A stretch of 60,742 nt of DNA, the filler included, from Hausera hauseri (lineage: Eukaryota), in the NCBI GenBank assembly GCA_046269625.1. It is 12 parts of 12 records of this genome, joined end to end, with 100 filler letters (N's around TTAATTAATTAA, not from the genome) between each part and the next. Parts side by side here need not be neighbours in the genome. Positions count along the whole stretch, not along the records: positions 41,129 to 45,522 come from JBJURY010603444.1; 11 more parts are not named here. One strand, written 5' to 3'. Below the pieces are notes generated by a model. The model made no database searches. It was given only the letters and a program-made list of their open reading frames with translations, and was not told where the DNA came from. Position 1 is the stretch's first letter. The number at the start of each line of letters is the position of its first letter. This document shows, one piece after another, positions 1 to 60,742 of the stretch. The position numbers and the translations under genes are program-made.

Positions 1-463
1 TTATTTCATGTGTGGTATCAGCTATTTGTTGTTCTGTGTCATCTGCTTTTTCACTAAATTGATCTGTGTCATGAGCTATTTGTTGTTCTGTATCGTCAGG
101 CATTTCATTAAGTTATTTATTTGGGTCAATAATTAAGACTTTTCCATTATTGTCAGTGTCAACTCGAAGACAGCATGATTTGTATCCCATTGTACAAAAA
201 TGATTTCAACTAAATATTGTTTATATTTTGATTGGATGAAAGTCACATTTTTTAAAAATGATAGTTAATTATAGGATGCAAACATAAATAAGCAGATTAT
301 ACTTTGCATGGTATACTGATATTGGTGATTTGATAACAGTTGAAAATGTCGAAACAATATTGAATAAAAAGTTATTTGAAATAAGAAGTAGTAAAATATT
401 TATTATTACACCAACAAAAACTCAATACAAGAACTAATATATATTGAAAGTCAAAAGCCTTTG

Positions 464-1105
464 TCAACTTTTAACCTGTACGGATCGCCAATTATCCGAA
501 GTAATTTTATCCTTATGAGTAAACCTCCATGATGATGGTGTGTATTGTTTATTGCAGTTTCTGTTGGCAGAATAATTGTTTGATGATTTGTAATTGTTGC
601 CATATCCATTGGGTTTAGTCTGATAATTTATGCATTTTTCAGGTGACAAACTTCTTTTTACTATAGTATTTCTCTTATCCTGACCAAACGAAATTGTATT
701 TACAGCATTAACAAAGTCTTTTGCCTTTGCATTACTACAAAATCCAACTGAAATACAAAATCCATTACATATGTAGAGATTTACTAAACGATCCGTCATT
801 ATTACGGAGACTTGTTCATCAATCAATTTCTGGTACATCTTATGTTCTGTATTGCCAGAGAATTTGTTGAAAAATAAAAATCCGTATGAAGGTACACCAT
901 TTCGCTTGTACAGAAAAGCAGTACCAGTGACGTAATTTACATCTAGCGTTCCGTCTAAATCATTGAAGTACACCTTAACATCGTCGAAGCTTCGTTTTAT
1001 CTCCACACACAAGTCATCATGTTTTCTGATAACATTCAATCGCATTTTTTGTGCAACTTCTTCATACGATTGAAGTGATTTTGAATAATTATTCGAATTA
1101 AACAT
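464..1105 (-). CDS. DCP1: Divergent Dcp1-like (mRNA decapping activator, EVH1 domain) protein
   Basis: MRLNVIRKHD..EI..VKVY..VTGTAFLYKRNGVPSYGFLFFNK follows the Dcp1 pattern (LxxLxxHDxxI..VxLY..GTLFVYxR..PxxGFxIxNR). Intact, intronless, with an Asn-rich tail. Confidence 0.75.
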   Translation of the reverse strand: MFNSNNYSKSLQSYEEVAQKMRLNVIRKHDDLCVEIKRSFDDVKVYFNDLDGTLDVNYVTGTAFLYKRNGVPSYGFLFFNKFSGNTEHKMYQKLIDEQVSVIMTDRLVNLYICNGFCISVGFCSNAKAKDFVNAVNTISFGQDKRNTIVKRSLSPEKCINYQTKPNGYGNNYKSSNNYSANRNCNKQYTPSSWRFTHKDKITSDNWRSVQVKS

Positions 1106-2199
1106 TGCTAATGTTATACGAGATGATTACAATGAATTATAACAGTTAATGAATTTAAATTTTGGAGTAAAAAATATTTTATTGAATAATATTGGATAAA
1201 ATACATATCAATTATGTTTACATTTATTTCGAAACGTCTTATGGTCCATTTTGGTATTTTTTGTACAAACTGAACAATGTTAGGCTATTGTGTTGATTAC
1301 GGTATCATGAACTTTGAAATTTTGATTGAAAATTATTTATTCTGATTTGTTATGTATTATAAATTTAATTTTGTTTTTAAAACATATGGTATTTGAAAAG
1401 TAATATTTTGATTAGTTTTACTACATTTCATTACTTTTTGCTTGTTTATGTGTATTTGATAAGTTTATTGGTTGGAAAATTGTTTGGGTTTTCTCAACCT
1501 TAAACTTATACTCTAAAATGATACTAAGAGTAGTTTAGGGTATTTTATTCCCAAGACTTGGCTTCTTAATTATTCTGAGCAGCCTGTGGGGTCTGCTCAA
1601 TTAATTATTTTGGAGTGTGTGTGTGTGTGAGTATCGAATACTAGGAAGTACACTAGTGTCGTTTTCTTTTACTTATTAGAATTTAAACAACCGTCTTATA
1701 TACGGAATACCAAAAAGGGCCTTTAGTTTATATTAGTTAACCTTATCACAAATAAATAATTTAAAAGTATAACATATATCAACAAAGTTTAATAATGAAA
1801 CAATGGTATGAAAATAAACTTACATAAATTGTAGTGACACATGAAAAATAATAGCGAAGATACAGCAACAAGAAATTAACACTAACCATGTCTTTCAAAA
1901 TACGTGCTTATATATTATGTATTGTTGCAATAAACTTATGGCATAATTACAAATAAATTTTTTTATAACTACAACAATCATCAAGCAATAAAAAGAAATG
2001 TTCAGTAACTACTTAGAAATAAAAATAATTCAAATCGTAGTAACTCAAGTAGAGATAAGAGTTTTCATAATTCATGTGTTAATTTTATTGCTGTAGCTGA
2101 AATTGGTTATTAGCACCACAATCGATTGCAATCATTAAATTGTCTCTAGAATCGTTAAATTGTTACTAGGATCGACTGTATTCTTCAACATCTCCATAT

Positions 2200-2673
2200 T
2201 CAGATAAAGCTGTGCTCAGTACCAACGGGTACATCTCCAAGATTCTCATTGGAGTATCTATAGTTGGCGCAATTTAACTGCAGGATTGATTTCCTTTCCG
2301 AATTTTCTTTTTGAGGGTAATTGTTTCTCTGGTTGATCTTTTCTTTTTTTGCTTTTATTAGATCGACCAATACAGATTCATTCAGATTTGTAATGGATGG
2401 CATTTGACTAGTGGTTGGTTGGTCCAGAATTGGCGTCTCTGGGGCTCCGTCAATGTCTATTAATTCAGGGGCTAATTTGGAAGTAATTTTTGTTACCGCT
2501 TGTTCATTCATGTGGGAAATTTCTTTTTGAAGTGAATTTTGTTTCTCGTATTGTGATTTTTCCTGGATGTCATCTTCTTTTGTTTTGTACTTTTGAATCA
2601 CACTATAAATTTTCAGCATTGTTATAGCTTTTTCTCTGGTACGGAGAGGATACATGATATCGTTATATTTCAT
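2200..2673 (-). CDS. Hypothetical protein, probably a mobile-element fragment
   Basis: 157-aa ORF with plausible composition but no recognised motif. Confidence 0.25.
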   Translation of the reverse strand: MKYNDIMYPLRTREKAITMLKIYSVIQKYKTKEDDIQEKSQYEKQNSLQKEISHMNEQAVTKITSKLAPELIDIDGAPETPILDQPTTSQMPSITNLNESVLVDLIKAKKEKINQRNNYPQKENSERKSILQLNCANYRYSNENLGDVPVGTEHSFI

Positions 2674-3016
2674 TAGAATTTGTTTTTGAATAAATTTTTT
2701 CCGGATTTATTTCTTGATATAATAAATGCCTGATATCAAGTATTGCATTGATATTGACCAAATCAAGATGTAAATTTGTATTGAAAACGTTCATTCCGAC
2801 GATTAACTTTCCATTGAATTTTTGTCTGATTAAGGACCTTGTGAGGATATAATTGAGAACAGAAATTCTAAATTTAAATTAGGTACGTATTTAAATTTAA
2901 ATTAAAAATTTAATTTAAAGGTAATATTAAAAGTCTAATTTAAATTTTGAAAATTTGTTTCAAAATAAATATTTTGGATTATAATAAAAATTTTCAACAA
3001 CTGTTGTTACTTTTCA

Positions 3017-3380
3017 GTGAGCAATTACAAACGATCAAATTCAGATTTAGCGGACAGACCAGAGGGCGGGGATTTTCCAACCCTACCCAAGCCGGGCGAC
3101 GAGGTGGACGGCGTGCATGCGAACGCGGCCAACATGGCGACTTACGCCACAATGGACATCTTCGCGAACCAATTGCTGCCCAACAAATTCAGGAAAGGCG
3201 ACGACGTAGAGAAGTTCATTAAAGGATGTGAAAAATTCTTTAAATATATGAACACTCCGGCGGCAAAGCGAGAAATCATGGTTGAATGTCTCTTGGAGGA
3301 AGATGCACTATAAAGATGCGAGGCAATAGATGCAATGATCACGGGATACCAAAACCGACTACGGAAGGCTTTCGCCCGAT
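3017..3380 (+). pseudogene. LTR-retrotransposon Gag N-terminal fragment
   Basis: PNKFRKGDDVEKFIKGCEKFF...LLEEDAL*...YQNRLRKAFA resembles a capsid N-terminal helix pattern. Has an internal stop and is truncated at the pPolB junction. Confidence 0.55.
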
Positions 3381-5300
3381 CCTCAGGGTTTATGATTGTC
3401 ACCATATTTTGAAATGGCCAATAAACGGATTTCCGCGCTGGGAACTATCCGTAATTCTGACTACGATGGAGAAATACCTGTCACTGTCTTCTCGTATAAA
3501 CCGGTTTAAAGTACAATTCCTTGATTTATTGCAATTTCTCAATGAATCTCTGGCAAAGCTAGTAAATGCCTTGCCAGATGTGCCGCTAACATTGACTCAG
3601 TTCCACGTACATATTTCGCGTAACAAAAGCATATTCCCATATGACTTTGCGACATCGTACGAGTGGCTCCAGACGACAAACGAATTACCACTGCAATGGC
3701 CCTGTATCACAGAAGAAGAATATCACAGAGCAAAGTCGTTTTGGGCTGAGCTCGGCTGCAGAAACCTCTTGGAGTACATGTTTCACTATCTGAAATTGGA
3801 TGTGTACCTGTTAGCCCATGTGTTTCAGACATTTCAAGCTAAGGCGTTGGCAGAAGATAGTCTGGAGCTCCTCAACTTTTACTCAATACCCGGAATGAGT
3901 TAGGCATCAGCTCTGGTGTCACTGGATAGGGATATTGAGCTATTGCAAGACCCGAAAATGTACCGAATGTTTGATGTTGGTATTCGTGGCGTCATGACAT
4001 TTGTCAACAATCATTACGTAATTAGTGATGATATTATATCACTGTTGTATATTGCCATTAATAACCTGTACGGCTGGGCGCTTTTGCAACCCTTGTCGTA
4101 CAGTTTATTCAAATGGGGAGTTGACAAAGAGGACCTGGACACAATACTGGAAAATCTGCCTAGAGCAGACACGGCAGAAAACAGCTCAATCGGGTACCTG
4201 ATGGAAGGTGATCTCGTGGTACCAGATGAACTGCATGACTTTCAGGATGAACTGCCGGTAGCACCAATTAGCCAATGTCCAACGGGCTCGAAGGTGAAGA
4301 AGCTGATTATGACGTATGAACATAAACAAAACTACATAGTTCATTGGAGTCTGTTGCAATTTTACATGCAGTTGGGTGTACGCGTCCTACAGCTGCGTCG
4401 CGCAATCCGATTTGCGTAGGCCCCGATATCTAAGCCGTATATTAGTCGGAATTCGGAAAAACGAGCTAAAGCTTGTACAAAGTTTGAAAAAGACTATTAC
4501 AAACTTAAAAATAATTCGCTCTACGGAAAATTAGTAGAAAATCTGGAAAAGCGGCTCAATGTACGCCTGTGCAATAACGAAAAGCGGTTGGTCACGTACA
4601 TGAGCAAGGTACCGTTCAGGCGATCAATGCACATTGTCGATGGATTGGTTGCCGTGCTTTTAAACAGGGAAGGAGTCGTACTGGACCGGCCAAGTTATAT
4701 AGGGCAAGTGGTATTGGATCTGAGCATGTTGCGGATATATAAACTGCAGTATCGCGATTTGGCACGATACCGGCAAATGTTTGGTGGTGGCGGATGCAGA
4801 ATCAGTATAATTGCCGGTGACACAGATAGTTATTCTTGGAACTGGCAAACGTCAATCGATAACAACTACTGCGGCAAATGATGAAAGACAGATTACTGGA
4901 CACATCCAATTACCCACAGAATCATCCATTGTACAGCAACGCCATCACAAACAAAATTGGCTGCTTCAAGGATGAAAGTGAAAGTCGGGTTCAGTATAGA
5001 GAATTGATATTTCTACTGCCAAAATATTAGTCTTTTAACTAACTGTGGACCAATAATGCGCGCCAAAGGAGTTAAGTTGGCCCAGACGGAAATAAGTCGC
5101 GGTGATTTTTGCTGTATTTATGAAGGAGGACACGGAGAACAAAAACAAAGGCTGTTGTGTCACAAACGATCATCCGATCGACTGAGCACCAGTTGTATAC
5201 GGTGACCAATACAAAAGTCGCTTTATCATGTAATGATGATAAGCGTAAGTGCGTGGGGCGAAATAAGAGTTGGACTTACGGACATTGCCCTTTGGAATAA
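3381..5300 (+). pseudogene. Polinton/Maverick protein-primed family B DNA polymerase (pPolB), decayed
   Basis: YDCHHIL (ExoII), FLDLLQFL, KSIFPYDF, YLKLDV (ExoIII), GIRG, INNLYGWA (motif A), KLKNNSLYGK (motif B), GDTDS (motif C), terminal DDKR...YGH. Several stops and frameshifts. Confidence 0.95.
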
Positions 5301-5552
5301 AATACACGCACACGCATGAATTCGGTGCTGATGAGACAGACCGATTAAAGGACCCATATACTGTGACAATTCATTTCGATCTGCGTTTTGTATAAATAAT
5401 GTATATTATTCGTTGCCTTTGCCTTTTGTTTTATCATTTAATTTATCTCTATATATTTATATATTTAGCTAAATGTGACGAGAAACAATATGAAAAACAA
5501 ACAAAATTAATAAAATTTATTAATCATAAGCTAAAATCAAAAACAAAGTAAG

Positions 5553-6070
5553 TCAAATCAGCGTAAACTTTCCCACCTTCCATATTGGTGATTTAACGCC
5601 GTGCAGATCCTTGTATCCTTTCAACTCCAATATTAGATAGCCTTTAGCTCCTTCCGGTGGCAAAACTGCTGTTGCTCCTGCTGCTGTTTCTCCGTCATGT
5701 AAACTGACAATTTTCGCCATATTTCCTTTGAGAAAAATTGATGATGTATCCCGGATATCGTTACCCAACGCCAAATATCTGTCAACTTTTCTATTTGTGT
5801 CTTCCATTGTATCCAAATAATCATTGCTGATTTTTTTCAACAATAGACCATATTTCACCGGTTTGAATTTGACCGTTTGCATCAATGGCAATTGAATAGC
5901 GTTGCGCAGATAATAAAAGTTGTATCTATTTTACAACCGGGAATTTCTGAGCGAATATTTGCTGTACTTTGGATTTTTTGAGAGACTCGCGGAACTGTCA
6001 CCTGAATTGTTTTGTAGACATTTTTTAAAGAAGACAAACGTGAAATGAAATTGCATCCATATTCATTCAT
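5553..6070 (-). pseudogene. Unknown Polinton-associated protein, probably one ORF split by a frameshift
   Basis: Overlapping ORFs 5882-6070 and 5553-5891, convergent with pPolB and packed directly after the RING ORF. Confidence 0.4.
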
Positions 6071-6085
6071 ACATACTATTTAAAA

Positions 6086-6283
6086 TTACCTCCACGTCAT
6101 TGAAGCCCATGACACTGTTTCGTTCCGTTTTCGAAGTCGTTCGTAATAAATGTGTACAATTTCCATTATAGTACATTTACATTTTGGACATTGAGTCACT
6201 TTGGAACACATTTGACAAACAACGAGGTGGCCGCACATTAAGAGTACCGTATCCACTTTTCTTTCTTTACATAGTACACACAA
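6086..6283 (-). CDS. IAP-type C3HC4 RING finger protein, 5' part broken
   Basis: CVLCKERKVDTVLLMCGHLVVCQMC....CPKCKCTI.....IY matches the C-terminal RING of IAP/MUL1-like E3 ligases. Confidence 0.85.
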   Translation of the reverse strand: MCVLCKERKVDTVLLMCGHLVVCQMCSKVTQCPKCKCTIMEIVHIYYERLRKRNETVSWASMTWR

Positions 6284-6383
6284 ACTGACAGTCTCGTACT
6301 TTATCCATTATTTTCTCTTTCAAGTTATTTAATTCACCGCGTACCTTTTTAACAGTATTAAAGTAATTTGTATCATGCAATCG

Positions 6384-6483
6384 NNNNNNNNNNNNNNNNN
6401 NNNNNNNNNNNNNNNNNNNNNNNNNNNTTAATTAATTAANNNNNNNNNNNNNNNNNNNNNNNNNNNNNNNNNNNNNNNNNNNN
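6384..6483. other. Artificial contig spacer (N44 + TTAATTAATTAA + N44), first of 11
   Basis: Identical 100-nt linker with stops in all six frames, also at 12703-12802, 16924-17023, 21360-21459, 26300-26399, 31978-32077, 36483-36582, 41029-41128, 45523-45622, 50193-50292 and 54311-54410. Confidence 0.99.
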
Positions 6484-6799
6484 TTCTTCTGATATTTCTC
6501 TGGAATTAAATCGTAAGGCCCTGCGAACTCGGCAAAGAATCTATTCCGAAAGCATTTTTTTCCTCCCACGCTATGACATTGTGGCGTAGAAACGTAACCT
6601 ACAGTAGGATTTAAATGCGAATGGCATTCTATCTGACGTTTCTCGATTAAAAAAAAAAAAAAATGTGGTTTGCGCATGTCATCTAACGGTAAACGGAAAG
6701 GAAAGGAAACATTCTACTCAAGAGCCGACCTTGAACAACGGGTAGTGAATAAATGCAGAAGTTGAAAGCTGAAATACGCGCGTGGGGCGTTAAGCTTCG

Positions 6800-7025
6800 T
6801 TTACACTACGAGCCGTCGGATCGCTCCAGCCGCAAAAGCCGCGGAAACCTCGTAGGCGCGACGATTTCGATCGCTAGCGCGCGACCGTCGAGCCGTCGCG
6901 GCCGAGGGTCAAAAGGTCAGCGGCCGCCCCTCAACCAATCACAGCGTAGACTCTCTCTCCTCTATCGTCCAATGGATATCGTCCAAGCATATTTGTTTAC
7001 GTTTTTTCTTCTCCTGACTTGGAAA
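6800..7025 (+). promoter_or_regulatory. CpG-rich Pol II promoter / 5' region
   Basis: Local CpG/GC peak in very AT-rich DNA, two CCAAT boxes (~6935, ~6969) and a YY1-like AAAATGGC over the ATG. Confidence 0.6.
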
Positions 7026-8585
7026 ATGGCCGCTGGTTTACGAAGTTCAGACGATGTACCGATCTGCGTTGTGAAATATAAACGGTAAGTAACTTATTTT
7101 TAACTTATGTTTTCGTTTGTTGCATCTTCTTTTTCAACTTACAAGTTATTTTATGCTTGACAAGTGTCGTATTTTTTTTATTATTATTGAAGACTTTTAC
7201 ATTCGGAATAGAAGAACCGGCTTCGAGCTTTGCATACGGATTCTTGCTTAATAACAAAAATCTGATTTTGCAATCGGTCATGAGTTACTCAGATTAAATT
7301 AGACGAACTACATTGTTCATTAATTATTTATTAAATTCTCCAAAAAGTTTTTGACTAAAGCTTTTTTTTTTTTTGTGCACGTAACTCTTCATGAAATAAA
7401 AATGAACTCTTTTACTTATCACAAAAGTTTTACATCATATTATCTAATCATTATTTCTGCAGCTATGTTCCCCTAACTTACGCATTGTTTGTTTTTTTTA
7501 TATTGAAAACATATTTTTTTCTTCCAATTCCTTCAAAACAGAATTAATTGAATGTTATTTATATAGGAACCTGATGGATATAATCTTGTAGATTTAGTGA
7601 AATAGCAACTCAAACTGTAATTTATTTAGTTTTGAGATTTGTATAACTTTGAACTGGTATACGTGAAATATTTTGAATAAATTGTTAAAATATTTAAAGA
7701 TAAGTATGTGCTTATTCTTTTATAGTATATATATATGTGTGTATTATTATTACAATGGGAAGCTATTAATATAGTGATAAAGCATTCCTAATATCTGTTT
7801 AAATATTGAGGAAACAAAATAGTTTTGAAATATGAATGAAAAATAATTTTACCAATAGTTTTGTGGTAACATGAGAATTGTCGAGTTTGAGATTTGAATA
7901 AATGTTGTTCGTTGTATAGAACAAGACTCTGATTGTATGATTGGATGAAGTCAGGATTATGGTAAATTTATGAGTCTCTATATTGTAATCTATTTATATT
8001 AATCTAATGATTCAGAATCACTGTTAATTAATTTGTATCCATTTAATTATAATTGTTCAGACAGTCTAAATGACAGAATCTTTATAAATTATCAAGTTAG
8101 ATTTTTAGTCTCTTGAAGCAAGTTGACTGTCTAGAATTTATTTTTGCTTTATATGAATAAAGCAAAATTATATCTTTCTTTGACTCTCGTTAATGATCTT
8201 ATACTCAAGCTTTTGCCTGGTGGTGTTAGGAAGTCGGGTTTGTATGGTATCTGTCTCATGACTATAATAATAATTTTGAATCTTTATACTTCCTGGCACT
8301 ACACATATATATATACAGAATAAGGGGGTTTGTTCAATAAGGCATTTTAGTATGAATTAATAGTAATAAATTTGTTTTTATGTTATATTTTATGACGTGT
8401 GTTATGTGTCTAATTTTTCTTGAATTTTAATTTTTAAAAACATAAACTTTGTATATGAACGACACTTACAATTTATATTCTCCCACAGTGATGAAGTTGG
8501 ATGAAGGACAGGGACTCTGTGCTGTGATGTAGAAGAATCTATTCTTGGGAAGCCCATGTGTTACTCCAAACTGATCTTTTGATTG
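7026..8585 (+). other. First two exons of an unidentified gene (..7084; 8489-8585) carrying a 24-codon spliced ORF
   Basis: Donor CG|GTAAGT at 7085; branch CTTAC, pyrimidine tract and CAG ending at 8488; donor TG|GTGAGC at 8586. Joined reading is MAAGLRSSDDVPICVVKYKRDEVG*. Confidence 0.55.
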
Positions 8586-11500
8586 GTGAGCAGTTCAGAT
8601 TTTCAAGGGATTTATTTTTCATTTGTTATTTAAGATTTCATTAATTAAAAACACAAGGTTAGGAAGTTTTATCAATTTTGTTAGGTGACAGGAACAGGGT
8701 TTTACTGTGTGTTATTTTATTTGTTTATCAAGTAATCATTTTATAGTCTACATCTGATTGAGATTTCTGATTAAATAAATCATAAGCAATTAATCATAAA
8801 AATAAGTAATTTTCATAAGCTTTAAATCTTAATCATTTTTTTTTCTGCTGAAACATGATGAAAAATGCACATCAAAACTCAAGTTTAATAGGCTACATCC
8901 TTATTAAAAATTGTAGGAACAATGAGAAGATTGCATTAAAAAGAATTCTAATGCAATTAATTTTTTCCTCAAATATCACTTATTTCAATGAAATGATTAT
9001 AAGATTTTGCATGAATTTCTAAGGATGCACATCTACTAATGAAATAGATTCTTCAAATACTAATTATTTTCAAGATGAGAATTGTTTGTAAATTATATTT
9101 TAATATTGTTTTAATTAACAAAATTAATAATTAATGCTCAACCACTGTATAAAAAAATAATTCTTTGATTAAGTGACTACACTATATATAGAGTGCTGTA
9201 TGGGACAGCACTATGCATATACACCATGCAGACACATGTTCTGCACTGACCATTTTGTATGAACAAAATTCTGAATTACAAATTCAGGACAAAATCATCT
9301 TTAGTGGAAAATGCTAAAATATTGTATTCTTTTTGTTTTTACAGAAATGTTTAAATCTGATGTTTTGATTTTTCATCTATGCATTATCAGCAATACATAA
9401 ATTTTAAATAAACACAGTTTTCAGAATTTTAATAACATAGATTTAAAAATAAATATGTAAATAAATCAATATGTCAGTTATTGCAAATACATAAATATTA
9501 ATACGTATTAATATAATTTATATTTTCATATAGTTTTAATTTAAATTTTAGCAATTATTAATTCTTATTACTAAATATGTTAATGCATTTTATTCATGTT
9601 AAGAGGAGACAAAATACTATTTGTCCCTGAGCCTCATACGCTCAAGTTACACCACTGGGAGGTATCCTCAAGTGTGCAAATTTTTCTTATTTATGGGCAC
9701 TTTTGTTATTTCATTTTAAAGCCATGACAAAACTTTACTGTTTAAACACATAAATAGTGTAAAAAAAAAATTGCTAGTTGTGTTTTAAATATTTTTGTAG
9801 TTTTTCTTTTAGATTTGAATGTGTGCAATACTTGAATTGCACATGTTTTAATGAAGCTAGTTCTTGAAGATTCTCTGTGTATATATAAGTAATGAAGATA
9901 TGAATGAACACTTACCAATTCCAAATAGTGGTGTATATCATGATGATATAATTTTTGTAGTACGTAAAATGTATACAAAATTCATAGTTTTTCAGTAATT
10001 CTTTTCTATATATAATGTGAAGTATTGTAAAAATATAGCAATATTCCTAATAACCGGGTAATCTAATTCTACAATATTTTTAAAAGTACCCTTTTGGAAT
10101 AGTGTTTATTTTATTAATATGACAACATGAATATTAAATTTAGTCAGAAAAAACAATTAATATTTTTTATCAATAACTTAACAAAAGAAACCATATCATT
10201 CATACCATTTCGTGATTGTGTGATGTCATAAAAGATATAAAAAGGGTAAGCAGCACTTATTTCAGATTATATTTTTTATTTTCCTTCAAGATTTGTCAAT
10301 GATGTCAATTGTGTTCTGACTTTTTCAATAGTGCCATCATTTCATGAATATATATATACAAATGATTTGTTGGTGGTGGGGGGGGGATTTTTTTATTTGG
10401 CTGTAAATCACTCTTAAATTATAAATTTAACACACATCTTAAATTTATAAATTTTTTCACAACAGTATAATCAATATCTTCCCTCACCTTCCGCCCCCCC
10501 CTCCCAACCCAAATTAATTCTGTCCTCCCATTTCGCACATGCCACAATTTATAAAAGGGTATTAAAATCTCTAAACAAAAACTTCTAATTAGTGTTGTTT
10601 TTTTTTTTTAAATACAGATGCACAATCATTTACTGTAGCTTTTCAATGACACATTTTATAAACCTGCTACTTCATACATGCAACCACTTATAAAAATGTA
10701 TTGAAAATATCCTTTCGGCAAAACAAAACAAACAAAAAAACCCCACTAATTACCACTTACCCTCCCAACATAAATCAATAAACATTTTCTTACTTTATTT
10801 GGATTTAAAAAAAAATAATAATCACTGAAATTTTAAAATGAACTTGTATCTTCTCTTTACTCAGTTCTTAAGACTAAATCCATCACATCACAGTACATGT
10901 CTGTGCATGTCTGTTGCTACCATAAAGTGTTTGAATCTTATACAAAGATATTTAACGTTACCGTGAATTAGAAATCGCACTCTGTGCATGGCAGAGTGTT
11001 TGCCAAGGCTTACTATTTTAATATATAAGATATATGGGTCGCATTGTAATATTGCAATTAAAAACAATCACCCTTAAGTTTATACATCTTTGTATTACTT
11101 GATGAATATAAACCCTCCCCCAGTAAGTTGACCATTCAGTGAAAAGTAATTTATATTTTATAGTTCTGAAAACATTTTTTTCTTTTTCAGGTTCCATATT
11201 ATTCTTGGACATCACAGAAATGATAAAATCAAGGTAGAAGCACTATGAAAAAAAAAAAATTAAAATGCTATGTAATATTAAATGTATATTTCTGTGATAT
11301 TCAATAAAGAGCAGTTCTGTTTTTATCAGTATACTTAGAATTTATTTGTTGTAGATTTTATTTATCTAGGAAATATAGCAGAATGTAGATTATCAAATAC
11401 AGGTAAGCTTCTAGAAATTGATGGGATAATACAGGTAACTCTTAATGCTTTTCAAAATAACTTCATTAACCACTTCAGCAGCAGTCCTGATTATATTCGT

Positions 11501-12802
11501 CATATGGAATGCATTGCATTATGACCTTCCCATACTCATATAATCAGATAAAAAATATTTCTGATATTTGTAAAAATATTTTCTTGCAGTTAAAATATCA
11601 ATGTTTGAAAACAATCTGTGAAACGTAAATGAAGACCAAACGTATTTTATTAGGACTGCTTCATTAATGAATTATTTTACTGACATTTAAATAATTTGGT
11701 AAGGTAAAGAAATGAATAAAATTTTTTATTGTACATACAGTGGTACATCACTTGCACATAGAACGTAATATTGTATGTATTGGTTAGTGTTGTTATTTAC
11801 ATGGAAAAACTAAAATTTCATCTTTTAAAAAGGGCAGAATTTCTAATGGGCAGTTGAATTCTGGGGGAGAAAAGTACCACAGAATTTATTATATCATTGG
11901 GAGAATACTACAATTAGGTAAGTACAAATCGTCCATGATTAAAAAAAAAATGCAGGTACCTGAGTATCTTTTCACTTTTCTGAATATTTTTTTTTCCAAA
12001 TAAGGCAGCATTACTTCTAATTAAAATTAAGAAAAGGTTCTAAAATAAAGTCTATTATTATTATTTATCTTATCTATAACCTAGCCTAATGGCACCTTCT
12101 GTGTCAATAGGTTTTTATGCATCTTTTGGCAATTTTGTAGTTATCTAATTAAAGTAGTTGCCCAACTGTATGGTATATTACAAAGTAAAAAAAAAAAAGG
12201 TAAATTTTGATTTGTAAGGGACAGATGCGATAAAATTTTTAAAATGGCAATTTTTGGAGATTGTATGCTCTAAATAGTTTTCTATTTGCTGAAAATGTTA
12301 TATAATATTATAAGAATATTGAGTCTATTTTATTTAGTTACTCACATTAACCCAAGTGGAGATGGTACCCTGCCCTACCATAAGTGGGTGTTTTTGTATG
12401 TTCCAACATAACTTCTGAACAGCTGGGGCTATTTAGATGAAATTTGGTACACATGTTCCTCATTTCCCTACAACAAATATTGGATGTTCAACTTGTATTT
12501 CAAAGTTGTCAGAACTTTTGAGTAATCCTTAAGTATTTTTTTTATTATTATTTTAACATTTATGACATTTTAAAGTATCTAGAGTTCACTTACCTTATTT
12601 TATGTTTCCTTCCTGCAAGTTAACGGTTTTAGTTTTAATCTTTTGAAATATTATTCACCTGAAAATACAACTATTATACATCAATGGCCATTCTATTTAA
12701 TGNNNNNNNNNNNNNNNNNNNNNNNNNNNNNNNNNNNNNNNNNNNNTTAATTAATTAANNNNNNNNNNNNNNNNNNNNNNNNNNNNNNNNNNNNNNNNNN
12801 NN

Positions 12803-13092
12803 GTCCAAAACAACTCGACAGTGGAACAGAATAGTAAAAAGGCCGCCGAAAGATTACAACTATTGGAAGATCAAAAACGTGGACATCGAATGTTTCAAGT
12901 GGGGGAAGATGTATTAGTAAAAAAAGACCCACACAAAAGAAAGATGGGGATAGATAGGAAGGGCCATACCGAATAGTTAAATTCCTTACTCCACATCAGG
13001 CGGTACAACAATTTCCGAATAGACTGAAACCCAGGAGAATCGAGTGGTTGAAAAGAATGACGTCAAACAACAAAACGGCGAGAGAGGGAAGT
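12803..13092 (+). mobile_element. Gypsy integrase C-terminal (GPY/F) remnant and polypurine tract
   Basis: FQVGEDVLVKK...DR*EGPYRIVK followed by GAGAGAGGGAAG. Confidence 0.7.
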
Positions 13093-13981
13093 TAGAAAAT
13101 GTGATAATTTGTTTGAATAATGTCAATTATATTCGAAATATAAATTGATATGGAATCTTCTGGTTCTCTTACTTACTTAAATCTTTTCTTTTCTTAATGA
13201 ACAACTAATACAAGGAAATCAGTTTAGCAATAACAATGTTTCTATCTGAAAAAATGACTATATTAATTTAAGACCTAAAATTATATTCGTTTCTAATGTA
13301 AATTTCATGCCATTACTCCATAGCAACGGAATTACAATTTTTATCAGAAAAATTAAGTCTCATTTTTGTGGATTTACTATAAAATGATGAAATCGTAAAT
13401 CCGCGTGCAAAAATGAGTTACTTTGGGACAGATAAACAAACTATAGTACCTGTATAGAGACATATCAAATTGATTTTCCTGCCAATTGTTAATGGTAAAT
13501 GTAGATCCATTTAGTTGGACAGTAAGATGGATATCATTAATGAAAACACGGGCAAGGAAATATTTAACAGAAAAATAGAAATTATTGAAAAAATTTTGCC
13601 GAATCAAGACATTTGTTTATTTTGCGGCAAAATGTTGATGTGACATTCGAAAACAAATTTTAAGTCAAATTTCATTAATTACTGAAAGGTCAACAAAATG
13701 GAATAAATCGATACGTTTCGCCTTTGCAATTTAATAAACTGGGGAAATAAATGAGAATTGATCATGCATGTGTTTCTGTTACAGATTTTTGTTGAGTTGC
13801 TTCAAAATCTGTTTTAATGGATGACAAATTGGTTGAAATATTTTTAATAATTAATAAAAATTTATGAGAAATGATGAAAATCAATGCAAATTGGACATAC
13901 ACACACTCACAGACACAACAAATGAATAACTAAAATAAAAATCATAAAATAAAAGCAGTCAAATAAATTTTGTCATGTTCG

Positions 13982-14842
13982 TCAATCAGAAATTGTGCAT
14001 TTGATGAAAATGACGTCATTTTTCATTGCATTTTGATTTGTCTGCAATTCTGTCCAACTGATGAATTGAGGATGTCCTAATGCATTATTTGCATGTGCAG
14101 TTGGTTTTTCATAAGAATCTGCAAATTCATTTTTACTATTTTCATAACTGAAATCAAATGATTTGTAATTGTCACCATTTTGTTGATTGACAATGGCCAA
14201 TTTGATTTTCTTCTTCATTGGCCACTGCAGTACATCATCAAATGGACCTTTACAAATGGCAAAAAATAATGACAAATGAGTTCCTTTGCCACCACCATTT
14301 CCATTGGGATCCAATTGCATTTTCATGCGGTATCCATTGCGATGAGTGAAAAAAGTCACTGTCGATAACTTCGTTGTTTCCTGCTGCTGCATTTTGTCGT
14401 TTATCAGTCATATTATCCACACGCCACACAAATTCACCACAATTTATCATTTCCTGCAGCAAAGTCATGTCGAATTTCATCAAATTTCCTCACCTGCGTC
14501 AGTCTCATTTTATCCAATCCATCCACGAATTTCTTCATCTCATTCTACAAAAACATCACAAACCAAACAAACCAGCAGCAGTTACCAACCTTATTTGCCA
14601 ATTTCAATTCATTCTAAAACGGCACAAATAAACAACTGCAAATTCAACAAATAAATTCCTGCCTGACTTTTCTGTAAATTTTCTTTCATTTCTGCATTTT
14701 CTTTCGTCAATTTAGTAACATCCGCTGTAGCAGATTCCTTGTAAAATGAACAAGTTCATCAAATTTTCATTTCCTTATGCACAACAGATAATTTCTCACC
14801 ATTTTCAAATTCCTCCATCTGTTGTTTCATTTCATTCTCCAT
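13982..14842 (-). CDS. TRAF-family coiled-coil + MATH protein, multi-exon, frameshifted as given
   Basis: GEFVWRV...GYRMKMQLDPNGNGGGKGTHLSLFF..KGPFDDVLQWP...LGHPQFI...NDVIFIKC is a TRAF MATH domain. Phase-0 introns at 14454-14493, 14545-14589, 14614-14662 (GC-AG) and 14738-14799. Confidence 0.9.
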
Positions 14843-16505
14843 ATTTTTTAGTAATATTGGTATTTACATACACGACAAATTTTATTGAAATCTGCGTTAG
14901 ACATCCCAATAGTGTTCCTTATCAGGTTATGTTGACTTTTTTGTAACACAAATAAATTATTCTAACTACCAATCCCTTTAACCTGCGTAAGGACAGGGGA
15001 ATGCATTATTTTATGTTAGACTGCATATTTACCACCTTTCTCAATCTTGCTTAGAAATGATGCATAAATATATACTGTTTTTGTCGATCCTTGACGAAAT
15101 CTTCACTCATTAATACCTATAGGCTTTGTGTATTAATAGAATATGTTAATATTACAATATTCGGAGTTTCGAATAAATCTGGTATACTGATAGGGATCAA
15201 TTTTGACTCAATAAAACAATTACAGTCAAGCTGGTCTTCTTGGACTAAACAGCCATTTAAAATATTAAATGTTATTTTGTACAAAAACACATTAGGTGCG
15301 GGAGAAAAGGTCGTGCAAATACATCATGAAGCTGTAATTGTCTTTAACAATATGATTAAATTTTGTGAAATGTAACAAAATAAAAATTTAGAAAACGGAT
15401 ACCAGAAGAATTGTGCATGATTTATCGAAAAAATAATTTCGTAATCACTGAAAGAATGTTTATCCCTGGGTTTTGTTCTATCGGCAATAGTCATCAGTAA
15501 AAGTCAGGACGATTAAGAGGAATATGCTGAGAATGGTCAACATTACATTTGATAGATTTAGCGATGATGGACAGATATCGTTAAGTCAAGTTTCGTTCAT
15601 ATAACAAAAATAGTTAGAGCTTGCTTTCACGATATAACTTATGATAAAATATTAGTGCACGATACCAGCTGTGTTACTGCTGTAGCATGCAGATCTGATC
15701 ATTCTTGAGTTATTTTTTGAGAAAATAAGTTACCTCTGGTGGTTTTACAGCGGTGGGTTGACAGGATCAACTACTAATCATGCGTGATACATATCTTGAC
15801 AATCAAAAGTGTTGTCAATCATGCGCAATGAAAATAACGTAAAAAGAAATTAAACTGAATCCGTAATTCTTATGAACTGAAAGTCTACAATGCCATCCTT
15901 AAAATATCAATAGTTGAAATAAAGTCATTGATTTAAAGTTTTTTACAAACATTATTCCAATTTATCATAACCTAAGTAGTCCATACTGTAAGGCTCCGAG
16001 CAAATTCCATGGCGGCACTTTATGTAAGGTAATCAAACACAAAAGATTACACATTAAAAAATATAATATTTTATCTCAAAATCTAAGATAGTATGTCTGC
16101 GCTGTTACCGTTCAGTGTAACTATAAAAAGCATATTGAATATGAAACTGCTGGTCTTTAGTCTCTTGCATTAATTCGCCGATTTTAAATGTATCAAATTA
16201 TGATACGGAACATGTATCAAATAGCTAACTGCTCTTAGCGAGAGAGATTATCAAAAATCCTACAATTATATCAAAAAATTAAAAAACTGCTGCACATAAA
16301 CATATCTCAACGGATTCTAAATTAAATTAACCAAAATCATGTTCACAAAATATTCACAATTTATAGAAACATTTTCAAGTAAGAAAGTAATTGTCAGATT
16401 TCACGAATTTATTCCAGTGATATAGTATGTTACTTCAACAAAGTCTTAACTTAATTTTTTTGTTTTATCATTTTAACAAATTAAAAATATTCAAAAAGTA
16501 TTCAA

Positions 16506-16893
16506 ATGTCTAGGTTCGATTTTCTTTTGAATTTTATCACGGTTAACGAAGAAAATCTCAACTTTAGATTAGTGTTTACACCACTTGTTTTGTTTTATAT
16601 TCCACTCGGATTGATTTTGGTTTTAATCCGAAGTCTTCTTTTTATTTATGTATTTTTAGCATCTGTAATTTTGTATACAGTACCACCCATCAAAAGGTTT
16701 TTAAATGGTTTATCAATTATCAATAGTTAAACCTAGATAATTTAGAATAACTTTAAGATTTATGTGTTCGTTCCTTGGATTTTTAATAACAAGTGAAGGA
16801 AAACCGTGTTGTTCACCTGATCAGCCATTGGTTTCTAATTGTGTAACGCTGTTTGATCATATGGGACTAAATTTGCTGACGAATTGCGTTACA
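16506..16893 (+). CDS. AUP1: Ancient ubiquitous protein 1 (lipid-droplet/ERAD factor), 5' exons
   Basis: LFYIPLGLILVLIRSLL...KR|ITLRFMCSFLG...LVSNCVTLFDH..LNLLTNCVT matches the AUP1 N-terminus. Intron 16697-16745; next donor at 16894. Confidence 0.85.
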
Positions 16894-17023
16894 GTAGTTT
16901 ATTATTTTAGTGATTATTGTGAANNNNNNNNNNNNNNNNNNNNNNNNNNNNNNNNNNNNNNNNNNNNTTAATTAATTAANNNNNNNNNNNNNNNNNNNNN
17001 NNNNNNNNNNNNNNNNNNNNNNN

Positions 17024-17860
17024 GAATCTAGTCCAATAAAAGCCGATAGTTGTTTACGGTCTCCGTCAACATATACGGGTTCGGTTAGATCCGTTAAAAT
17101 ATTGATTTGACGAAATACTTAGTAGAAACGTGGTTTATGTTTAGCAACAATGGGCCGTCCGCCGATTTTACCGAATTCTCGTTTCTTAAAACCCAGATTT
17201 CGTGACAATAGTTCATCAAAGGCAAAATGTGTAACATTATCATGTAGTGTAAACAAAATACGACCATCAGAGTTTAACTCAAATATCTTGAGAGCCAATT
17301 TAGCTACAATCTTGATGGTTGAACACAATTCTGTTTCCGTTTCTATAAGAAAACCAGTTTCTGGTTTATGAAAGTAAAAGAATGATTCAGTCTTTTGCCA
17401 GTTAACTGTAATATCGGTGGTTTTCATGGTGTTTTTCGAAAAGTTCAATTTTCACTAATTGTACTATGTCCACCGAGCTACATACCTTTCGAGGGCACAT
17501 TGATAGATTGAAAACCCCATGCCTGAGCGTCGGCTAATGATTTGAATTGAAATTCAATTGGATGTTTGTATTTCAGTACCAATTGACTGTTTAAATAAAA
17601 AATATAAACATGGAAATATTGCCGCTTGTAATTACGGACGTGAAATCCCTTAGAGTCTCAAACTAACTGCCAACGACTAGATGCAGGCGATTGTCTTAGT
17701 AGAGTATAGTATATTCCATTGTTCTCACGTAATGTTATTGTTGAAAATTTAAATGTGAATTCCGTCAAAGCCACTTCTCAGGCTCTCTGGTGTAAACCGA
17801 AGGGATGGTCCAACGCCATGGTAAACCGTTTAGCGGTATTGTTGTTGTTGTTGTCATGTT
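17024..17860 (-). pseudogene. Polinton minor capsid (penton) protein
   Basis: N-terminal NNNTAKRFTMALDHPFGL...*EVALTEF and C-terminal LSRNLGF...INILTDLTEPVYVDG match the Polinton penton pattern. Confidence 0.75.
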
Positions 17861-17874
17861 CTTATAATATGTTA

Positions 17875-18960
17875 CTATAAAGTACCAAATAAATGCCCAT
17901 CACTCAATCTGCAATGTAAATATCCAACTCCATGTAGTGTATTCGTGCTACTTGACGAGATATTGTTTATTCGAACCTTTGCCACGTAAACGTAGGTTTT
18001 CCTGAATACGTTATACATCGGGTTTCTCGGGCCGTATCTGCAGTTTCTGTTCGTAGAATTTACCGCGTATTTCTCCACCGTTTTCATCCTCTGACACGTA
18101 CATGATAGGTGTTTGTTTTGTGTTGATTGCCAAAAATCGGGAAACCTCGTCGCTCCAGTTCTAATTGAAATTCTTAATGAATGGTGTCGTACTTATTTTT
18201 AAAATACGTAGAATACGTCGAAACACGTAGGCATTTAATTGCTCTTTGTCGGTTTTGATAAAGCCACATGTTCAAATCATACATTACGTCAACCGGGTGC
18301 ATTCCGCTCATTTCGCTGCTTGTCCAGTGATTGTATGCATGAATATCCGACAGTACATCTACCCAGCGTTTGTTCCATTGATTCGTAAAGAATTTGTTTA
18401 GGTGACCGCGCAGTGTTCGATTAAATCGTTAAACGAGTGCAGCCTTGTATTGGGAAAACGCGGAGTAATGGTTTACGCCGAACTGTTTCAATACCGCTGC
18501 AACGTGGGCGTTGTAGAATTTCTTACCCAAATCCATTTGTAAATGCTTCGGCTGTTGTTGTTGTTGTATCAGTTTCTAAACAGAGTCAGCAATCTCTTTA
18601 CCGGATTTAGATTTCACAGCAATTGCACGTGCAAAACAACTATACGCATCAACGCATGTCAGCACGTACAGATACCTATCGTTAATGCTGGCGTACGGAA
18701 CCATTTCCATCAGATCCATTTGCCATACGTTATTTATACCAGTAGCACGGTATGCACGAGTTTGAAAGCGCCTTCTTATCGGTTTGTTCAGGCTGTGTGC
18801 TAATTGTTTCCTAAGCCAACGTTGGGTTTGTCGCCGAGTCTGTTTCACAGTCTTTGCCAGTTTGTCGGCGCCAGTATACCCAACGGGATAACGCGGTTCG
18901 AACTATACGTCGCCCATCGTTGCCGTCGGTGTTGTCGATGATGTCGTTTTTGTTAGCATT
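17875..18960 (-). pseudogene. Polinton retroviral-like (rve) integrase
   Basis: HSLNKPIRRRF...WQMDL...YVLTCVDAYS...LQMDLGKKF...RFNRTL...YN...MHPVDV, with several disruptions. Confidence 0.92.
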
Positions 18961-19069
18961 ACAGAAATTAGAACGAAACGTTAATGAAAGATTCGGTAAA
19001 CGTGGACAAAATGAAGAAAACCATGCACCCATATTTCAAATCACCATATAGTTACCGTCATTGTTTATA

Positions 19070-19403
19070 CTAAACTGTTCTGCCAATGATTCCACACAGT
19101 AATGATGTGACAATCAGTAGAACTGCACCAAGGAATCCGCCATCTTGCTGGTACATGACCTGTCCTTTCAGTCGTATACTACGAGCATTGTCAAGGCCAA
19201 TGAGCCGTTTTCGATACTTTAGTTTAATTCCGCTTTCCACTACCAATGTCAACGTGATCCACAACGATACTGTATAAAATTTCCATATAATCGTCCGCAA
19301 CAAATTGCGGGAATCATCGCAGCATGATTCTCTTTTGTCTCGTAGGTGTCTTGAGCAAAGCAATAAAGTACGGCTGACGTATTCATTTTTTGGACGTATT
19401 CAT
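19070..19403 (-). pseudogene. Adintovirus/Polinton small basic pX-like virion protein
   Basis: Basic helix LKYRKRL followed by QQDGGFLGAVLLIV (QxGG|FL protease-site-like motif plus an amphipathic tail). Frameshifted. Confidence 0.65.
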
Positions 19404-19569
19404 GCTGAGACGTAGTTGTTTATAACCGTTGCCACTGTGACGGTAATTTTCATCTAGTTGCTGCTGCTGTTGTTCGAAGCACAGAATTGATTAATCGCTT
19501 GACTGTAGCAGTTCCTTTTGATACACGTTTCTTGCCTGGCACCCGCTTGGTAGGTTTACGTTTAACAAT

Positions 19570-20238
19570 TTTTTAGGAAATTCTTCATTTTATCACAATC
19601 ATGTCGTCGATTTTCGAAATGTGTTTATAGACACACACCTTTCTGATTGAAAATGTCTGTTCGTACACACATATCATCGGGACACTGTTGTGTAAAGTCG
19701 ATGAACAAGTACCCGTGTGGCTCGGTCGTAGAATCATGATATGCATCTGTCAAGTAGGCTCGGTTGTGAGGAAATGCTTGTCGTGCAACATAATCAATGA
19801 CAGTCTGATCACGTGGATTTTGGAGCAACACCAAATAGTGTACGTTTAGATTTCTTGTTCAATGCTGTCCGCCCTGATGGAACATGTTTTGCGTAATGAA
19901 AATAACCGTCACACCACGGTGTCGAGCAATCTTTGTGAACAGGTTGTTGAATTCCAATTGTTTTGCAACTTCCTGAAATAAATTGTCAATAACAGTAACA
20001 TCACCGTTGCGTAATCTCAGACAAATTCTCATCAAACCCATCAATTACCGTTATGGATTTCAGTTTACAAAATTTCCGATGTGTCAAACGGGATTCACCA
20101 TCATCACCAACACCCTGATGCCAGTATATATGATTATACCTCGGTGAATGGAGCATGTCACGGTAGTTCTGCAATAGTTTACACAATGTGTATTTTGCCA
20201 CTTCTACTGGGGCTTACAAATCTGGAAAATGGCATCAT
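19570..20238 (-). pseudogene. Polinton FtsK/A32-like packaging ATPase
   Basis: Degenerate Walker A SPSRSGK, Walker B VTVIDNL, then LFTKIARHRGVTVIFITQN, LLQNPRD, PHGYLFIDF and RTDIF. Confidence 0.92.
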
Positions 20239-20343
20239 TCTGCAGCTTCATCTAGTAATAATAAAATAACCTGTCCTCATATTATTTGTTTATAATCGTG
20301 TTACACGCGTATAAATATCTCTAGTATAAACACTGTTTCCATA

Positions 20344-20859
20344 ATGTTAGCTAATATCAATTATCGCGGACATGTTACCGAGTGTGACATTAACACACTA
20401 CCTTTTATTCAATGGAAGAAGAGGCAGTATGTCCTCAAGTGTCCATCGGATTTTACATGCATCGTATTTCAATCGGGAAAGTGTCGTATTATGAGTCGTT
20501 GCAAACCAATCACAGATGATAAACTACTACCATTCGGGATTATCATTGAAAAAATCCAATCAATAACGGTAACGACTCAGTTAGACTACCACCAAACAAT
20601 CAATTTGTACAAATTATTAATGACCGCTGCTGAATGTACATATGAACCCGAACTGTTTCTTGCACTGAGACTGACATCGTTTTGTCCACTCTGTGTCAGT
20701 GCGTTTACCAGTGGAAAAATTGTTGTTCTCGGTATTCGGACAGTGGACTATAAACCGATTATTAATCAAATTAAAAACCACATAAATGTTTCAGTGAATC
20801 AAAATAATGTACATTGCACAACAACAACAAACTATAAATACAATTCCCATGCCCATTGA
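20344..20859 (+). CDS. TATA-binding-protein (TBP)-like protein
   Basis: Two TBP half-repeats: ANINY..CIVFQSGKCRI and IQSITVT..INLYKL..YEPELFLAL..PLCVSAFTSGKIVVLG. Intact and intronless, with TATAAA motifs just upstream. Confidence 0.88.
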   Translation: MLANINYRGHVTECDINTLPFIQWKKRQYVLKCPSDFTCIVFQSGKCRIMSRCKPITDDKLLPFGIIIEKIQSITVTTQLDYHQTINLYKLLMTAAECTYEPELFLALRLTSFCPLCVSAFTSGKIVVLGIRTVDYKPIINQIKNHINVSVNQNNVHCTTTTNYKYNSHAH

Positions 20860-20871
20860 GACATTACTACC

Positions 20872-21117
20872 ATGGAAGACGACGACAAAACGATTCTACT
20901 CAATGGTGCCAATGATGAAAGTTCAGTTTGGTCGTGGTTGTTTGGCTACAAAAAGGACAATTCTAATGTCAAAATGCTCGAACCACCTGTCCAACAATTT
21001 GAAAAACCGGGTGGTTGTCTGCAGGCCGATTGTCTAAAAACGGAACAGGAACTTGATCATAAAGCAGCAGCAAAACCGACGTTAAAAAGGCACATTGCAA
21101 TGATTGGAATACGTTAA
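20872..21117 (+). CDS. Small Polinton accessory ORF, possibly frameshifted
   Basis: ATG 12 nt after the TBP-like stop; no recognised family. Confidence 0.35.
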   Translation: MEDDDKTILLNGANDESSVWSWLFGYKKDNSNVKMLEPPVQQFEKPGGCLQADCLKTEQELDHKAAAKPTLKRHIAMIGIR

Positions 21118-21459
21118 CGAAACTCAAAACCGTCGGCGTCGCGCCAAACAGATATTTTTACGAAACGAATTTTTCGCAAGTACGAAATGCATTTTCTGCA
21201 AAGGCCCCTACTGATTTCATTGAATGATCCCGTATCTTTATGTGCACCCAAGTACAACTATCGTGTAAAACGGCTTTCGGGTGAAAATTGGGATAATCCT
21301 TCTGATGCTCTACATTACATAAACGTTGTTGTAAAGTTAAACGAAACGACCGTGCAAAANNNNNNNNNNNNNNNNNNNNNNNNNNNNNNNNNNNNNNNNN
21401 NNNTTAATTAATTAANNNNNNNNNNNNNNNNNNNNNNNNNNNNNNNNNNNNNNNNNNNN

Positions 21460-21860
21460 TTAATGACATATCAGCATTTTCTAAAATCAACTTTATTCCA
21501 ATACACATTATATCCTCTTTAAGCACTTTGGAAAATTCGTGCATATAAGTCAAATGTTCCAACGCGGTCTTTCCAGTACTGTCTTTCACATTTACCAACT
21601 TCGGATTTAATCTCAAAAGTTTCTTCATTATAACGGAATTTTTTTGAAAAACAGCCCAATGAAGTGATGTGAAACCGTACTTTCTGTCAATTGCACAGCT
21701 TACGGTCGGATGTTTACTCAAAATGAATTCCGATATTTCCAATTTCTTACAACGAATGGATAACTGCAAGTTTGACTCTCTGTTTTCGGCTTCGAAATAT
21801 TCGGCTTTAAAAGCATTTGAAAGGCTTCTAATTTTCGTTCATTTACGGCAAAATTGAGAG
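21460..21860 (-). CDS. Ankyrin-repeat protein fragment
   Basis: YGFTSLHWAV...KKLL...VNVKDSTGKTALEH. Confidence 0.85.
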
Positions 21861-21959
21861 GATTAAATCCACTGTTATTTTAGATTGATAAATCAACGGG
21901 AAACGTTAATACTTTATTAATGATCGTATGATAATCTTTGTTTTTAAAGGCTAAATGAG

Positions 21960-23856
21960 CGATGGTATCACCGTTGAAATCCAGTAATGGTTTTATTTGT
22001 GTCAATCTCTGTAGCTAAATTCGTGAAGCAGGAAATCTGGCCCGACAAAGGCCCGATGCGGCGGCGACGGACGCCCGGCCGTGTCCAACCAAATGGGCCA
22101 GAGGGCGCCGGCCGCTGTGGGCATCACATCACCCCCTGTGGCAAAGTGAAAACTATAAAGGGTAAAAGAGAAAGAGAGAAAAAACCGCAAAACGAAAAAG
22201 TGTTTGTGTCAGTCGGTCTTAGTGTGGACAAGACGTTGGGTGCTTTCTAATAATTTTTCCCTGCTATGCTTGCTGAATGTGACTCTGCGTGTTTTGTCTT
22301 TATGCTGTATGTTTGTTTGCAGAGGTTGAAATTGGGGAAAAATTGTCAAATTTCGTTGTAAGTGTTGTGTGATGCTAAGACGAGTCAGAAAGAAGAGAAG
22401 AAGAAGATGAAGGAAGAAGAGAGATTGTTGAAGACAAAGGAATGATTAAAGGTGTAGTGGAGGATAAAGGAAGAGAAAGAGAAGTTAGAGTAGAGGTTGG
22501 AATTGAATTGATGAGAAAGTGGAAGTAGAAGATGAAACAGAAGTAGTAGAAAGAGGTAAAGAGAGGAGGAAGTTGTGAAGCGAAAGTGAAAGGAGTAAAA
22601 GATGATGTGTGAGGAGAAAGGGGATAAGAAAGCACCGAAGATAAGGAAGGTGTGGAAAGAGACGGACAGAGCGAAAGAGAAGACGGCGAAGAGGTACAAG
22701 GCGAAAGAGATCGAGAAAATGGAGATGGCAAAGGAAAGTAGTTGGAGGGTGGTGTGGAAGAGGTTGGAATGATGAAAGGTGTAGATGGAGAGATTGATGA
22801 AGTCGAAATGGTGTTTGGTGGAGGAAGTGCTGTAAAAGGAAAAAGCAGGTTGTTGTGAGGGGACGAAAAAGATGGTGGAAGGCTTGAAGGTGCAAAATCG
22901 GATGGGGGAGAAGCAGCTGAATTGTGAGAAGAAAGTGAAGTGGAAGTTTTGGGAGAAAACGTAAGGGAAAGTGGATTAAGACATTGAGCAGAGATGGAAG
23001 GTGAATTGTTAGATTGTTTCGCGTCGTATAAATATGTTTGTGGAGAACTGACTTTGATGGCAGACGTATCGTCAATGGAGAAGGCCGGCTTAGCGCTGTT
23101 GATGTAGACGGTTACTTCTTTGTTGTCTCTGAGAATGATGATGTTGTGGGAGTGTAAGCGAATTACTTTGTAAGGGCCGACATACTGAGGTTGAAAGCAA
23201 CACGGCGTCTGATTCTTTAGCCAAACGAACATGGCAGTATATAAATCGTCGGGTATTTAGGGTTTATTTGCGTGTAATAGTCTGCAAAATGAGTCTTTGC
23301 TGATCTCAACGAAGTGCCTCTGTGCCGCTTGCATAGTTTCGTCTGTAGGAGTATTGTTTAGCTCAGCCAGCTCGAATAATGATCTAACGGAAGTGATAGT
23401 AATGCTTCTGCAGGTGAACAGCCTGTAGAAGTGGATGGTGTGTTCCGCCAGCCAAGCAGAACGTACGGAAAAAGTGTAGTCCAACTGCGATTGGACTCAG
23501 CGAGGATTTTGAGAGACGTTTTCATCGTTTGGTGAAAGCGTTCGAGAAGGCCATTCGATTGAAGATTATATGGTGACGTGTGAATGTGGTTAATTCCCAA
23601 TCGATTGATAAAAGCTTTAAACAGGTTGGATTCAAACTGTGGACCTTGGTCTGAAATGTTGTGGCGAGGTGATCCAAACCTGCTGATACAAACACGGATG
23701 AATACGTCTGCGATGGTTTCTGTGTTGGTGCTCCGAAGCGGGGCAGCCTCTGGCCATCGCGAGGAACAGTCCATCATTGTAAGGGTGAACTGATGGCCGT
23801 TATCTAAGGGTAATGGGCCTACAAGGTCAATATGAAGGGATTCGTAACGGGACGTT
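21960..23856 (-). mobile_element. Gypsy (CsRn1-like) 3' half: integrase, Ser/Pro-rich tail, PPT and 3' LTR
   Basis: HIDLVGP, SRWPEA, SDQGPQFES, NGLLERFH, YVGPY. PPT AGGGGGTGA precedes an LTR start TGTGATG at 22128; the LTR far end is approximate. Confidence 0.9.
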
Positions 23857-24549
23857 GTAGAATGTAGAATTTATATCTATATCGGCCATTGATCTTCTTA
23901 GACAATTTAAAAAAATAAAATATTCAAAAACTTTAACCCGACTTTGTTGGTGCATAAAAACATGAAATTCTGAGTTTCTTTGCACCAAATGGTACTGAGT
24001 TCCTTTGTACCACTTTAAATACTTTGGTAATAATAATGGGTGTTTTTCATTGTTGATTCCCATGAGGTTTTTCAAAACAAAAGTCACTTTAACAAGATAA
24101 ATCTTTATTAACAACGTTCAAAATTTTTATCTACTTTTCATTTCTAGAAATCGTGCATTTCAAACAAAATCTGTTTAACGAAATTACAAAACATGAAATC
24201 AAACTCTCGCCCATTAAACCTCCCGTTGCTGTTAAATGTCACAATTTTTATTTGATTAAATCCAAATTTTATTTGAATAATTAACGTATTACCCTTGATG
24301 TCCAATAAAAGTATCTCAACTTTGTGCAGTGATAAATAGTCTATTGTAGGGTTTTTAATTACTGTAAACGAAAAAAAACAGTTTATGTCCGTCTTATGGT
24401 ATTTGCATGTTTCGACATTCTCGGCTTGAGTGATTGACATTGTAATTGGTTTCACAATAAACGATAATCAACTGCTGATATCATTTAGTTCGACAATGTG
24501 ATGATAAATATTTCGTCAGTAAAACCAAAATAACAGTGGTAACACTACA

Positions 24550-25957
24550 GTACCCCGGTGGCAAGGTGTAACTGTAAAGATAAAGGAAATAGTAAACGAA
24601 CGTAGAACGATACAGTGTGGGCTAACTATGTGGTCTTCGTATGTACAAGTCGTTGTATTCCATCAGTATTTAGCACTCTACTATAGGTACTGAAGGTGAC
24701 AGATTTGTATTTTTTTAGTATCGTTAAATCTGTTTGATAAGTTCATGGAGATAAAACTATGTCGGACGTCGTCGTTGAGGGTGGTATATCGTTCAGTAAT
24801 GAGAAACTGGCTGGAGGGGAAAAGGTAGGAGAAACTGGAAGAAAAGTGGCGAGATTAGTGTAAGGAGTTTGAGGAGCAGGTTCTAGTAGCGGGGTAGTTG
24901 TAAAGTTTGCAGAAATAAAAATTGGAAAAGGCGGTGGCGTAAGAGAAAATGTAGAAGGTTCAGTCTGAGATGCATCATCAACGAAAAAAGCGGGATTTAC
25001 GTTGTTCATGTGCACCGCTTGTTCTTTGTCGTCTTTAAAAATAATGGCATTATGGGAATGCAATTGAACTAGTTTGTAAGGTCCCAAATACCATGGTTGG
25101 AAACCGCGCGGTGTCTGGTTTCTCAACCAAACGAATTTTGCCGAGTATAGATCCTACAGTACGTATGATTTATTGTTGTTCAAGATCCTACAGAAGGAAT
25201 CTTTGCTGACGAATACAAAATGGTTTTGTGCTGACCGAATAGCTTCGTCTGTCGGTGTATTTTCCAAGGCCGTTAACTCAAACAATAAACGTACAGGTTT
25301 TCCGAAAAGGGCTTCTGTAGGTTAACAACTTTTAGAAGTAGAATGTGTATTACGCCAACCCAGAAGAACAAGCGGGAGGACAGTAGTTCAACTGCTATTG
25401 GATTCTGCGAGGATTCTCAATGACGTTTTTAGTGTTCTGTGGAATCTTTCAAGATGACCATTCGATTGAGGGTGGTACGGTGATGTGTGGATATGTCTAA
25501 TTTCTAATCGGTTAACGAAAGATCTAAACAAATTGGACTCAAATTGAATACCTTAGTCTGTAATAATGAATCTAGAGGATCCAAATCTACTTATCCACGT
25601 GCGTATGAAAACGCTGGCGATCGTGTCCGTATTGGTGCTCCGTAGTGGAACGGCTTCTGGCCAACGTGATGAACGATCCATCATGGTTAGAATAAACTGA
25701 ATACCATTGTCGGGAGGAAAAGGGTCAACGAGATCGACATGAACAGACTCGAAACGTGATGTGTAAGGGAAATGGTATGAGGGTGGCTTTAAATGTTTGG
25801 TGATTTTAAATTTCTGGCGAGCTACGCACTCCTTAACCCACGCTTGCACATCAGAACGCATAGTTGGCCATATTACTTGTCGATGGAGCACCTTAGCACC
25901 AGGATGGTGCAGTGAATGTACACTGTTAAACGCTTGCCTTTGTAAAGGTGGTGAGTG
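24550..25957 (-). mobile_element. Second Gypsy (same family) integrase to PPT/LTR start
   Basis: HSLHHPG, WPTMRSDVQAWVKEC, HVDL, SRWPEA, YLGPY. The 3' end TTGCCACCGGGGTAC-TGTAGT parallels the previous copy. Confidence 0.88.
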
Positions 25958-26299
25958 CTGCTGGAGAGTTGTATTCGCGGTGGATTATGTGAGGTTGTGC
26001 ATAGATATGCGGAGGCTAATAATAAGCATATGGTGGACAGGTACGACGAAAGTAAAGAGTCCATGTACATTACATATCTGGATACAAATAACCTATATGG
26101 ATGGGCAATGTCACATTGCCTACCATATGGGGACTTTCAATAGATCACATAGAACGGTAAAATGAATAGTGATATTCTAAGTATAAGTCCCACAGCATTC
26201 ACAGGGTACATATTCGAAATAGCTGTTGATTACCCTGAGACTCTACATGCTGTGCATGATCAGCTACCATTTCTACCGGAAACGATTGAACCACCAAAT
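25958..26299 (+). pseudogene. Polinton pPolB fragment
   Basis: IRGG...RYAEANN...YLDTNNLYGWAMSHCLPYGDF...GYIFE..DYPETLH..HDQLPFLPE. Confidence 0.93.
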
Positions 26300-26577
26300 N
26301 NNNNNNNNNNNNNNNNNNNNNNNNNNNNNNNNNNNNNNNNNNNTTAATTAATTAANNNNNNNNNNNNNNNNNNNNNNNNNNNNNNNNNNNNNNNNNNNNT
26401 ATTGTTTTCGATCGCACCAACACACGCTTCCCGACCGACCAGTGTTACTATTGTATTTATAGCTCGACTACACATCACAAACCACACAACAACCCCCGAC
26501 CGACCATGTACATCGGGCCATTTATCGAACATTAAGTGTTAGTTAGTGTTTCATTGGCTCGATTTATAAGAGACGAC

Positions 26578-26994
26578 ATGTCTCGTTCGCGTGCCATTCG
26601 TATTTATTCTCCTTTTGGATATCACTCTTTGGGACGCGACGCGAAGCGCGCGGTTGCCGGACAGCATCTTCGCGAATTGGCAAAGAGGCTACACGGTAGC
26701 GACAACGCCAGGGTTTTACTGTCCACGCGTTCCGACGTGATACACCTGTATAATTTCTTCGAGCTTTGTGTGCGTCCCGTAGTACAGCGCGTGCTGTGCG
26801 ACACCGCGAACTGTTACGCTCAGATCGACATCACAGTTTCAGACGTTGCTGGTCTTACGATAGTCGTCGATAATCTGAGTCCCGCTCGTAATCGAGAAGT
26901 CATAAATCTCATCAGAAAGGAGTGGATCTCGTTCTTTGCGGACAAAGCAAAAAAACGCGTCAAGAAGAGAGTGGACGGAAAAGCTCGCGGATGA
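26578..26994 (+). CDS. Hypothetical viral protein (may continue to 27160 across an A7 run)
   Basis: ATG at 26578 preceded by TTATAAG. ORF 26936-27160 overlaps the end. Confidence 0.55.
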   Translation: MSRSRAIRIYSPFGYHSLGRDAKRAVAGQHLRELAKRLHGSDNARVLLSTRSDVIHLYNFFELCVRPVVQRVLCDTANCYAQIDITVSDVAGLTIVVDNLSPARNREVINLIRKEWISFFADKAKKRVKKRVDGKARG

Positions 26995-27460
26995 AAAGAC
27001 ATTCGGCGTTTGGAGATGCTCGGGTCCGATTCTAAAGTATAGTTTGAATACACCCAAGTGGTCAGTCGAACCAGCGTCGTCCGACGAGTTTGTTCTCCGT
27101 TGGACGCGAAGATGGTATGTCGGGCGAATGACCCGAAGGTCAACCGCTTCGGTTGTATAACGCAACCACGTAAAACCAACAAACACGATCCCGTTGTCGT
27201 GTATTAGACACGATAGCGTTATAAATGCTTTGTAAAACGTGTGTGTACCCTTCTCGTTTGTGGTTTTCTTTTAAATACTAATCGTACACCGAGTCGTAAG
27301 AGCATATTAATCACCCGTAAATAATCTTCGTGTTAACCGACCGCGCGAGTTATCCCGACCCACACCCCGGGGTGTGAATAAATATAACCGAGTTGAACAG
27401 ACAACACTATTACGGCATTTGTATCCCGTATAGTATATTACCCAGCGAAACAACGCCGCG

Positions 27461-28108
27461 ATGTTTGAAACGACAGAGGAGCGCGAAGGGTATTCTTTGA
27501 AATACCGTTTCCTACGCGATCGGAACACCAACGACACACAATGGGTGTTCCACGTCAACGTGTTAACATACGCTCGGGCGAACGCGCTCGAGACGGAGCT
27601 CACCGCGAGCTGTTATTATTCCGACCAACGCGACATGCGCTGTAAAGAGGCCATCGTACGAGCCGCGCTCGCCGACCCGGACGTGCAAAACTCGACCGGA
27701 TCGATTATGCAAGATATCAAGTGTATGACCGGGGAGTTGGTGCTTGTGTACAATCAGCTTCTGGAGGAGCTCTACCCCGGGGTCCTCGAACAGGCGATGA
27801 TGGCTAACGACGACCGCCTGTGGTTCTTTCGCACGACCACATCGACTTTGAAGGACGATACGACTCGAGTGGAACAATTGAGTTACGCATTTGATGACGA
27901 ACAAGGGAACGTTGTCAGTATAATCACGAGGTGGTCGAATGGTTTTCATCAACAAGCAATAGACCGCGCGAAGATAATTAACGCGAACATTTCTTTCGCG
28001 CTCAATCAGCTCGCCCAGGTGTACACGAGTTATTATCGTTCACGGCGCGCATTGGACAACGTGATTGATATGTTTACTCACATGACAATCCCAAACCGGT
28101 GCCAGTAA
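27461..28108 (+). CDS. Hypothetical viral protein
   Basis: 215 aa, good start context, AATAAA overlapping the stop. Confidence 0.75.
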   Translation: MFETTEEREGYSLKYRFLRDRNTNDTQWVFHVNVLTYARANALETELTASCYYSDQRDMRCKEAIVRAALADPDVQNSTGSIMQDIKCMTGELVLVYNQLLEELYPGVLEQAMMANDDRLWFFRTTTSTLKDDTTRVEQLSYAFDDEQGNVVSIITRWSNGFHQQAIDRAKIINANISFALNQLAQVYTSYYRSRRALDNVIDMFTHMTIPNRCQ

Positions 28109-28236
28109 TAAACAAAACCTATGTTTCTGTCATACGTTGTTTATTGTTGTATGAGAAATAAAAACAGTTTTATAAAAAAAAACAAATCAGTGTATTTCTT
28201 GTCTTTATTACACATTTATATTTGTTTATGATCACA

Positions 28237-28788
28237 TCAGTCACGACGCGTCCTCTGATCCTCGCCGCCGTCCTCCTCCGCGATCGCCACGATTTCAGCC
28301 ATCAATTTAAAGACGCGGTCGATCAAATCGTTTCTGTATTTGAACGCGTTTTTCGTCGCGCCCTCGTCCGCGAACGTTCCGTAGTTGAACGCCTCCTCCA
28401 CTTCCTGTTGGTATACAAGGTGGCGTTTACAGCACTTCAACAGCGGGCTACACACGAACATCGTCTTCGTCTCGGTCGGCTCCCGTAAACGCGCCATATA
28501 AAATTTAACGTCCCACACTTTAAATTCATCGTCCGCGTACTCCCTGTACGCTAAGTCGAAGTCGGGACACTCGACGGATGCAGCGTAGTTGTATATGTCG
28601 GCGATATTCACAGCCCGGTCTTTTATAATCTTCACATGCCGCTTAATCTTAGAATACCACGGCGTATCTACCTCCAGCAGCTCTTCCCCTTCCTTTGCAC
28701 GAATTTTGACCCTATTCGTGTTGTACACGGTCGCGATCACGGCAAACCTCCAGTCGGCACGCGCCTCCGTCTCGTTGTCGTACGACAT
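28237..28788 (-). CDS. Hypothetical viral protein
   Basis: 183 aa, TATAAA about 35 nt upstream, AATAAA downstream, convergent with 27461-28108. Confidence 0.75.
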   Translation of the reverse strand: MSYDNETEARADWRFAVIATVYNTNRVKIRAKEGEELLEVDTPWYSKIKRHVKIIKDRAVNIADIYNYAASVECPDFDLAYREYADDEFKVWDVKFYMARLREPTETKTMFVCSPLLKCCKRHLVYQQEVEEAFNYGTFADEGATKNAFKYRNDLIDRVFKLMAEIVAIAEEDGGEDQRTRRD

Positions 28789-28828
28789 GTTTTGCTTTTT
28801 TTTTTCTCGGATTACGTCCGTTTATATA

Positions 28829-28903
28829 GTCTACCGCTAATAATCCCCGACCGACAGGCGTTAGCGTGTCTACCGCTAATAAACCCCAACCGACCGGCGT
28901 TAG
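28829..28903 (+). repeat. 36-nt direct repeat x2 in a divergent promoter
   Basis: GTCTACCGCTAATAA(T/A)CCCC..CCGAC.GGCGTTAG at 28829 and 28868. Confidence 0.9.
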
Positions 28904-29026
28904 GGAATCTCCGACCGCGGACTCGCCTACACAACGTAATAAACTAGTCAAGTATTAAAGGTTCCGTGCGTTCGTGTTTTTTTTTTGTAACGACACGTGT
29001 GTGTTTTTCGTCGGCTTTCGGCGAAA

Positions 29027-29746
29027 ATGCTCTTGGTCGCAGCCTCAGTCGAATTTGCGGTCGTTTGTTGCGTGGCTCTACCAACGCCGGCTCCCGTGGT
29101 TCCGCAAACCACCGCCGCAACAATCTTCGCGACTCGAGAGTATGACGAGGCAGACAACAAACAGCTGACATCTACACCGGATCATACGATTGGCGATTTG
29201 TTAGATCGGTTAAATGTAACAACCGATCCGTTTACGCAAAGTTCGACTAACAAGCTCTACGATGACCAGATATCGTCAGATTCGGGTGGTCTCGCGGAAC
29301 CCGTAACAAAATTGACGATTAGGTGTCCGGATGAAAAAAAAGCAAGATTTGATGGTTTCACGTGGCTCTCACGCGACGAACCGAGTTACCGTTTGTATTA
29401 TATCAACCGACGGGGTACAGTGGTCCGCTACAGGAGCAGCGCCTCGCATCACGACAAGCTGAAAAACACATACGGTCTCACGCTCGCCGTAGACAACGCG
29501 TCGGCTCTTAATATAATAGGGAATAACTGTAATTACACGGGTTCATACGCGTGTCTAATGTACAACCCCACTAGACGCGAAACGTACACTTTTTATGTTA
29601 CAAACTGTACGGTCAAACCGACAACGACGCACGACGACGGTTTTACACACAATCGTATCGACACTTACGACGTGTTCTTGATTCTCTTTGTCTCGCTTTT
29701 AAGCGTGATCATCTGCTTTACTGCGTATCGCGTGTGTCGCATGTAA
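29027..29746 (+). CDS. Type I membrane glycoprotein with one Ig-like domain
   Basis: Signal peptide, Thr-rich stalk, LTIRC...FTW...ALNI..N.NYTGSYAC, N-glycosylation sequons, TM VFLILFVSLLSVIICFTAY and a very short tail. Confidence 0.8.
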   Translation: MLLVAASVEFAVVCCVALPTPAPVVPQTTAATIFATREYDEADNKQLTSTPDHTIGDLLDRLNVTTDPFTQSSTNKLYDDQISSDSGGLAEPVTKLTIRCPDEKKARFDGFTWLSRDEPSYRLYYINRRGTVVRYRSSASHHDKLKNTYGLTLAVDNASALNIIGNNCNYTGSYACLMYNPTRRETYTFYVTNCTVKPTTTHDDGFTHNRIDTYDVFLILFVSLLSVIICFTAYRVCRM

Positions 29747-30467
29747 TATAAGCTTTTCTGTATAAGAATAATATCATAGTGTCCGCCGTTGTTTTATACT
29801 GCAGTATTTATACACGCGGTTTACGCGAACCGTGGTCGCACCCAACACGAAACGGATCGGCTACTTTTGGTTCGTGGTTGCCATTAACAACCAAACCTAC
29901 GCCAGCGAACACAGTTGCCGCCGCTCGCCGACGAACCTTACTTACGCTATCCATGTTATCGAGTACGTGGACTCTGATGTTTACACGGAAAGAAACGTTT
30001 TGTGCAGATCACACATAACAGGCGAAAGCGAGGACGGTGTGTACGATCGGTTGCGTACGCTGCGTTTCCGAGTCTAATTCCGTTTCTGGGTGTTTAAATT
30101 CGAGCCGCCGTAAAGTGTACCACGCGTGAACCCAGAGACGAGATTTTGTCGTATAAGGTCGAGTCGGTGCCTTTCGACCATCCAAAACACACACACGCTA
30201 AAGCGAGACTATTGTGGACAATATTATAAAAGGATAGGTTACACGGACGCGTACATTACGCGAAATTCTCGATATGTACGATCATGAATTCCGTAACCAT
30301 ACGATTATTGATGGAAAATAAAACAAATGTGAACGAACCACTATTGTATCTCGTTTTTTTCCCCTATACCTATCACTCGTGACCGCAACATGTAAAGAAA
30401 AATAAGACAATAGACTTATTAGAAGGTGTTTATTTGTGATCAATTATTGTAATTGAACACCACACTT

Positions 30468-31114
30468 TTAACAAACAAACACGACCATTAGGGTTAACGC
30501 CGTTACGACAACGGCAGAGTAAACCTCGGTGTTCCCGTTAGANNNNNNNNNNCGCGGAACTCATGTTCTTCGTTCCGCTGGCCCACGACGGCAGACCTGT
30601 AACACGCGTAGTATCCGTCGTGGTTACAGTTTCTGACGCGAATAACGAGAGACTTGTTTCTCGAGACGCTGTATCCTACGTTGTTTTTACTCTGCATTAT
30701 ATGTGCGTCCTGGTACACAGACACGACTCCGTTCGCGTCGACTCGGTACAACCCGGATTGCGTTTTCTGCAATACGCAGCACGACCCGGAGTGCGGTCTC
30801 CAGGGTGTACCCACATACCACGTGGTGGCACTGAAACGCTCGGGGTTGTGGTCGGGACAGTCTAATACCAGCGAGCCGACGTCCGGATCTGGACGGTTGG
30901 TTGTCCGACCCGTCGATACGTCCAACGTCGGCGACACCTTCGCGGGGACCCGCCGATCGGTGTAGATACCAGGTTGTCCGTATCCGTCCGCTAGTGAGAT
31001 GCTCGAATCGCGTTCGGGGTGCGGGGTCGTTGGCAGCACGAGTCCGCAATGAAGCGATGATAATGTCCAACATCCCAGCAGTAACCAACACAGCGTTGTC
31101 TCACGCGAGACCAT
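30468..31114 (-). CDS. Paralogous Ig-like glycoprotein with a hydrophobic C-terminus (contains a 10-N gap)
   Basis: Signal peptide and LVLDCPD...TTW...LYRV...SLVIRVRNCNHDGYYAC. After the gap another frame reads SNGNTEVYSAVVVTALTLMVVFVC*. Confidence 0.75.
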
Positions 31115-31627
31115 GTTGTCGCGTTCACCGAGATGTGTCTCGTTTACGGTTAAAAATGGGCTATATATATATATATATCGCAGCACATCTGACTGACGTT
31201 AAGCGCACCGACCGATCACGCACTTTTTATATCGCCCGACCGTGCAGCTTTTACCGGTTCCGACTAGGGGCCGAATGTATGAATTCAATAAAATACATCG
31301 ATCCAATCGTTTCTTTTTCTGTTTATTTATTTGTGTTTAAATGTATAACAGATCCCTCAAAGGGGACGCGTAGATGATGAGTTGTTATTGTGATAAACGT
31401 CGTGTACAGCCGCCTCGAGGAAATAAAAAAAAACCACGTTCGTCATGTCCAGTAACTTACCATTTGGGAGGACAGGGGTTGTTATTACCAATTGCGTTTT
31501 GCACAAATGACTCAAAAATAAACCCGTTCGTTGAAAAGTTAATGTGACTCTCACCGGATGCAGCACGCGACATTTGTGTACGAACACAGGCCTTAATAAA
31601 TGAAAAAAAAAGCACTAGATTCTTCGT

Positions 31628-31890
31628 AGGGACGCGTAAACAATAGACTTTATATATAAAAAAAATACAACGACGACACGCGTCGCGTAAACAGTAGACC
31701 CATAGCCGGGCGCCGTACGCGACGAAGGACCCGGCGACGCGTAAACGGTAGACCCATAGCCGGGCGCCGTACGCGACCACCGCGGGGACGCGTAAACAAA
31801 CAGGGCGCCACACGCGACGACCGCGGGGACGCGTAAACAATAGACTTTAAATAAAAACACAACGATGACACCCTTCGCGTAAACGGACCC
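31628..31890 (+). repeat. Direct-repeat array with six CGCGTAAAC cores
   Basis: Cores at 31633, 31684, 31738, 31789, 31830 and 31876. Confidence 0.92.
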
Positions 31891-32150
31891 TCGGCGCACC
31901 GGCGTACGTTCGGTTTTACATTTTTTTTTTGTTCCGACAGCGTGGACAGATTTTTTTTTTTTTTTTTCCCTCGACGANNNNNNNNNNNNNNNNNNNNNNN
32001 NNNNNNNNNNNNNNNNNNNNNTTAATTAATTAANNNNNNNNNNNNNNNNNNNNNNNNNNNNNNNNNNNNNNNNNNNNTCCTAAAACAAAGTATTGTTTGA
32101 AACTTGAACCAATTCTCTGTTTGCTGGTGGAATAACCCGATCTGTAGTTA

Positions 32151-33563
32151 TCAGGTTATTCCATCATTGATTCCATCTTGTGGTATCATCACCCTTAGTT
32201 CCCTCTCGGTGATTTTATGACGCTTAATACAACAGTTTTTGGCAATCAATCGACAAAACGCAATTAAGATTATGAGAGCAAATACTGACGTTCCAATAAT
32301 CGATGTTTATGACAACACTGTCCATTTAGTTAAATCTTCCATTTTGGCGGTAGTCGTAGTCTCATCTTCTGTTTTATCGGCGGTCAGTGGTTTTGTTACG
32401 ACAATCTCGTTCTAGGTTCGTATTGTGAACACTCTACCTTGTTTGTTCTCTGCACCCAATTCTATTATATAATCTGTTCTGGGTTTCAATCCGATACATT
32501 TGATTCCGTAACTGCCTTTTGGCAGTGTTACCTTCTGATTATCGTGTTATGTTCGGCAGCTTATTTCTACGTCGTATTTGAGTGTTTCCTCCACAATGAA
32601 CGTTATTTCGCATTCTTGTACCTGATATTTACAAGGATTATTTCTGGATCTTTGTGAGATAATTTGTTCGTTGTAGTGGTTTTGATGATTGCAGGAGTAG
32701 TAGACTTTGTTTTCGTATTTGTTGTCGTATCAAATGAATTCGACTTGATTGGATTTCTGAGTCGGTAGCTTCCTAAATAAATACTCGACTGGTTTGATCT
32801 GACTTCATATAAGTCTAACTGAATTCTATATTTATATTTCTGGGGTAACTTGCAACATTTCTTCGGTTGCTCCCCATTGATTTGGCAGTACTGTTGGCTG
32901 TAAGCTTGTATGTTTTCTTTCAGGAACCGGACTGAGATTACTCGACCGTTAATTCATTGTCCTTTTGTGTTTATTTGAACACAATTGTCCTTTGGATTTT
33001 CTATTATACTGGCTATATTTTTTAGCATCCGCTTTAGTGGGTCGATGGACTGGAGCATTTTGTTGGGTTTTATCCCATGGTGCTTGTTCCAAGCAGGGAT
33101 AACTAATTGAAATTGTGGTTTTATTTCGTAGATTTTAGAGTTTCGGTGAATGCAGTCGATAGGTAAGGTTATAGGTATGTCTGAAATCCATATTGCAACA
33201 TTGCGTTTGCTCTCCCGGCTCGAAATCACAATTTCTTGTTTCTTTTGTCATTATATGATCTAGGACAATTTGAAATATTCCAAAATTGTGGTGCGGTTTC
33301 TGTATTGTAAATCCAACGCATGTGGAGTTCGGCGAGTAATAATAAATTGTAACTGATTGTAACGACGTAATATTTTCTAGTCTTTTGATTTGTTCTATTG
33401 TCGCTATCTTTTCCATTTTATTAACCTCTGGTTTTGGTTCAATTTTCCATGCTCCGTATCCGTCGTGCCACTCTCTAGTTTTTGCTGTCGGCATGCAAGA
33501 AGCAATTAGCGATAAGGCTAAAACTATCAGCGCGTATAATATTGGCCTGGAGACAATTGACAA
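32151..33563 (-). pseudogene. Env-position FN3-like type I membrane protein, copy A
   Basis: Signal-like ILYALIVLALSLIASC, Cys-paired beta domains, GLKPRTDYIIELGAENKQG (FN3 signature), Thr-rich stalk, TM SIIGTSVFALIILIAFC and a KNCC tail. Confidence 0.85.
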
Positions 33564-36482
33564 ATCTTGTTTTCTCGTGATCTTAGATGGTAATGTTTAG
33601 CTGGTCTTATATCCGTTTTGACTACTCTTTGGACTGATACGACTTCCTCTTTTCCGTTTTTATTGACATAAACCGTAGTTGGTTTTGTACGAATGATTTC
33701 ATATGGTCCTCTTCCGGTACGTGTTAATCTTAAGGATGTACCTTTCTTCGCAACTGGGTAATGTATATAAACCCAATTTCCTTTTTTCAGATCATGAGGC
33801 TTAGTCTTTTTATCATATTGTTTTTCAAATTGTTCCCGGTGTTCGAGTGATAAGATTTTCGCAACTTCCCAACACTTTTGTAATCTTGTCTGTAAAACTT
33901 TCGCAAAGTTTTGCTCTAAATCTTCGAGATTCTTTTCGTACGGTGTCATATCTAGATTTGTCGGTAAGATTGCCTATCCTCCATACATCATAAAGAACGG
34001 TATAAATCCCGTTGCTGGATGTGGAGTAGTACTAATTGCGAACTGTGTTCCTTCTAGGAATTCGTCCCAATCTTTTTGGTCTTTTGCCACTACTGTTCAT
34101 AGTATGCGAATGACTGTTGCGTTCATCCGTTCAACCATTCCATTACATTGGGGATGATACGAGATTGTAGTTAAACGTTTGATTTCGAATATTTTTGTAA
34201 TTTTTTCAAATAATTCGCTTGTAAAGTTCCTTCCTCTGTCTGTTAGGACCTGTTCCGGTGGTCCGTATCTACAGATAATTTTTCTTACTACTGCATCGGC
34301 TAGTGTTTCCGCTTTTTGATCCAATAATGCTACCAGTTCGACAAAATGTGTCAATGGATCCGCGCATGTTATAATATATCTGTTGTTTTTGTGAGGTTTA
34401 GGTAAAGGTCCTACTATATCCATAGACATGGCCTGCATAAGTATATCTGGTACGTTTATTGGTTTTAGTTCTGCTACGTAGCCTTTCGTCTTCTTTTGTT
34501 TCGTTGCCCAAACTTCGCACGCTCCTACCCAATTCTTTACGTCAATATAGATACTTGGTCAGTAGTATTTATTCAATATTCTTTGCAATGTCTTCTTCCA
34601 AGACATATGTCCGGTTAAATACGAATCATGTTCGGCCATGAGTACCTCGGTGCGCAATTCTTTCGGAATAACTATTAATCTTCGTCCCTTTCGTTCATAA
34701 TACAGGATATTATCCTGGTTTGACGCGTGATATTTATGTCCGTTTTTCTGCAGGTGCCTTTTCAGTTGTCATCCTTTGGTCATTTCGCCGTTTTGTGCGA
34801 AATTAACAATTTGCTAAATAACTTTATCTTTGGCTTGCTGGGCTGTAATTTTAATTGTCTTATCCATTATTAGAGTTCGTTGTCGTTCGATCAGTTGTTC
34901 AAGTTGTGGCAATTTTGCTATAGTAATTGCGCTCGTTTTTGTCTTAAGCCTTTATAATGCGTCTTCGCCGACATGTTTATTTCCAGGTTTGTATTGGAAT
35001 TCAATGTTATATCGTGAGATTTCCTCAATCCAACGGTTTAATCTACATGTTGGATTATTAGCTCGTCCCTTCAATGTCGTGACTGCTTTGTGGTCGGTCA
35101 CTATTATAATCCTTTGCCCGCAGACATAGACATTAAAGTGTCGTAGTGCTTCCTTTACGGCTAACGTTTCTAATTCTGTAACAGAATAGTTTCCTCGGCC
35201 TTTTTAAGGAACGTCCACCATAAGCAATCGTGTGCTCTAATTCTTCATCTTCTCTTTTCTGCGCTAATTCGTATCCAATGCCTTCTTTGCTGGCATCTGT
35301 CTTGATTATGAAGGGTAAGTTAAAACCTGGATATCGTAAAACGGGTTCACTTGTTAATATCTTCTTCATCTCATCAAAAGCTTTATGTTCAACATCCGTT
35401 CATTTCCATTTAATTCCTTTATTAGGTAAGCGATATAAGGATGATTAATTTTTAAATTATTTGGTACGTAAGTTGCGTAATATCCGAATAATCCTAGCCA
35501 GTGTCTTAACTCTTTTTTATTCTGTGGTTCCATGCAATCTGATATTTTATTCAATAACATTTTATCTGCTTTCGATCCTCCTTCTCCAACTATATGGCCA
35601 AGTTAGGATACTGCATTCTGAGCCCATCTGCATTTCTTCGGATTCAACTTCAATCCGGCTTGTTCCAGTCTCATTAATGTGTGTTTGATATCCTTTAAGT
35701 GTTCCTTTTTGGTCCTTGACGCTATCGTTACGTCGTCTAAGTACGCAAAAGCATGATCCAGACCAATTAGCATTTTATTCATCATTCTCCTAAATGTGGC
35801 TGGTCCAGTAGTAATACCGAACCCCATGACATTAAATTCATAAACATCATCGTGTGTTTTAAATGCCCTCTTATATCGGTCTTCGTCCTCTATTTCCACT
35901 TGCCAATATCCGTATCTTAAGTCCAGAGTGGTAAACCATTTCGCCCTGAGAGTCGGCCTGAAGCCTCTTTGACCGACGGTAGTGGGAAGGAATCCTTCAT
36001 CATAAGACTATTCAAGGCTGCGTAATCAATACAAAATCGATGTTTCGTGGTACCTTTCTTCTTAACCATGAGGATTGGTGAATATCAAGATCTATAGCTG
36101 GGCCTAATTATATCTGCCTTAAGCATTTGTTCGACTTCTTTTGTTATTTCGGGCCTTAATGAATGAGACGGAGGGTACCATTTTGGCATCTTCTAGTCTT
36201 CTAAATCTATTTCCTCGTTTGACCCTGGCTTTTTCTTGAGTGGAATAGTTAGTTTTAATGCTTTCGCTCTACGGATATCTTCTTCGCCCTTAGCGATAAT
36301 CGATTTATATCGGCATAACAATTCGTATAATCGACAATAAGACTGAGGTGAAAACTTAGTTTCGACATGGGGCGAAAATTCGGCATACTTATAAGGCCTT
36401 TCTTCAATCGTTATTGACGATACTCTATACGTGTATCCTAAAGTAGTATAAGCATGGAGCCTGACAGGAGTTTGCGCGTTAT
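33527..36482 (-). mobile_element. Ty3/Gypsy pol (RT-RNase H-integrase), decayed, copy A
   Basis: FCIDY, GYWQV, YLDD, KTDASKEGIG, TDH, SMDIVGP, TDRGRNF, NGMVER and GPY in Gypsy order. Confidence 0.97.
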
Positions 36483-37133
36483 NNNNNNNNNNNNNNNNNN
36501 NNNNNNNNNNNNNNNNNNNNNNNNNNTTAATTAATTAANNNNNNNNNNNNNNNNNNNNNNNNNNNNNNNNNNNNNNNNNNNNTCATAAACGTTTGTAATT
36601 TTTCCACTATATTGGATGATAAAAACATCTACTGATAAAGTAACAAACTTATTCATATTATCTTTCAAATGAAAATATAATATCCTTGCCCAAATAATTC
36701 TTACAGTAAAATACGACACTTCATGATTTAATAGAGGATCTTCTTGATTTATCATCCTTTTATTTTCAGATCTTTTATTTATTTGAAGTTTATTTTACGG
36801 ATAACCCCGTCCATCTGACAGTTGGTTACTTTTTGTAATTTTAATCTCTTCAACTATCTGTTGTAATATTATTATTGGTCTGGCGCGATATAAATATGAT
36901 AAGGCATTCGAAAAGATATTAAATCTAATACTTTGTGCAATTAATTTTGTGGACGAGCTTTTGAAGGAGGATAAGTTTAATTTTACGTTTTTTTTAATAT
37001 GGTTTAAAACATTAATATAAACTTTACCTAATTTGCCCCAATAAGTTTTAACGCCGTAATTGTCAAGGAAAAACCCAAGACGGGAAGCGGAGACGGTTAA
37101 CAGCGGCATATATGGCAATACAGAATGACTGAC

Positions 37134-40100
37134 CTAATTTTTGTTTGTTTGTCTGTCCGTCTTTCTGACCTGACGTTCTGCGGTTCCAGTCGTAAATTTG
37201 TCATCCTCGATACGATCGTCAATTTCTTTCTGGTATAGGATTTCCATACGATTAATGAGGTAGACTTTAATTTCGTTTTTATATTCTCCATTTGTCTCTG
37301 CTAAAATAGAAATCGTGGCGAATTTTTTAAGGGGATTTGGAACCCCGTTGTAATCAAAAAATGTTGTTCTAAAGAGAACCGTTAACATTCCCAATTTGAT
37401 CAGCTGCTTTAGATCTGTCAACTCTTCTTTCTTTAGTAACTCAGCCTCTTCTTCAGCTTTTCGACGTTGCAATTTTACTTCTGTCTGAATTTTACGAAAC
37501 CTTTCTGCCACTTCTTTAGCTTTTCGACGGTTGTTGGAATTGGACCTTGAACCATAGTATTGATTTGACGACGTTATTTGTTTCTGATAACTTTTCAAAC
37601 TAGAACTTCTGGTTATACTCTCTTTTTGGGGACTCGACGATTTTTGTTGCCAGAGTAAATTGGTCATTTTATTCATCAACATGATCGTATCGACCCTACT
37701 CGACTGTGACACATTATTAACATCGGTAATTGTTTCGTCAGTTGCTGCCTTTCGGGACATTCTGTTAAGCATTTGTGAAAATTTCGAATGTAAATTTTCC
37801 TTATCCGCATGACCATAATTATCGTCATGTACTAATTCAGATGCTAATTCATGTACTAAGTCTCCGTCCAACTAACCAATTCCAAATTTCTTTTTCAATT
37901 TGGCTAATGTTGCTGCATGTAGTTTCTTTCGTTTTTCAATATAGCTTTTATCGTCGTTATCATCATCATCGTCTGGTACGTCACTGTTCGCTAGTCGTTT
38001 GTCTGATCCAGTTCGATACAAGTAACAAGTAATGTTCTTCGGTGAACTCTGTGAATTTCGATTTTTATCTGTCTTTGATATTCTTCTGGTTCGATGATTT
38101 GTCTTTTTGTTGTTTGTCTGTGAACTCAGAAGTAGCATGATTAATGTTTTTGATCGGTTCAACATTTCGATGAGATAAATACCAAATGCTTATACTGATT
38201 GAGTCGCATTTTGGGGTAACATTGGTCAATGAGGTAAATGTTGGAGTTGATGACTGTTGACGATGAGTATCCCTTTCGTCATATGATCGGGAACTTAATG
38301 TGTGATGCTGTGTCATTAATTTGTTAGGACAAATACGGTCGTCTTTTAATACCTTTAGTTGGACCATCATCTGATTTCAATACAGTTAAATTGCTCCCAT
38401 TTTGGTTGCAGAATTGGTTCTTGTTGTTGATCGTTCATAAATAATTTGTCTTCCAACTTCTCTTTTGCTTGATCATATAATCTGAGAATATCTCTCACTG
38501 TTGCATTACTACCTAATACTTGTACAACTGTCATTTCAAGCTGAAGTAGCTTTTCTTGTTCGTCGCTGAGTTCAATTTTCTCCTTTGTTTTGAGCATTTG
38601 AAAATGAATCAATAATGTAGTTATTTCTTCTTTCTTTTCATTCATCAAATTTAATTTGTCTGTCATCATTTCATTTTTGATTCAATCCATTTCACTACTG
38701 ATGTCCTCGACCCACTTGTTCTTTTAATACATTTTCAATTACATCTCTTTTACTCTCCAAACGAATTTCTACTTCAGTTTTCTTATTTCCTTTCCTCAAT
38801 CTCTGTTTATACATTTTCTCCACTTCTTCATTGAAATAATTTTCAATACTGTTATTTATTTCATTCTTTTTTGAAGCTAAAATTTCTTCTAATTTTCGTC
38901 CGTTTCAATCGCTCAACAGCCAAACTGTTTCCAACGGAAATACGATTTTTACTAAATTGTCTCAAGATTTCACTTCGATTATCAACGGGTAAAGTTTTTT
39001 GCATGTTTATTACATTATCAAGAACATCGCTTTGTGCATCTAAAAGATAATTTTCTTCTCTCTGCTGATCATCAATATCTGATTTGATTTCCTGTTTAGT
39101 TTTCATCAACCTTTGCTGCAATTCATATTCCTGGGACTTTTCATCTTGCAAAAGGTTCATATAAACATGAATGGATTGGCAAGGGGATTTCCCAATTTCT
39201 TTAGGGTCATACATAGAAAAATGTCGTTTATCAAAATCAGATCCGCTAAACGCTGTTTCCAATGTGTAACTATTGTTAATTTTAAATTGACTCCACATTA
39301 TTACACGGCCTGTCGACAATTCACTCTTCTGAACTTGAAATTGACGTCCAGTAAAAGAAAATGCCAATGGATTCTGCTTCTGCATTATCCGAGAAAACAG
39401 TTGATCTTTTATAAAGGAAGAAATCGTTTCCAAATTAATGACCGGATTCAGTTCCGTAACGTCCTCGGCATTCTGATATTGTGAGTAATTTCCGACAATT
39501 ACTCTATCTGGATTTAGCATTGACACGATTTTGAAAATAATCCTTTTGCGTAATCCCTTCGCAAAGGCACAATCATTGATTAAATACTGAATAAGACCCT
39601 TCATCATCCAACTGGAATTTGTTTCTGGATACTCTTGCGGTAATTACTGCTCCAAATTTTTTGTAATTCGGAACATCTTCACCGGTTACTGTAAGAACGA
39701 AACAGCCGTTGCAGATATTTGTTTCACAAAGAACATCTTGATTCATGATTGAGGAGTTGTTACTGGAAAGGAAAAAATTGAGATCATTCTTAAGGTCTGT
39801 AAAATTATATGGGTAACAATTTGCCAGATAACATATATCATAAGGAGAGGGAAACTCTATTTGAAACTCCGGTTGATAGTATGACGTTTTTCTGTTCAAT
39901 AAGGAACACTGTAACTTTGTCACATTATAAAAGTACCTTATATGATGTCCAATTCGAAACCAACCTTTGTTTTCTTTGTTGGCACAATGTTCGGAATACA
40001 AAAGCATTCTCATTCCTTCCATATACAGACTATTTGGCTTTAACAAGTTGATAATGATCAATTTGTACATTACATTCTTCAGCATATTTTGAATCCGAAA

Positions 40101-41028
40101 ATAAAAACATTGAGTATGTCTGTTCGTGTACATATTCCGTAATACTAACTCATATTTGATCTGTCTTATACGTCTCGCTTGACGCAAGTTACTGGATTCA
40201 AATCGTGACTCAAACACCAGACTAGGACAATCATTTTCTGGTTGACTAAACAATGCTGTTGTACGTGGGTTTGTTTTTGAGTCATAAACAATTTGCATGT
40301 TTCCATATCGCTGTGAATGAATGATTGTTGATGGGTGCTTAATTTCTTTCTCTGTCCATCGACGGATGTATAATGGGCTCCTCCTGATTACTAAAGAATC
40401 TTTTATGAGTTGGAGATGGATGTAGCGGGCTACTATTTTTAGGCCAAAATAAATCATGTTTATCTCGTACTATGCCATATTTATCTTTATACTGTCCATT
40501 TGGCAGAACTTCAAATTTGCTACCGTCAGCTAGTTTTCCATTTTTCAGTGCCTCATTGAAGCCATTCTTCGTAAATGAGTTGAACAGCAACTATTTTTCT
40601 TTCTGACTTAATGAACCGAAATTCTGCATGACATCGCAACCTGTTTTTGAAAAACTTAATTCTCAAAGTGGTTGCTCTTCATCATATTTGTAGCGTTTGA
40701 ATATAATTCCCGCACTGGCTGGCGATTTCGGTTCATAATGATTTCTTGACCAGCATTCAAACCCGTTCGTTCCAAGTTCCGAATATCGATCGCCGTCCAT
40801 CTGTATGAAGGGGATTTCTCTTCAAATTTATCATCGTTGTTGTTAAGTTGGTAGCCGATAACTTAATTCGGTCCCGTTCATTGAAATCAACACGGGCATT
40901 TAAATCCGTGTGTTTCATGCTCTGTTTTTCCCTTGCAATGCTTCTTCTTCTTGTCGTATTCTATCGCCTAGAGGTATATTCAAAACTTCTCGAACTCGAT
41001 GAGTAATTTCATTTTCAAGTTGCATTTT
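37134..41028 (-). pseudogene. Intronless cytosolic carboxypeptidase (CCP2/3, AGBL2/3, Nna1-like) pseudogene
   Basis: FESRFESSNL, YELVL, HTQCFYF, CYLANCYPY, ITARV, ETNSSWMMKG, MLNPD.VIVGNY, TGRV, NSYTLE. Many frameshifts; assignment of the coiled-coil tail below 38860 is less certain. Confidence 0.88.
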
Positions 41029-41173
41029 NNNNNNNNNNNNNNNNNNNNNNNNNNNNNNNNNNNNNNNNNNNNTTAATTAATTAANNNNNNNNNNNNNNNN
41101 NNNNNNNNNNNNNNNNNNNNNNNNNNNNAAACCAATTCTTTGTTTGATGACAGAATAACCTGATCTGTAATTG

Positions 41174-42579
41174 TCAGGTTATTTTATCATATGGGTCTAC
41201 AGGGTACTCTAATTCCCTTAGTTCCCATTCTAAGTTTTTATGACACTTAGAACAAGAGTTTTTGGTGACTAGCCGAAAAATCGCAATTAATATAATGAGA
41301 ACAAATTCTGACAATACCGTGATAGATACGATTGGTAGTGTAGTTAGTCCCATCGTTGCTTGTGTGGTGACTGGGGTTGTGATCTGTTCATCTATATCCT
41401 CATATATATGCGATTCTGCACGAATCTCATCTAAAGTATGCAGTGTAGCGGACTGATTTTGCTTATTCTCTGCATACACTTGTACTATATATTCGGTTTG
41501 TGCTTTTAATAAATTGCACTCTGTTTCAAAAGTATTTTTAAATAGCGTCACAACTTGATTATTATACGTTGTCCGTCAACTTATGTATATGTTGTAATTT
41601 TGTTTCTATTCCACGAAGAACACAATCTTATACCGATATGCCGAATATTTATTATGGATACTACCTAATTCTCTTTTAGGCACAGTGACCGACGTAACGG
41701 TTGACGTAATGATACTAATTTGAGTAGCTGGTCTTCTAGTGGTTGCCTCTACTGTAATTTTCCTAATTCTATTTCCTGGATAGTAAGTTCTAAATGGTAT
41801 ACTTGATTTATTCGGCCTTACTTCATATAGATCGAATCTTATGTTTAATTCTTGGTTTACGGGTATTTTACAGCATGGGTTTTGCACGCCTTCTTGAATA
41901 GAAAAATATTTTATTTTCGGAGTCGGTCCAACTGTTGCTTCAAACGTGATACTAATTTCCTGACTAAAACTTACTCTTGTTCTAGCGTGTACTTGAATGC
42001 ATTGTTTATCCTTATTCATAGAGATTCTCTGGATATTTTCGTCTAATATTCTTATATCCCGGTCAGTAGATCGTAGTATTTCATTCAGTTTTACTCCATG
42101 ATGTCTGCTCCATGCAGGAATAACTAATTGAGAACGTGGCTTTGTTTCAATATAAACTTCGGATGAATCTGGTAAGTATAAACGATAGGTGAGGTTATAC
42201 GTTTGTCCAAAATCTATGTCGCAGCACTGCATATTTTCTTCAAGCTCAAAATCACAATTTTTCGTAGCTTTTGTGTTTAAGTCAAATAAGACAATTTGAA
42301 ACCTTCCAAAATCGTGATGCCGTTTCCAAGTCTTAAATCCAACGCATACGGAGTTTGGCGAATAATAATGGATTGTCATTGATTGTAATAATTTGGTGTC
42401 TTCTTGTTTTTCAACTTCTTCGGCTGTTGGCTTCTTTTCCGTTTTTCATCCACTCTTCCGAATTCCGTATACATCTCCCAACGTAGATTCATCGTGCCAC
42501 CATTGCGCTTGTATTCGTGGGATGTAGGAGGCAATTAACGATAATAATAAGACTATCTGAACATACGATATTGGTCTGG
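41174..42579 (-). pseudogene. Env-position FN3-like type I membrane protein, copy B, in frame with integrase
   Basis: IVLLLSLIAS signal-like helix, YYSPNSVCVGF...CC...TYNLTYRL, LKAQTEYIVQVYAENK and TM LPIVSITVLSEFVLIILIAIF. Confidence 0.88.
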
Positions 42580-45522
42580 CAATTATTGAGGAAGTCTTTA
42601 TTTCTCGTGAGCGTAATTTGTTACGTTTATTGGGCCGTATCTCTGTCTTAACAACTCTTTGTACTGATATGACTTCTTCCTTTCAATTTTTGTTAATATA
42701 TACTGTAGTTGGCGTAACCTTCGTAACTTTGTGCGGTCCTCTGCCTGTACGAGTAAATTTTAGTGAATTACCCTCTTTAGCGACTGGGTAATGCACATAA
42801 ACCCAATTTCCTTGCTCTATATCATGCAGTTTCGCTTTCTTATCATATTGCTTCTTAAATTGCTCTTGATATTTTTGAGGTAGTTCTTTACAGATTTCTC
42901 AACACTTCTGCAACCGCGTTTGTAACACTTCTGCAAAATTATGTTATAAATCTTCACTATTAACTGTGTATGGCGTCAATCCTAAGTCCGTGGGCAACAC
43001 GGCTTCACGTCCATACATCATAAAAAATGGCATAAATCACATTGCTGGATGTGGCGTGGTTTTAATTGCAAATTGAGTTCCTTCTAAAAATTCGTCCCAA
43101 TCTTTTTGATCTTTCGCTACTACTGTTGATAATATACGTATGACGGCATCATTCATCAGTTCGACCATTCCTTTACACACAGGATGATATGCAATGGTCG
43201 TTAATCGTTCGATTTCAAATATTTTGGAAATCTTCTTAAAAAGTTCCCTTGTAAAATTTCTTCCTCGATCTGTGAGTATCTGGTCTGGAGGTCCGTATCG
43301 ACAAATAATTCTTCTTACAACTGCTTTCGCAAAGGTTTCGGCTTTCTGATCTACCAATGGTATCAATTCGACAAAATGAGTTAGGCGGTCGATGCATGTT
43401 AAGATATACTTACTGTTCTTATGAGTCATAGGAAGAGGTCCTACGATATCCATCGACATGGCCTGCATGGGTCCATCGGGTACGTCGATTGGTTTTAACT
43501 CGACCATGTAGTTTTTTGTCTTTTTCTGTTTAGTTGCGCACACTTTACAGGCATTTATCCAATTTTTCACATCAATATAAATACTGGGCCAAAAGTATTT
43601 ATTCATTATTCTTTCTAATGTCTTCTTCCAGGACATATGTCCGGCTAAATACGAATCATGTTCTGACATCAATACTTCGGTTCATAAACCCTTTGGGATA
43701 ACTATCAGCTTCTTTCCTTTTCGTTCGTAATGTAAAATGTCTCCTTTATTTCCGTCGTTTAAGACGCAGTATTTGTGTCCGTGTCTGTGTAAATGTTTCT
43801 TTAACTGTCGCCCTCTTGGTATGACATCCTTTTTAGCAAATTCTATATTCTGCTGGATAATCTTATCCTTTCTTTGTTCTGTTGAAATTTTAATGGCCTT
43901 ATCTATCGTTAACGCGCGTTGACGGTCTACTATTTCCTCAAGTTTACTTTTCTTCATTACTGTGATTGCGTTTGTTTTAGTCTTTAATCTCGATAGTGCA
44001 TCGACGTCTACATGTTTGTCCCCTGGCTTATACTGAAACTCAATTTTATATCTGGAGATTTCTTCTATCCATCTGTTTAATTGACACGTCGGGTTATTTG
44101 TTCGATCCTTTAAAGTTGTAACGGCCTTGTAGTCAGTGAAAATTATAATTTTCTGACCGTAAACATAAACGTTGAAATGACACAGTGATTCTTTTTGCAG
44201 CTAGAGTTTCCAGTTCGGTAACAAAATAGTTTTTCTTGGCTTTCTTCAAGGAACGTCCTCCATAAGCAATTGAGTGTTCTAATTCTTCGTTTTCTCTTTT
44301 TTGCGCTAGTTCATAACCGATGCCTTCCTTACTGGCGTCTGTCTTGATTATAAACGGTAAGCTAAAATCTGGATATCGCAAAACGGGTTCGCTTGTTAAT
44401 ATCTTCTTCAGCTCATCAAAATCTTTCTGCTCCACGTCTGTCCATTTCCATTTAATCCCTTTTTAAGCACAAAATATTGAGATGCATTAATTTTTGAATT
44501 ATCTAGTACGTAGGTTGCGTAATATCCGCATAATTCTAGCCAGTGTCTTAACTCTTTCTGATTTTGTGGCTCCATGCAATCCGATATTTTGTTCAATAAC
44601 GACTTATCTGGTTTCGATCCTCATTCTTCAACTATATGACCTAGGTAGGACATGCAATTTTGAGCCTCTTTGCATTTCTTCGGATTTAACTTCAATACGG
44701 CTTGTTTCAATCTCATCAGCGTGTGTTCAATATCCTTTAAGTGTTCTTCTTTTGTTCTCGATGCTATCATCACGTCATCTAATTACGCAAAGGCATGATC
44801 CAATCCCATTAACATTTTATTCATCATTCTGGTAAATATGGCTTGTCCGGTAGTAATACCGAACGGCATGACGTTGAATTCATTAACACAGTCGTGTGTC
44901 TTGAATGCCGTTTTATAGCGGTCCTCGTCCTCAGTCTCCACTTGCCAATATCCGGATTGTAAGTCCAGAGTAGTAAACCATTTTGCTCCTGAGAGTCTAT
45001 CCAGGGCCTTTTTTACTGATGGTAATGGAAAAAAATTCTTCATCATAAGATTATTTAGAGCTCTGTAATCAATACAAAATCGGTGCTTCGTAGTGCGTTT
45101 TTTTTAACCATAAGGATAGGCGAGTACTAGGATTTGTAACCGGGCCTAATTATATCGGCCTTAAGCATTCGTTTGACTTCCTTTGTTATCTCGGGTCTTA
45201 GCGAATGTGGTGGAGGATAACATTTCGGCATCTTCTGATCCTCTAGATCTATTTCTTCATTTGAATCAGGTTTTTTCTTAAGTGGAATAGTCAGTTTTAA
45301 CGCTTCCGCCCTACCAATGTCTTCTTCATCCTTAGCAATAATCGATTTATAGCGGCATAATAATTCATAAAATCGACACTAAGATACTAGGGAGAATTTA
45401 ATTTCAACATGAGGCGGAAATTCGGCATACTTATAAGGCTTTTCTTCAAAAGTTATTGAGGATACTCTATACGTATCTCCTAGAGTAGTGTAAGCATGAA
45501 GTTTTATAGGACTTGGTGCATT
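42580..45522 (-). mobile_element. Ty3/Gypsy pol, decayed, copy B (same family as copy A)
   Basis: TLDLQSGYWQV, MPFG, KTDASKEGIG, H..AGH..C..C zinc finger, SMDIVGP and TDRGRNF, collinear with copy A. Confidence 0.97.
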
Positions 45523-45622
45523 NNNNNNNNNNNNNNNNNNNNNNNNNNNNNNNNNNNNNNNNNNNNTTAATTAATTAANNNNNNNNNNNNNNNNNNNNNN
45601 NNNNNNNNNNNNNNNNNNNNNN

Positions 45623-48600
45623 CTTTATGACAAAACTAAATGTAGATAGGTATGATATCTGTCGTTCCTGCCTCGGTGATGGCTGTTTTAGTGACATGAT
45701 GTGCCGCAGAGGTTTGTGGTCCGTTTGGATAATAAATGGACGAGAGAGGAGGAAATGCTTGAAATTTTTTACTGCCAGAATTATGGCTATTAGCTCACGA
45801 TCAAATGTTGAATATCGGTTTTCTGGTTTTGTGAGTTTTCGAGAGTAAAATTCCAAAGGTTCATCGACGTCGTTGGAAATCTGGTGCAGTATTGCACCAG
45901 TAGATGTGGTACAGGCATCGGTGGTAAGTATCAGCTCCGCGTCGGGTTTTGGATATGCCAGTATTTCTACTGTTCTTAGGCCTTCACGTAAGTGATCAAA
46001 TTTGGTAACTAAATCGGAAGTCCACTGGATTAACTGTTTTTTCCTTCCAGATGAGAGGTGTGCGAAAGGTGCTGTAAGCTCCGATCAATGCGGTACGTAT
46101 TTATGGACGAAATGTAGTGTGCCAAGAAAACTCTTCATATCTGTAGTGGTCGTTGGTAGTATTACATTTTTCAATTGCTGTAGTCTATCAGGTTGCGAAG
46201 AGTGGCCGTGAGGAATGATTATGTGGCCTAAGAAATTGACACGTTTCTGAAAGAAGTTGCACTTGGAGAAGTTAACTTGTAAGTTGCTATGATGTAATCT
46301 GTGAAAAATGATTCGGAGATGTTCGTGGTGTTTTTTGACGGAGTTGGAGGCAACTAATATGTCATCGATTTACGGATGAGCAAAATCAAGGCCTGAGAGA
46401 ACGGTGTCACTGTGGCGTTAAAAGTTTTGGGCTGCGTTACGTAAACCGAGTGGCATAAAGATGTTTTCGTAAAGGCCAAATGGAGTGTTGACAGCAGTTT
46501 TTGAATGTCATTGGGTGCAACGGGAATTTGATGGTAGGATTTGTGCACATCTATTGTGGAATAGATATTGGTGTTGTTAAGACTGTGCAGGATATCCGTT
46601 ATGAGCGGTAATGGGTAAGAATCCATGATGTTAGATTGTTTATTTGACGGTAGTCGCCACATGTTCGAAAAGTACCGTCTTTCTGATACTACTTGTAATG
46701 ATGAAGCCCATGGTGATTTTGACCTCCGAATGATACCAGATTTTTCGAGTTCGATAAACTCAAATTCCACGGCTTTTCGTCTACGAGGAGATAATGGTCT
46801 CACCTTTTGCCTGATAGGTCTTTGGTGTTGGGCGACAATGTGGTAATAAGTTGTTGATGGGGGCTTAAAACTAGAGTCATTTTTGAGTATACGAGAACAA
46901 GAAGAAATGATTTAGGATTTGAGATTGAAATCTAGTGATAAAAGTGATTGAGGCATAATATCAGAGGAGGCGGTGACTGTAATTGGCGAAGAACGAACGA
47001 CTTCGCCGCCATCAACGTTCGGTTTAATCGGTTGTTTTAAAATCGACTTTGATATTTGAAACGTAATTGAGAAAATAGATAAACTACTAGATTTATCGTT
47101 ATCAACCGAAGAGAAATTTGCCAAATTCACATGTGAGTTCGCAGACAAAGTGCCTGTTGAGCTTTAGGATAGACAATTGTTAACGTTCACGACGGAGTCT
47201 CTACATAGCAAACAGCCATACTTGCAGGCAACTAGCAGGTCGTGTGCGGCCAAAAAATCTGAGCCGATTATTGGCGATTTAATATTGGCCACGTGGAATT
47301 TCCAGACAAACTTGCCTGCTAAGTTTGAAAATGTAAAAAAAGTTCTGTGGTACCTGCGATTCGCAAAAGTTGACAGCTGGCAGTGAAAAGCGGAGGAGAA
47401 GAAATTGCATTGGGTGTAGGGACAACGGACAAAGGTAGAAGTGAAAAGACAGCTCCTGAATCAATAAGAAAATCGATATTTGGAGCATTTATAGTGAATA
47501 GTGTAGCTTTTAACAGAATAACTGTGGAGGCGGTGTTAAGACGGCCAGAAGACTGAGCGGTATTGCCTATGCCAGAATGTGCCATGACATCTGGCAGCGT
47601 TTTTAGTTTTTTGAAGATTGTGAAGGAAAAGAAAATGAATGATAAGAAGAAGAAGGAGAAGAAGAAGATGAAGAAAAACTGAAGTTAGTTTTGTAATGTT
47701 TACATCCCGTAACACACGATCTGACTAAAGATTCAAATTTTGTATGATAAATGCAAATATGGCTGTCCACCGCAAAACACTCGTCATAAAATTTACAGCC
47801 TAAGAGATATTTCTCTGCATTTCTGCGAAATTTATTGTGATAAAAATAAATCATTTGTCCACCCAGGGATTTAGAACGAAATAAGTTCCTCTAGTAGCTA
47901 CGCTCACGCGATGCACGGGTCTCAACTCACCGAGACATAGATTGATTACTTAGCTGGGCAGTGATTGCTGAAACTGAGAGTTGTAGAGTATCGTATTGTT
48001 TCTGCATTAATTGTAGTTGCTGTGCGAAAACAGTCGTGTCTATGTGCGATGGGGTGTGCGTGGTTGCTGCTGCTACGGGTTGTGAGTTGTTAGTTTGTAA
48101 AATTTCGAAACTTTTATCAGCCAATAGGGCACGTTTTTCAATCGCTGTCGAGTCATCAACGACAATAAGGAGAGCTCTGATTGAAGTGGGCAAGGAGGAA
48201 AGGAAATAACGGCAAAGCAAGTCTGCATTGTTGGTGGGGGTAATGCCAAGAGCATTTAGGTGTAAAATAGAGGTCTGCAGAAAGTCAGAAGACTTTTGAC
48301 TGCCTATAACATGTTCGTTAAAGTATTTATGTATTATATTATCAATCGATGGATCGGTAATATGAAGAACAGACTCATAAAGCATGTCACATGGTGTTGA
48401 AGAAGTAAGGATATCAGCAAGTTTATTAATTTGGTGCTTGATATTTGCTTGGAAAAAGTAACAAGCTGTTGGCGTGCAAGAAAGAATCGGTAATATGATT
48501 GGCTTTAAGCCATTGTGCGGCTTAAATTAGTTTTATCGAGGAAAAACTCTGTGCAAGGAAAGTTAGGAAAGCAGATTGTGTAGAGTCAGCAGGACGACGA

Positions 48601-48990
48601 CCAGATCTTGTTTTAGAGGAATTTTTGGCAGAAGAATCAGGGTCCAAACCACCCGGATGTGAAAGTGAAGGGTGAGATGAATGATCGGAGAAGCGAAGAA
48701 AGTGAGTCAGACGAATGTAGCACAGAACCCTGGTGCGATAAATAAAAGTCGAAAGTGTGTAGGAAAGAGGATAGAGACATATAGAGGGTGTAAGCAATGT
48801 CCGTGTTACTAGTGTGCATGGTAGAAATATATGTATTATTTTTAAAAACAAAAAAGAAAAGGGTTTAAGAGTGATGTTGGATGCGTGTTGTGGCGCACGT
48901 ATCACGGATGCGTCCAGATTTCCGACCAGATGATGTTCGGGCCGCATAGCCGTGGGGACAGTCGCCAAAACCGATTTCTGATGGCTAGTG
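45623..48990 (-). mobile_element. Gypsy (CsRn1-like) gag-protease-RT-RNase H, decayed
   Basis: Gag with CxYHxxF...C..GC motifs, FLIDSGA protease, SKSPWAS/YHQIPV RT, TTDA, YSTFDREL, TDHKPL. The 5' boundary is approximate. Confidence 0.93.
47540..47612 (-). promoter_or_regulatory. Predicted gag-pol -1 ribosomal frameshift site
   Basis: A AAA AAC directly before the gag TAA, then a GCCAGA...TCTGGC stem. Confidence 0.65.
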
Positions 48991-50426
48991 TTCATCGTAG
49001 ACTGGTCGAGTGCTCCGTATATCAATAAGTTTAGACAGTCGTGGATGTTCAAGTAACCACACCTTATAATTCGAATAACCATAGAAAGAATCGTATAACA
49101 TGCATCATCATTAATAAAAGGAATATAGTCACAACTATCGCCAATTCGTAAATGACTTTCCACTTCAAACGGTGCCACTGAATCCGAATAGCGATCGTCA
49201 TTATCGATAATCATAAAGGTGTCTTGTTGAATTTTCTACAATTCCGAATCCATCTTTTTCAACAAATCACAAACTTCATCCAAATTCGGTGATCGTTTCA
49301 TTCCGGATTGTGGCAATATAGGTAATAGAAAATAAGTATTCGGTCATGAATGCGTCGGTGCTGGTGACGATGATGTTTTTCGAAATATGGAATTTGGTAA
49401 CGTGTTACAGTAGTCATCGGCAACCAAACTGGTTTCATCTTCGGAAAGTGTTTGTTTCTTGTTGGAAAGTCCGGATATGAAGAGTGAGGCAACGGCATGA
49501 CTCGTTGATATTGGATGGTTTGATATGAAATCGTCGTAGGAATCATTGGGTATAATCGTACGAGTACAAGAATGAACATCAGATGGAATATCCAAATCAC
49601 AAATGGCTGCCAAATTGCGATTCAAAGTGGTGTTCGTATCAACAAATAATTGCTCTGAAGAGTTTTGGCGATACTTTTATGCATAGTTTTATATATAAGC
49701 TTTTCTTCAATTTAATATGGAGTATTAGTCGTTTGTTTATTGTTGTTTCTAATCGGCATACATAATGTTGGATTTAATGAGAAATTGGTCGGAATGCGTT
49801 TCACAAAATTCCGATTTGTCTAATAATTCACTATCAGAAGTTGTTACATTACTGTCCAATGTAAAATCCCTTTCAAAGTCTTGAAGCAATACAAATATTG
49901 GATGGTACGGTTACAAATAAATAACCATTTGTGTCATTGCGTTTTCCAGTTTGGTAGTGATCAGATTCTATGGGAAAATTACTCTGCTTTACGACATTAT
50001 CGAAGCGATGAATAGAGGTAGTACTTCTCGTTGTTGTAATCATTATCTACATCATTCTGATTTACATATTCATGAAAAATATTTTCCACGTTTTTATTGC
50101 ATATTTGAAGCAGACTACTATATGATTCATAAACAAACAATTTACGGGAGGAATTACTATCCGTTGTTATTTTGTAATTACTACTACATTTTNNNNNNNN
50201 NNNNNNNNNNNNNNNNNNNNNNNNNNNNNNNNNNNNTTAATTAATTAANNNNNNNNNNNNNNNNNNNNNNNNNNNNNNNNNNNNNNNNNNNNTTAATTTA
50301 TTAGTATTCCTTCTAGTTAATTTGGGAAACCATTCTCCTGTATCCGTAGAACCTAAGTATCTGTATATTCACACAATTCCTTGACTACGCGCTGTAAATC
50401 CTCGGTACATGTGAATGATTTCCCTC

Positions 50427-51464
50427 TCAAATGCTTCTTTGGATGTCGGAAGAGATAGTAGTCACTGGGCACGAGGTCAGGATTATAAGGAGGGTGCTTA
50501 AGCCAACCTGATCAATTCTGGCCTGAGAAATGCCCGTTGTGTAAAGAAGGGCATTGCCATGCAAAAACCACGGCTGCGTTCTTGCGTGCCTTCTCTTCTT
50601 CTTGGATGTTGCTACAAGGTCGCTGTAGTACGCGGCGTTGATCCTGACTGATTTGTTAGCGAAGCCCATATGCACAACGCCTTTACTGCCACAGAAAATG
50701 GAAAACATGAGCATCCGCCGCTGGGAAGTCCCTGATATCAACTTGATGGACGGCTTCTCCCCGGATAATTTCCACTCAGCAGAGTCCCTCTTGAACTCAG
50801 AGATATACGTGGATAGTGGGGTCTCATCCTCTGTGAGAATATTCCACAGGAACTTGTCCCCATGCTGCTTCCAAATGCTAATGTTGTTTTCACAGGCGAC
50901 GCGACGCGACGATTTTCCATCATTTCCCCACTGAGGAAGAGAGGCACGAATCGTGAACACAATTTTTTCACCCCTAAAGCCGACAGTCGTGCATGTACAC
51001 TTCCCACGCTGATGTTGACAGCTGTGAATAAGGCGTGAATGCTGATTCTTCGCTCCTCCTGAACCATTTTCAGCAATTCTTCGTCCACATTGTCCGAAAT
51101 TTCTTGCGGTCGGCCCCATCTGTCATAATCAAAAACTGATGTGCGACCACCTCTGAATGCATTTACCCAGTTCTTCACAGTTGATAAAGATGGAGCATCC
51201 TTCTGATAAGTAGACTGCAAAAACTCGTGAATTTCGCTGCTGATTTTCCTTTGCAAAACGAAGAATTTTATCAAGCTTCGATATTCTATCGGTGGTATCA
51301 TGACTTTGACAATTTTTAAAACTCTTGCGTTACAGAGCAATGACAGAGCAAAACAAACTTAATTTTCTTCACCTATACTAATACAATTACTTGTAAATTA
51401 AAAATGACTAAGTTACTATTTTTAATTCTACCTTAGGCCAGGGACTTATTGAGCGTAACGCGTA
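50427..51464 (-). mobile_element. Mariner (irritans/Himar-like) transposon, frameshifted, with 5' TIR
   Basis: YRSLIKF...APSLSTVKNW..F..GR...GRP, RFVPLFL, TEDET. TIR at ~51435-51462 reads CGCGTTACGCTCAATAAGTCCCTGGCCT next to TA. Confidence 0.92.
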
Positions 51465-51685
51465 ATTATAACCAATGTATTCAGAATAATTAATTCTATA
51501 GAAATGCTAAATCTCATAAAAATACATTAATTCAAATTCAAAATCCTTCCTAGTAGTTTATTGAATTTTATTAAAGTTACGGATAAGGTTGCATATTACA
51601 GAGATTCAAACTCCTGGTGCTCGAAAGTAATAAACAACCAGTATGTATTATTGATGCGCCTGATGTTGCCATATGTGATTAGAAC

Positions 51686-51906
51686 ATGGCGTCTGTAAAT
51701 TAACGCCAGTGGGGAAATAAAAAATTTAAATTTATAACATGCCTTTCATTAAATTCAGTTGCAATGACTTATGCTGGTGTAATTTAGAATGTTTGTATAA
51801 ACTTTCTATTTTACAGCAACGTAACTTACTGCTTCATTATTTAATGAAGTTAACGTATAAATTTAAAATTTTTATTTTCCCGCTGGCGTTAATTTACAGA
51901 CACCAT
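51686..51906. mobile_element. MITE with ~50-nt terminal inverted repeats
   Basis: ATGGCGTCTGTAAATTAACGCCAG... mirrored by ...CTGGCGTTAATTTACAGACACCAT. Confidence 0.8.
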
Positions 51907-51910
51907 ATAG

Positions 51911-53625
51911 CAGTGGTTCTTAAACTTTTCGGCCCGCGGACCACTTTACTGAAATAAAAAGTACGGCGATCCACCAAAGCTTAAAATCACTTCGTACCGT
52001 AAATTTCAAATTTAAATTGTCGCATTTGTTTTATTACGACTTACAGCTAAATGTACTTTTGTGATACTAGTATAGTAAAAGGTCTACATACAATTACAAA
52101 TTTAATAAAGATCGTTATTAATTAAAATGTTACTGAGATGAATGTAGTTGTTTTTGATGAGATATTAAACTGATAATATGTGGATCAATATTGGAGAGTT
52201 TCAATCTCATGTCAGATTTCACGTTCAATCGGCTTCTCTTATTTTTTTCAGTCCCACGTGTTGAAAATCCAATTTCACAACAGTAAGTTGTTGGAAATCT
52301 CAATAAATGCTCCACAGCGATGTCAGCAAGTACATCCTACTCAGATCTTACATGAAGTCAAAAGTCTGTCAAGGATTTCTCAGCCAATAACATTTTCAAA
52401 GAACCATAAGAAGCAAGTTCCACAAGACTATCAACATCCCTTGATCAGAGTTTGATACCGACTGTTTTAGCTGAATTCATGTTTGCAAATGGGTTTCTGA
52501 CCCTATCACACTTTTCCTCTGGATCTGGAAAATAAATTTTGAATTATTCATGCAGACCCTGTAGGTGTGATTTGAGGTTTGTAACAATCTGTTCATCAAT
52601 TTCCTGTGGAGACGTCACGAGAAAATCACCGAGGGTTTGGAATGAGTCAAATTTTCGGTGATTGGGGAGGTCACTCCACAGTTCTAATTTTATACCAAAT
52701 TCTTTACTTTGTCTTGAACGTTAAAGATTGTGACATCTCTGCCCTGCAGGGCAATGTTAAGTCCATTTAGACTACTAAAAATATGAGCCAGGTACGCCAA
52801 CTGAGCAAGCCATTAAAAGTTATACATGCAAACCTACAAGTGGAAAGTTCGATAGTCACAGTCGAGTAAATAAATTTTAACCTCCTCGCACCATTGAAAC
52901 AGACAAGTGAGCACTTTTCCACGCGATAACCAACAAACTTCTGCACGAAAAAGACGTTTGGTGTGTTCACTTCCCATCTATTCGCATAAAGCTTTAAAAA
53001 TCCGCGTGTTCAAAGGGTGACCTTAGATAAAGTTTATATTTTTACTGATTCATCTATTACTGTCGTAAGATCGACGGGAATTTTTCCTCTCCAGCTGCAT
53101 TGGTCGGTACAGACTTATAGAAGAGAAAGGCATCATGAACAGCGCATAAATATTCATATCTGACACATGACACGAGGTTTGCTTCGTTCGTTATGTCAGT
53201 AGCTTCATCAAGTTGAAGTGCGAAGTACTGACTTTAATGTAGTCGTAATAACAACTGACATTCCATACTTTCAGTCATGGCTTTTATTCCACATTTTACG
53301 GTATCATTTGAAAAAGAACGTTGTTGATAGCATTTGTCGCATTTCGTCAAACATTATTTTTGTCATTAATTTGGCACAATTTTATCAAATTCTCTGCAAT
53401 AGTGTGGTTTATTCCGATTTTTGCAAACAATAGTGAAACTCTGTAGAATGACTCTGTAGCCTTAGTGTTTTTATCGCAAGAAGCAAAAAGGTGCAACATT
53501 CCGTTCTTTTGTTGTAACTCTGCGATTATTCTCAAAATAAATTAGAGGTTTATCAACAAATTGACAGTGCTTGAATTAAAAATGACTCTTCAGTTTGGAT
53601 AGTTTCATTGCTTCATTGGCCATAT
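51911..53625 (-). mobile_element. hAT (Charlie/Buster-type) transposon remnant
   Basis: TIR CAGTGGTTCTTAAACTTTT; FPTTYCCEIGFS...KRSRL...DMRLKLS dimerisation domain; AMKLSKLKSH; QLDEATD. Confidence 0.92.
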
Positions 53626-54410
53626 TTTCATAATATCTTTGGATGGCATGGAATGTATGCTGAGAAGATCTCGTAGCATCTTCCATTGTGGACTGATGCA
53701 CATACATTCCTCAATAATCAAACCAACAACCCCTCCAATTCCAATGAGTTTGGAAAGACAACATTGTAAGCAAGCCCGAGAAACCGGAAGACTGAAATGG
53801 GATAGCATGGAATTAGAAATGCAACCTGGAAAAATAATCAGAGCGTATAAGATAGTAGCCGGAAGGCTAGATATGCATAACGGGCACTGTAGTGGAACGG
53901 AATACGATACCGGAAAAGGATTGGAAGATACGTAGTAGTAGTAGACTTTTACGAATCACAGATGCGAGTCCAAAAAGTAATGTTCCATAGCGTCACTAAT
54001 TTATATACTGAGAATCAAAAATGTCACATGCAAGACAAAACTTGTGTCTTCAGAAGTTCTATCGTCATATAGGAACCACCTACCGGGAAAGCCTGTAATT
54101 TTATTAAGATCAAAGAATTGAAATTTAACGAAACTACGGGGAAACGATACGTAGATAAATCCGACATCAGTTCAAGAGCACGTGAAGACGTATCAGAACA
54201 TCATACACCTACGATATTAATGTCTGACCAACATGGATTGAAAATCATAAAAAAGGAAATGATTTCACGATGTGAAGTGGTAATGTTTACAACCAACTAC
54301 GAATAGTTCTNNNNNNNNNNNNNNNNNNNNNNNNNNNNNNNNNNNNNNNNNNNNTTAATTAATTAANNNNNNNNNNNNNNNNNNNNNNNNNNNNNNNNNN
54401 NNNNNNNNNN

Positions 54411-55535
54411 ACGCATCGACGCCGAGACAGTAGCCAACGCCTTCGTAAATACTTGGTTAACCCGCTATGGCTCACCCAAACATATCGCCACCGACCAAGG
54501 AGCTCAGTTTGAGTCAGCTTTTTTCAAAGCTTTAGTAAAAACCTTAGGAATCACACACGTTCATAGATCACCTTACCACCCCCAATCAAACGGCTTAATC
54601 GAACGTTTTCACAGAACGCTGAAAGTGTCTTTAAAAATCTTAGCCGACACCAATCCAAACTGGCTACCCATCCTTCCATTAATCCTCTTGGGTTGGAGAA
54701 ATACCCCGTCAACAGCAACTGGCTGTTCTCCAGCACAAGCTTTGTTTGGAACATCGATCCGAGCACTGTTCGATGTTGCAGAAGGTGAAGGAACACCTAC
54801 CGACCAGAATATTCACGCAGCAAGACAACATTTTATAGACATAGATAATGACAAATTTTGCAGTGTTAAACCAAGAAAAGACATTCCTACCAAAGAAACT
54901 GTACGAAGCAAAGTTCGTCTGAGTACGTAACCCATCGCAACACTCTTTTCAACCAGCGTACATTGGACCTCACAAGCTCATCGAATTGCATTCACATAAC
55001 GCTAAAATACTTCGCGATGGAAAGGAAGTAGTCATCCACGTCTCAAACGTGAAACCAGCCTTGTTTATCCCAGACGACGCAGAGAAAACCACTAATGAAA
55101 ATAAAACCCTTAATGGCCCATCTTTATTACACGATCTATTCAACCTGGCACCATCAGACTCCCCAAGACAAGTACTAATGCAAAATAACAGCCAGCCCAG
55201 TCACTACCCAAAGCCACATGTAAGGGAAATAAGTGAGAAAATCCCCAACCTCTATGAGTGTACAAATAACGATACAATGTCGCCTTTCCTACCGAACATT
55301 CACACACACGACATAACAAACGGAGCCAGAAATGCTCCAACGCAAAGCGCTCAAAATACGCTACCCTCAGGAAGCTCACCAAACGAACTACCAGCTGTCA
55401 CCATAAAAGCACGCAAAACAGTACAGTTTAAACCATGTAGTCAGGCAAAGTACCCCTCGGGTAGAATCAGGACAACTAACACCTAGGGTCTAAACAGCCG
55501 CTATATATAAATAACCAACTTTTCGCAGGGGGTTA
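54411..55535 (+). mobile_element. Gypsy (CsRn1-like) upstream tandem copy: integrase end and PPT
   Basis: TDQGAQFES, YHPQSNGLIERFHR, YIGP; PPT CAGGGGGTTA at 55526-55535. Confidence 0.93.
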
Positions 55536-56040
55536 TGTTGCGCCTAAAACAAGTGGATTTCCAAACACGGATCTCTTTAACGACATTGTATAAAATAAAT
55601 TTCATAAATACATAATTAAATATTTACAACTTCAGTAAATCCTTAATTCGTATTTTTATTTTTATAAAGACACGGCAAACAGTATTAATGCGTGGGAGAA
55701 ACAGGGTAAGGATCGTAATTACAAAAAATAATAAAATAACGTGGCGGTTTTAAAAGAAAAAAAATAATTTTTTTGTTTAAATAAATGGTTTTTTGGCTGC
55801 TTTAACAAATTAAAAAGTTTGACTTTTGACATGCTGTTAAACCTTTTTTATCCGAATATTTTTATCCTCATGGTATTAATCGACACGGGATTGCTGAAGG
55901 AGAACGAACATCATCTGATCGGAAACGAGCACTCTAAGAGTATGCACAACTGCAAAAAGGCGATAACCCCGACTATCGATGCGATTTCGGTCATGACTAC
56001 TGCGTCCACAGCGAAACAATTAAATACCAAAAGCGCAATA
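55536..56040 (+). repeat. LTR shared between tandem Gypsy copies
   Basis: Lies between PPT and PBS, with inverted termini TGTTGCGC ... GCGCAATA. Confidence 0.85.
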
Positions 56041-56041
56041 A

Positions 56042-56072
56042 TGGTATCAGAAGTGGGATTTTAACCCACGCC
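56042..56072 (+). promoter_or_regulatory. Primer-binding site complementary to the tRNA-Leu(CAA) 3' end
   Basis: TGGTATCAGAAGTGGGATTTTAACCCACGCC versus the expected complement TGGTGTCAGAAGTGGGATTCGAACCCACGC. Confidence 0.8.
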
Positions 56073-56642
56073 AGGAGCCGAATGTCACTGATCCCGAATA
56101 TCCTGAAGACGATCAAGGTAATACTCTGTTTCCCCACAATTTTCTGTTTGCCAATGATTTCTGTAGAGTACTTTAGTATTTTAAACCTAAACTATGAGTA
56201 CTATACATATGTCATAATTTTAGTAGCCAGAATATTTATTTATTTCTATTTTTATTCACAAAATACGTTAGTAAATATTCTTTTTGTAGCATATATATTT
56301 TCAATTGTAGAACTAATAAAAAAATACTCCAACCGTTTTTATGTACAATGTCAGCGAGTATGTCGTCTCTGGAATTTTATTAAGGATTCACAAATCGAGT
56401 AAAAGTATCGAAACCCCTAAATTAGAAAGAAATAAGCTCACCATCCTCTGCAAAACTAACGAACAAATTTTTTCCCTACAATTTCTTAAAAGCAAACGAA
56501 CTCGAAACTTGCACAAGGCTATAGCCCAAAAATTAGACGTTAATAGCAACAATTTTACCTCCATTTAAACGGCCTTGTAGTCCTCTCTGATAATAAACTT
56601 CTTTCCGGCTGTACCATTTTCAGATCAACAGGTATCTTATCA

Positions 56643-59600
56643 ATGTCTTTTCGAGGACGTGGCGGCACAAACCCTTTAGATCAATCGACAACTTACACGT
56701 CCTCAAAGTTAATACAAGAGGCACAAATAAATTCCCTTCCAACAGCTACAGCTTTTCCTACACTTACGTGTGCCCCATTCTTTCTAAATAATCAAAACTT
56801 CACAACGACCTGGCTCGAATTCCATAACAATTGGCTAGCTGCGAACCTTATAAAAGACAAAACAATGCGAGCAAACTCACTCTTCACACTCCTACACCCA
56901 AAATACTTACAACGAATCCCCAACCTAGTCGACATTTTTAAACAAGCAGACCCTTACGACACACTCGTCAAGGCTATTCGTTCCCTAACCGAACCGTCAA
57001 TAGACGAACTAATTAACAAATACGTGAATCAAACAGCAATAGGTAGCCAGCATCCTTCACAGTTCTTGCAAACTGCGGCTCTCAGCTTGAACAATTCGGC
57101 GTATCCAGAACAACAAATACGGCACTTTTCAGACGATATTTCATAAACATCCTACCACCACAATTTCAGATATTCTTAGTAGCCGTTGACGAAACACACC
57201 CCCTCGAAAAATTAGCCGAAATCGCTGATAAGGAGTAGGACTTAATAGACGCACAAACGCCAGTAATCTCTGCCGCTACAACGAATAATAGTTTAGAAAT
57301 CGATGAGCTAGGTTAATCGAATAAACTATTTCAAGAGAGTATACTAGCAGTAACCAAAAAAATAGATGCGCTGATATTAGATAATTCTCCCGCTAGACGG
57401 AATAATAAGAATCTTTCATGCGTAAAGAGACGTTCACAGTCAGTCGAAAGATCGCTCATATGCTTTTATCATAGGCGGTTTAGACAATCAACTCAAAAAT
57501 GTAATATAGGATGTAGGTTCCACAACCCAGCTGTACACAAAGAGGCAACACAGTGTATCTACCACGCAAAATATAGTCACAAAGCTGAACGCTGCGTTCC
57601 AGGATGTACATGGACTCCCTCACGACCAAATTCACCTTTAAACTAATTAGGCCGCCAGAGGCAGCGGTCGACTCTGGCAAAGGCCTAACCGTCTCTTATA
57701 CCGCTTCATTAAATTATGCAGTATTTTTATTACAAGCAGTTTTACAAAATAATCTTCAGTCAGCACTAAATTTCCTCATAAATACTGGTTCCACACTATC
57801 GCTACTTCTAATGCAATAAGCTGTTTCCAATCATGTAGCTAACCCCCAATCTATATACGCTGCTAATGGTACACCGTTAAAAACGGCAGGTTACAGAAAT
57901 CTCACTTTAACTTTTGACGGATTTCCAGAACCATTTACCTGGTGTTTTTCTGTAGCTGATGTAACTTTTCCAATTATAGGTTCAGATTTTCTCGCAAACT
58001 TCGAACTCGTCGTCGATTGTAAAAATAAACGTATCTCCCCGAGTAATATGGATAATCATTGAAGAAAAACTATAGCCGCGGGTAACAGAAATAAAAGAAT
58101 TATTTTTTCTACCAAAAAATATAAACACGACAAATAACAAAACTTGTAATCAAATGGAAAAAAGCACAATAAGCAATGCAGCTGTGTCCAACTCAATCCC
58201 GGCTAAGCTTACCGATTACAAAAAAATTCATTGCCCAAATACGATAGAAAAAAACAAATCCCTACGCACGCCAAACTTCCCTGAACACAACATCGTAACA
58301 TCTCACAACAGACCTGTCCGCAAACGAATGAGACCTTTATCGCCAACGAGACGCCGTGCGGCGGAAATGGAATTTAACGAATTTGAAAAAGCCGGTATAA
58401 TCAGAAGGTCCAAATCCCCATGTGCGTCACCGTTGCACAGTCAATAAAAAATGGTACAATTCGCCGGTGTGGTGATTACAGAATGCTGAACACGGCAACA
58501 GTCCCAGACGCGTATCCGTTACCACTAGTTACAGATATTTTTCAAAGATTATCAGGGTCAAAATTTTTCTCAACAACAGACCTCAAAAAAGTTTATCATC
58601 AAATCTCAGTCGCCAGTAATGATATTCCCAAAACAGCAGTGATTACGCCCTTCGGACTGTTTGAATATCTTTTCATGCCTTTTGGCTTTAGAAACGCAGC
58701 ACAAACGTTTCAGCGCCAAATCGATGTCGTTTTATCTGGTCTGCAATTTGCATACCCATACATTGACGATATACTGGTTGCGTCCCCTAACGAAAACGAC
58801 CACGAACAGCATTTACAACTCGTCCTAAAACGTCTTAATGCTTACAATCTTTAAGTCAATTGGGAGAAGTGTACATTCTTCGCACCCTCAGTGACATTCC
58901 TAGGCCATGTAATCTCCGCAAAAGGGCATTCACCCCTCCCAGATCGCTTAACGCAAATCAAAAATGTCCCATTACCTACAACAACGACGGAACTCCGAAG
59001 GTTCCTAGGAGCACTTCATTTTGTACACAGATACATACCGAATTGTTCGGCATTAACCGCAAATCTATCGATTTTAAGCTCAGGAAAGAAGCGAACAACA
59101 CTAAAATGGACCGAAGCACTAAAAACAGAATTCCGAGAACTAAAAGAGAAACTACAGGCAGTAGAACTACTAGCTTTTCCGGTCCCAAGCGCAAAATTAT
59201 TTCTTACCACCGACGCATCAGCAGTCGCAGCAGGCGCAGTACTTCACCAAGAAGTTAACGGTCGAACCGAACCTCTAGAATTCTTCTCCAAAAAGTTTTC
59301 CGAAGTCGAACGTAGGTACTCCACATTCGACCGAGAATTATTAGCAGTAGTTATGGCGATTAAACATTTTAAGCATATTTTGCAGGCTCGGACCTTTACT
59401 CTACAGACCGATCATAAACCTCTCCTGTATATGCTCAACATGAAGCAACCTTCACTCAGGCAAGAACGCCAAATTTCTTACCTGTCAACTTTTCACTTCG
59501 ACATTGTACACATTCCGGGGGCACAAAACGTTCTCGCAGATTTCTTATCACGTCCCGTAGCTTCATTGACCTTTTCTGCGATAATTGCGGCAGACGAACT

Positions 59601-60742
59601 TCGAGAAAAGCAGCCCTCAAAGGAGGAGTTAGACCATTTTAAACACGTCAACCTACTGGATGGCATATATTTCGATACCTCAATCCACGGTAAGAAAAGA
59701 CCAATATTGCACTACTCGTTCCGAAAAAGGGCATTCGATCACGTACACCGACTGCATCACCCAGGAGCAAAAAACACCTAAAACCTCCTACACAACCAGT
59801 TTATTTGGCCTTTTATGCGAAAGGACGTTCAGAATTGGGTTGATCAATGCGTAGCGTGCCAAAAATTTAAACTAAACAGAAATATTAGGCCGCCAAACTT
59901 CCATTTCCCCTGTACCTCGCGATTCAAAACCGTACACTTGGATATAGTCTGCCCGTTACCACCAGCCCAAAGACATCAGTATCTACTTACTATGATGGAT
60001 CGATCCACTTGATGGCCCGAAGCAGTTCCCCTAAGGCGCATCGATGCCGAGACAGTAGCCAACGCCTTCGTAAATACTTGGTTAACCCGCTATGGCTCAC
60101 TCAAACATACCGTTACTCACCAAGGAGCTCAGTTTGAGTCAGCTTTTTTCAAAGTTTTAGTAAACACCTTAGGAATCACACACGTTTATGCATCACCTTA
60201 CCACTCTTAATCAAACGGCTTAATCGAATGTTTTTACAGAACGATGAAAGTGTCTTTAAAAATATTAGTCGACACCAACCCAAACTGGCTACCCATCCTT
60301 CCATTAATTCTATTAGGTTGGACAAATACCCCGTCAACAGCAACTGGTTGTTTCCCAGCACAAGCTTTGTTTGGAACAACAATCTGAGCACTGTTCGACG
60401 TTGCAGAAGGTGAAGGAACACCTAACGACCAGAATATCCACGCAGCAAGACAACATTTTATAGACCTAGATAATGACAAATTTTTCAGAGTGTTAAACCA
60501 AGAAAAGACATTTCTACCAAAGAAACTGTACGAAGCAAAGTTCGTCTGGGTACGTAACTTATCGCAACACTCTTTACAACCAGCGTACATTGGACCTTAC
60601 AAGCTAATCGAATTGCATTCACATAACGCTAAAATACTTCGCGATGGAAAGGAAGTAGTTATCCACGTCTCAAACGTAAAACCAGCCTTCTTTATCACAG
60701 ACGAAGCAGAGAAAACCACTAACGAAAATAAAACCCTTAATG
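56643..60742 (+). mobile_element. Gypsy (CsRn1-like) gag-pol, decayed, downstream tandem copy
   Basis: Gag from 56643, FLINTGS protease, CGDYR/MPFG/YIDD RT, TTDAS/DRELL RNase H, HHPG..C..C and integrase. Confidence 0.96.
57637..57692 (+). promoter_or_regulatory. Predicted gag-pol -1 ribosomal frameshift site
   Basis: T TTA AAC then the gag TAA; the -1 frame is open (FKLIRPPE); nested stems TTAGGCC/GGCCTAA and GCCAGAG/CTCTGGC. Confidence 0.75.

Follow-up and report, generated by a model that had tools for sequence, protein, structure and literature searches.

The DNA analysed here, referred to as the window, is a 60,742 nt stretch of the Hausera hauseri assembly GCA_046269625.1. It is made up of pieces of 4-6 kb joined by N-TTAATTAATTAA-N linkers, with runs of N at 6384, 12703, 16924, 21360, 26300, 31978 and onward, and the order and adjacency of genes across these linkers may be artificial. 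The piece of interest (17024..21359, from record JBJURY010629774.1) lies between two N-linker gaps and, judged from the map of N runs and from profile matches, appears to consist entirely of Polinton/adintovirus-type DNA, in which neither a terminal repeat nor a junction with host sequence was seen. Its plus strand carries a gene for a small TBP-like protein, called mini-TBP below (the copy in the window being P0001), and its minus strand the broken remains of a packaging ATPase and other virus-type genes. The features of the piece are as follows:

17024..17900, minus strand: penton-like (minor capsid) gene, broken and cut by the gap, weakly aligned, with at least 1 frame change and 3-4 stops
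17906..19032, minus strand: rve integrase, broken, with 1 frame change and 5-6 stops
19063..19069, minus strand: TATAAAC, 30 nt before a Met-Gly start that precedes the integrase region
19073..19403, minus strand: c4, a conserved gene of about 100 aa between ATPase and integrase, broken, with 1 frame change and 1-2 stops
19418..19424, minus strand: TATAAAC before c4
19623..19629, minus strand: TATAAAC at the ATPase stop
19628..20251, minus strand: A32/FtsK-type packaging ATPase, broken, with at least 2 frame changes and 1 stop; its relatives match Pox_A32
20288..20294, minus strand: TATAAAC, 36 nt before the likely ATPase start, a candidate late-promoter box
20310..20316, plus strand: TATAAAT, 27 nt before the TBP-like ATG
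20325..20331, plus strand: TATAAAC, 12 nt before the TBP-like ATG
20344..20859, plus strand: mini-TBP gene (P0001), 171 aa, single exon, frame open but decaying, with a tail longer than that of most relatives
20833, plus strand: TATAAAT, 32 nt upstream of the 81-aa ORF and inside the tail of the TBP-like ORF
20872..21117, plus strand: 81-aa ORF from ORF calling, with no family match in Pfam
21118..21359, plus strand: fragment of the accessory family c1, cut by the gap (E 2e-10 to the c1 profile, and alignment)

Breaks in the ATPase, c4, integrase and penton-like gene were located by tblastn with intact relatives. A preliminary description of this DNA had reported the ATPase, integrase and penton as disrupted, and stops or frame changes were found in all three, but the last owes its name to its size, its place in the gene order and a weak profile match (E 1e-6), without Pfam support. 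It had also placed the TBP-like gene head-to-head with the ATPase across about 100 nt containing TATAAA twice; by reading of the sequence the gap is 92 nt, between the likely ATPase start at 20251 and the ATG at 20344, and the two plus-strand boxes begin at 20310 and 20325. The minus-strand TATAAAC that faces the ATPase (20294-20288) had been missed. No Pfam match was obtained for c4. Before the integrase, at 18811-19035 (minus strand), a Met-Gly start is followed by a short conserved basic and Cys-containing stretch that is also present in related integrase genes; this region could be a myristoylated leader or else a small protein of its own. Public contigs covering the 4.3-kb piece numbered 29,150 records in one sequencing run (run 1) and 1,446 in another (run 2); those of run 1 were mostly 90-99% alike and covered all 30 bins. 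These sequences point to a high-copy, diverged family, although the summed depth does not give a copy number.

Retrotransposon integrases and a reverse transcriptase were found in other pieces of the window, as were a mariner transposase, a broken protein-primed PolB and a MATH domain; this content suggests a repeat-rich animal genome as the host. The PolB (3250-5297; 8-9 stops and 1 frame change) is on another contig piece, where it is followed on the opposite strand by an open c1-family gene at 5556-5930, so that 3250-5930 forms a second Polinton piece. The same contig carries, at 464-1105 (minus strand), an intronless open ORF of 213 aa with a Dcp1-like decapping domain (E 2.5e-6), which may be a retrocopy, a host gene or an accessory gene of the element. 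A fragment of a Monjiviricetes-type fusion glycoprotein (53648-53935, E 6.5e-9) was found among LTR retrotransposon remnants. Left of the gap that precedes our piece, two short ORFs (16485-16923) resemble exons of a membrane protein of the host, which we take to be AUP1-like; they had no Pfam match.

A search with Pfam TBP (PF00352), which had been proposed as a check, matched P0001 over residues 70-135 (E 2.8e-9), in the second lobe only. The AlphaFold2 model, built on 43 sequences, had a mean pLDDT of 88.8, and when its residues 1-152 were compared with human TBP 164-337 by VIA-align both lobes were superimposed (Z 13.2, 149 residues, rmsd 2.7 Å). Foldseek against the PDB returned 44 matches at E<=0.001, all of them above the first row that was not a TBP, and every match displayed within that threshold was a TBP; in BFVD the best matches of mini-TBP were giant-virus TBPs. 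On the results of Pfam, model, Foldseek and VIA-align together, P0001 has the two-lobed saddle of TBP repeats.

Within this fold the DNA-binding anatomy was partly retained. Three of the four intercalating Phe of canonical cellular TBP (F42, F105 and F121) are present in P0001 and 99-100% conserved among 124 relatives, whereas the first position has no conserved Phe in those relatives, as the preliminary description had proposed. A Tyr at position 29 was considered as a stand-in and rejected, since the alignment register puts the Phe at 24-26. In lobe 1, N6, R48 and M50 (95-100% conserved) replace the Val, Val and Thr of the cellular rows. We assume that lobe 1 lies over the 3' half of the box, with these three positions turned towards the DNA. 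Such an orientation is consistent with the preference for T at the first box position that the accessible text of PMC12529657 attributes to a conserved TBP proline, which by the numbering of that paper lies just after the third Phe. The stirrup glutamates E101 and E103 were conserved in 97% and 100% of the 124 relatives, and by motif position they match Glu residues described as TFIIB contacts in the part of PMC7221094 consulted. The long basic helix of lobe 1 was missing: in the model, strands 46-52 and 67-79 are not linked by any helix as long as 4 residues, and the corresponding region is a gap in mini-TBP when it is aligned with cellular rows. The first lobe of mini-TBP is thus remodelled, with the TFIIB-contact glutamates and three Phe kept.

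Searching with the P0001 sequence by itself gave 42 relatives of 38-72% identity, most of them 144-165 aa long. A profile search gave 469 matches, of which the best 120 were listed; mini-TBP representatives at E<=1e-30 numbered 57. The conservation figures come from an alignment of P0001 with 124 relatives. Mini-TBP is a compact family (about 150 aa, at least 125 sequences) that evolves under purifying selection.

A metagenome scan with mini-TBP yielded 57 loci. Using profiles built from these loci, 28 had a Polinton core gene, 24 had recurring accessory families only and five, all shorter than 1.6 kb, had neither; when near-identical loci were merged a core gene was present in 23 of 41 groups, and among loci of at least 3 kb in 17 of 22. 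Pfam, run on 148 of the 367 ORFs called in L001-L058, identified A32 ATPases, rve(+chromo) integrases, adenain proteases (Peptidase_C5) and protein-primed PolB, as well as a PLA2 domain in one locus. The rve integrase and the A32/FtsK ATPase, present as pieces at 17024..21359, are intact in relatives. A double jelly-roll capsid, recognised in the structure model of a 408-aa gene of L013 from matches to iridovirus and PBCV-1 capsids (E 1e-14), and the adenain protease were found in relatives only and are absent from the 4.3-kb piece. PolB occurred together with the TBP-like gene in 4 of the 57 loci (L013, L017, L023 and L056). No Pfam match to TFIIB or RNA polymerase was obtained in 142 distinct ORFs of the 57 loci, most of which are fragments. 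Repeated adjacency to core genes had been suggested as a check, and under a stricter cut the ATPase was present in 17 loci, in 16 of which it lay no further than 1.7 kb from the TBP-like gene; the two genes were divergent in only 2 of the 17. Proximity to the ATPase therefore recurs but the head-to-head order is not conserved, and a special meaning of the layout seen in the window is not supported. The proposal of a Polinton/adintovirus-type element with its own TBP-like gene was borne out by the fold, the family and the core genes of the related loci, and P0001 is almost certainly a member of a TBP family of such elements.

Several accessory families recurred in these loci. The c3 family (L029:5870-6352, L017:156-674 and others) comprises proteins of about 160 aa with an acidic N-terminal motif and invariant Cys/His, and is often encoded directly upstream of the TBP-like gene; it had no Pfam or PDB sequence match, and by eye we take it to resemble a DEDD-type nuclease. 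The c1 family, a frequent neighbour of the TBP-like gene, likewise had no Pfam or PDB sequence match, and the fragment in the window had no Atlas match either. Upstream of c1 (L003, L007, L013 and L035) there are splice-donor-like words and AT-rich stretches, so that a single gene may have c6 and c1 as its exons; c1 looks beta-rich, and our guess is that it is possibly an OB-fold DNA-binding protein. Other genes near the TBP-like gene (L023:225-719, L003:4008-4316, L045:1710-2168 and L014/L017/L043/L047) include a ubiquitin-conjugating enzyme, a dual-specificity phosphatase, a RING finger and LRR proteins.

The piece in the window has four minus-strand TATAAAC boxes along the block from the ATPase to the integrase. 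The TATAAAT at 20310..20316 is likely, from its sequence and position, to be a host-type TATA box for the mini-TBP gene, and the TATAAAC at 20325..20331 is probably too close to serve that gene; a TATAAAC in this position is unusual (1/42 relatives). The 80 nt upstream of each assigned gene in the related loci were then compared, with near-duplicates removed. YATAAAC was present before 13 of 14 ATPase genes (25-43 nt before the ATG), all 11 c4 genes, 7 of 8 capsid genes, 4 of 5 protease genes and 10 of 12 c3 genes, while shuffles of these late-class regions had means of 0.2-0.6 per class and a maximum of 4. Frequencies elsewhere were 3/9 for the integrase, 3/9 for the penton-like gene, 1/6 for c14, 3/13 for c1, 3/4 for c13, 1/9 for c9, 0/5 for c6, 0/1 for PolB and 1/42 for the TBP-like gene. 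The contrast between the ATPase, capsid, protease, c3 and c4 genes (45/50) and the TBP-like gene (1/42) gave a Fisher p of 4e-19, a descriptive value that overstates independence, as the late set was picked after the upstream sequences had been viewed and the elements are related, with several genes taken per element. The reverse held for a canonical TATA followed 19-27 nt later by the initiator-like word TCA(C/T/G)T (TATA+Inr), which was found before 21 of 56 TBP-like, c9 and c6 genes versus 2 of 50 in the late group; for the TBP-like gene taken separately, 10 of 42 upstream regions had this strict pattern and 24 of 42 a canonical TATA. In long loci YATAAAC follows the strand of the gene block (10 to 0 in L029, 10 to 0 in L045, 16 to 0 in L056, 13 to 3 in L023 and 7 to 4 in L013). 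At the level of sequence, then, a distinct TATA-variant box marks the structural genes of mini-TBP loci. Scans of viral contigs with ATPase, integrase and capsid alignments for Polintons lacking a TBP found no relative.

In the parts of the literature consulted, the consensus TATAWAWR excludes C at position 7 (PMC4457894), TATAAACG retained 27% of activity in a plant protoplast assay (PMC10005294, Table 4), and 1QN3, a TBP-DNA structure with C(-25), is one of the cases given for Hoogsteen pairs (PMC8643651). Host TBP is still able to bind a box with C at position 7, as seen in PDB 1QN3.

We propose that mini-TBP acts as the late-gene switch of the element. Host TFIID would transcribe the mini-TBP gene early, from an ordinary TATA(+Inr) promoter, and the product would then bind the YATAAAC boxes that lie about 25-45 nt ahead of the ATPase, capsid and protease genes and their neighbours; owing to its C at position 7, YATAAAC would be used poorly by host TBP. 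The unchanged Glu-Pro-Glu stirrup would recruit host TFIIB, hence Pol II, and so turn on the packaging and capsid genes, while loss of the long lobe-1 helix would free mini-TBP from host regulators that dock there. The link between mini-TBP and YATAAAC is inferred from their co-occurrence in the same elements and from the matching anatomy. For the whole reading, in which the window holds a decaying Polinton copy and mini-TBP would be the late-gene switch of its family, we estimate a probability of about 0.62; taken as a separate claim, that mini-TBP would be an activator of late genes that recruits host Pol II strikes us as fairly probable. Several observations sit badly with the switch: the box is mostly missing within 80 nt of the integrase (3/9), penton-like (3/9) and c14 (1/6) genes, host TBP can bind a box with C at position 7, only 10 of 42 TBP-like genes have the strict TATA+Inr pattern, and the copy in the window has a TATAAAC before its own TBP-like gene.

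The YATAAAC box may also be independent of mini-TBP. An arrangement of this kind is part of a second explanation, in which mini-TBP is mainly an antagonist that damps host transcription by binding host TFIIB or host TATA boxes without productive initiation, the reader of YATAAAC being host TBP or a different protein of the element. Conservation of the TFIIB stirrup in a protein with a remodelled first lobe and one intercalating Phe missing is what such an inhibitor might look like; host TBP tolerates C at position 7, with reduced activity, and several of the unnamed conserved accessory genes could encode a reader of the box. Yet the DNA-facing positions are near-invariant as new residues, in the lobe that would be expected at the changed end of the box, and the box avoids the TBP-like gene itself. 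We therefore regard antagonism as unlikely. It is also rather improbable that mini-TBP is a general booster without specificity of its own, adding to host TBP at every promoter of the element, for example on amplified genomes, and escaping host regulators: the retention of three Phe, the first Asn and the stirrup would suit this role, as would the general lack of the N-lobe regulatory signature in viral TBPs (PMC7221094, as far as its accessible text goes), but a strict C at position 7 in one class of genes, together with invariant new residues in lobe 1, would be left unexplained.

The late-gene switch, if it exists, concerns the family, and the copy in the window appears to be decaying. The preliminary description had called the 171-aa two-repeat protein intact and intronless; the open frame, single exon and fold were confirmed, but the protein itself is decaying. 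Of 38 near-invariant (>=85%) columns, P0001 deviates from the family in 6 (positions 26, 51, 52, 53, 106 and 119), the most of any of the 125 sequences, whereas its two closest relatives depart at one each. Its private differences from other copies over 20344-20800 (457 nt) numbered 23 and fell 11/8/4 on the three codon positions; these are the sites, out of 28, at which at least 85% of run-1 depth differed, the 5 polymorphic ones having been dropped, and the comparison copies, taken from public runs, are possibly from another individual or species. In seven non-overlapping pairs of related TBP-like genes the changes fell 44/32/108 (Fisher p 2e-4 vs P0001), and for P0001 the neutral expectation of one-third at third positions was not rejected (p 0.08). 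The terminal branch of P0001 is 0.26, about four times the 0.06-0.07 of its sisters, and its tail, which beyond G130 is 42 residues long where the median is 24, runs into the TATA of the next gene. Because of the departures at conserved columns, the private codon changes and the long terminal branch, the sequence of this copy is very probably that of a dead or decaying gene; it is most likely not under purifying selection, and is probably non-functional and open by chance.

The preliminary description had offered co-option as an alternative, with the host keeping P0001 by selection while the element decays. The frame has indeed stayed open next to some 12-15 breaks in the 2.8 kb of its four neighbours, and the chance of this is 0.33 if only substitutions are considered but only 0.06-0.14 at the break density of the neighbours. 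Selection on P0001 is nonetheless hard to reconcile with its having the most departures at conserved columns among the 125 sequences, with the scarcity of third-position changes among its private ones (4 of 23), a neutral-looking pattern, with its long terminal branch and with the thousands of contigs of other copies over the same gene, and co-option is in our view very unlikely.

The origin of the family was approached with trees, as had been suggested for recognising a host retrocopy. In a quick IQ-TREE analysis (LG+G4) of a chosen subset of 62 sequences, 37 rows of the family and its deeper relatives were separated by a long branch from 25 eukaryotic, archaeal and other TBPs with an SH-aLRT of 100, the outgroup rows being labelled by reading of their sequences, with a source name for P0150 only and none of them a verified TRF2. 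P0001 grouped with P0002 and P0003. AU tests on 26 rows, under LG+G4, a model more prone to long-branch error than a mixture model, rejected placement of P0001 with six eukaryotic TBPs (p-AU 2e-117) or with insect TBP (p 2e-102). That P0001 is a one-off retrocopy of a host TBP/TRF, or is joined to the ATPase by a chimeric assembly, can thus be set aside as having next to no chance, in spite of the intronless gene, the fragmentary assembly and the lack of a bridge between ATPase and TBP-like gene among the contigs listed from the two runs, in view of these AU tests, the recurrence of the ATPase in related loci and the absence of N between the two genes. With respect to the donor of mini-TBP, the AU test rejected neither a virus-like sister (p 0.30) nor a eukaryotic one (p 0.36). 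A scan of viral contigs with an insect TBP-like query and one of genome contigs with an archaeal TBP query found no relative.

A deeper branch (L056:9866-10372, L052, L055 and L058) retains more of the lobe-1 helix, and its TBP-like gene is directly upstream of the ATPase; it is a possible intermediate towards the minimal mini-TBP. These Polintons carry C2H2 zinc-finger genes, and L056 also KilA-N and PLA2. The single viral-contig match of the mini-TBP search was a distant TBP, 26% identical, in L001. That contig (3632-12940) also has a family-B polymerase split around an endonuclease VII gene, a ribonucleotide reductase and a heliorhodopsin; it is a different large virus, presumably mirusvirus-like.

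The locus itself carries little weight, as a single decaying copy in a high-copy family, and the interest lies at the level of the family. Here a stronger claim can be entertained, though we would put it a little short of even: that this large Polinton group has the smallest known viral late switch, one 150-aa TBP with a rebuilt first lobe that would read TATAAAC, which differs from the host consensus by one base, and plug directly into host TFIIB. If true, an early-to-late programme could be run without a viral polymerase, TFIIB or activator complex. On the timing of capsid-gene expression in Polintons, and on their status as true viruses, the pair of TBP and box would give a direct handle. 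As a marker in the sequence, YATAAAC would also help to predict which of the unnamed Polinton ORFs are late genes, and a natural altered-specificity TBP/box pair that still works on host TFIIB would inform studies of TBP specificity and synthetic promoters.

In gene content the mini-TBP loci resemble Polintons/Mavericks/adintoviruses (PMC8502044, PMC8097293): they share with them the integrase and A32/FtsK ATPase, the double jelly-roll capsid and adenain protease, and the protein-primed PolB, and a PLA2 domain occurs in a single locus. TBP is not among the eight core genes given for vertebrate Mavericks in PMC8097293, and the available text of that paper does not contain 'TATA'. In Starrett et al. 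(PMC8502044; preprint 10.1101/697771) 'TBP' is named in the legends of figures that deal with MELD viruses whose PolB is adinto-like, and it was not found in the one supplement of PMC8502044 that was searched; the main text of preprint 10.64898/2026.10.13.758929 has neither 'TBP' nor 'TATA'. A TBP in a Polinton-related element has thus been noted before, without analysis in the text seen. In the listed titles and abstract openings of the Polinton, adintovirus and Maverick literature, neither the mini-TBP family nor a TATAAAC box is described.

Mini-TBP is a real feature, a viral TBP mimic of a known type in variant form. With cellular and archaeal TBP (PF00352, with the paralogues TRF1/TRF2) it shares the saddle of two lobes (Z about 13), the Glu-Pro-Glu stirrup, three of the Phe and the first Asn; it differs in being about 22 residues shorter, without an N-terminal extension, in its reduced lobe-1 helices, in the first Phe not being conserved, in polar or new residues on the assumed DNA face, and in forming a separate long-branch clade. 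It has a viral TBP fold in common with the TBPs of Nucleocytoviricota and mirusviruses, which typically have a viral RNA polymerase. In those large viruses, according to the part of PMC7221094 consulted, TBP is usually accompanied by the virus's own TFIIB, the stirrup is variable and the TFIIB-contact positions are poorly kept. Functionally the closest model, and our working analogy, is the TBP mimic of herpesviruses (KSHV ORF24, EBV BcRF1), in which a virus without its own polymerase directs late genes from a deviant TATT box by means of a TBP-like protein whose DNA face is more polar (PMC12529657). ORF24, as described in the accessible text of the same paper, is a large protein belonging to a six-factor complex; it does not have the TFIIB glutamates, and its binding to Pol II is direct, whereas mini-TBP is a bare 150-aa domain in which those glutamates are kept.

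Follow-up and report, generated by a model that had tools for sequence, protein, structure and literature searches.

A Ty3/gypsy retrotransposon family in the Hausera hauseri genome (GCA_046269625.1) has a pol frame that runs on beyond the integrase into a predicted type I membrane protein, and the three ectodomains of this protein are under purifying selection. An FN3 fold of these domains is well supported as a prediction, and the likely role of the protein was to attach the element to cells, not to mediate fusion. Two copies of the element were found in the window, the whole stretch of 60,742 nucleotides that was analyzed; it is made up of twelve small contigs with N/linker blocks between them, and its gene content points to an animal host. 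Each copy is on a contig of its own and on the minus strand, copy B at 32078-36482 and copy A at 41129-45522. Each contig encodes the reverse transcriptase (RT), RNase H and integrase of the Ty3/gypsy type, followed by the segment for the membrane protein (the cassette). Each contig begins shortly before RT and extends 45-73 bases past the cassette stop codon. The Ty3/gypsy pol order of RT, RNase H and integrase was observed, with RVT_1 upstream of rve in the Pfam search of copy B. No polypurine tract was present in the last 470 bases, save one 9-mer within the coding part of copy B.

The two copies agree at 71.7% of 4,344 aligned bases, and the cassette proteins are 45% identical over 439 codons. 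The 72% DNA identity and a strong codon structure rule out that A and B are alleles or a segmental duplicate. When the corresponding domains of A and B were compared with 2,000 shuffles, the z values were 49 (D1), 16 (D2) and 25 (D3). The earlier note had described the copies as matched at the protein level despite heavy codon divergence. The DNA identity bears this out, and all eight motifs that it quoted are present in both copies; its third-domain string, GLKPRTDYIIELGAENKQG, was located in copy B at about 32495-32440. It took 32151-33949 as the cassette, of which 32151-33565 holds, but 33566-33949 is the C-terminus of the integrase.

In copy B, the largest open piece of the decayed pol encodes RT (35603-36007; Pfam RVT_1, E 6.9e-26), and the integrase with its zinc finger, core and C-terminal domain occupies 33566-34654 (Pfam rve, E 1.6e-11). 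This integrase contains three in-frame stops and is 76% identical to that of copy A. The cassette of about 480 aa, with an ectodomain of 330 aa, is composed of a hydrophobic segment, a charged helical spacer, D1, a helix, D2, a Thr-rich linker, D3, a Thr-rich stalk, a transmembrane (TM) helix and a Cys/basic tail. The hydrophobic segment at 33477-33565, which has a 1-nt loss at its 5' edge, resembles an internal signal peptide (hydropathy 2.6 over 15 residues) with a putative cleavage site. FN3-like D1 at 33089-33365 has four Cys residues and a 2-nt loss near 33143, and was assigned from its 67% identity to copy A and its predicted fold. FN3-like D2 at 32765-33046, which is preceded by the helix and contains a stop at 32956, was assigned from dN/dS, its similarity to D1 and the model of a homolog. 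The Thr-rich linker at 32665-32764, with a frameshift near its end, has pLDDT below 50 in the same model. D3 at 32415-32651 is the most canonical of the FN3-like domains, and its counterpart in the homolog matches FN3; it has two Cys residues 20 residues apart and a stop at 32549. The Thr-rich stalk at 32310-32414, with a stop at each end, was delimited by alignment and codon analysis. The last part at 32151-32309 comprises the TM helix (about 32306-32241; hydropathy 2.8), the Cys/basic tail and the terminal stop codon at 32153-32151.

In copy A, the integrase at 42611-43681 (Pfam Integrase_H2C2, E 2.8e-16; rve, E 7.6e-14) is in frame with the cassette at 41174-42610, whose tail ends with YDKIT. 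Internal stops aside, a single open frame from 44200 to 41177 leads from the integrase straight into the cassette. The signal is a hydrophobic segment at about 42586-42506, D1, D2 and D3 are at 42381-42110, 42064-41785 and 41671-41438, respectively, and the TM helix is at about 41332-41261 between the stalk and the tail.

Both copies are dead. The cassette of copy A contains three in-frame stops (42448, 41608 and 41578) and no frameshift. The frame breaks of copy B had been explained by a 1-nt loss near 33565 and a 2-nt loss near 33140. Frameshift-aware alignment recovered both, at about 33562 and 33143, but they are not all of the breaks, because copy B also has a third loss of 1 nt at about 32665 (within 32635-32690) and four in-frame stops in its cassette (32956, 32549, 32414 and 32309). 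The family was followed in the contigs of two runs, X1 and X2; no RNA run was among those listed as containing the sequence. Contig A was covered by 15,201 contigs of X1 and 1,162 of X2 over 30 of 30 bins, and 12,270 of the 15,201 were less than 95% alike; X1 is possibly the source of the window itself, X2 is coded as another organism, and the depth is not read as copy number. Six X1 contigs have two extra bases at 33140, and the fit ends exactly at 33565 in 14 contigs of X1 and 3 of X2. The stops of copy B at 32956, 32414 and 32309 are private decay, since the full X1 depth has another reading at these positions.

Selection was estimated from the A-B codon alignment with kappa fixed at 3. Stop codons and codons within 9 bases of frameshifts were dropped, and 956 codon pairs were kept. 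The dN/dS ratio was 0.05 for the integrase (352 codons), where dS was about 2.9; dS is near saturation both there and in D2. For the cassette (439 codons), dN/dS was 0.33 (95% range 0.25-0.40; likelihood ratio test against 1, p 1e-13), so that the integrase is about six times more strongly constrained. The values for D1, D2 and D3 were 0.22, 0.17 and 0.23, and 0.23 (0.16-0.32) when the three were pooled, which indicates purifying selection on the three ectodomains. The signal and spacer gave 0.34, and the linker (0.76), the stalk (0.33, range to 1.0) and the TM-tail (0.73) were not distinguishable from 1. In a DNA-only alignment, the cassette gave 0.43 in frame versus 1.16-1.42 for four frame-shifted controls; 0.44 was obtained in the antisense frame whose wobble position is shared, where a low value is expected. 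Decay since insertion can have shifted these figures only upward. The codon comparison proposed in the earlier note thus yielded values below 1 for the cassette and for each domain, with the stalk not distinct from 1. Its view of the cassette as a selected part of the element and not flanking host DNA is upheld by the low dN/dS and by the same junction in A and B.

We searched 1.84 billion representative proteins with the cassette and obtained one match, P0032 (E 7.8e-35). This open protein of 479 aa is the single member of its entry and is encoded on a contig of 4,939 bases. It shares the signal, the domains, the Cys pattern and the end with the cassette, and copy A is 35% identical to it over 483 columns. 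The end point of the cassette is common to copy B, copy A and P0032. Because P0032 has a start Met of its own, some lineages may use a separate ORF or a spliced mRNA. The search with the integrase yielded 30 long proteins, the best of which was P0002 (37% identity). P0002 is an intact Pol, collinear with both copies across RT, RNase H and integrase by tblastn, that runs on in frame for 450 residues with a signal, two FN3-like beta domains, a stalk, a TM helix and a tail. No TM helix was found in the tails of the other 29 of the 30 matches. In a quick tree of 32 integrases, A, B and P0002 form one side of a branch with SH-aLRT 96. The similarity of the P0002 domains to D3 was weak (best z 4.5, p 0.003 as the best of 28 pairs; profile E 0.027), with equal Cys spacing, and BLAST of P0032 against P0002 was not significant. 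A common origin of the P0002 domains and the cassette domains is suggested by these sequence comparisons; because the match is weak, independent capture is also possible. The integrase-cassette junction was bridged by one contig piece in each of X1 and X2 among the matches listed. Since the cassette occupies the same codon position behind the integrase in both copies, the junction is bridged by these contigs and a fusion is present in P0002, the cassette is read as borne by the element. Word-indexed protein searches with the cassette gave 0 of 640 and 0 of 5,564 candidates, locus scans detected no relative in metagenome or viral contigs, and no PHROGs family matched the cassette. The donor gene of the FN3 array is not identifiable; the identity to the animal FN3 surface proteins compared is only 8-20%.

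Copy A, three pieces of copy B, P0032 and the tail of P0002 were scanned for features of entry proteins and receptors. Exactly two hydrophobic regions, the signal and the TM helix, were found in the cassette, with none between them, and at least three N-glycosylation sequons are present. Neither a furin site (RX[KR]R) nor an F-type fusion-peptide-like hydrophobic segment between signal and TM was detected in any of the six sequences. RGD, the mark of integrin ligands, and WSXWS, the mark of class I cytokine receptors, were likewise absent from all six. A small-x-Ala motif follows the signal, as IQA in copy A and P0002 and TQA in P0032. Four D1-D2 pairs scored z 3.8-6.6, and this likeness suggests that the two domains are paralogs produced by an internal duplication.

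The support for the FN3 fold comes from structure prediction, not from Pfam. The Pfam fn3 profile (PF00041) remained below its gathering score with copy A (11.6-13.4 bits versus 25; E 0.09-0.35) and had no match to the pieces of B, P0032 or P0002. FN3 clusters in Atlas at 0.87 for copy A and 0.88-0.90 for P0002 were taken as leads only. A single-sequence model of copy A was poor (mean pLDDT 34.6), and no structure matched it at E <= 0.001; the rows listed for it were FN3-containing throughout at E 1.7e-3 and weaker, with a weak match of D1 at E 1.7e-3. A better model was that of the P0032 ectodomain with both copies as alignment rows, and it is thus not a model of a window copy itself. It is predicted to consist of three seven-stranded domains and a disordered linker, with a mean pLDDT of 62.9 and mostly 60-83 in the domains. 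The predicted domains are beta sandwiches of about 90 residues like those of solved FN3 structures, and disulfides are predicted in each domain. Foldseek placed three-FN3 fragments at the top (E 6.5e-10), with tandem FN3 domains of fibronectin, contactin, Tie2 and gp130 among the top rows and 291 matches at E <= 0.001 among at least 500. In VIA-align, D3 of P0032 matched FN3 with Z up to 9.3 and rmsd 2.3-2.6 over 74-75 residues, and D1 with Z 7.8 and rmsd 3.1 over 87 aligned residues; D2 was matched within multi-domain rows only. In BFVD, the matches were FN3-rich proteins from phages and giant viruses, at E 3e-6 or weaker, with no closer relative among them. The PDB sequence search with the cassette returned one monobody at E 1.1, which is not significant, and flavivirus NS3 rows at E 0.07-0.4, which were discarded as chance matches. 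Fold likeness alone is no evidence of function.

On balance, we lean toward a scheme in which the signal peptide routes the cassette to the ER, a peptidase frees the glycoprotein, the FN3 array binds a target, and a separate fusogen or uptake accomplishes delivery. The segment after the integrase would act as an internal signal peptide and enter the ER during translation of Pol. Host signal peptidase would cut after the small-x-Ala motif and release a glycosylated type I surface protein, and Pol would stay tethered to the membrane unless trimmed by the protease of the element. The protein might be sorted to where particles bud or cells touch by its Cys/basic tail and, in copy A and P0032, by the YxxI motif at its terminus; there the FN3 array would bind a partner on the target cell or in the matrix. 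Entry might then depend on a second protein as fusogen, perhaps an env encoded between gag and pol beyond the contig ends, or on host uptake. Only tentatively would we go further and propose, by analogy with herpes- and paramyxoviruses, that this old lineage splits entry in two. A host-derived FN3 adhesion protein, cut by signal peptidase from the end of Pol, might pick the target cell (e.g. stem or germ) and an upstream fusogen might fuse; the FN3 array, internally duplicated and diverging fast between subfamilies, might be the determinant of tropism.

It is unlikely, though not far-fetched, that the cassette is instead a captured receptor-like decoy, a surface protein that binds a cytokine, a growth factor or an immune ligand of the host and favours survival or proliferation of the carrier cell. 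Receptors for cytokines and growth factors have ectodomains built from tandem FN3 domains with disulfides, and the tied top rows of the fold lists include IFNAR2 D2, IL-22R1, gp130 and ROS1; adhesion proteins, however, tie with receptors in these lists, and the cassette has no WSXWS. A dN/dS six times that of the integrase would fit an interface under host pressure, and many host-regulatory domains are described for the planarian Burro elements in the text of PMC6431247. Fusion to Pol, on the other hand, would tie the amount and timing of the protein to particle assembly.

There is a still smaller chance that the cassette is a membrane anchor or sorting device which tethers Pol and capsids to the ER, endosomes or extracellular vesicles of the same cell, with the FN3 domains as a lumenal spacer. 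Its in-frame position behind the integrase, the Cys/basic tail and the terminal YxxI conserved in copy A and P0032 are compatible with such a device. However, this motif is missing from copy B and P0002, three disulfide-bonded domains are needless for an anchor, and the strongest protein constraint is on the ectodomains and not on the TM-tail, where dN/dS does not differ from 1.

We consider it very improbable that the cassette alone is a new entry or cell-cell fusion protein in the role of env. No FN3 array is known to act as a fusogen. The cassette does lie at the env position with a signal, an ectodomain, a TM helix and a tail, but it lacks a furin site and a fusion-peptide-like segment, and the P0032 model has no long heptad region. 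At about 480 aa it is also not a short TM protein as are the sORF2/FAST-like fusogens. No fusogen appeared in any fold list, an absence that does not itself exclude an F or gB fold. A precedent for spread with a non-Env membrane protein is given by sORF2 of Drosophila elements, as described in the accessible text of PMC11952523. Finally, passive cargo in the form of a recently captured host mRNA fragment or a flanking host gene is hardly credible: purifying selection might partly predate capture, but A and B have the junction and the end in common at an integrase dS of about 2.9, the cassette is covered by thousands of diverged contigs, the fusion is intact in P0002, and among 1.84 billion representatives no host FN3 protein matched by sequence, P0032 being the sole match.

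A putative cell-attachment protein of this build was compared with known systems. According to the main text of Chary and Hayashi (PMC13524379), the env of errantiviruses is an F or gB fusogen, and the gB-type elements of Platyhelminthes have the order GAG-ENV-POL. As portrayed there, errantiviruses share with the present element a Ty3/gypsy pol, a signal-ectodomain-TM glycoprotein and a multicopy state in invertebrate genomes, whereas the cassette is predicted to be FN3, lies behind the integrase and has neither furin site nor fusion peptide. The term 'FN3' does not occur in that main text, nor do 'FN3' and 'fibronectin' in its seven readable supplements. The giant gypsy elements Burro/GYPSM1 of planarians similarly carry extra in-frame polyprotein domains, including an in-frame env, but these extras are intracellular regulators (BIR, BCL2, MATH and ankyrin) and the env is between gag and pol, as far as the text of PMC6431247 describes them; 'fibronectin' is absent from that text. 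The bdelloid Vesta/TelKA elements have diverse captured ORFs at the env position, some of which are small Cys-containing TM proteins. Unlike the cassette, these are separate ORF3s (F glycoprotein, GDSL esterase, DEDDy exonuclease and TM proteins of 210-230 aa), with no FN3 in the accessible text of PMC5408684. The sORF2 of the Drosophila MDG1-group is likewise an Env-independent membrane protein, proposed to carry capsids between cells, but it is short and fusogen-like in the description of PMC11952523, in contrast to the cassette of about 480 aa with its three-domain ectodomain. Animal FN3 surface proteins (fibronectin 10-12, contactin FN1-3, Tie2, gp130 D4-6 and IFNAR2) are similar in predicted domain fold and in the ectodomain-stalk-TM layout; they differ in that their identity to the cassette is 8-20% and the cassette has no RGD or WSXWS. 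From the accessible texts, Troyka (PMC12440569) and PMC6338049 were compared and set aside, as were PMC6211748, which concerns FN2 and not FN3, and Cer1 CERV (PMC10309623), a nuclear export protein. No report joining FN3 to a retrotransposon was found in the openly available literature; Repbase, subscription papers, figures and bioRxiv supplements could hold one.

Two kinds of surface protein are known so far from invertebrate retrotransposons, fusogens of viral origin and tiny peptides that resemble fusogens. A selected host-type adhesion module on Pol is a concrete candidate for the means by which such elements choose their target cells. Element-encoded glycoproteins of this class escape surveys that are limited to F or gB. 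P0032 provides a natural intact version for binding and structure work.

Both copies also have an RNA hairpin at the end of the cassette. Rfam gave no match in 32078-45522, the terminal hairpins included. In copy B, an RNA hairpin with a 14-bp stem lies over the terminal stop codon (32128-32163, minus strand; z -4.8, 0 of 200 shuffles as stable). A hairpin was found over the terminal stop codon of copy A as well (41147-41190, minus strand), from its stability (z -3.5, 1 of 200 shuffles as stable) and its alignment to copy B.

The terminal stop codon of the cassette, the predicted membrane protein encoded behind the integrase, lies within a predicted RNA hairpin in both decayed Ty3/gypsy copies (minus strand; copy B, 32128-32163, z = -4.8; copy A, 41147-41190, z = -3.5; 200 shuffles). 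Pairwise alignment of the two copies revealed one A-U/G-C swap in the hairpin. The dS between the copies was 0.66 around the hairpin, which is low compared with 1.1-4.4 in the cassette domains, and the final 62 aligned bases showed 82% identity. On these observations, the hairpin is likely a cis-acting RNA element.

The six bases after the terminal TGA of copy A, CAA TTA (stop and hexamer at 41168-41176, minus strand), fit the read-through hexamer CARYYA. Copy B has a second stop at the equivalent position, and nearly all aligned contigs from the sequencing runs differ from copy B at position 32150. Since the substitutions 3' of the terminal stop appear non-coding, read-through is considered only a possibility.

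The contigs of copies B and A start (36482 and 45522) within 2 bases of each other in element position and end (32078 and 41129) within 28 bases. The assembly probably broke at these common ends because the sequence there is conserved and present in many copies.

Other decayed gypsy elements (21460-26299, 45623-50192, and 54411-60742) belong to a different lineage from copies A and B; their integrases carry Ser/Pro-rich C-terminal tails, and tblastn did not detect the cassette in these three regions. Pfam assigned a decayed, Polinton-like protein-primed DNA polymerase B (3286-4881, plus strand), an integrase (18576-18902, minus strand), and a mariner-type transposase (50738-51358, minus strand).

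Pfam searches identified several intronless frames: DCP1-like (464-1126, minus strand), TRAF/MATH (13982-14407, minus strand), TBP-like (20296-20859, plus strand), and broken cytosolic carboxypeptidase-like frames (38861-40469, minus strand; Pepdidase_M14_N, E = 1.5e-4), the last possibly a retrocopy. MATH domains are on record for planarian Burro elements (PMC6431247).

The contig at 26400-31977, which gave no significant match in Pfam, PHROGs, and PDB searches, possibly represents a large DNA virus. Two of its ORFs (28991-29746, plus strand; 30503-31198, minus strand) appear to encode a signal peptide and an ectodomain, possibly with a TM. The GC content of this contig (48%) differs from that of the remaining window, and its ORFs are compact and intronless.

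Follow-up and report, generated by a model that had tools for sequence, protein, structure and literature searches.

In two decayed copies of a Ty3/gypsy retroelement from Hausera hauseri, the UGA codon that closes the last ORF is contained in a predicted hairpin; in copy B, the model has 17–18 bp, with the stop in the 5′ arm and a viral read-through motif as the loop. The reading favoured here, to which about even confidence is attached, is that of a structured 3′ cis-element situated where the polyprotein truly ends. The UGA would close a Ty3/gypsy frame in which integrase is continued by a predicted FN3-type membrane protein. The hairpin would likely be where a cis-acting 3′ RNA element begins, immediately ahead of the 3′ LTR, and not the gate to a further gene. 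The element itself would be an errantivirus-like retroelement with GAG-ENV-POL layout, made as one polyprotein in the order Gag, gB fusogen, PR, RT, RH, IN, internal signal, FN3 ectodomain, TM and tail; translation would normally end at YxxIT. Base pairing would keep the sequence near and beyond the stop constant, probably together with a protein that attaches to the stem-loop of the genomic RNA and has a role in packaging, export or stability. The loop would leave the stop somewhat leaky as a side effect.

The window (the whole stretch of DNA analysed, 60,742 nucleotides) consists of 12 contigs of 4.0–6.4 kb each, put together with the artificial joint N44-TTAATTAATTAA-N44. Two of these contigs, copy A (32078–36482) and copy B (41129–45522), hold the same element and are 75% identical over 3.4 kb. 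Their limits are homologous, with starts at most 2 nt and ends at most 30 nt apart; each contig starts within pol and ends 45–73 nt past the stop. On the minus strand, both copies carry the Pfam domains RVT_1, RT_RNaseH, Integrase_H2C2 and rve in this order, followed by the membrane ORF. The succession of RT, RNase H and integrase is that of Ty3/gypsy elements, and the pol of an intact relative, P0129, also matches the pol of A and B by tblastn. Both copies are dead. In-frame stops number seven per 832 codons in A and seven per 835 in B, which by the arithmetic of this analysis corresponds to about 5–8% random change per copy; an alternative genetic code was rejected, since the residues found opposite these stops in the other copy vary (G, W, S, E and more). 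The element family is very high-copy, with 15,201 and 1,162 records in contigs from two sequencing runs. Summed depth in the bin with the stop is the highest in run X1 and the second highest in X2, but contig depth is a measure that cannot rank gene parts, and these ranks do not count as evidence here. Inside the protease-RT linker, both copies have an identical starting point (36482 and 45522), where a shared repeat or a deletion derivative may break the assembly. The features are listed in Table 1.

Table 1. Positions of the features discussed, counted along the window.
Feature	Position	Strand	Basis
Decayed Ty3/gypsy pol, copy B (RT, RNase H, integrase)	42593..45522	-	Pfam, tblastn
Decayed Ty3/gypsy pol, copy A	33563..36482	-	Pfam, tblastn
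Membrane module, copy B, in frame with integrase, 3 in-frame stops	41177..42592	-	Sequence, fold of relative P0002
Membrane module, copy A, in pieces (frameshifts, stops)	32154..33560	-	Sequence
C-terminal Y-D-K-I-T, YxxPhi-like, also hairpin 5′ arm, copy B	41177..41191	-	Comparison with P0002, P0003
UGA closing pol-FN3-TM ORF, copy B	41174..41176	-	Sequence; P0002, P0003 share I-T end
CAA UUA CAG, type I read-through context and predicted hairpin loop, copy B	41165..41173	-	TMV comparison
15 open codons after stop, cut by contig end, copy B	41129..41173	-	Sequence
UGA then immediate second stop UAA, copy A	32148..32153	-	Sequence
Predicted hairpin 1, copy B, 17–18 bp, stop in 5′ arm	41147..41190	-	Folding
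Predicted hairpin 1, copy A, 14 bp unbroken plus 2	32125..32166	-	Folding
Predicted hairpin 2, whole only in copy A; 5′ arm conserved in B	32083..32122	-	Folding
Broken gB-type (Monjiviricetes_fusion) env fragment, other contig, at contig end downstream of mariner	53603..54310	+	tblastn, Pfam

The membrane module of copy B comprises a signal-like segment, three domains with a predicted FN3 fold, a Thr-rich stalk, a TM segment (about 41276–41332) and a tail ending in Y-D-K-I-T, which is taken here to be a YxxPhi-like sorting motif. A full HMMER scan with this ORF gave four matches. Two of them, P0002 and P0003, are true relatives; P0004 and P0005 were dropped as generic Ig/FN3 proteins. P0002 is intact (479 aa), and both relatives are 36% identical to B and 45% identical to each other. 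They end in YDRIT and YGRIT, respectively, where B has YDKIT; this shared Y-x-x-I-T end marks the stop as a conserved terminus and argues for the cis-element reading. The structural model of P0002 shows three β-sandwich domains, a stalk and a TM helix (mean pLDDT 55, domains 60–75), and resembles FN3 domains most closely (Z 10.2, rmsd 2.0 over 76 residues; Foldseek E 7e-10). For the module of a further relative, P0007, two FN3 domains are modelled (pLDDT 71; Z 9.7, rmsd 2.2 over 85 residues). Both models have the seven-strand β-sandwich of solved FN3 domains, and a viral fusogen fold of class I, II or III is not what the modelling suggests for the membrane ORF. Pfam fn3 reaches an E-value of only about 0.1; the FN3 lead from the ESM Atlas stays under 0.9 for B, and the P0007 module has no usable match there. 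Word-seeded protein searches with the B membrane ORF gave no match at 268–854 or 855–2,440 aa, nor did a PDB sequence search. DNA scans found no relative in viral contigs or prokaryote genomes, and a scan of metagenome contigs gave one match, to an unrelated integrase.

The integrase search returned 180 proteins, of which 120 were listed. In a quick integrase tree of A, B and the best 60 of 114 well-covered matches, a set that does not include the published GAG-ENV-POL elements, A and B group with P0006, P0128, P0007, P0129, P0008 and P0009 (SH-aLRT 93, below 95). In four of these six (P0007, P0129, P0008 and P0009), the integrase frame leads on without a break into a signal-like segment, repeats that carry Cys, a Thr-rich stalk, a TM segment and a tail, so the in-frame junction of B appears to be the normal layout of the clade. 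The P0007 module resembles the repeats in the window weakly (hhalign probability 35%), P0128 has an Ig domain behind integrase, and P0006 ends after integrase. A gB-type env lies upstream of pol in P0129, P0128 and P0006 (three of six); P0007, P0008 and P0009 were called from the protease region on, and their env part is not covered. P0129 is a single gag-env-pol-FN3-TM ORF that takes up 11,208 of 11,515 nt and leaves 307 nt for both flanks. A long, unexplained stretch separates its Gag from its Env.

These layouts bear on the idea, put forward in the original prediction, that a missing fusogen might be encoded past the stop. As a gB-type env precedes pol in the nearest intact relatives (within the best 60 of 114 in the tree), the fusogen is likely, as judged from sequence, not missing from the element at all, and this idea is unlikely to hold. 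Together with the P0129 ORF, which nearly fills its contig, the upstream env argues for the cis-element reading; against that reading count the quick tree with support below 95, the identity of only 36–40% to the relatives, and the fact that no gB env is seen on the contigs of A and B themselves. In the window, the gag and env of A and B lie off their contigs, and the broken env fragment (tblastn E 3e-12; Pfam PF24664 E 4e-9, above cut-off) sits on a separate one.

A GAG-ENV-POL layout has been reported in errantiviruses of nematodes, bryozoans and flatworms (PMC13524379). Like the HSV/gB-type errantiviruses described there for Nematoda, Bryozoa and Platyhelminthes, the present family has a Ty3/gypsy pol, which in the nearest intact relatives is preceded by a gB-type env, and is high-copy, here in an apparently animal genome. 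It differs from them in the additional FN3 (or Ig) type I membrane module in frame behind integrase, which P0129 encodes within one ORF of 3,735 aa. Neither ‘fibronectin’ nor ‘immunoglobulin’ is mentioned in the main text of PMC13524379, and literature searches found no description of an integrase-fused FN3 membrane module. This module is the more novel part of the element, ahead of the read-through context.

Hairpin strength was ranked over 60-nt windows across each 4.4 kb copy, with 20 shuffles per window. In both copies the first rank goes to the window of hairpin 1, among 290 in A (z −5.9) and 289 in B (z −5.2); the two positions are homologous, and this top rank speaks for the cis-element reading. 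A fold as good was reached by none of 200 shuffles for A and by one of 200 for B. The sequence left 3′ of the stop folds no better than its shuffles (65 of 200 as good in B, 40 of 200 in A), and hairpin 2 of A is weaker and not significant alone, with 40 of 200 shuffles folding as well. Among the 18 pairs of hairpin 1, 11 are invariant, one is changed on both sides, two are kept by G-U and four are broken in one copy. Covariation between the two sequences is not significant (241 of 500 shuffles reach the observed level), and this counts against the cis-element, as do the four broken pairs and the frame that stays open to both contig ends. So does the lack of an Rfam family at threshold for the hairpin region, where the mir-4878 match has 24 of 100 bits. 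A hammerhead ribozyme was dismissed by eye, as the GAAA core of this motif is absent. A second strong predicted hairpin (z −5.0) lies in the tail-coding region of B (41204–41263, minus strand); A folds differently there.

Retroviruses carry 3′ RNA elements between env and LTR, an example being the CTE of Mason-Pfizer monkey virus. The predicted element would have in common with this CTE a structured, nucleotide-conserved RNA from the end of the last ORF; it differs in that neither a sequence comparison nor Rfam gives a match. Should the hairpin be all that functions here, the result would be a useful but ordinary 3′ cis-element. Neither LTR nor PPT is seen in the A and B contigs, a further point against the cis-element reading. 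The break of both contigs 45–73 nt past the stop weakly fits a following repeat such as an LTR. The A contig breaks in a T-tract followed by four purines.

The sequences around the stop are as originally quoted and lie on the minus strand. Copy B reads ATA ACC (41182–41177), TGA, then CAA TTA CAG ATC AGG TTA TTC; copy A reads ATA ACC (32159–32154), TGA (32153–32151), then TAA CTA CAG ATC GGG TTA TTC. The extra A assumed for copy B does not exist: from the stop on, B aligns to A without gaps and reads QLQIRLFCHQTKNWF in frame to the contig end. Over the 45 nt past the stop, A and B are 80% identical. The C-terminal half of the ORF averages 57%, and none of its 132 windows reaches 80%. This stretch had been interpreted as conserved coding sequence, which the substitutions do not bear out. 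The nine differences in 15 codons fall 5/1/3 at codon positions 1/2/3. In frame, pN/pS amounts to 0.39, compared with 0.21 for the +1 frame and 0.26 for one frame of the opposite strand; as the in-frame value is not the lowest, the data cannot show coding past the stop. Conservation begins 5′ of the stop and takes in third positions, and this pattern, with the lack of a frame-specific coding signal, favours a cis-element. Around the stop the copies differ at 17% of positions, about what decay alone at 5–8% per copy would give, whereas integrase synonymous sites differ at 71%. The modelled hairpin likely accounts for the conserved letters near the stop.

This relatively simple reading is complicated by the read-through motif, which in copy B is exact and in register with the stop, something that a pairing constraint leaves unexplained. 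The main rival, considered possible but held with less than even confidence, is a programmed leaky stop: a selected type I context that adds a short tail to the FN3 protein. Some 5–15% of ribosomes would read UGA as an amino acid and go on to make an aromatic-rich extension of at least 15–24 aa behind YxxI, giving two tail isoforms with different sorting; the hairpin would have a separate role or a gating one. In copy B, the stop is followed by CARYYA, as type I read-through demands, and the first 11 nt past the stop, including the conserved +9 G, are identical to the post-stop sequence of TMV, CAA UUA CAG AU (PMC13517186). The motif is active without downstream structure in plants, mammals and yeast (PMC13517186), and in reporters assayed in mammalian cells, read-through at UGA-CAAUUA reached 10.1% and about 15% (PMC3159437, PMC4132726), so a leaky stop is plausible for B. 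It also speaks for this rival that the T/C difference between the copies at +4 falls where CARYYA tolerates either letter.

The motif is intact in B, but in A a second stop, UAA, directly follows the UGA, so that only one of two copies retains it; with seven stops in 832 codons, this second stop could itself be decay. The nucleotide at −1 is C in B, not the A conserved by tobamoviruses as xxA-UAG-CAA-UUA-xxG (PMC3159437). Compared with the type I signal UAG-CAR-YYA of tobamoviruses, benyviruses and pomoviruses (PMC3159437, PMC13517186, PMC4132726), B shares CAA UUA CAG with the +9 G; it has UGA for UAG and C at −1, its stop lies in a predicted stem with the motif as the loop, and no downstream ORF is seen within the contig, so that B is a candidate site. 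Type I read-through is described as absent from animal viruses and, in the text of a 2026 review, is listed for plant viruses only (PMC13517186); this counts against the leaky stop, as does the lack of a frame-specific coding signal.

Chance must also be considered. In the window, CARYYA follows 12 of 6,555 stop triplets (0.18%), and four of these 6,555 (0.06%) have the +9 G as well; among the 92 ORF-ending stops it occurs once, at the stop of copy B. In a scan of many windows, chance matches are expected, at about 0.2 per window among ORF-ending stops. The frames remain open to the contig ends, for 15 codons in B and, after the second stop at +1, for 23 in A, so that the frame does not close at once in B. 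Since a run of 15 open codons comes after 38% of the stops in the window, and one of 23 after 24%, the open frame alone is weak evidence. The standing of the leaky stop, well short of even, combines a prior, guessed at about 0.5%, that such a stop is programmed for read-through with a chance rate of 0.06–0.3%, and is raised a little by the open frames and lowered by the second stop of A. The original call of a read-through signal is thus upheld as far as a true type I context in B and a plausibly leaky stop go; the conservation past the stop, on which it also relied, fits the hairpin at least as well. A read-through product, if there is any, would probably be a short tail only.

In types II and III, the structure-stimulated kinds of read-through, a stable structure starts about 8–13 nt after the stop; hairpin 1 contains the stop. 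With an entry channel of 11–12 nt (PMC13517186), a ribosome on the stop would cover the loop and melt the stem, so hairpin 1 would not act as a classical downstream stimulator. There is also a host-gene case to set beside the leaky stop. Myelin P0 is a type I membrane protein, the topology in which read-through would lengthen the cytoplasmic tail, as it would here. P0 has a read-through isoform (PMC4132726); it is a host gene with a shown product, whereas the product in the retroelement is hypothetical.

A gB-type fusogen often requires an attachment partner. This leads to a combined proposal, held to be rather unlikely as a whole: a new clade of gB-type GAG-ENV-POL elements with a captured FN3/Ig attachment partner behind integrase, together with a hairpin-loop type I signal that sets the ratio of two tail isoforms, and which would be the first type I site in an animal retroelement. 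The fusion of integrase, FN3 and TM in gB-carrying elements suggests a way in which their target cells might be chosen. Were the stop programmed to leak, a signal class listed for plant viruses only (PMC13517186) would be present in an animal retroelement, in an unusual layout with the stop in the stem and the motif in the loop, and would control a membrane tail, not a polymerase.

In a further alternative, judged improbable, the inverted repeat would act as DNA, such as an enhancer or protein site at or just before the start of the 3′ LTR, and the read-through context would be pure chance. A near-perfect inverted repeat does occur where both contigs break, and the same palindrome pattern is found at five loci in viral contigs, none with a retroelement gene, which are unrelated and were taken as chance. 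However, the non-Watson–Crick pairs that are kept are G-U on the sense RNA, as in an RNA stem, and no conserved PPT-TG junction precedes the stop region in A or B.

SIRE1 reportedly uses CARYYA at its pol/env stop. This Sirevirus shares with the present element an in-frame stop in an LTR retroelement, adjoining an env-like ORF (PMC2194720). In SIRE1, a Ty1/copia element of plants, that stop separates pol from the env-like ORF (PMC2194720); in copies A and B, which are Ty3/gypsy, the membrane ORF is fused to pol, and it is the membrane ORF that the stop closes. The least probable reading, read-through into a long ORF that would encode a fusogen or assembly domain and run off both contigs, can draw on this precedent, on the motif and on frames that are indeed open to both contig ends as originally claimed, as well as on an FN3 module that is itself not a fusogen, but is made very unlikely by the upstream fusogen of the nearest intact relatives (best 60 of 114 in the tree), the 307 nt that P0129 leaves outside its ORF, the gB-type env fragment within the window, and the 23 post-stop residues of A, which are not hydrophobic (best 15-residue mean −0.3) and thus begin no signal or TM segment that would take a domain out of the cytoplasm.

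Several other features of the window deserve mention. The contig at 54411–60742 holds another gypsy element, with a 705-nt direct repeat of integrase-end sequence (93% identical) at both contig ends, which suggests tandem copies. A decayed mariner/Mos1-type transposase (50427–51358, minus strand) is followed by a 222-nt palindromic stretch at about 51690–51900. The contig at 26400–31977 is GC-rich (48%), CpG-rich and virus-like, and its ORFs have no Pfam matches; two of them, at 28991–29746 (plus) and 30503–31198 (minus), resemble small Ig-type membrane proteins, and GC-rich direct repeats lie at about 31650–31900. An intron-less, broken gene like that of a cytosolic carboxypeptidase (38861–40469, minus; Pfam Pepdidase_M14_N E 1.5e-4, just under cut-off) is possibly a retrocopy. 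At 464–1126 (minus) and 3286–4881 (plus), a Dcp1-like ORF shares its contig with broken ORFs that by eye look like a Polinton-type DNA polymerase. Finally, the window contains a TRAF-type MATH domain (13982–14407, minus), a TBP-like ORF adjoining an integrase fragment (20296–20859, plus) and an ankyrin-repeat ORF (21404–21838, minus).

Follow-up and report, generated by a model that had tools for sequence, protein, structure and literature searches.

The element and its copies in the window

The window, the whole 60,742-nucleotide stretch of Hausera hauseri DNA that was analysed, is a series of short contigs with N spacers between them, and the element lies on the minus strand of the contig at 41129-45522. 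By its sequence, the element is a decayed copy (copy 1) of a many-copy Ty3/Gypsy (Metaviridae) retrotransposon. The Pfam profiles RVT_1, RT_RNaseH_2, Integrase_H2C2 and rve are matched in order, the pol arrangement being reverse transcriptase (RT), then RNase H, then integrase as in Ty3/Gypsy, and the top PDB match is Ty3-G Gag-Pol, which bears out the Gypsy assignment made in an earlier note on this DNA. The pol domains fit Gypsy-type profiles and Ty3, and pol of the Atlas type of BEL/Pao was not matched.

44783..45160, minus strand: reverse transcriptase, N-terminal part (Pfam RVT_1, E 2.6e-18; translation)
44133..44462, minus strand: RNase H (Pfam RT_RNaseH_2, E 4.1e-27)
42599..43741, minus strand: integrase, with H2C2 zinc finger, catalytic core and C-terminal domain, ending LRSRE (Pfam Integrase_H2C2, E 1.5e-17; rve, E 6.6e-13)
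32078..36482, minus strand: copy 2 of the same family, more decayed, RT-RH-IN-ORF3 (~75% identical; tblastn of P0003)

The RT extends to ~44490, and stops and frameshifts are present in the RT region of copy 1. The integrase, whose best PDB match is Ty3-G Gag-Pol with E 3e-28, is 74% identical between copies 1 and 2, and its C-terminal domain carries what we take to be a GPY/F-like motif. Both element contigs begin just 5' of RT and end 45-75 nt past the stop of the frame that follows the integrase, ORF3; gag and protease of copy 1 lie past the contig end. Copy 2 is absent from the earlier note, though it is located in the same window. Locus searches in viral, metagenome and prokaryote collections returned no relative, and Rfam gave a single miRNA-like match (E 0.91) that was taken as chance.

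ORF3 comprises 478 codons in copy 1. An intact 479-aa relative with the same layout, P0003, shares 34% identity over 481 columns (E 3e-80); it is known here as a protein alone, with a putative link to a Gypsy pol. The dN/dS comparison proposed in the earlier note gives an ORF3 pN/pS of 0.48 between copies 1 and 2 (bootstrap 0.41-0.55, 424 codons, synonymous sites near-saturated), indicating purifying selection; the value is higher than that of the integrase in the same comparison (0.136/0.723). Related contigs, for which the 80% threshold favours close kin of copy 1, cover 30 of 30 bins in both sequencing runs, with 15,201 matching records among 15,501,002 in run X1 and 1,162 among 9,551,390 in run X2. 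Because ORF3 is under purifying selection, is covered by related contigs in two runs and has an intact relative in P0003, it is almost certainly a real gene of the element.

The junction between Pol and ORF3

In copy 1, a single minus-strand frame extends over 1,008 codons between 44200 and the stop at 41174-41176, passing from RNase H via integrase into ORF3. Eight internal point stops and no frameshifts were found in it, as expected from the shared frame broken only by point stops that had been described before, and translation reproduces the previously quoted junction peptide exactly. The open frame is far beyond chance, because the other two frames over the same stretch carry 75 and 83 stops.

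42566..42655, minus strand: junction, basic integrase tail into ORF3 (9 K/R and 2 D/E in 30 aa; no stop, no ATG)
43684, 43039, 42946, 42901, 42685, 42448, 41608, 41578, minus strand: first bases of the internal stops of copy 1 (translation)

The junctions of both window copies contain neither a stop nor an ATG, and the stop at 42683-42685, which in copy 1 follows the integrase tail and precedes the signal helix, is a sense codon in copy 2. The absence of an ATG before the hydrophobic helix, already remarked on in the earlier note, is seen here as a distance of 151 codons to the nearest upstream in-frame ATG, at 43018. The rough chance that a required ATG was lost in both copies is 0.1-2.5% at ~5-6% decay per site. 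A programmed -1 frameshift at the junction was rejected, as the canonical slippery site is absent from both copies.

Among the 16 of 16,509 pieces listed, two contigs bridge the junction with at least 31 letters on each side, one per run. They are 81% and 87% alike and free of gaps; they were judged by gaps alone and may hold stops or ATGs. The 40 of 1,750 rows listed from the substitution table show three of the eight known stops of copy 1, and absent junction rows were given no weight. At the junction, copy 2 shows a one-base offset, at ~33564, and it changes frame twice more within ORF3. It is the most distant of the junction DNA sequences (210 of 321 columns identical there), and decay is a plausible cause of the offset, given its other frameshifts. 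The register is kept in three of the four DNA sequences spanning the junction. The proposed in-frame passage from Pol into ORF3 is partly supported: copy 1 and the two gap-free bridging contigs show it, whereas the offset of copy 2, the own Met of P0003 and a YAG common to the copies count against it. On these sequences a Pol-ORF3 fusion is likely, at roughly three chances in four, for the subfamily of copy 1, which is not proof for the whole family.

The same observations bear on a different explanation that we consider rather unlikely, in which ORF3 is a separate gene with an ATG of its own or with a subgenomic RNA produced by splicing; the in-frame join would be confined to one subfamily or be a side effect, and most of the protein would not come from Pol. 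The shared YAG stands at 42578 in copy 1 and 33549 in copy 2, exactly where the likeness to P0003 begins, and copy 2 falls out of register just 5' of it. P0003 starts MLDDSMGNNMARP, which bears no likeness to the integrase tail. Its signal peptide is immediately preceded by a Met of its own, at a position occupied by Ile or Val in the window copies. Synthesis of Pol by frameshifting, if it occurs, would further keep any Pol-tail product scarce; the gag-pol junction is outside the contig. Splicing is the norm for env (PMC12992720; PMC5408684) and typical of env in Metaviridae (PMC12992720). Against this explanation, copy 1 lacks a pyrimidine tract upstream of the YAG at 42578, the YAG may merely reflect Ala/Ser-Arg codons, and two more gap-free junctions were found, in two runs. 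Moreover, the register of copy 1 contains no stop there, and Pol would enter ORF3 even if a spliced RNA exists.

Architecture of the ORF3 product

Hydropathy over the 1,008 residues of copy 1 reveals two hydrophobic segments, a signal-like helix and a C-terminal transmembrane (TM) segment, which flank the following arrangement.

42506..42586, minus strand: internal signal-peptide-like segment (hydropathy, alignment)
42113..42385, minus strand: FN3-like domain 1, C..C..CC, approximate boundaries (P0003 model, fold searches)
41771..42055, minus strand: FN3-like domain 2, internal repeat of domain 1 (P0003 model, fold search, repeat alignment)
41675..41752, minus strand: Thr/Ser-rich linker, predicted disordered (pLDDT <50 at P0003 residues 266-325; alignment)
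41426..41659, minus strand: FN3-like domain 3, two point stops in copy 1 (fold alignment, profile match)
41336..41425, minus strand: Thr-rich juxtamembrane stalk (alignment, P0003 model)
41270..41335, minus strand: single transmembrane helix (Kyte-Doolittle 19-residue mean 2.77; helix in model)
41177..41269, minus strand: short cytoplasmic tail (alignment)

By the residue rule for signal-peptide cleavage sites, cleavage is predicted after PRIQA; the -3/-1 pattern fits, and Pro at -5 and a small residue at -1 are present in three of three sequences. Domains 1 and 2 repeat each other with 26% identity over 65 aa (E 1e-6). The tail contains a membrane-proximal Cys with basic residues and ends in IT in all four sequences, three of which carry a terminal YxxI. 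The Thr-rich linker, the stalk, the single TM helix and the Cys/Lys tail of the earlier note are all seen in the alignment, the hydropathy profile and the P0003 model.

In the P0003 model (pLDDT 57 on average and 60-83 for most of the domain blocks, pTM 0.34; alignment of six rows), three sandwiches resembling FN3 are followed by a stalk, a single TM helix and a short tail with Cys and YxxI; the ectodomain measures ~390 aa. The top Foldseek match of the model is fibronectin FN3 10-12 (E 1.7e-9), and nearly all matches listed are FN3 arrays. Each of the three predicted domains aligns with FN3 or FN3-like chains (Z 7-8, rmsd ~3 A, 70-91 residues), and domain 3 aligns with FN3/Ig-like chains at a VIA-align Z of 7.0-9.1 (rmsd 2.3-3.5 A, 70-83 residues), single-domain Z values of 7-9 being near the range given by common sandwiches. 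Domain 3 also has a weak profile match to Tie2 FN3 (E 0.017). Two Cys-paired beta domains and one clear FN3 signature had been recognised before; all three domains are FN3-like in the model, but the Pfam fn3 cut-off is not reached (best 13 bits against a gathering score of 25, E 0.12; weak matches in two of six alignment rows). The modelled fold points with high probability to an FN3 type I membrane protein.

No cellular homolog was found by sequence at E 0.001 among 1.84 billion representatives. The alignment search returned P0003 as the sole relative (1 of 8,000), and word-indexed searches with P0002 at near and longer lengths gave 0 of 3,569 and 0 of 3,906 candidates, both being weak evidence on fused forms. 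P0002 matched no Pfam family at E 0.1, and by sequence the PDB offered only the NS3 helicase of flaviviruses (E no better than 0.06), which was taken as chance; its single-sequence fold was unusable (pLDDT 35). Family-atlas searches with P0003 gave best scores of 0.88 and 0.83, fn3 families included, which serve as leads only.

Neither an R-x-[KR]-R furin site nor a third hydrophobic segment that could act as a fusion peptide is present in P0002 or P0003. No F, gB or class II fusogen occurs among the fold matches listed for the three beta sandwiches of the P0003 model. The Foldseek comparison of the ectodomain put forward earlier yields mostly FN3 arrays and no env family among those matches. 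In errantivirus elements of the F and gB types, too, a Ty3/Gypsy pol is followed in the env position by a glycoprotein that has a signal peptide and an ectodomain as well as a TM and a tail, the parts predicted for ORF3; the ORF3 ectodomain differs from theirs in its predicted three FN3 sandwiches, without furin site or fusion peptide, and in being in frame with Pol in copy 1. Described animal Gypsy envelopes were of the F or gB type alone in a survey of 1,512 elements (PMC13524379), the main text of which never names fibronectin or FN3; the survey was seeded with env baits, and an FN3 type could have escaped it. A literature search found no FN3-type ORF of this kind described for Gypsy elements, in agreement with the earlier note, whose author did not recognise it from described elements.

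As in copy 1, a surface glycoprotein lies in frame at the end of the Pol polyprotein in Atlas virus and nematode Belpaoviridae, Atlas virus being a single Gag-Pol-Env polyprotein of 2,828 residues (PMC9094657). Atlas virus, however, belongs to BEL/Pao and carries GN-GC of the phlebovirus type, with a class II fusogen, whereas the present element is Ty3/Gypsy with FN3-like cargo and a gag frame beyond the contig. In the bdelloid elements Vesta, Juno and TelKA, pol is likewise followed by a third ORF specific to the family, in some cases with TM segments and without a known viral source; these ORFs, described as typically separate spliced units, are F-like env genes, TM ORFs of 210-230 aa, GDSL esterases or DEDDy exonucleases, and none is an FN3 array such as is predicted for ORF3 here (PMC5408684). 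Fibronectin, contactins, gp130 and Tie2 share the predicted fold and type I topology of the ORF3 product, with only 7-13% identity between cellular FN3 arrays and the P0003 model in Foldseek alignments, and ORF3 sits on a retroelement.

Proposed expression and role of the ORF3 product

In active elements of this subfamily, a ribosome completing the integrase would meet no stop and run on into ORF3, where the basic integrase tail and the hydrophobic helix would act as an internal signal. Signal peptidase would cut after PRIQA; on the cytosolic side, the integrase may be freed by the protease of the element or by signal peptide peptidase. The ORF3 protein would travel to the cell surface, with palmitoylation on the tail Cys and recycling through YxxI, and could assist the binding of particles, or of cells laden with them, to a neighbouring (germline) cell. 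We infer this release by signal peptidase and a receptor- or adhesin-like role. An attachment role by itself we place slightly short of even; the proposal as a whole, in which ORF3 is the tail of Pol, is freed at an internal signal peptide and attaches rather than fuses, appears to us evenly balanced.

Animal Gypsy surface proteins have so far been classed as borrowed viral fusogens of the F or gB type. Tentatively, ORF3 may represent a third type in the env position, a non-fusogenic FN3 adhesin or receptor mimic cut from Pol for contact spread, possibly with a read-through partner. If true, Gypsy elements would have a cell-to-cell route by adhesion, not fusion, or a retrotransposon would carry a receptor mimic. 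An in-frame Pol-glycoprotein would bring to Gypsy a strategy documented so far for nematode BEL/Pao, and env-baited surveys would overlook the FN3-type family. The intact natural P0003 makes the function directly testable.

It is unlikely that the product serves instead as a decoy or dominant-negative receptor that sequesters a cytokine of the host, or a partner receptor, and weakens defence in cells expressing the element. The ectodomains of gp130, IFNAR, IL-20R2 and Tie2 do appear among the fold matches, and with Cys pairs in its first two domains and a signalling-poor tail of 30 residues the protein presumably resembles short-tailed inhibitory cytokine receptors. These matches are, however, no better than those to fibronectin, contactin or NCAM, the ORF3 alignment shows no WSXWS-like motif, and the 1.84 billion representatives include no cellular homolog.

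The stop of ORF3 itself lies in a conserved hairpin and is followed by a CARYYA hexamer.

41155..41182, minus strand: hairpin across the ORF3 stop (41174-41176), the stop followed by CARYYA (fold z -3.5 and -4.6 in two copies)
32132-32159, minus strand: equivalent hairpin motif, copy 2 (same motif)

CARYYA, the read-through consensus of TMV (PMC2754532), follows 12 of the 6,573 stop triplets in the window, this being the sole case among 252 on that contig strand. ORF3 could be imagined as only the attachment subunit of a two-part envelope, its stop read through into a downstream partner, possibly a fusogen, past the contig end. Four of four sequences end at the same residue, the frame remains open for 15 codons past the stop to the contig end (23 codons in the homologous frame of copy 2), and in summed depth the bin at the ORF3 stop ranks highest, together with the RT core. 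We nevertheless find this arrangement improbable: the CARYYA context was spotted after the fact, copy 2 keeps five of the six letters and carries another stop at that place, the ORF3 stop falls within the stem rather than upstream of it, short runs without a stop often arise by chance (off-frame stop rate 0.08 per codon), and the depth and contig breaks equally fit an LTR start or another cis element.

That ORF3 is a functionless fragment of a host receptor acquired by chance is most improbable; FN3 receptors are common host genes and its pN/pS exceeds that of the integrase, but the idea is largely refuted by purifying selection over saturated divergence (pN/pS well below 1), by the lack of a host gene among those representatives, by the presence of the whole of ORF3 in two runs, and by the same layout in the intact 479-aa P0003.

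ORF3 as a gene of the element

The earlier note proposed that Pol and ORF3, the third gene, which lies behind the integrase, share one frame broken only by point stops. This is observed in copy 1 (contig 41129-45522, minus strand), where the frame spans 1,008 codons between 44200 and its stop codon (41174-41176, minus strand) with 8 internal stops and 0 frameshifts; the remaining two frames contain 75 and 83 stops over the same stretch. Pfam domains follow the Gypsy order (RT, RNase H, H2C2, rve), and the best solved relative is Ty3-G Gag-Pol (E 3e-28).

Copy 2, a second element at 32078-36482 (-), shares 75% identity with copy 1 across 3,463 aligned bases. Selection on ORF3 is seen in the comparison of dN/dS between copies suggested in the earlier note: pN/pS is 0.48 (0.41-0.55, 424 codons), with synonymous sites close to saturation, and the integrase gives pN 0.136 and pS 0.723. 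Related contigs from two public sequencing runs, X1 and X2, span 30 of 30 bins of copy 1. The aligned records number 15,201 (X1) and 1,162 (X2), counts that are no copy number, and the majority are <95% alike, which shows that the element exists as many diverged copies; the fraction of sampled words found is 0.34 in X1 and 0.06 in X2. Among 1.84 billion protein representatives, ORF3 matches two only, the intact 479-aa P0003 (E 3e-71) and the 189-aa P0004, both singletons encoded on contigs of 4,939 and 16,242 nt, respectively. Judged from these sequence comparisons, ORF3 is a real gene of the element.

Compared by homology, the contigs of the two copies have almost identical start points and their ends differ by at most ~30 nt, a pattern suggesting that conserved repeats break the assembly at both ends. 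Further decayed Gypsy elements, of another family with Ser/Pro-rich integrase tails, lie at 21460-26299, 45623-50192 and 54411-60742; two of their contigs contain tandem pieces, and tblastn finds no match to the FN3 ORF in these elements.

The junction between Pol and ORF3

In copy 1 the integrase tail gives way to a stretch of basic character (9 K/R in 30 aa), behind which lie a hydrophobic helix and then a site resembling those cut by signal peptidase. The nearest upstream in-frame ATG is 151 codons away, in agreement with the reported lack of an ATG before the helix. Neither a stop nor an ATG is found in the junction of copy 1 or copy 2, and the chance that both copies lost a required ATG is roughly 0.1-2.5% at ~5-6% decay per site.

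The in-frame fusion itself stands for copy 1, where the register is unbroken, but not for copy 2, which is one base off at ~33564. Copy 2 carries other frameshifts besides this offset and is the most distant DNA sequence compared. Between the two copies, synonymous changes continue in the Pol frame to LRSRE, the integrase C-terminal end, and restart a few codons on in the ORF3 frame. Two of the 16 pieces listed of 16,509 bridge the junction, one per run, both gap-free and 81% and 87% alike; they are known here by gaps and likeness only, not by their letters, and the 80% likeness threshold biases the aligned contigs toward close kin of copy 1. No indel near 42594 appears among the 12 listed of 32. 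Against a fusion, the N-terminus of P0003, MLDDSMGNNMARP, bears no resemblance to the integrase tail, and likeness to P0003 starts at a YAG common to both copies, a possible splice acceptor, although copy 1 has no pyrimidine tract before it. We consider it likely that the copy 1 subfamily made a Pol-ORF3 polyprotein, possibly alongside a spliced message; other subfamilies may be arranged differently.

In such a polyprotein, the ORF3 part would be inserted in the membrane via its internal signal and released by signal peptidase, a second cut would free the integrase, and the ORF3 protein would be displayed on the surface. A role in attachment is tentatively favoured there; that the protein acts instead as a decoy seems improbable.

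Predicted fold, 3' end and novelty of ORF3

The fold and topology of the protein are predicted. The P0003 model, built on a 6-row alignment (mean pLDDT 57, pTM 0.34), contains, besides three beta domains, a Thr-rich linker that is disordered, a stalk and a TM helix. Its top Foldseek ranks are tandem FN3 arrays, namely fibronectin 10-12 (E 1.7e-9), contactin, gp130 and Tie2, and the matches in a viral fold library are phage and algal-virus proteins rich in FN3/Ig domains, with E values no better than 7e-6. Each domain fits FN3 or Ig-like chains in VIA-align with middling Z of 7-9. Domain 2 of ORF3 is an internal repeat of domain 1, and both show a C..C..CC pattern. In the tail, a membrane-proximal Cys, presumably a palmitoylation site, is present in four of four sequences, and a terminal YxxI, a putative endocytosis signal, in three of four. 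In contrast to F-type env, ORF3 lacks the marks of that class, because neither an R-x-[KR]-R site nor a third hydrophobic segment is found in the protein.

The ORF3 stop falls at the same residue in all four sequences and is covered by a hairpin conserved in both copies:

41155-41182, minus strand, hairpin over the ORF3 stop of copy 1
32132-32159, minus strand, hairpin over the ORF3 stop of copy 2

The hairpins have z of -3.5 and -4.6, with 1/200 and 0/200 shuffles equally stable. CARYYA directly follows the copy 1 stop; across the window, 12 of 6,573 stop triplets have this hexamer behind them. Five of the six CARYYA letters follow the copy 2 stop, and CAR YYA is the TMV read-through consensus (PMC2754532). 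Summed over the aligned contigs, depth along the copy 1 contig peaks in the bin of the stop, and the contigs of both copies stop 45-75 nt past it. These features are equally compatible with read-through, with an LTR edge or with some other cis signal.

No retrotransposon-borne FN3 membrane ORF was found in the literature at the level of titles and abstract openings, with subscription journals thinly covered and Repbase and Dfam outside the scope. The main text of the errantivirus ENV survey PMC13524379, as far as available, reports only F- and gB-type ENV and contains fibronectin, FN3 and polyprotein 0 times; its supplements, outside the scope, could list such elements. Extra ORFs behind the integrase are already known as a kind. 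ORF3 is a real and apparently undescribed cargo that a Gypsy family carries in its env position, and what is new is the FN3 surface protein together with the likely polyprotein route.

Other features of the window

The window strings together 12 short contigs with N spacers between them. On contigs other than that of copy 1, a mariner-type transposase, a polB fragment and a TRAF-type MATH stretch hint at an animal as the source, probably an invertebrate one. Contig 26400-31977 is gene-dense, relatively GC-rich (~47%) and looks viral. Its ORFs 28991-29746 (+) and 30503-31198 (-) have signal-like starts, Thr-rich stretches and Cys...Trp...YxC patterns that we take to be Ig-like, with no Pfam match at E 0.1. 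The contig also includes two unassigned ORFs and, at 31680-31777, a GC-rich 54-nt tandem repeat. Another contig carries, at 464-1126 (-) and 3286-4881 (+), a Dcp1-like decapping ORF without introns (E 2.7e-6) and a DNA polymerase B of organellar/viral type that has decayed (E 1.9e-19); the two may belong to a Polinton-like element that carries a decapping cofactor. A divergent one-exon TBP-like ORF at 20296-20859 (+) (Pfam TBP, E 1.1e-9) is possibly of viral or Polinton-like origin. The cytosolic carboxypeptidase-like sequence at 38861-40469 (-), with two long frames and no evident introns, may be a retrocopy. We also note Pfam matches to mariner-type transposase pieces, a TRAF-type MATH exon and an ankyrin ORF at 50427-51358 (-), 13982-14407 (-) and 21404-21838 (-).
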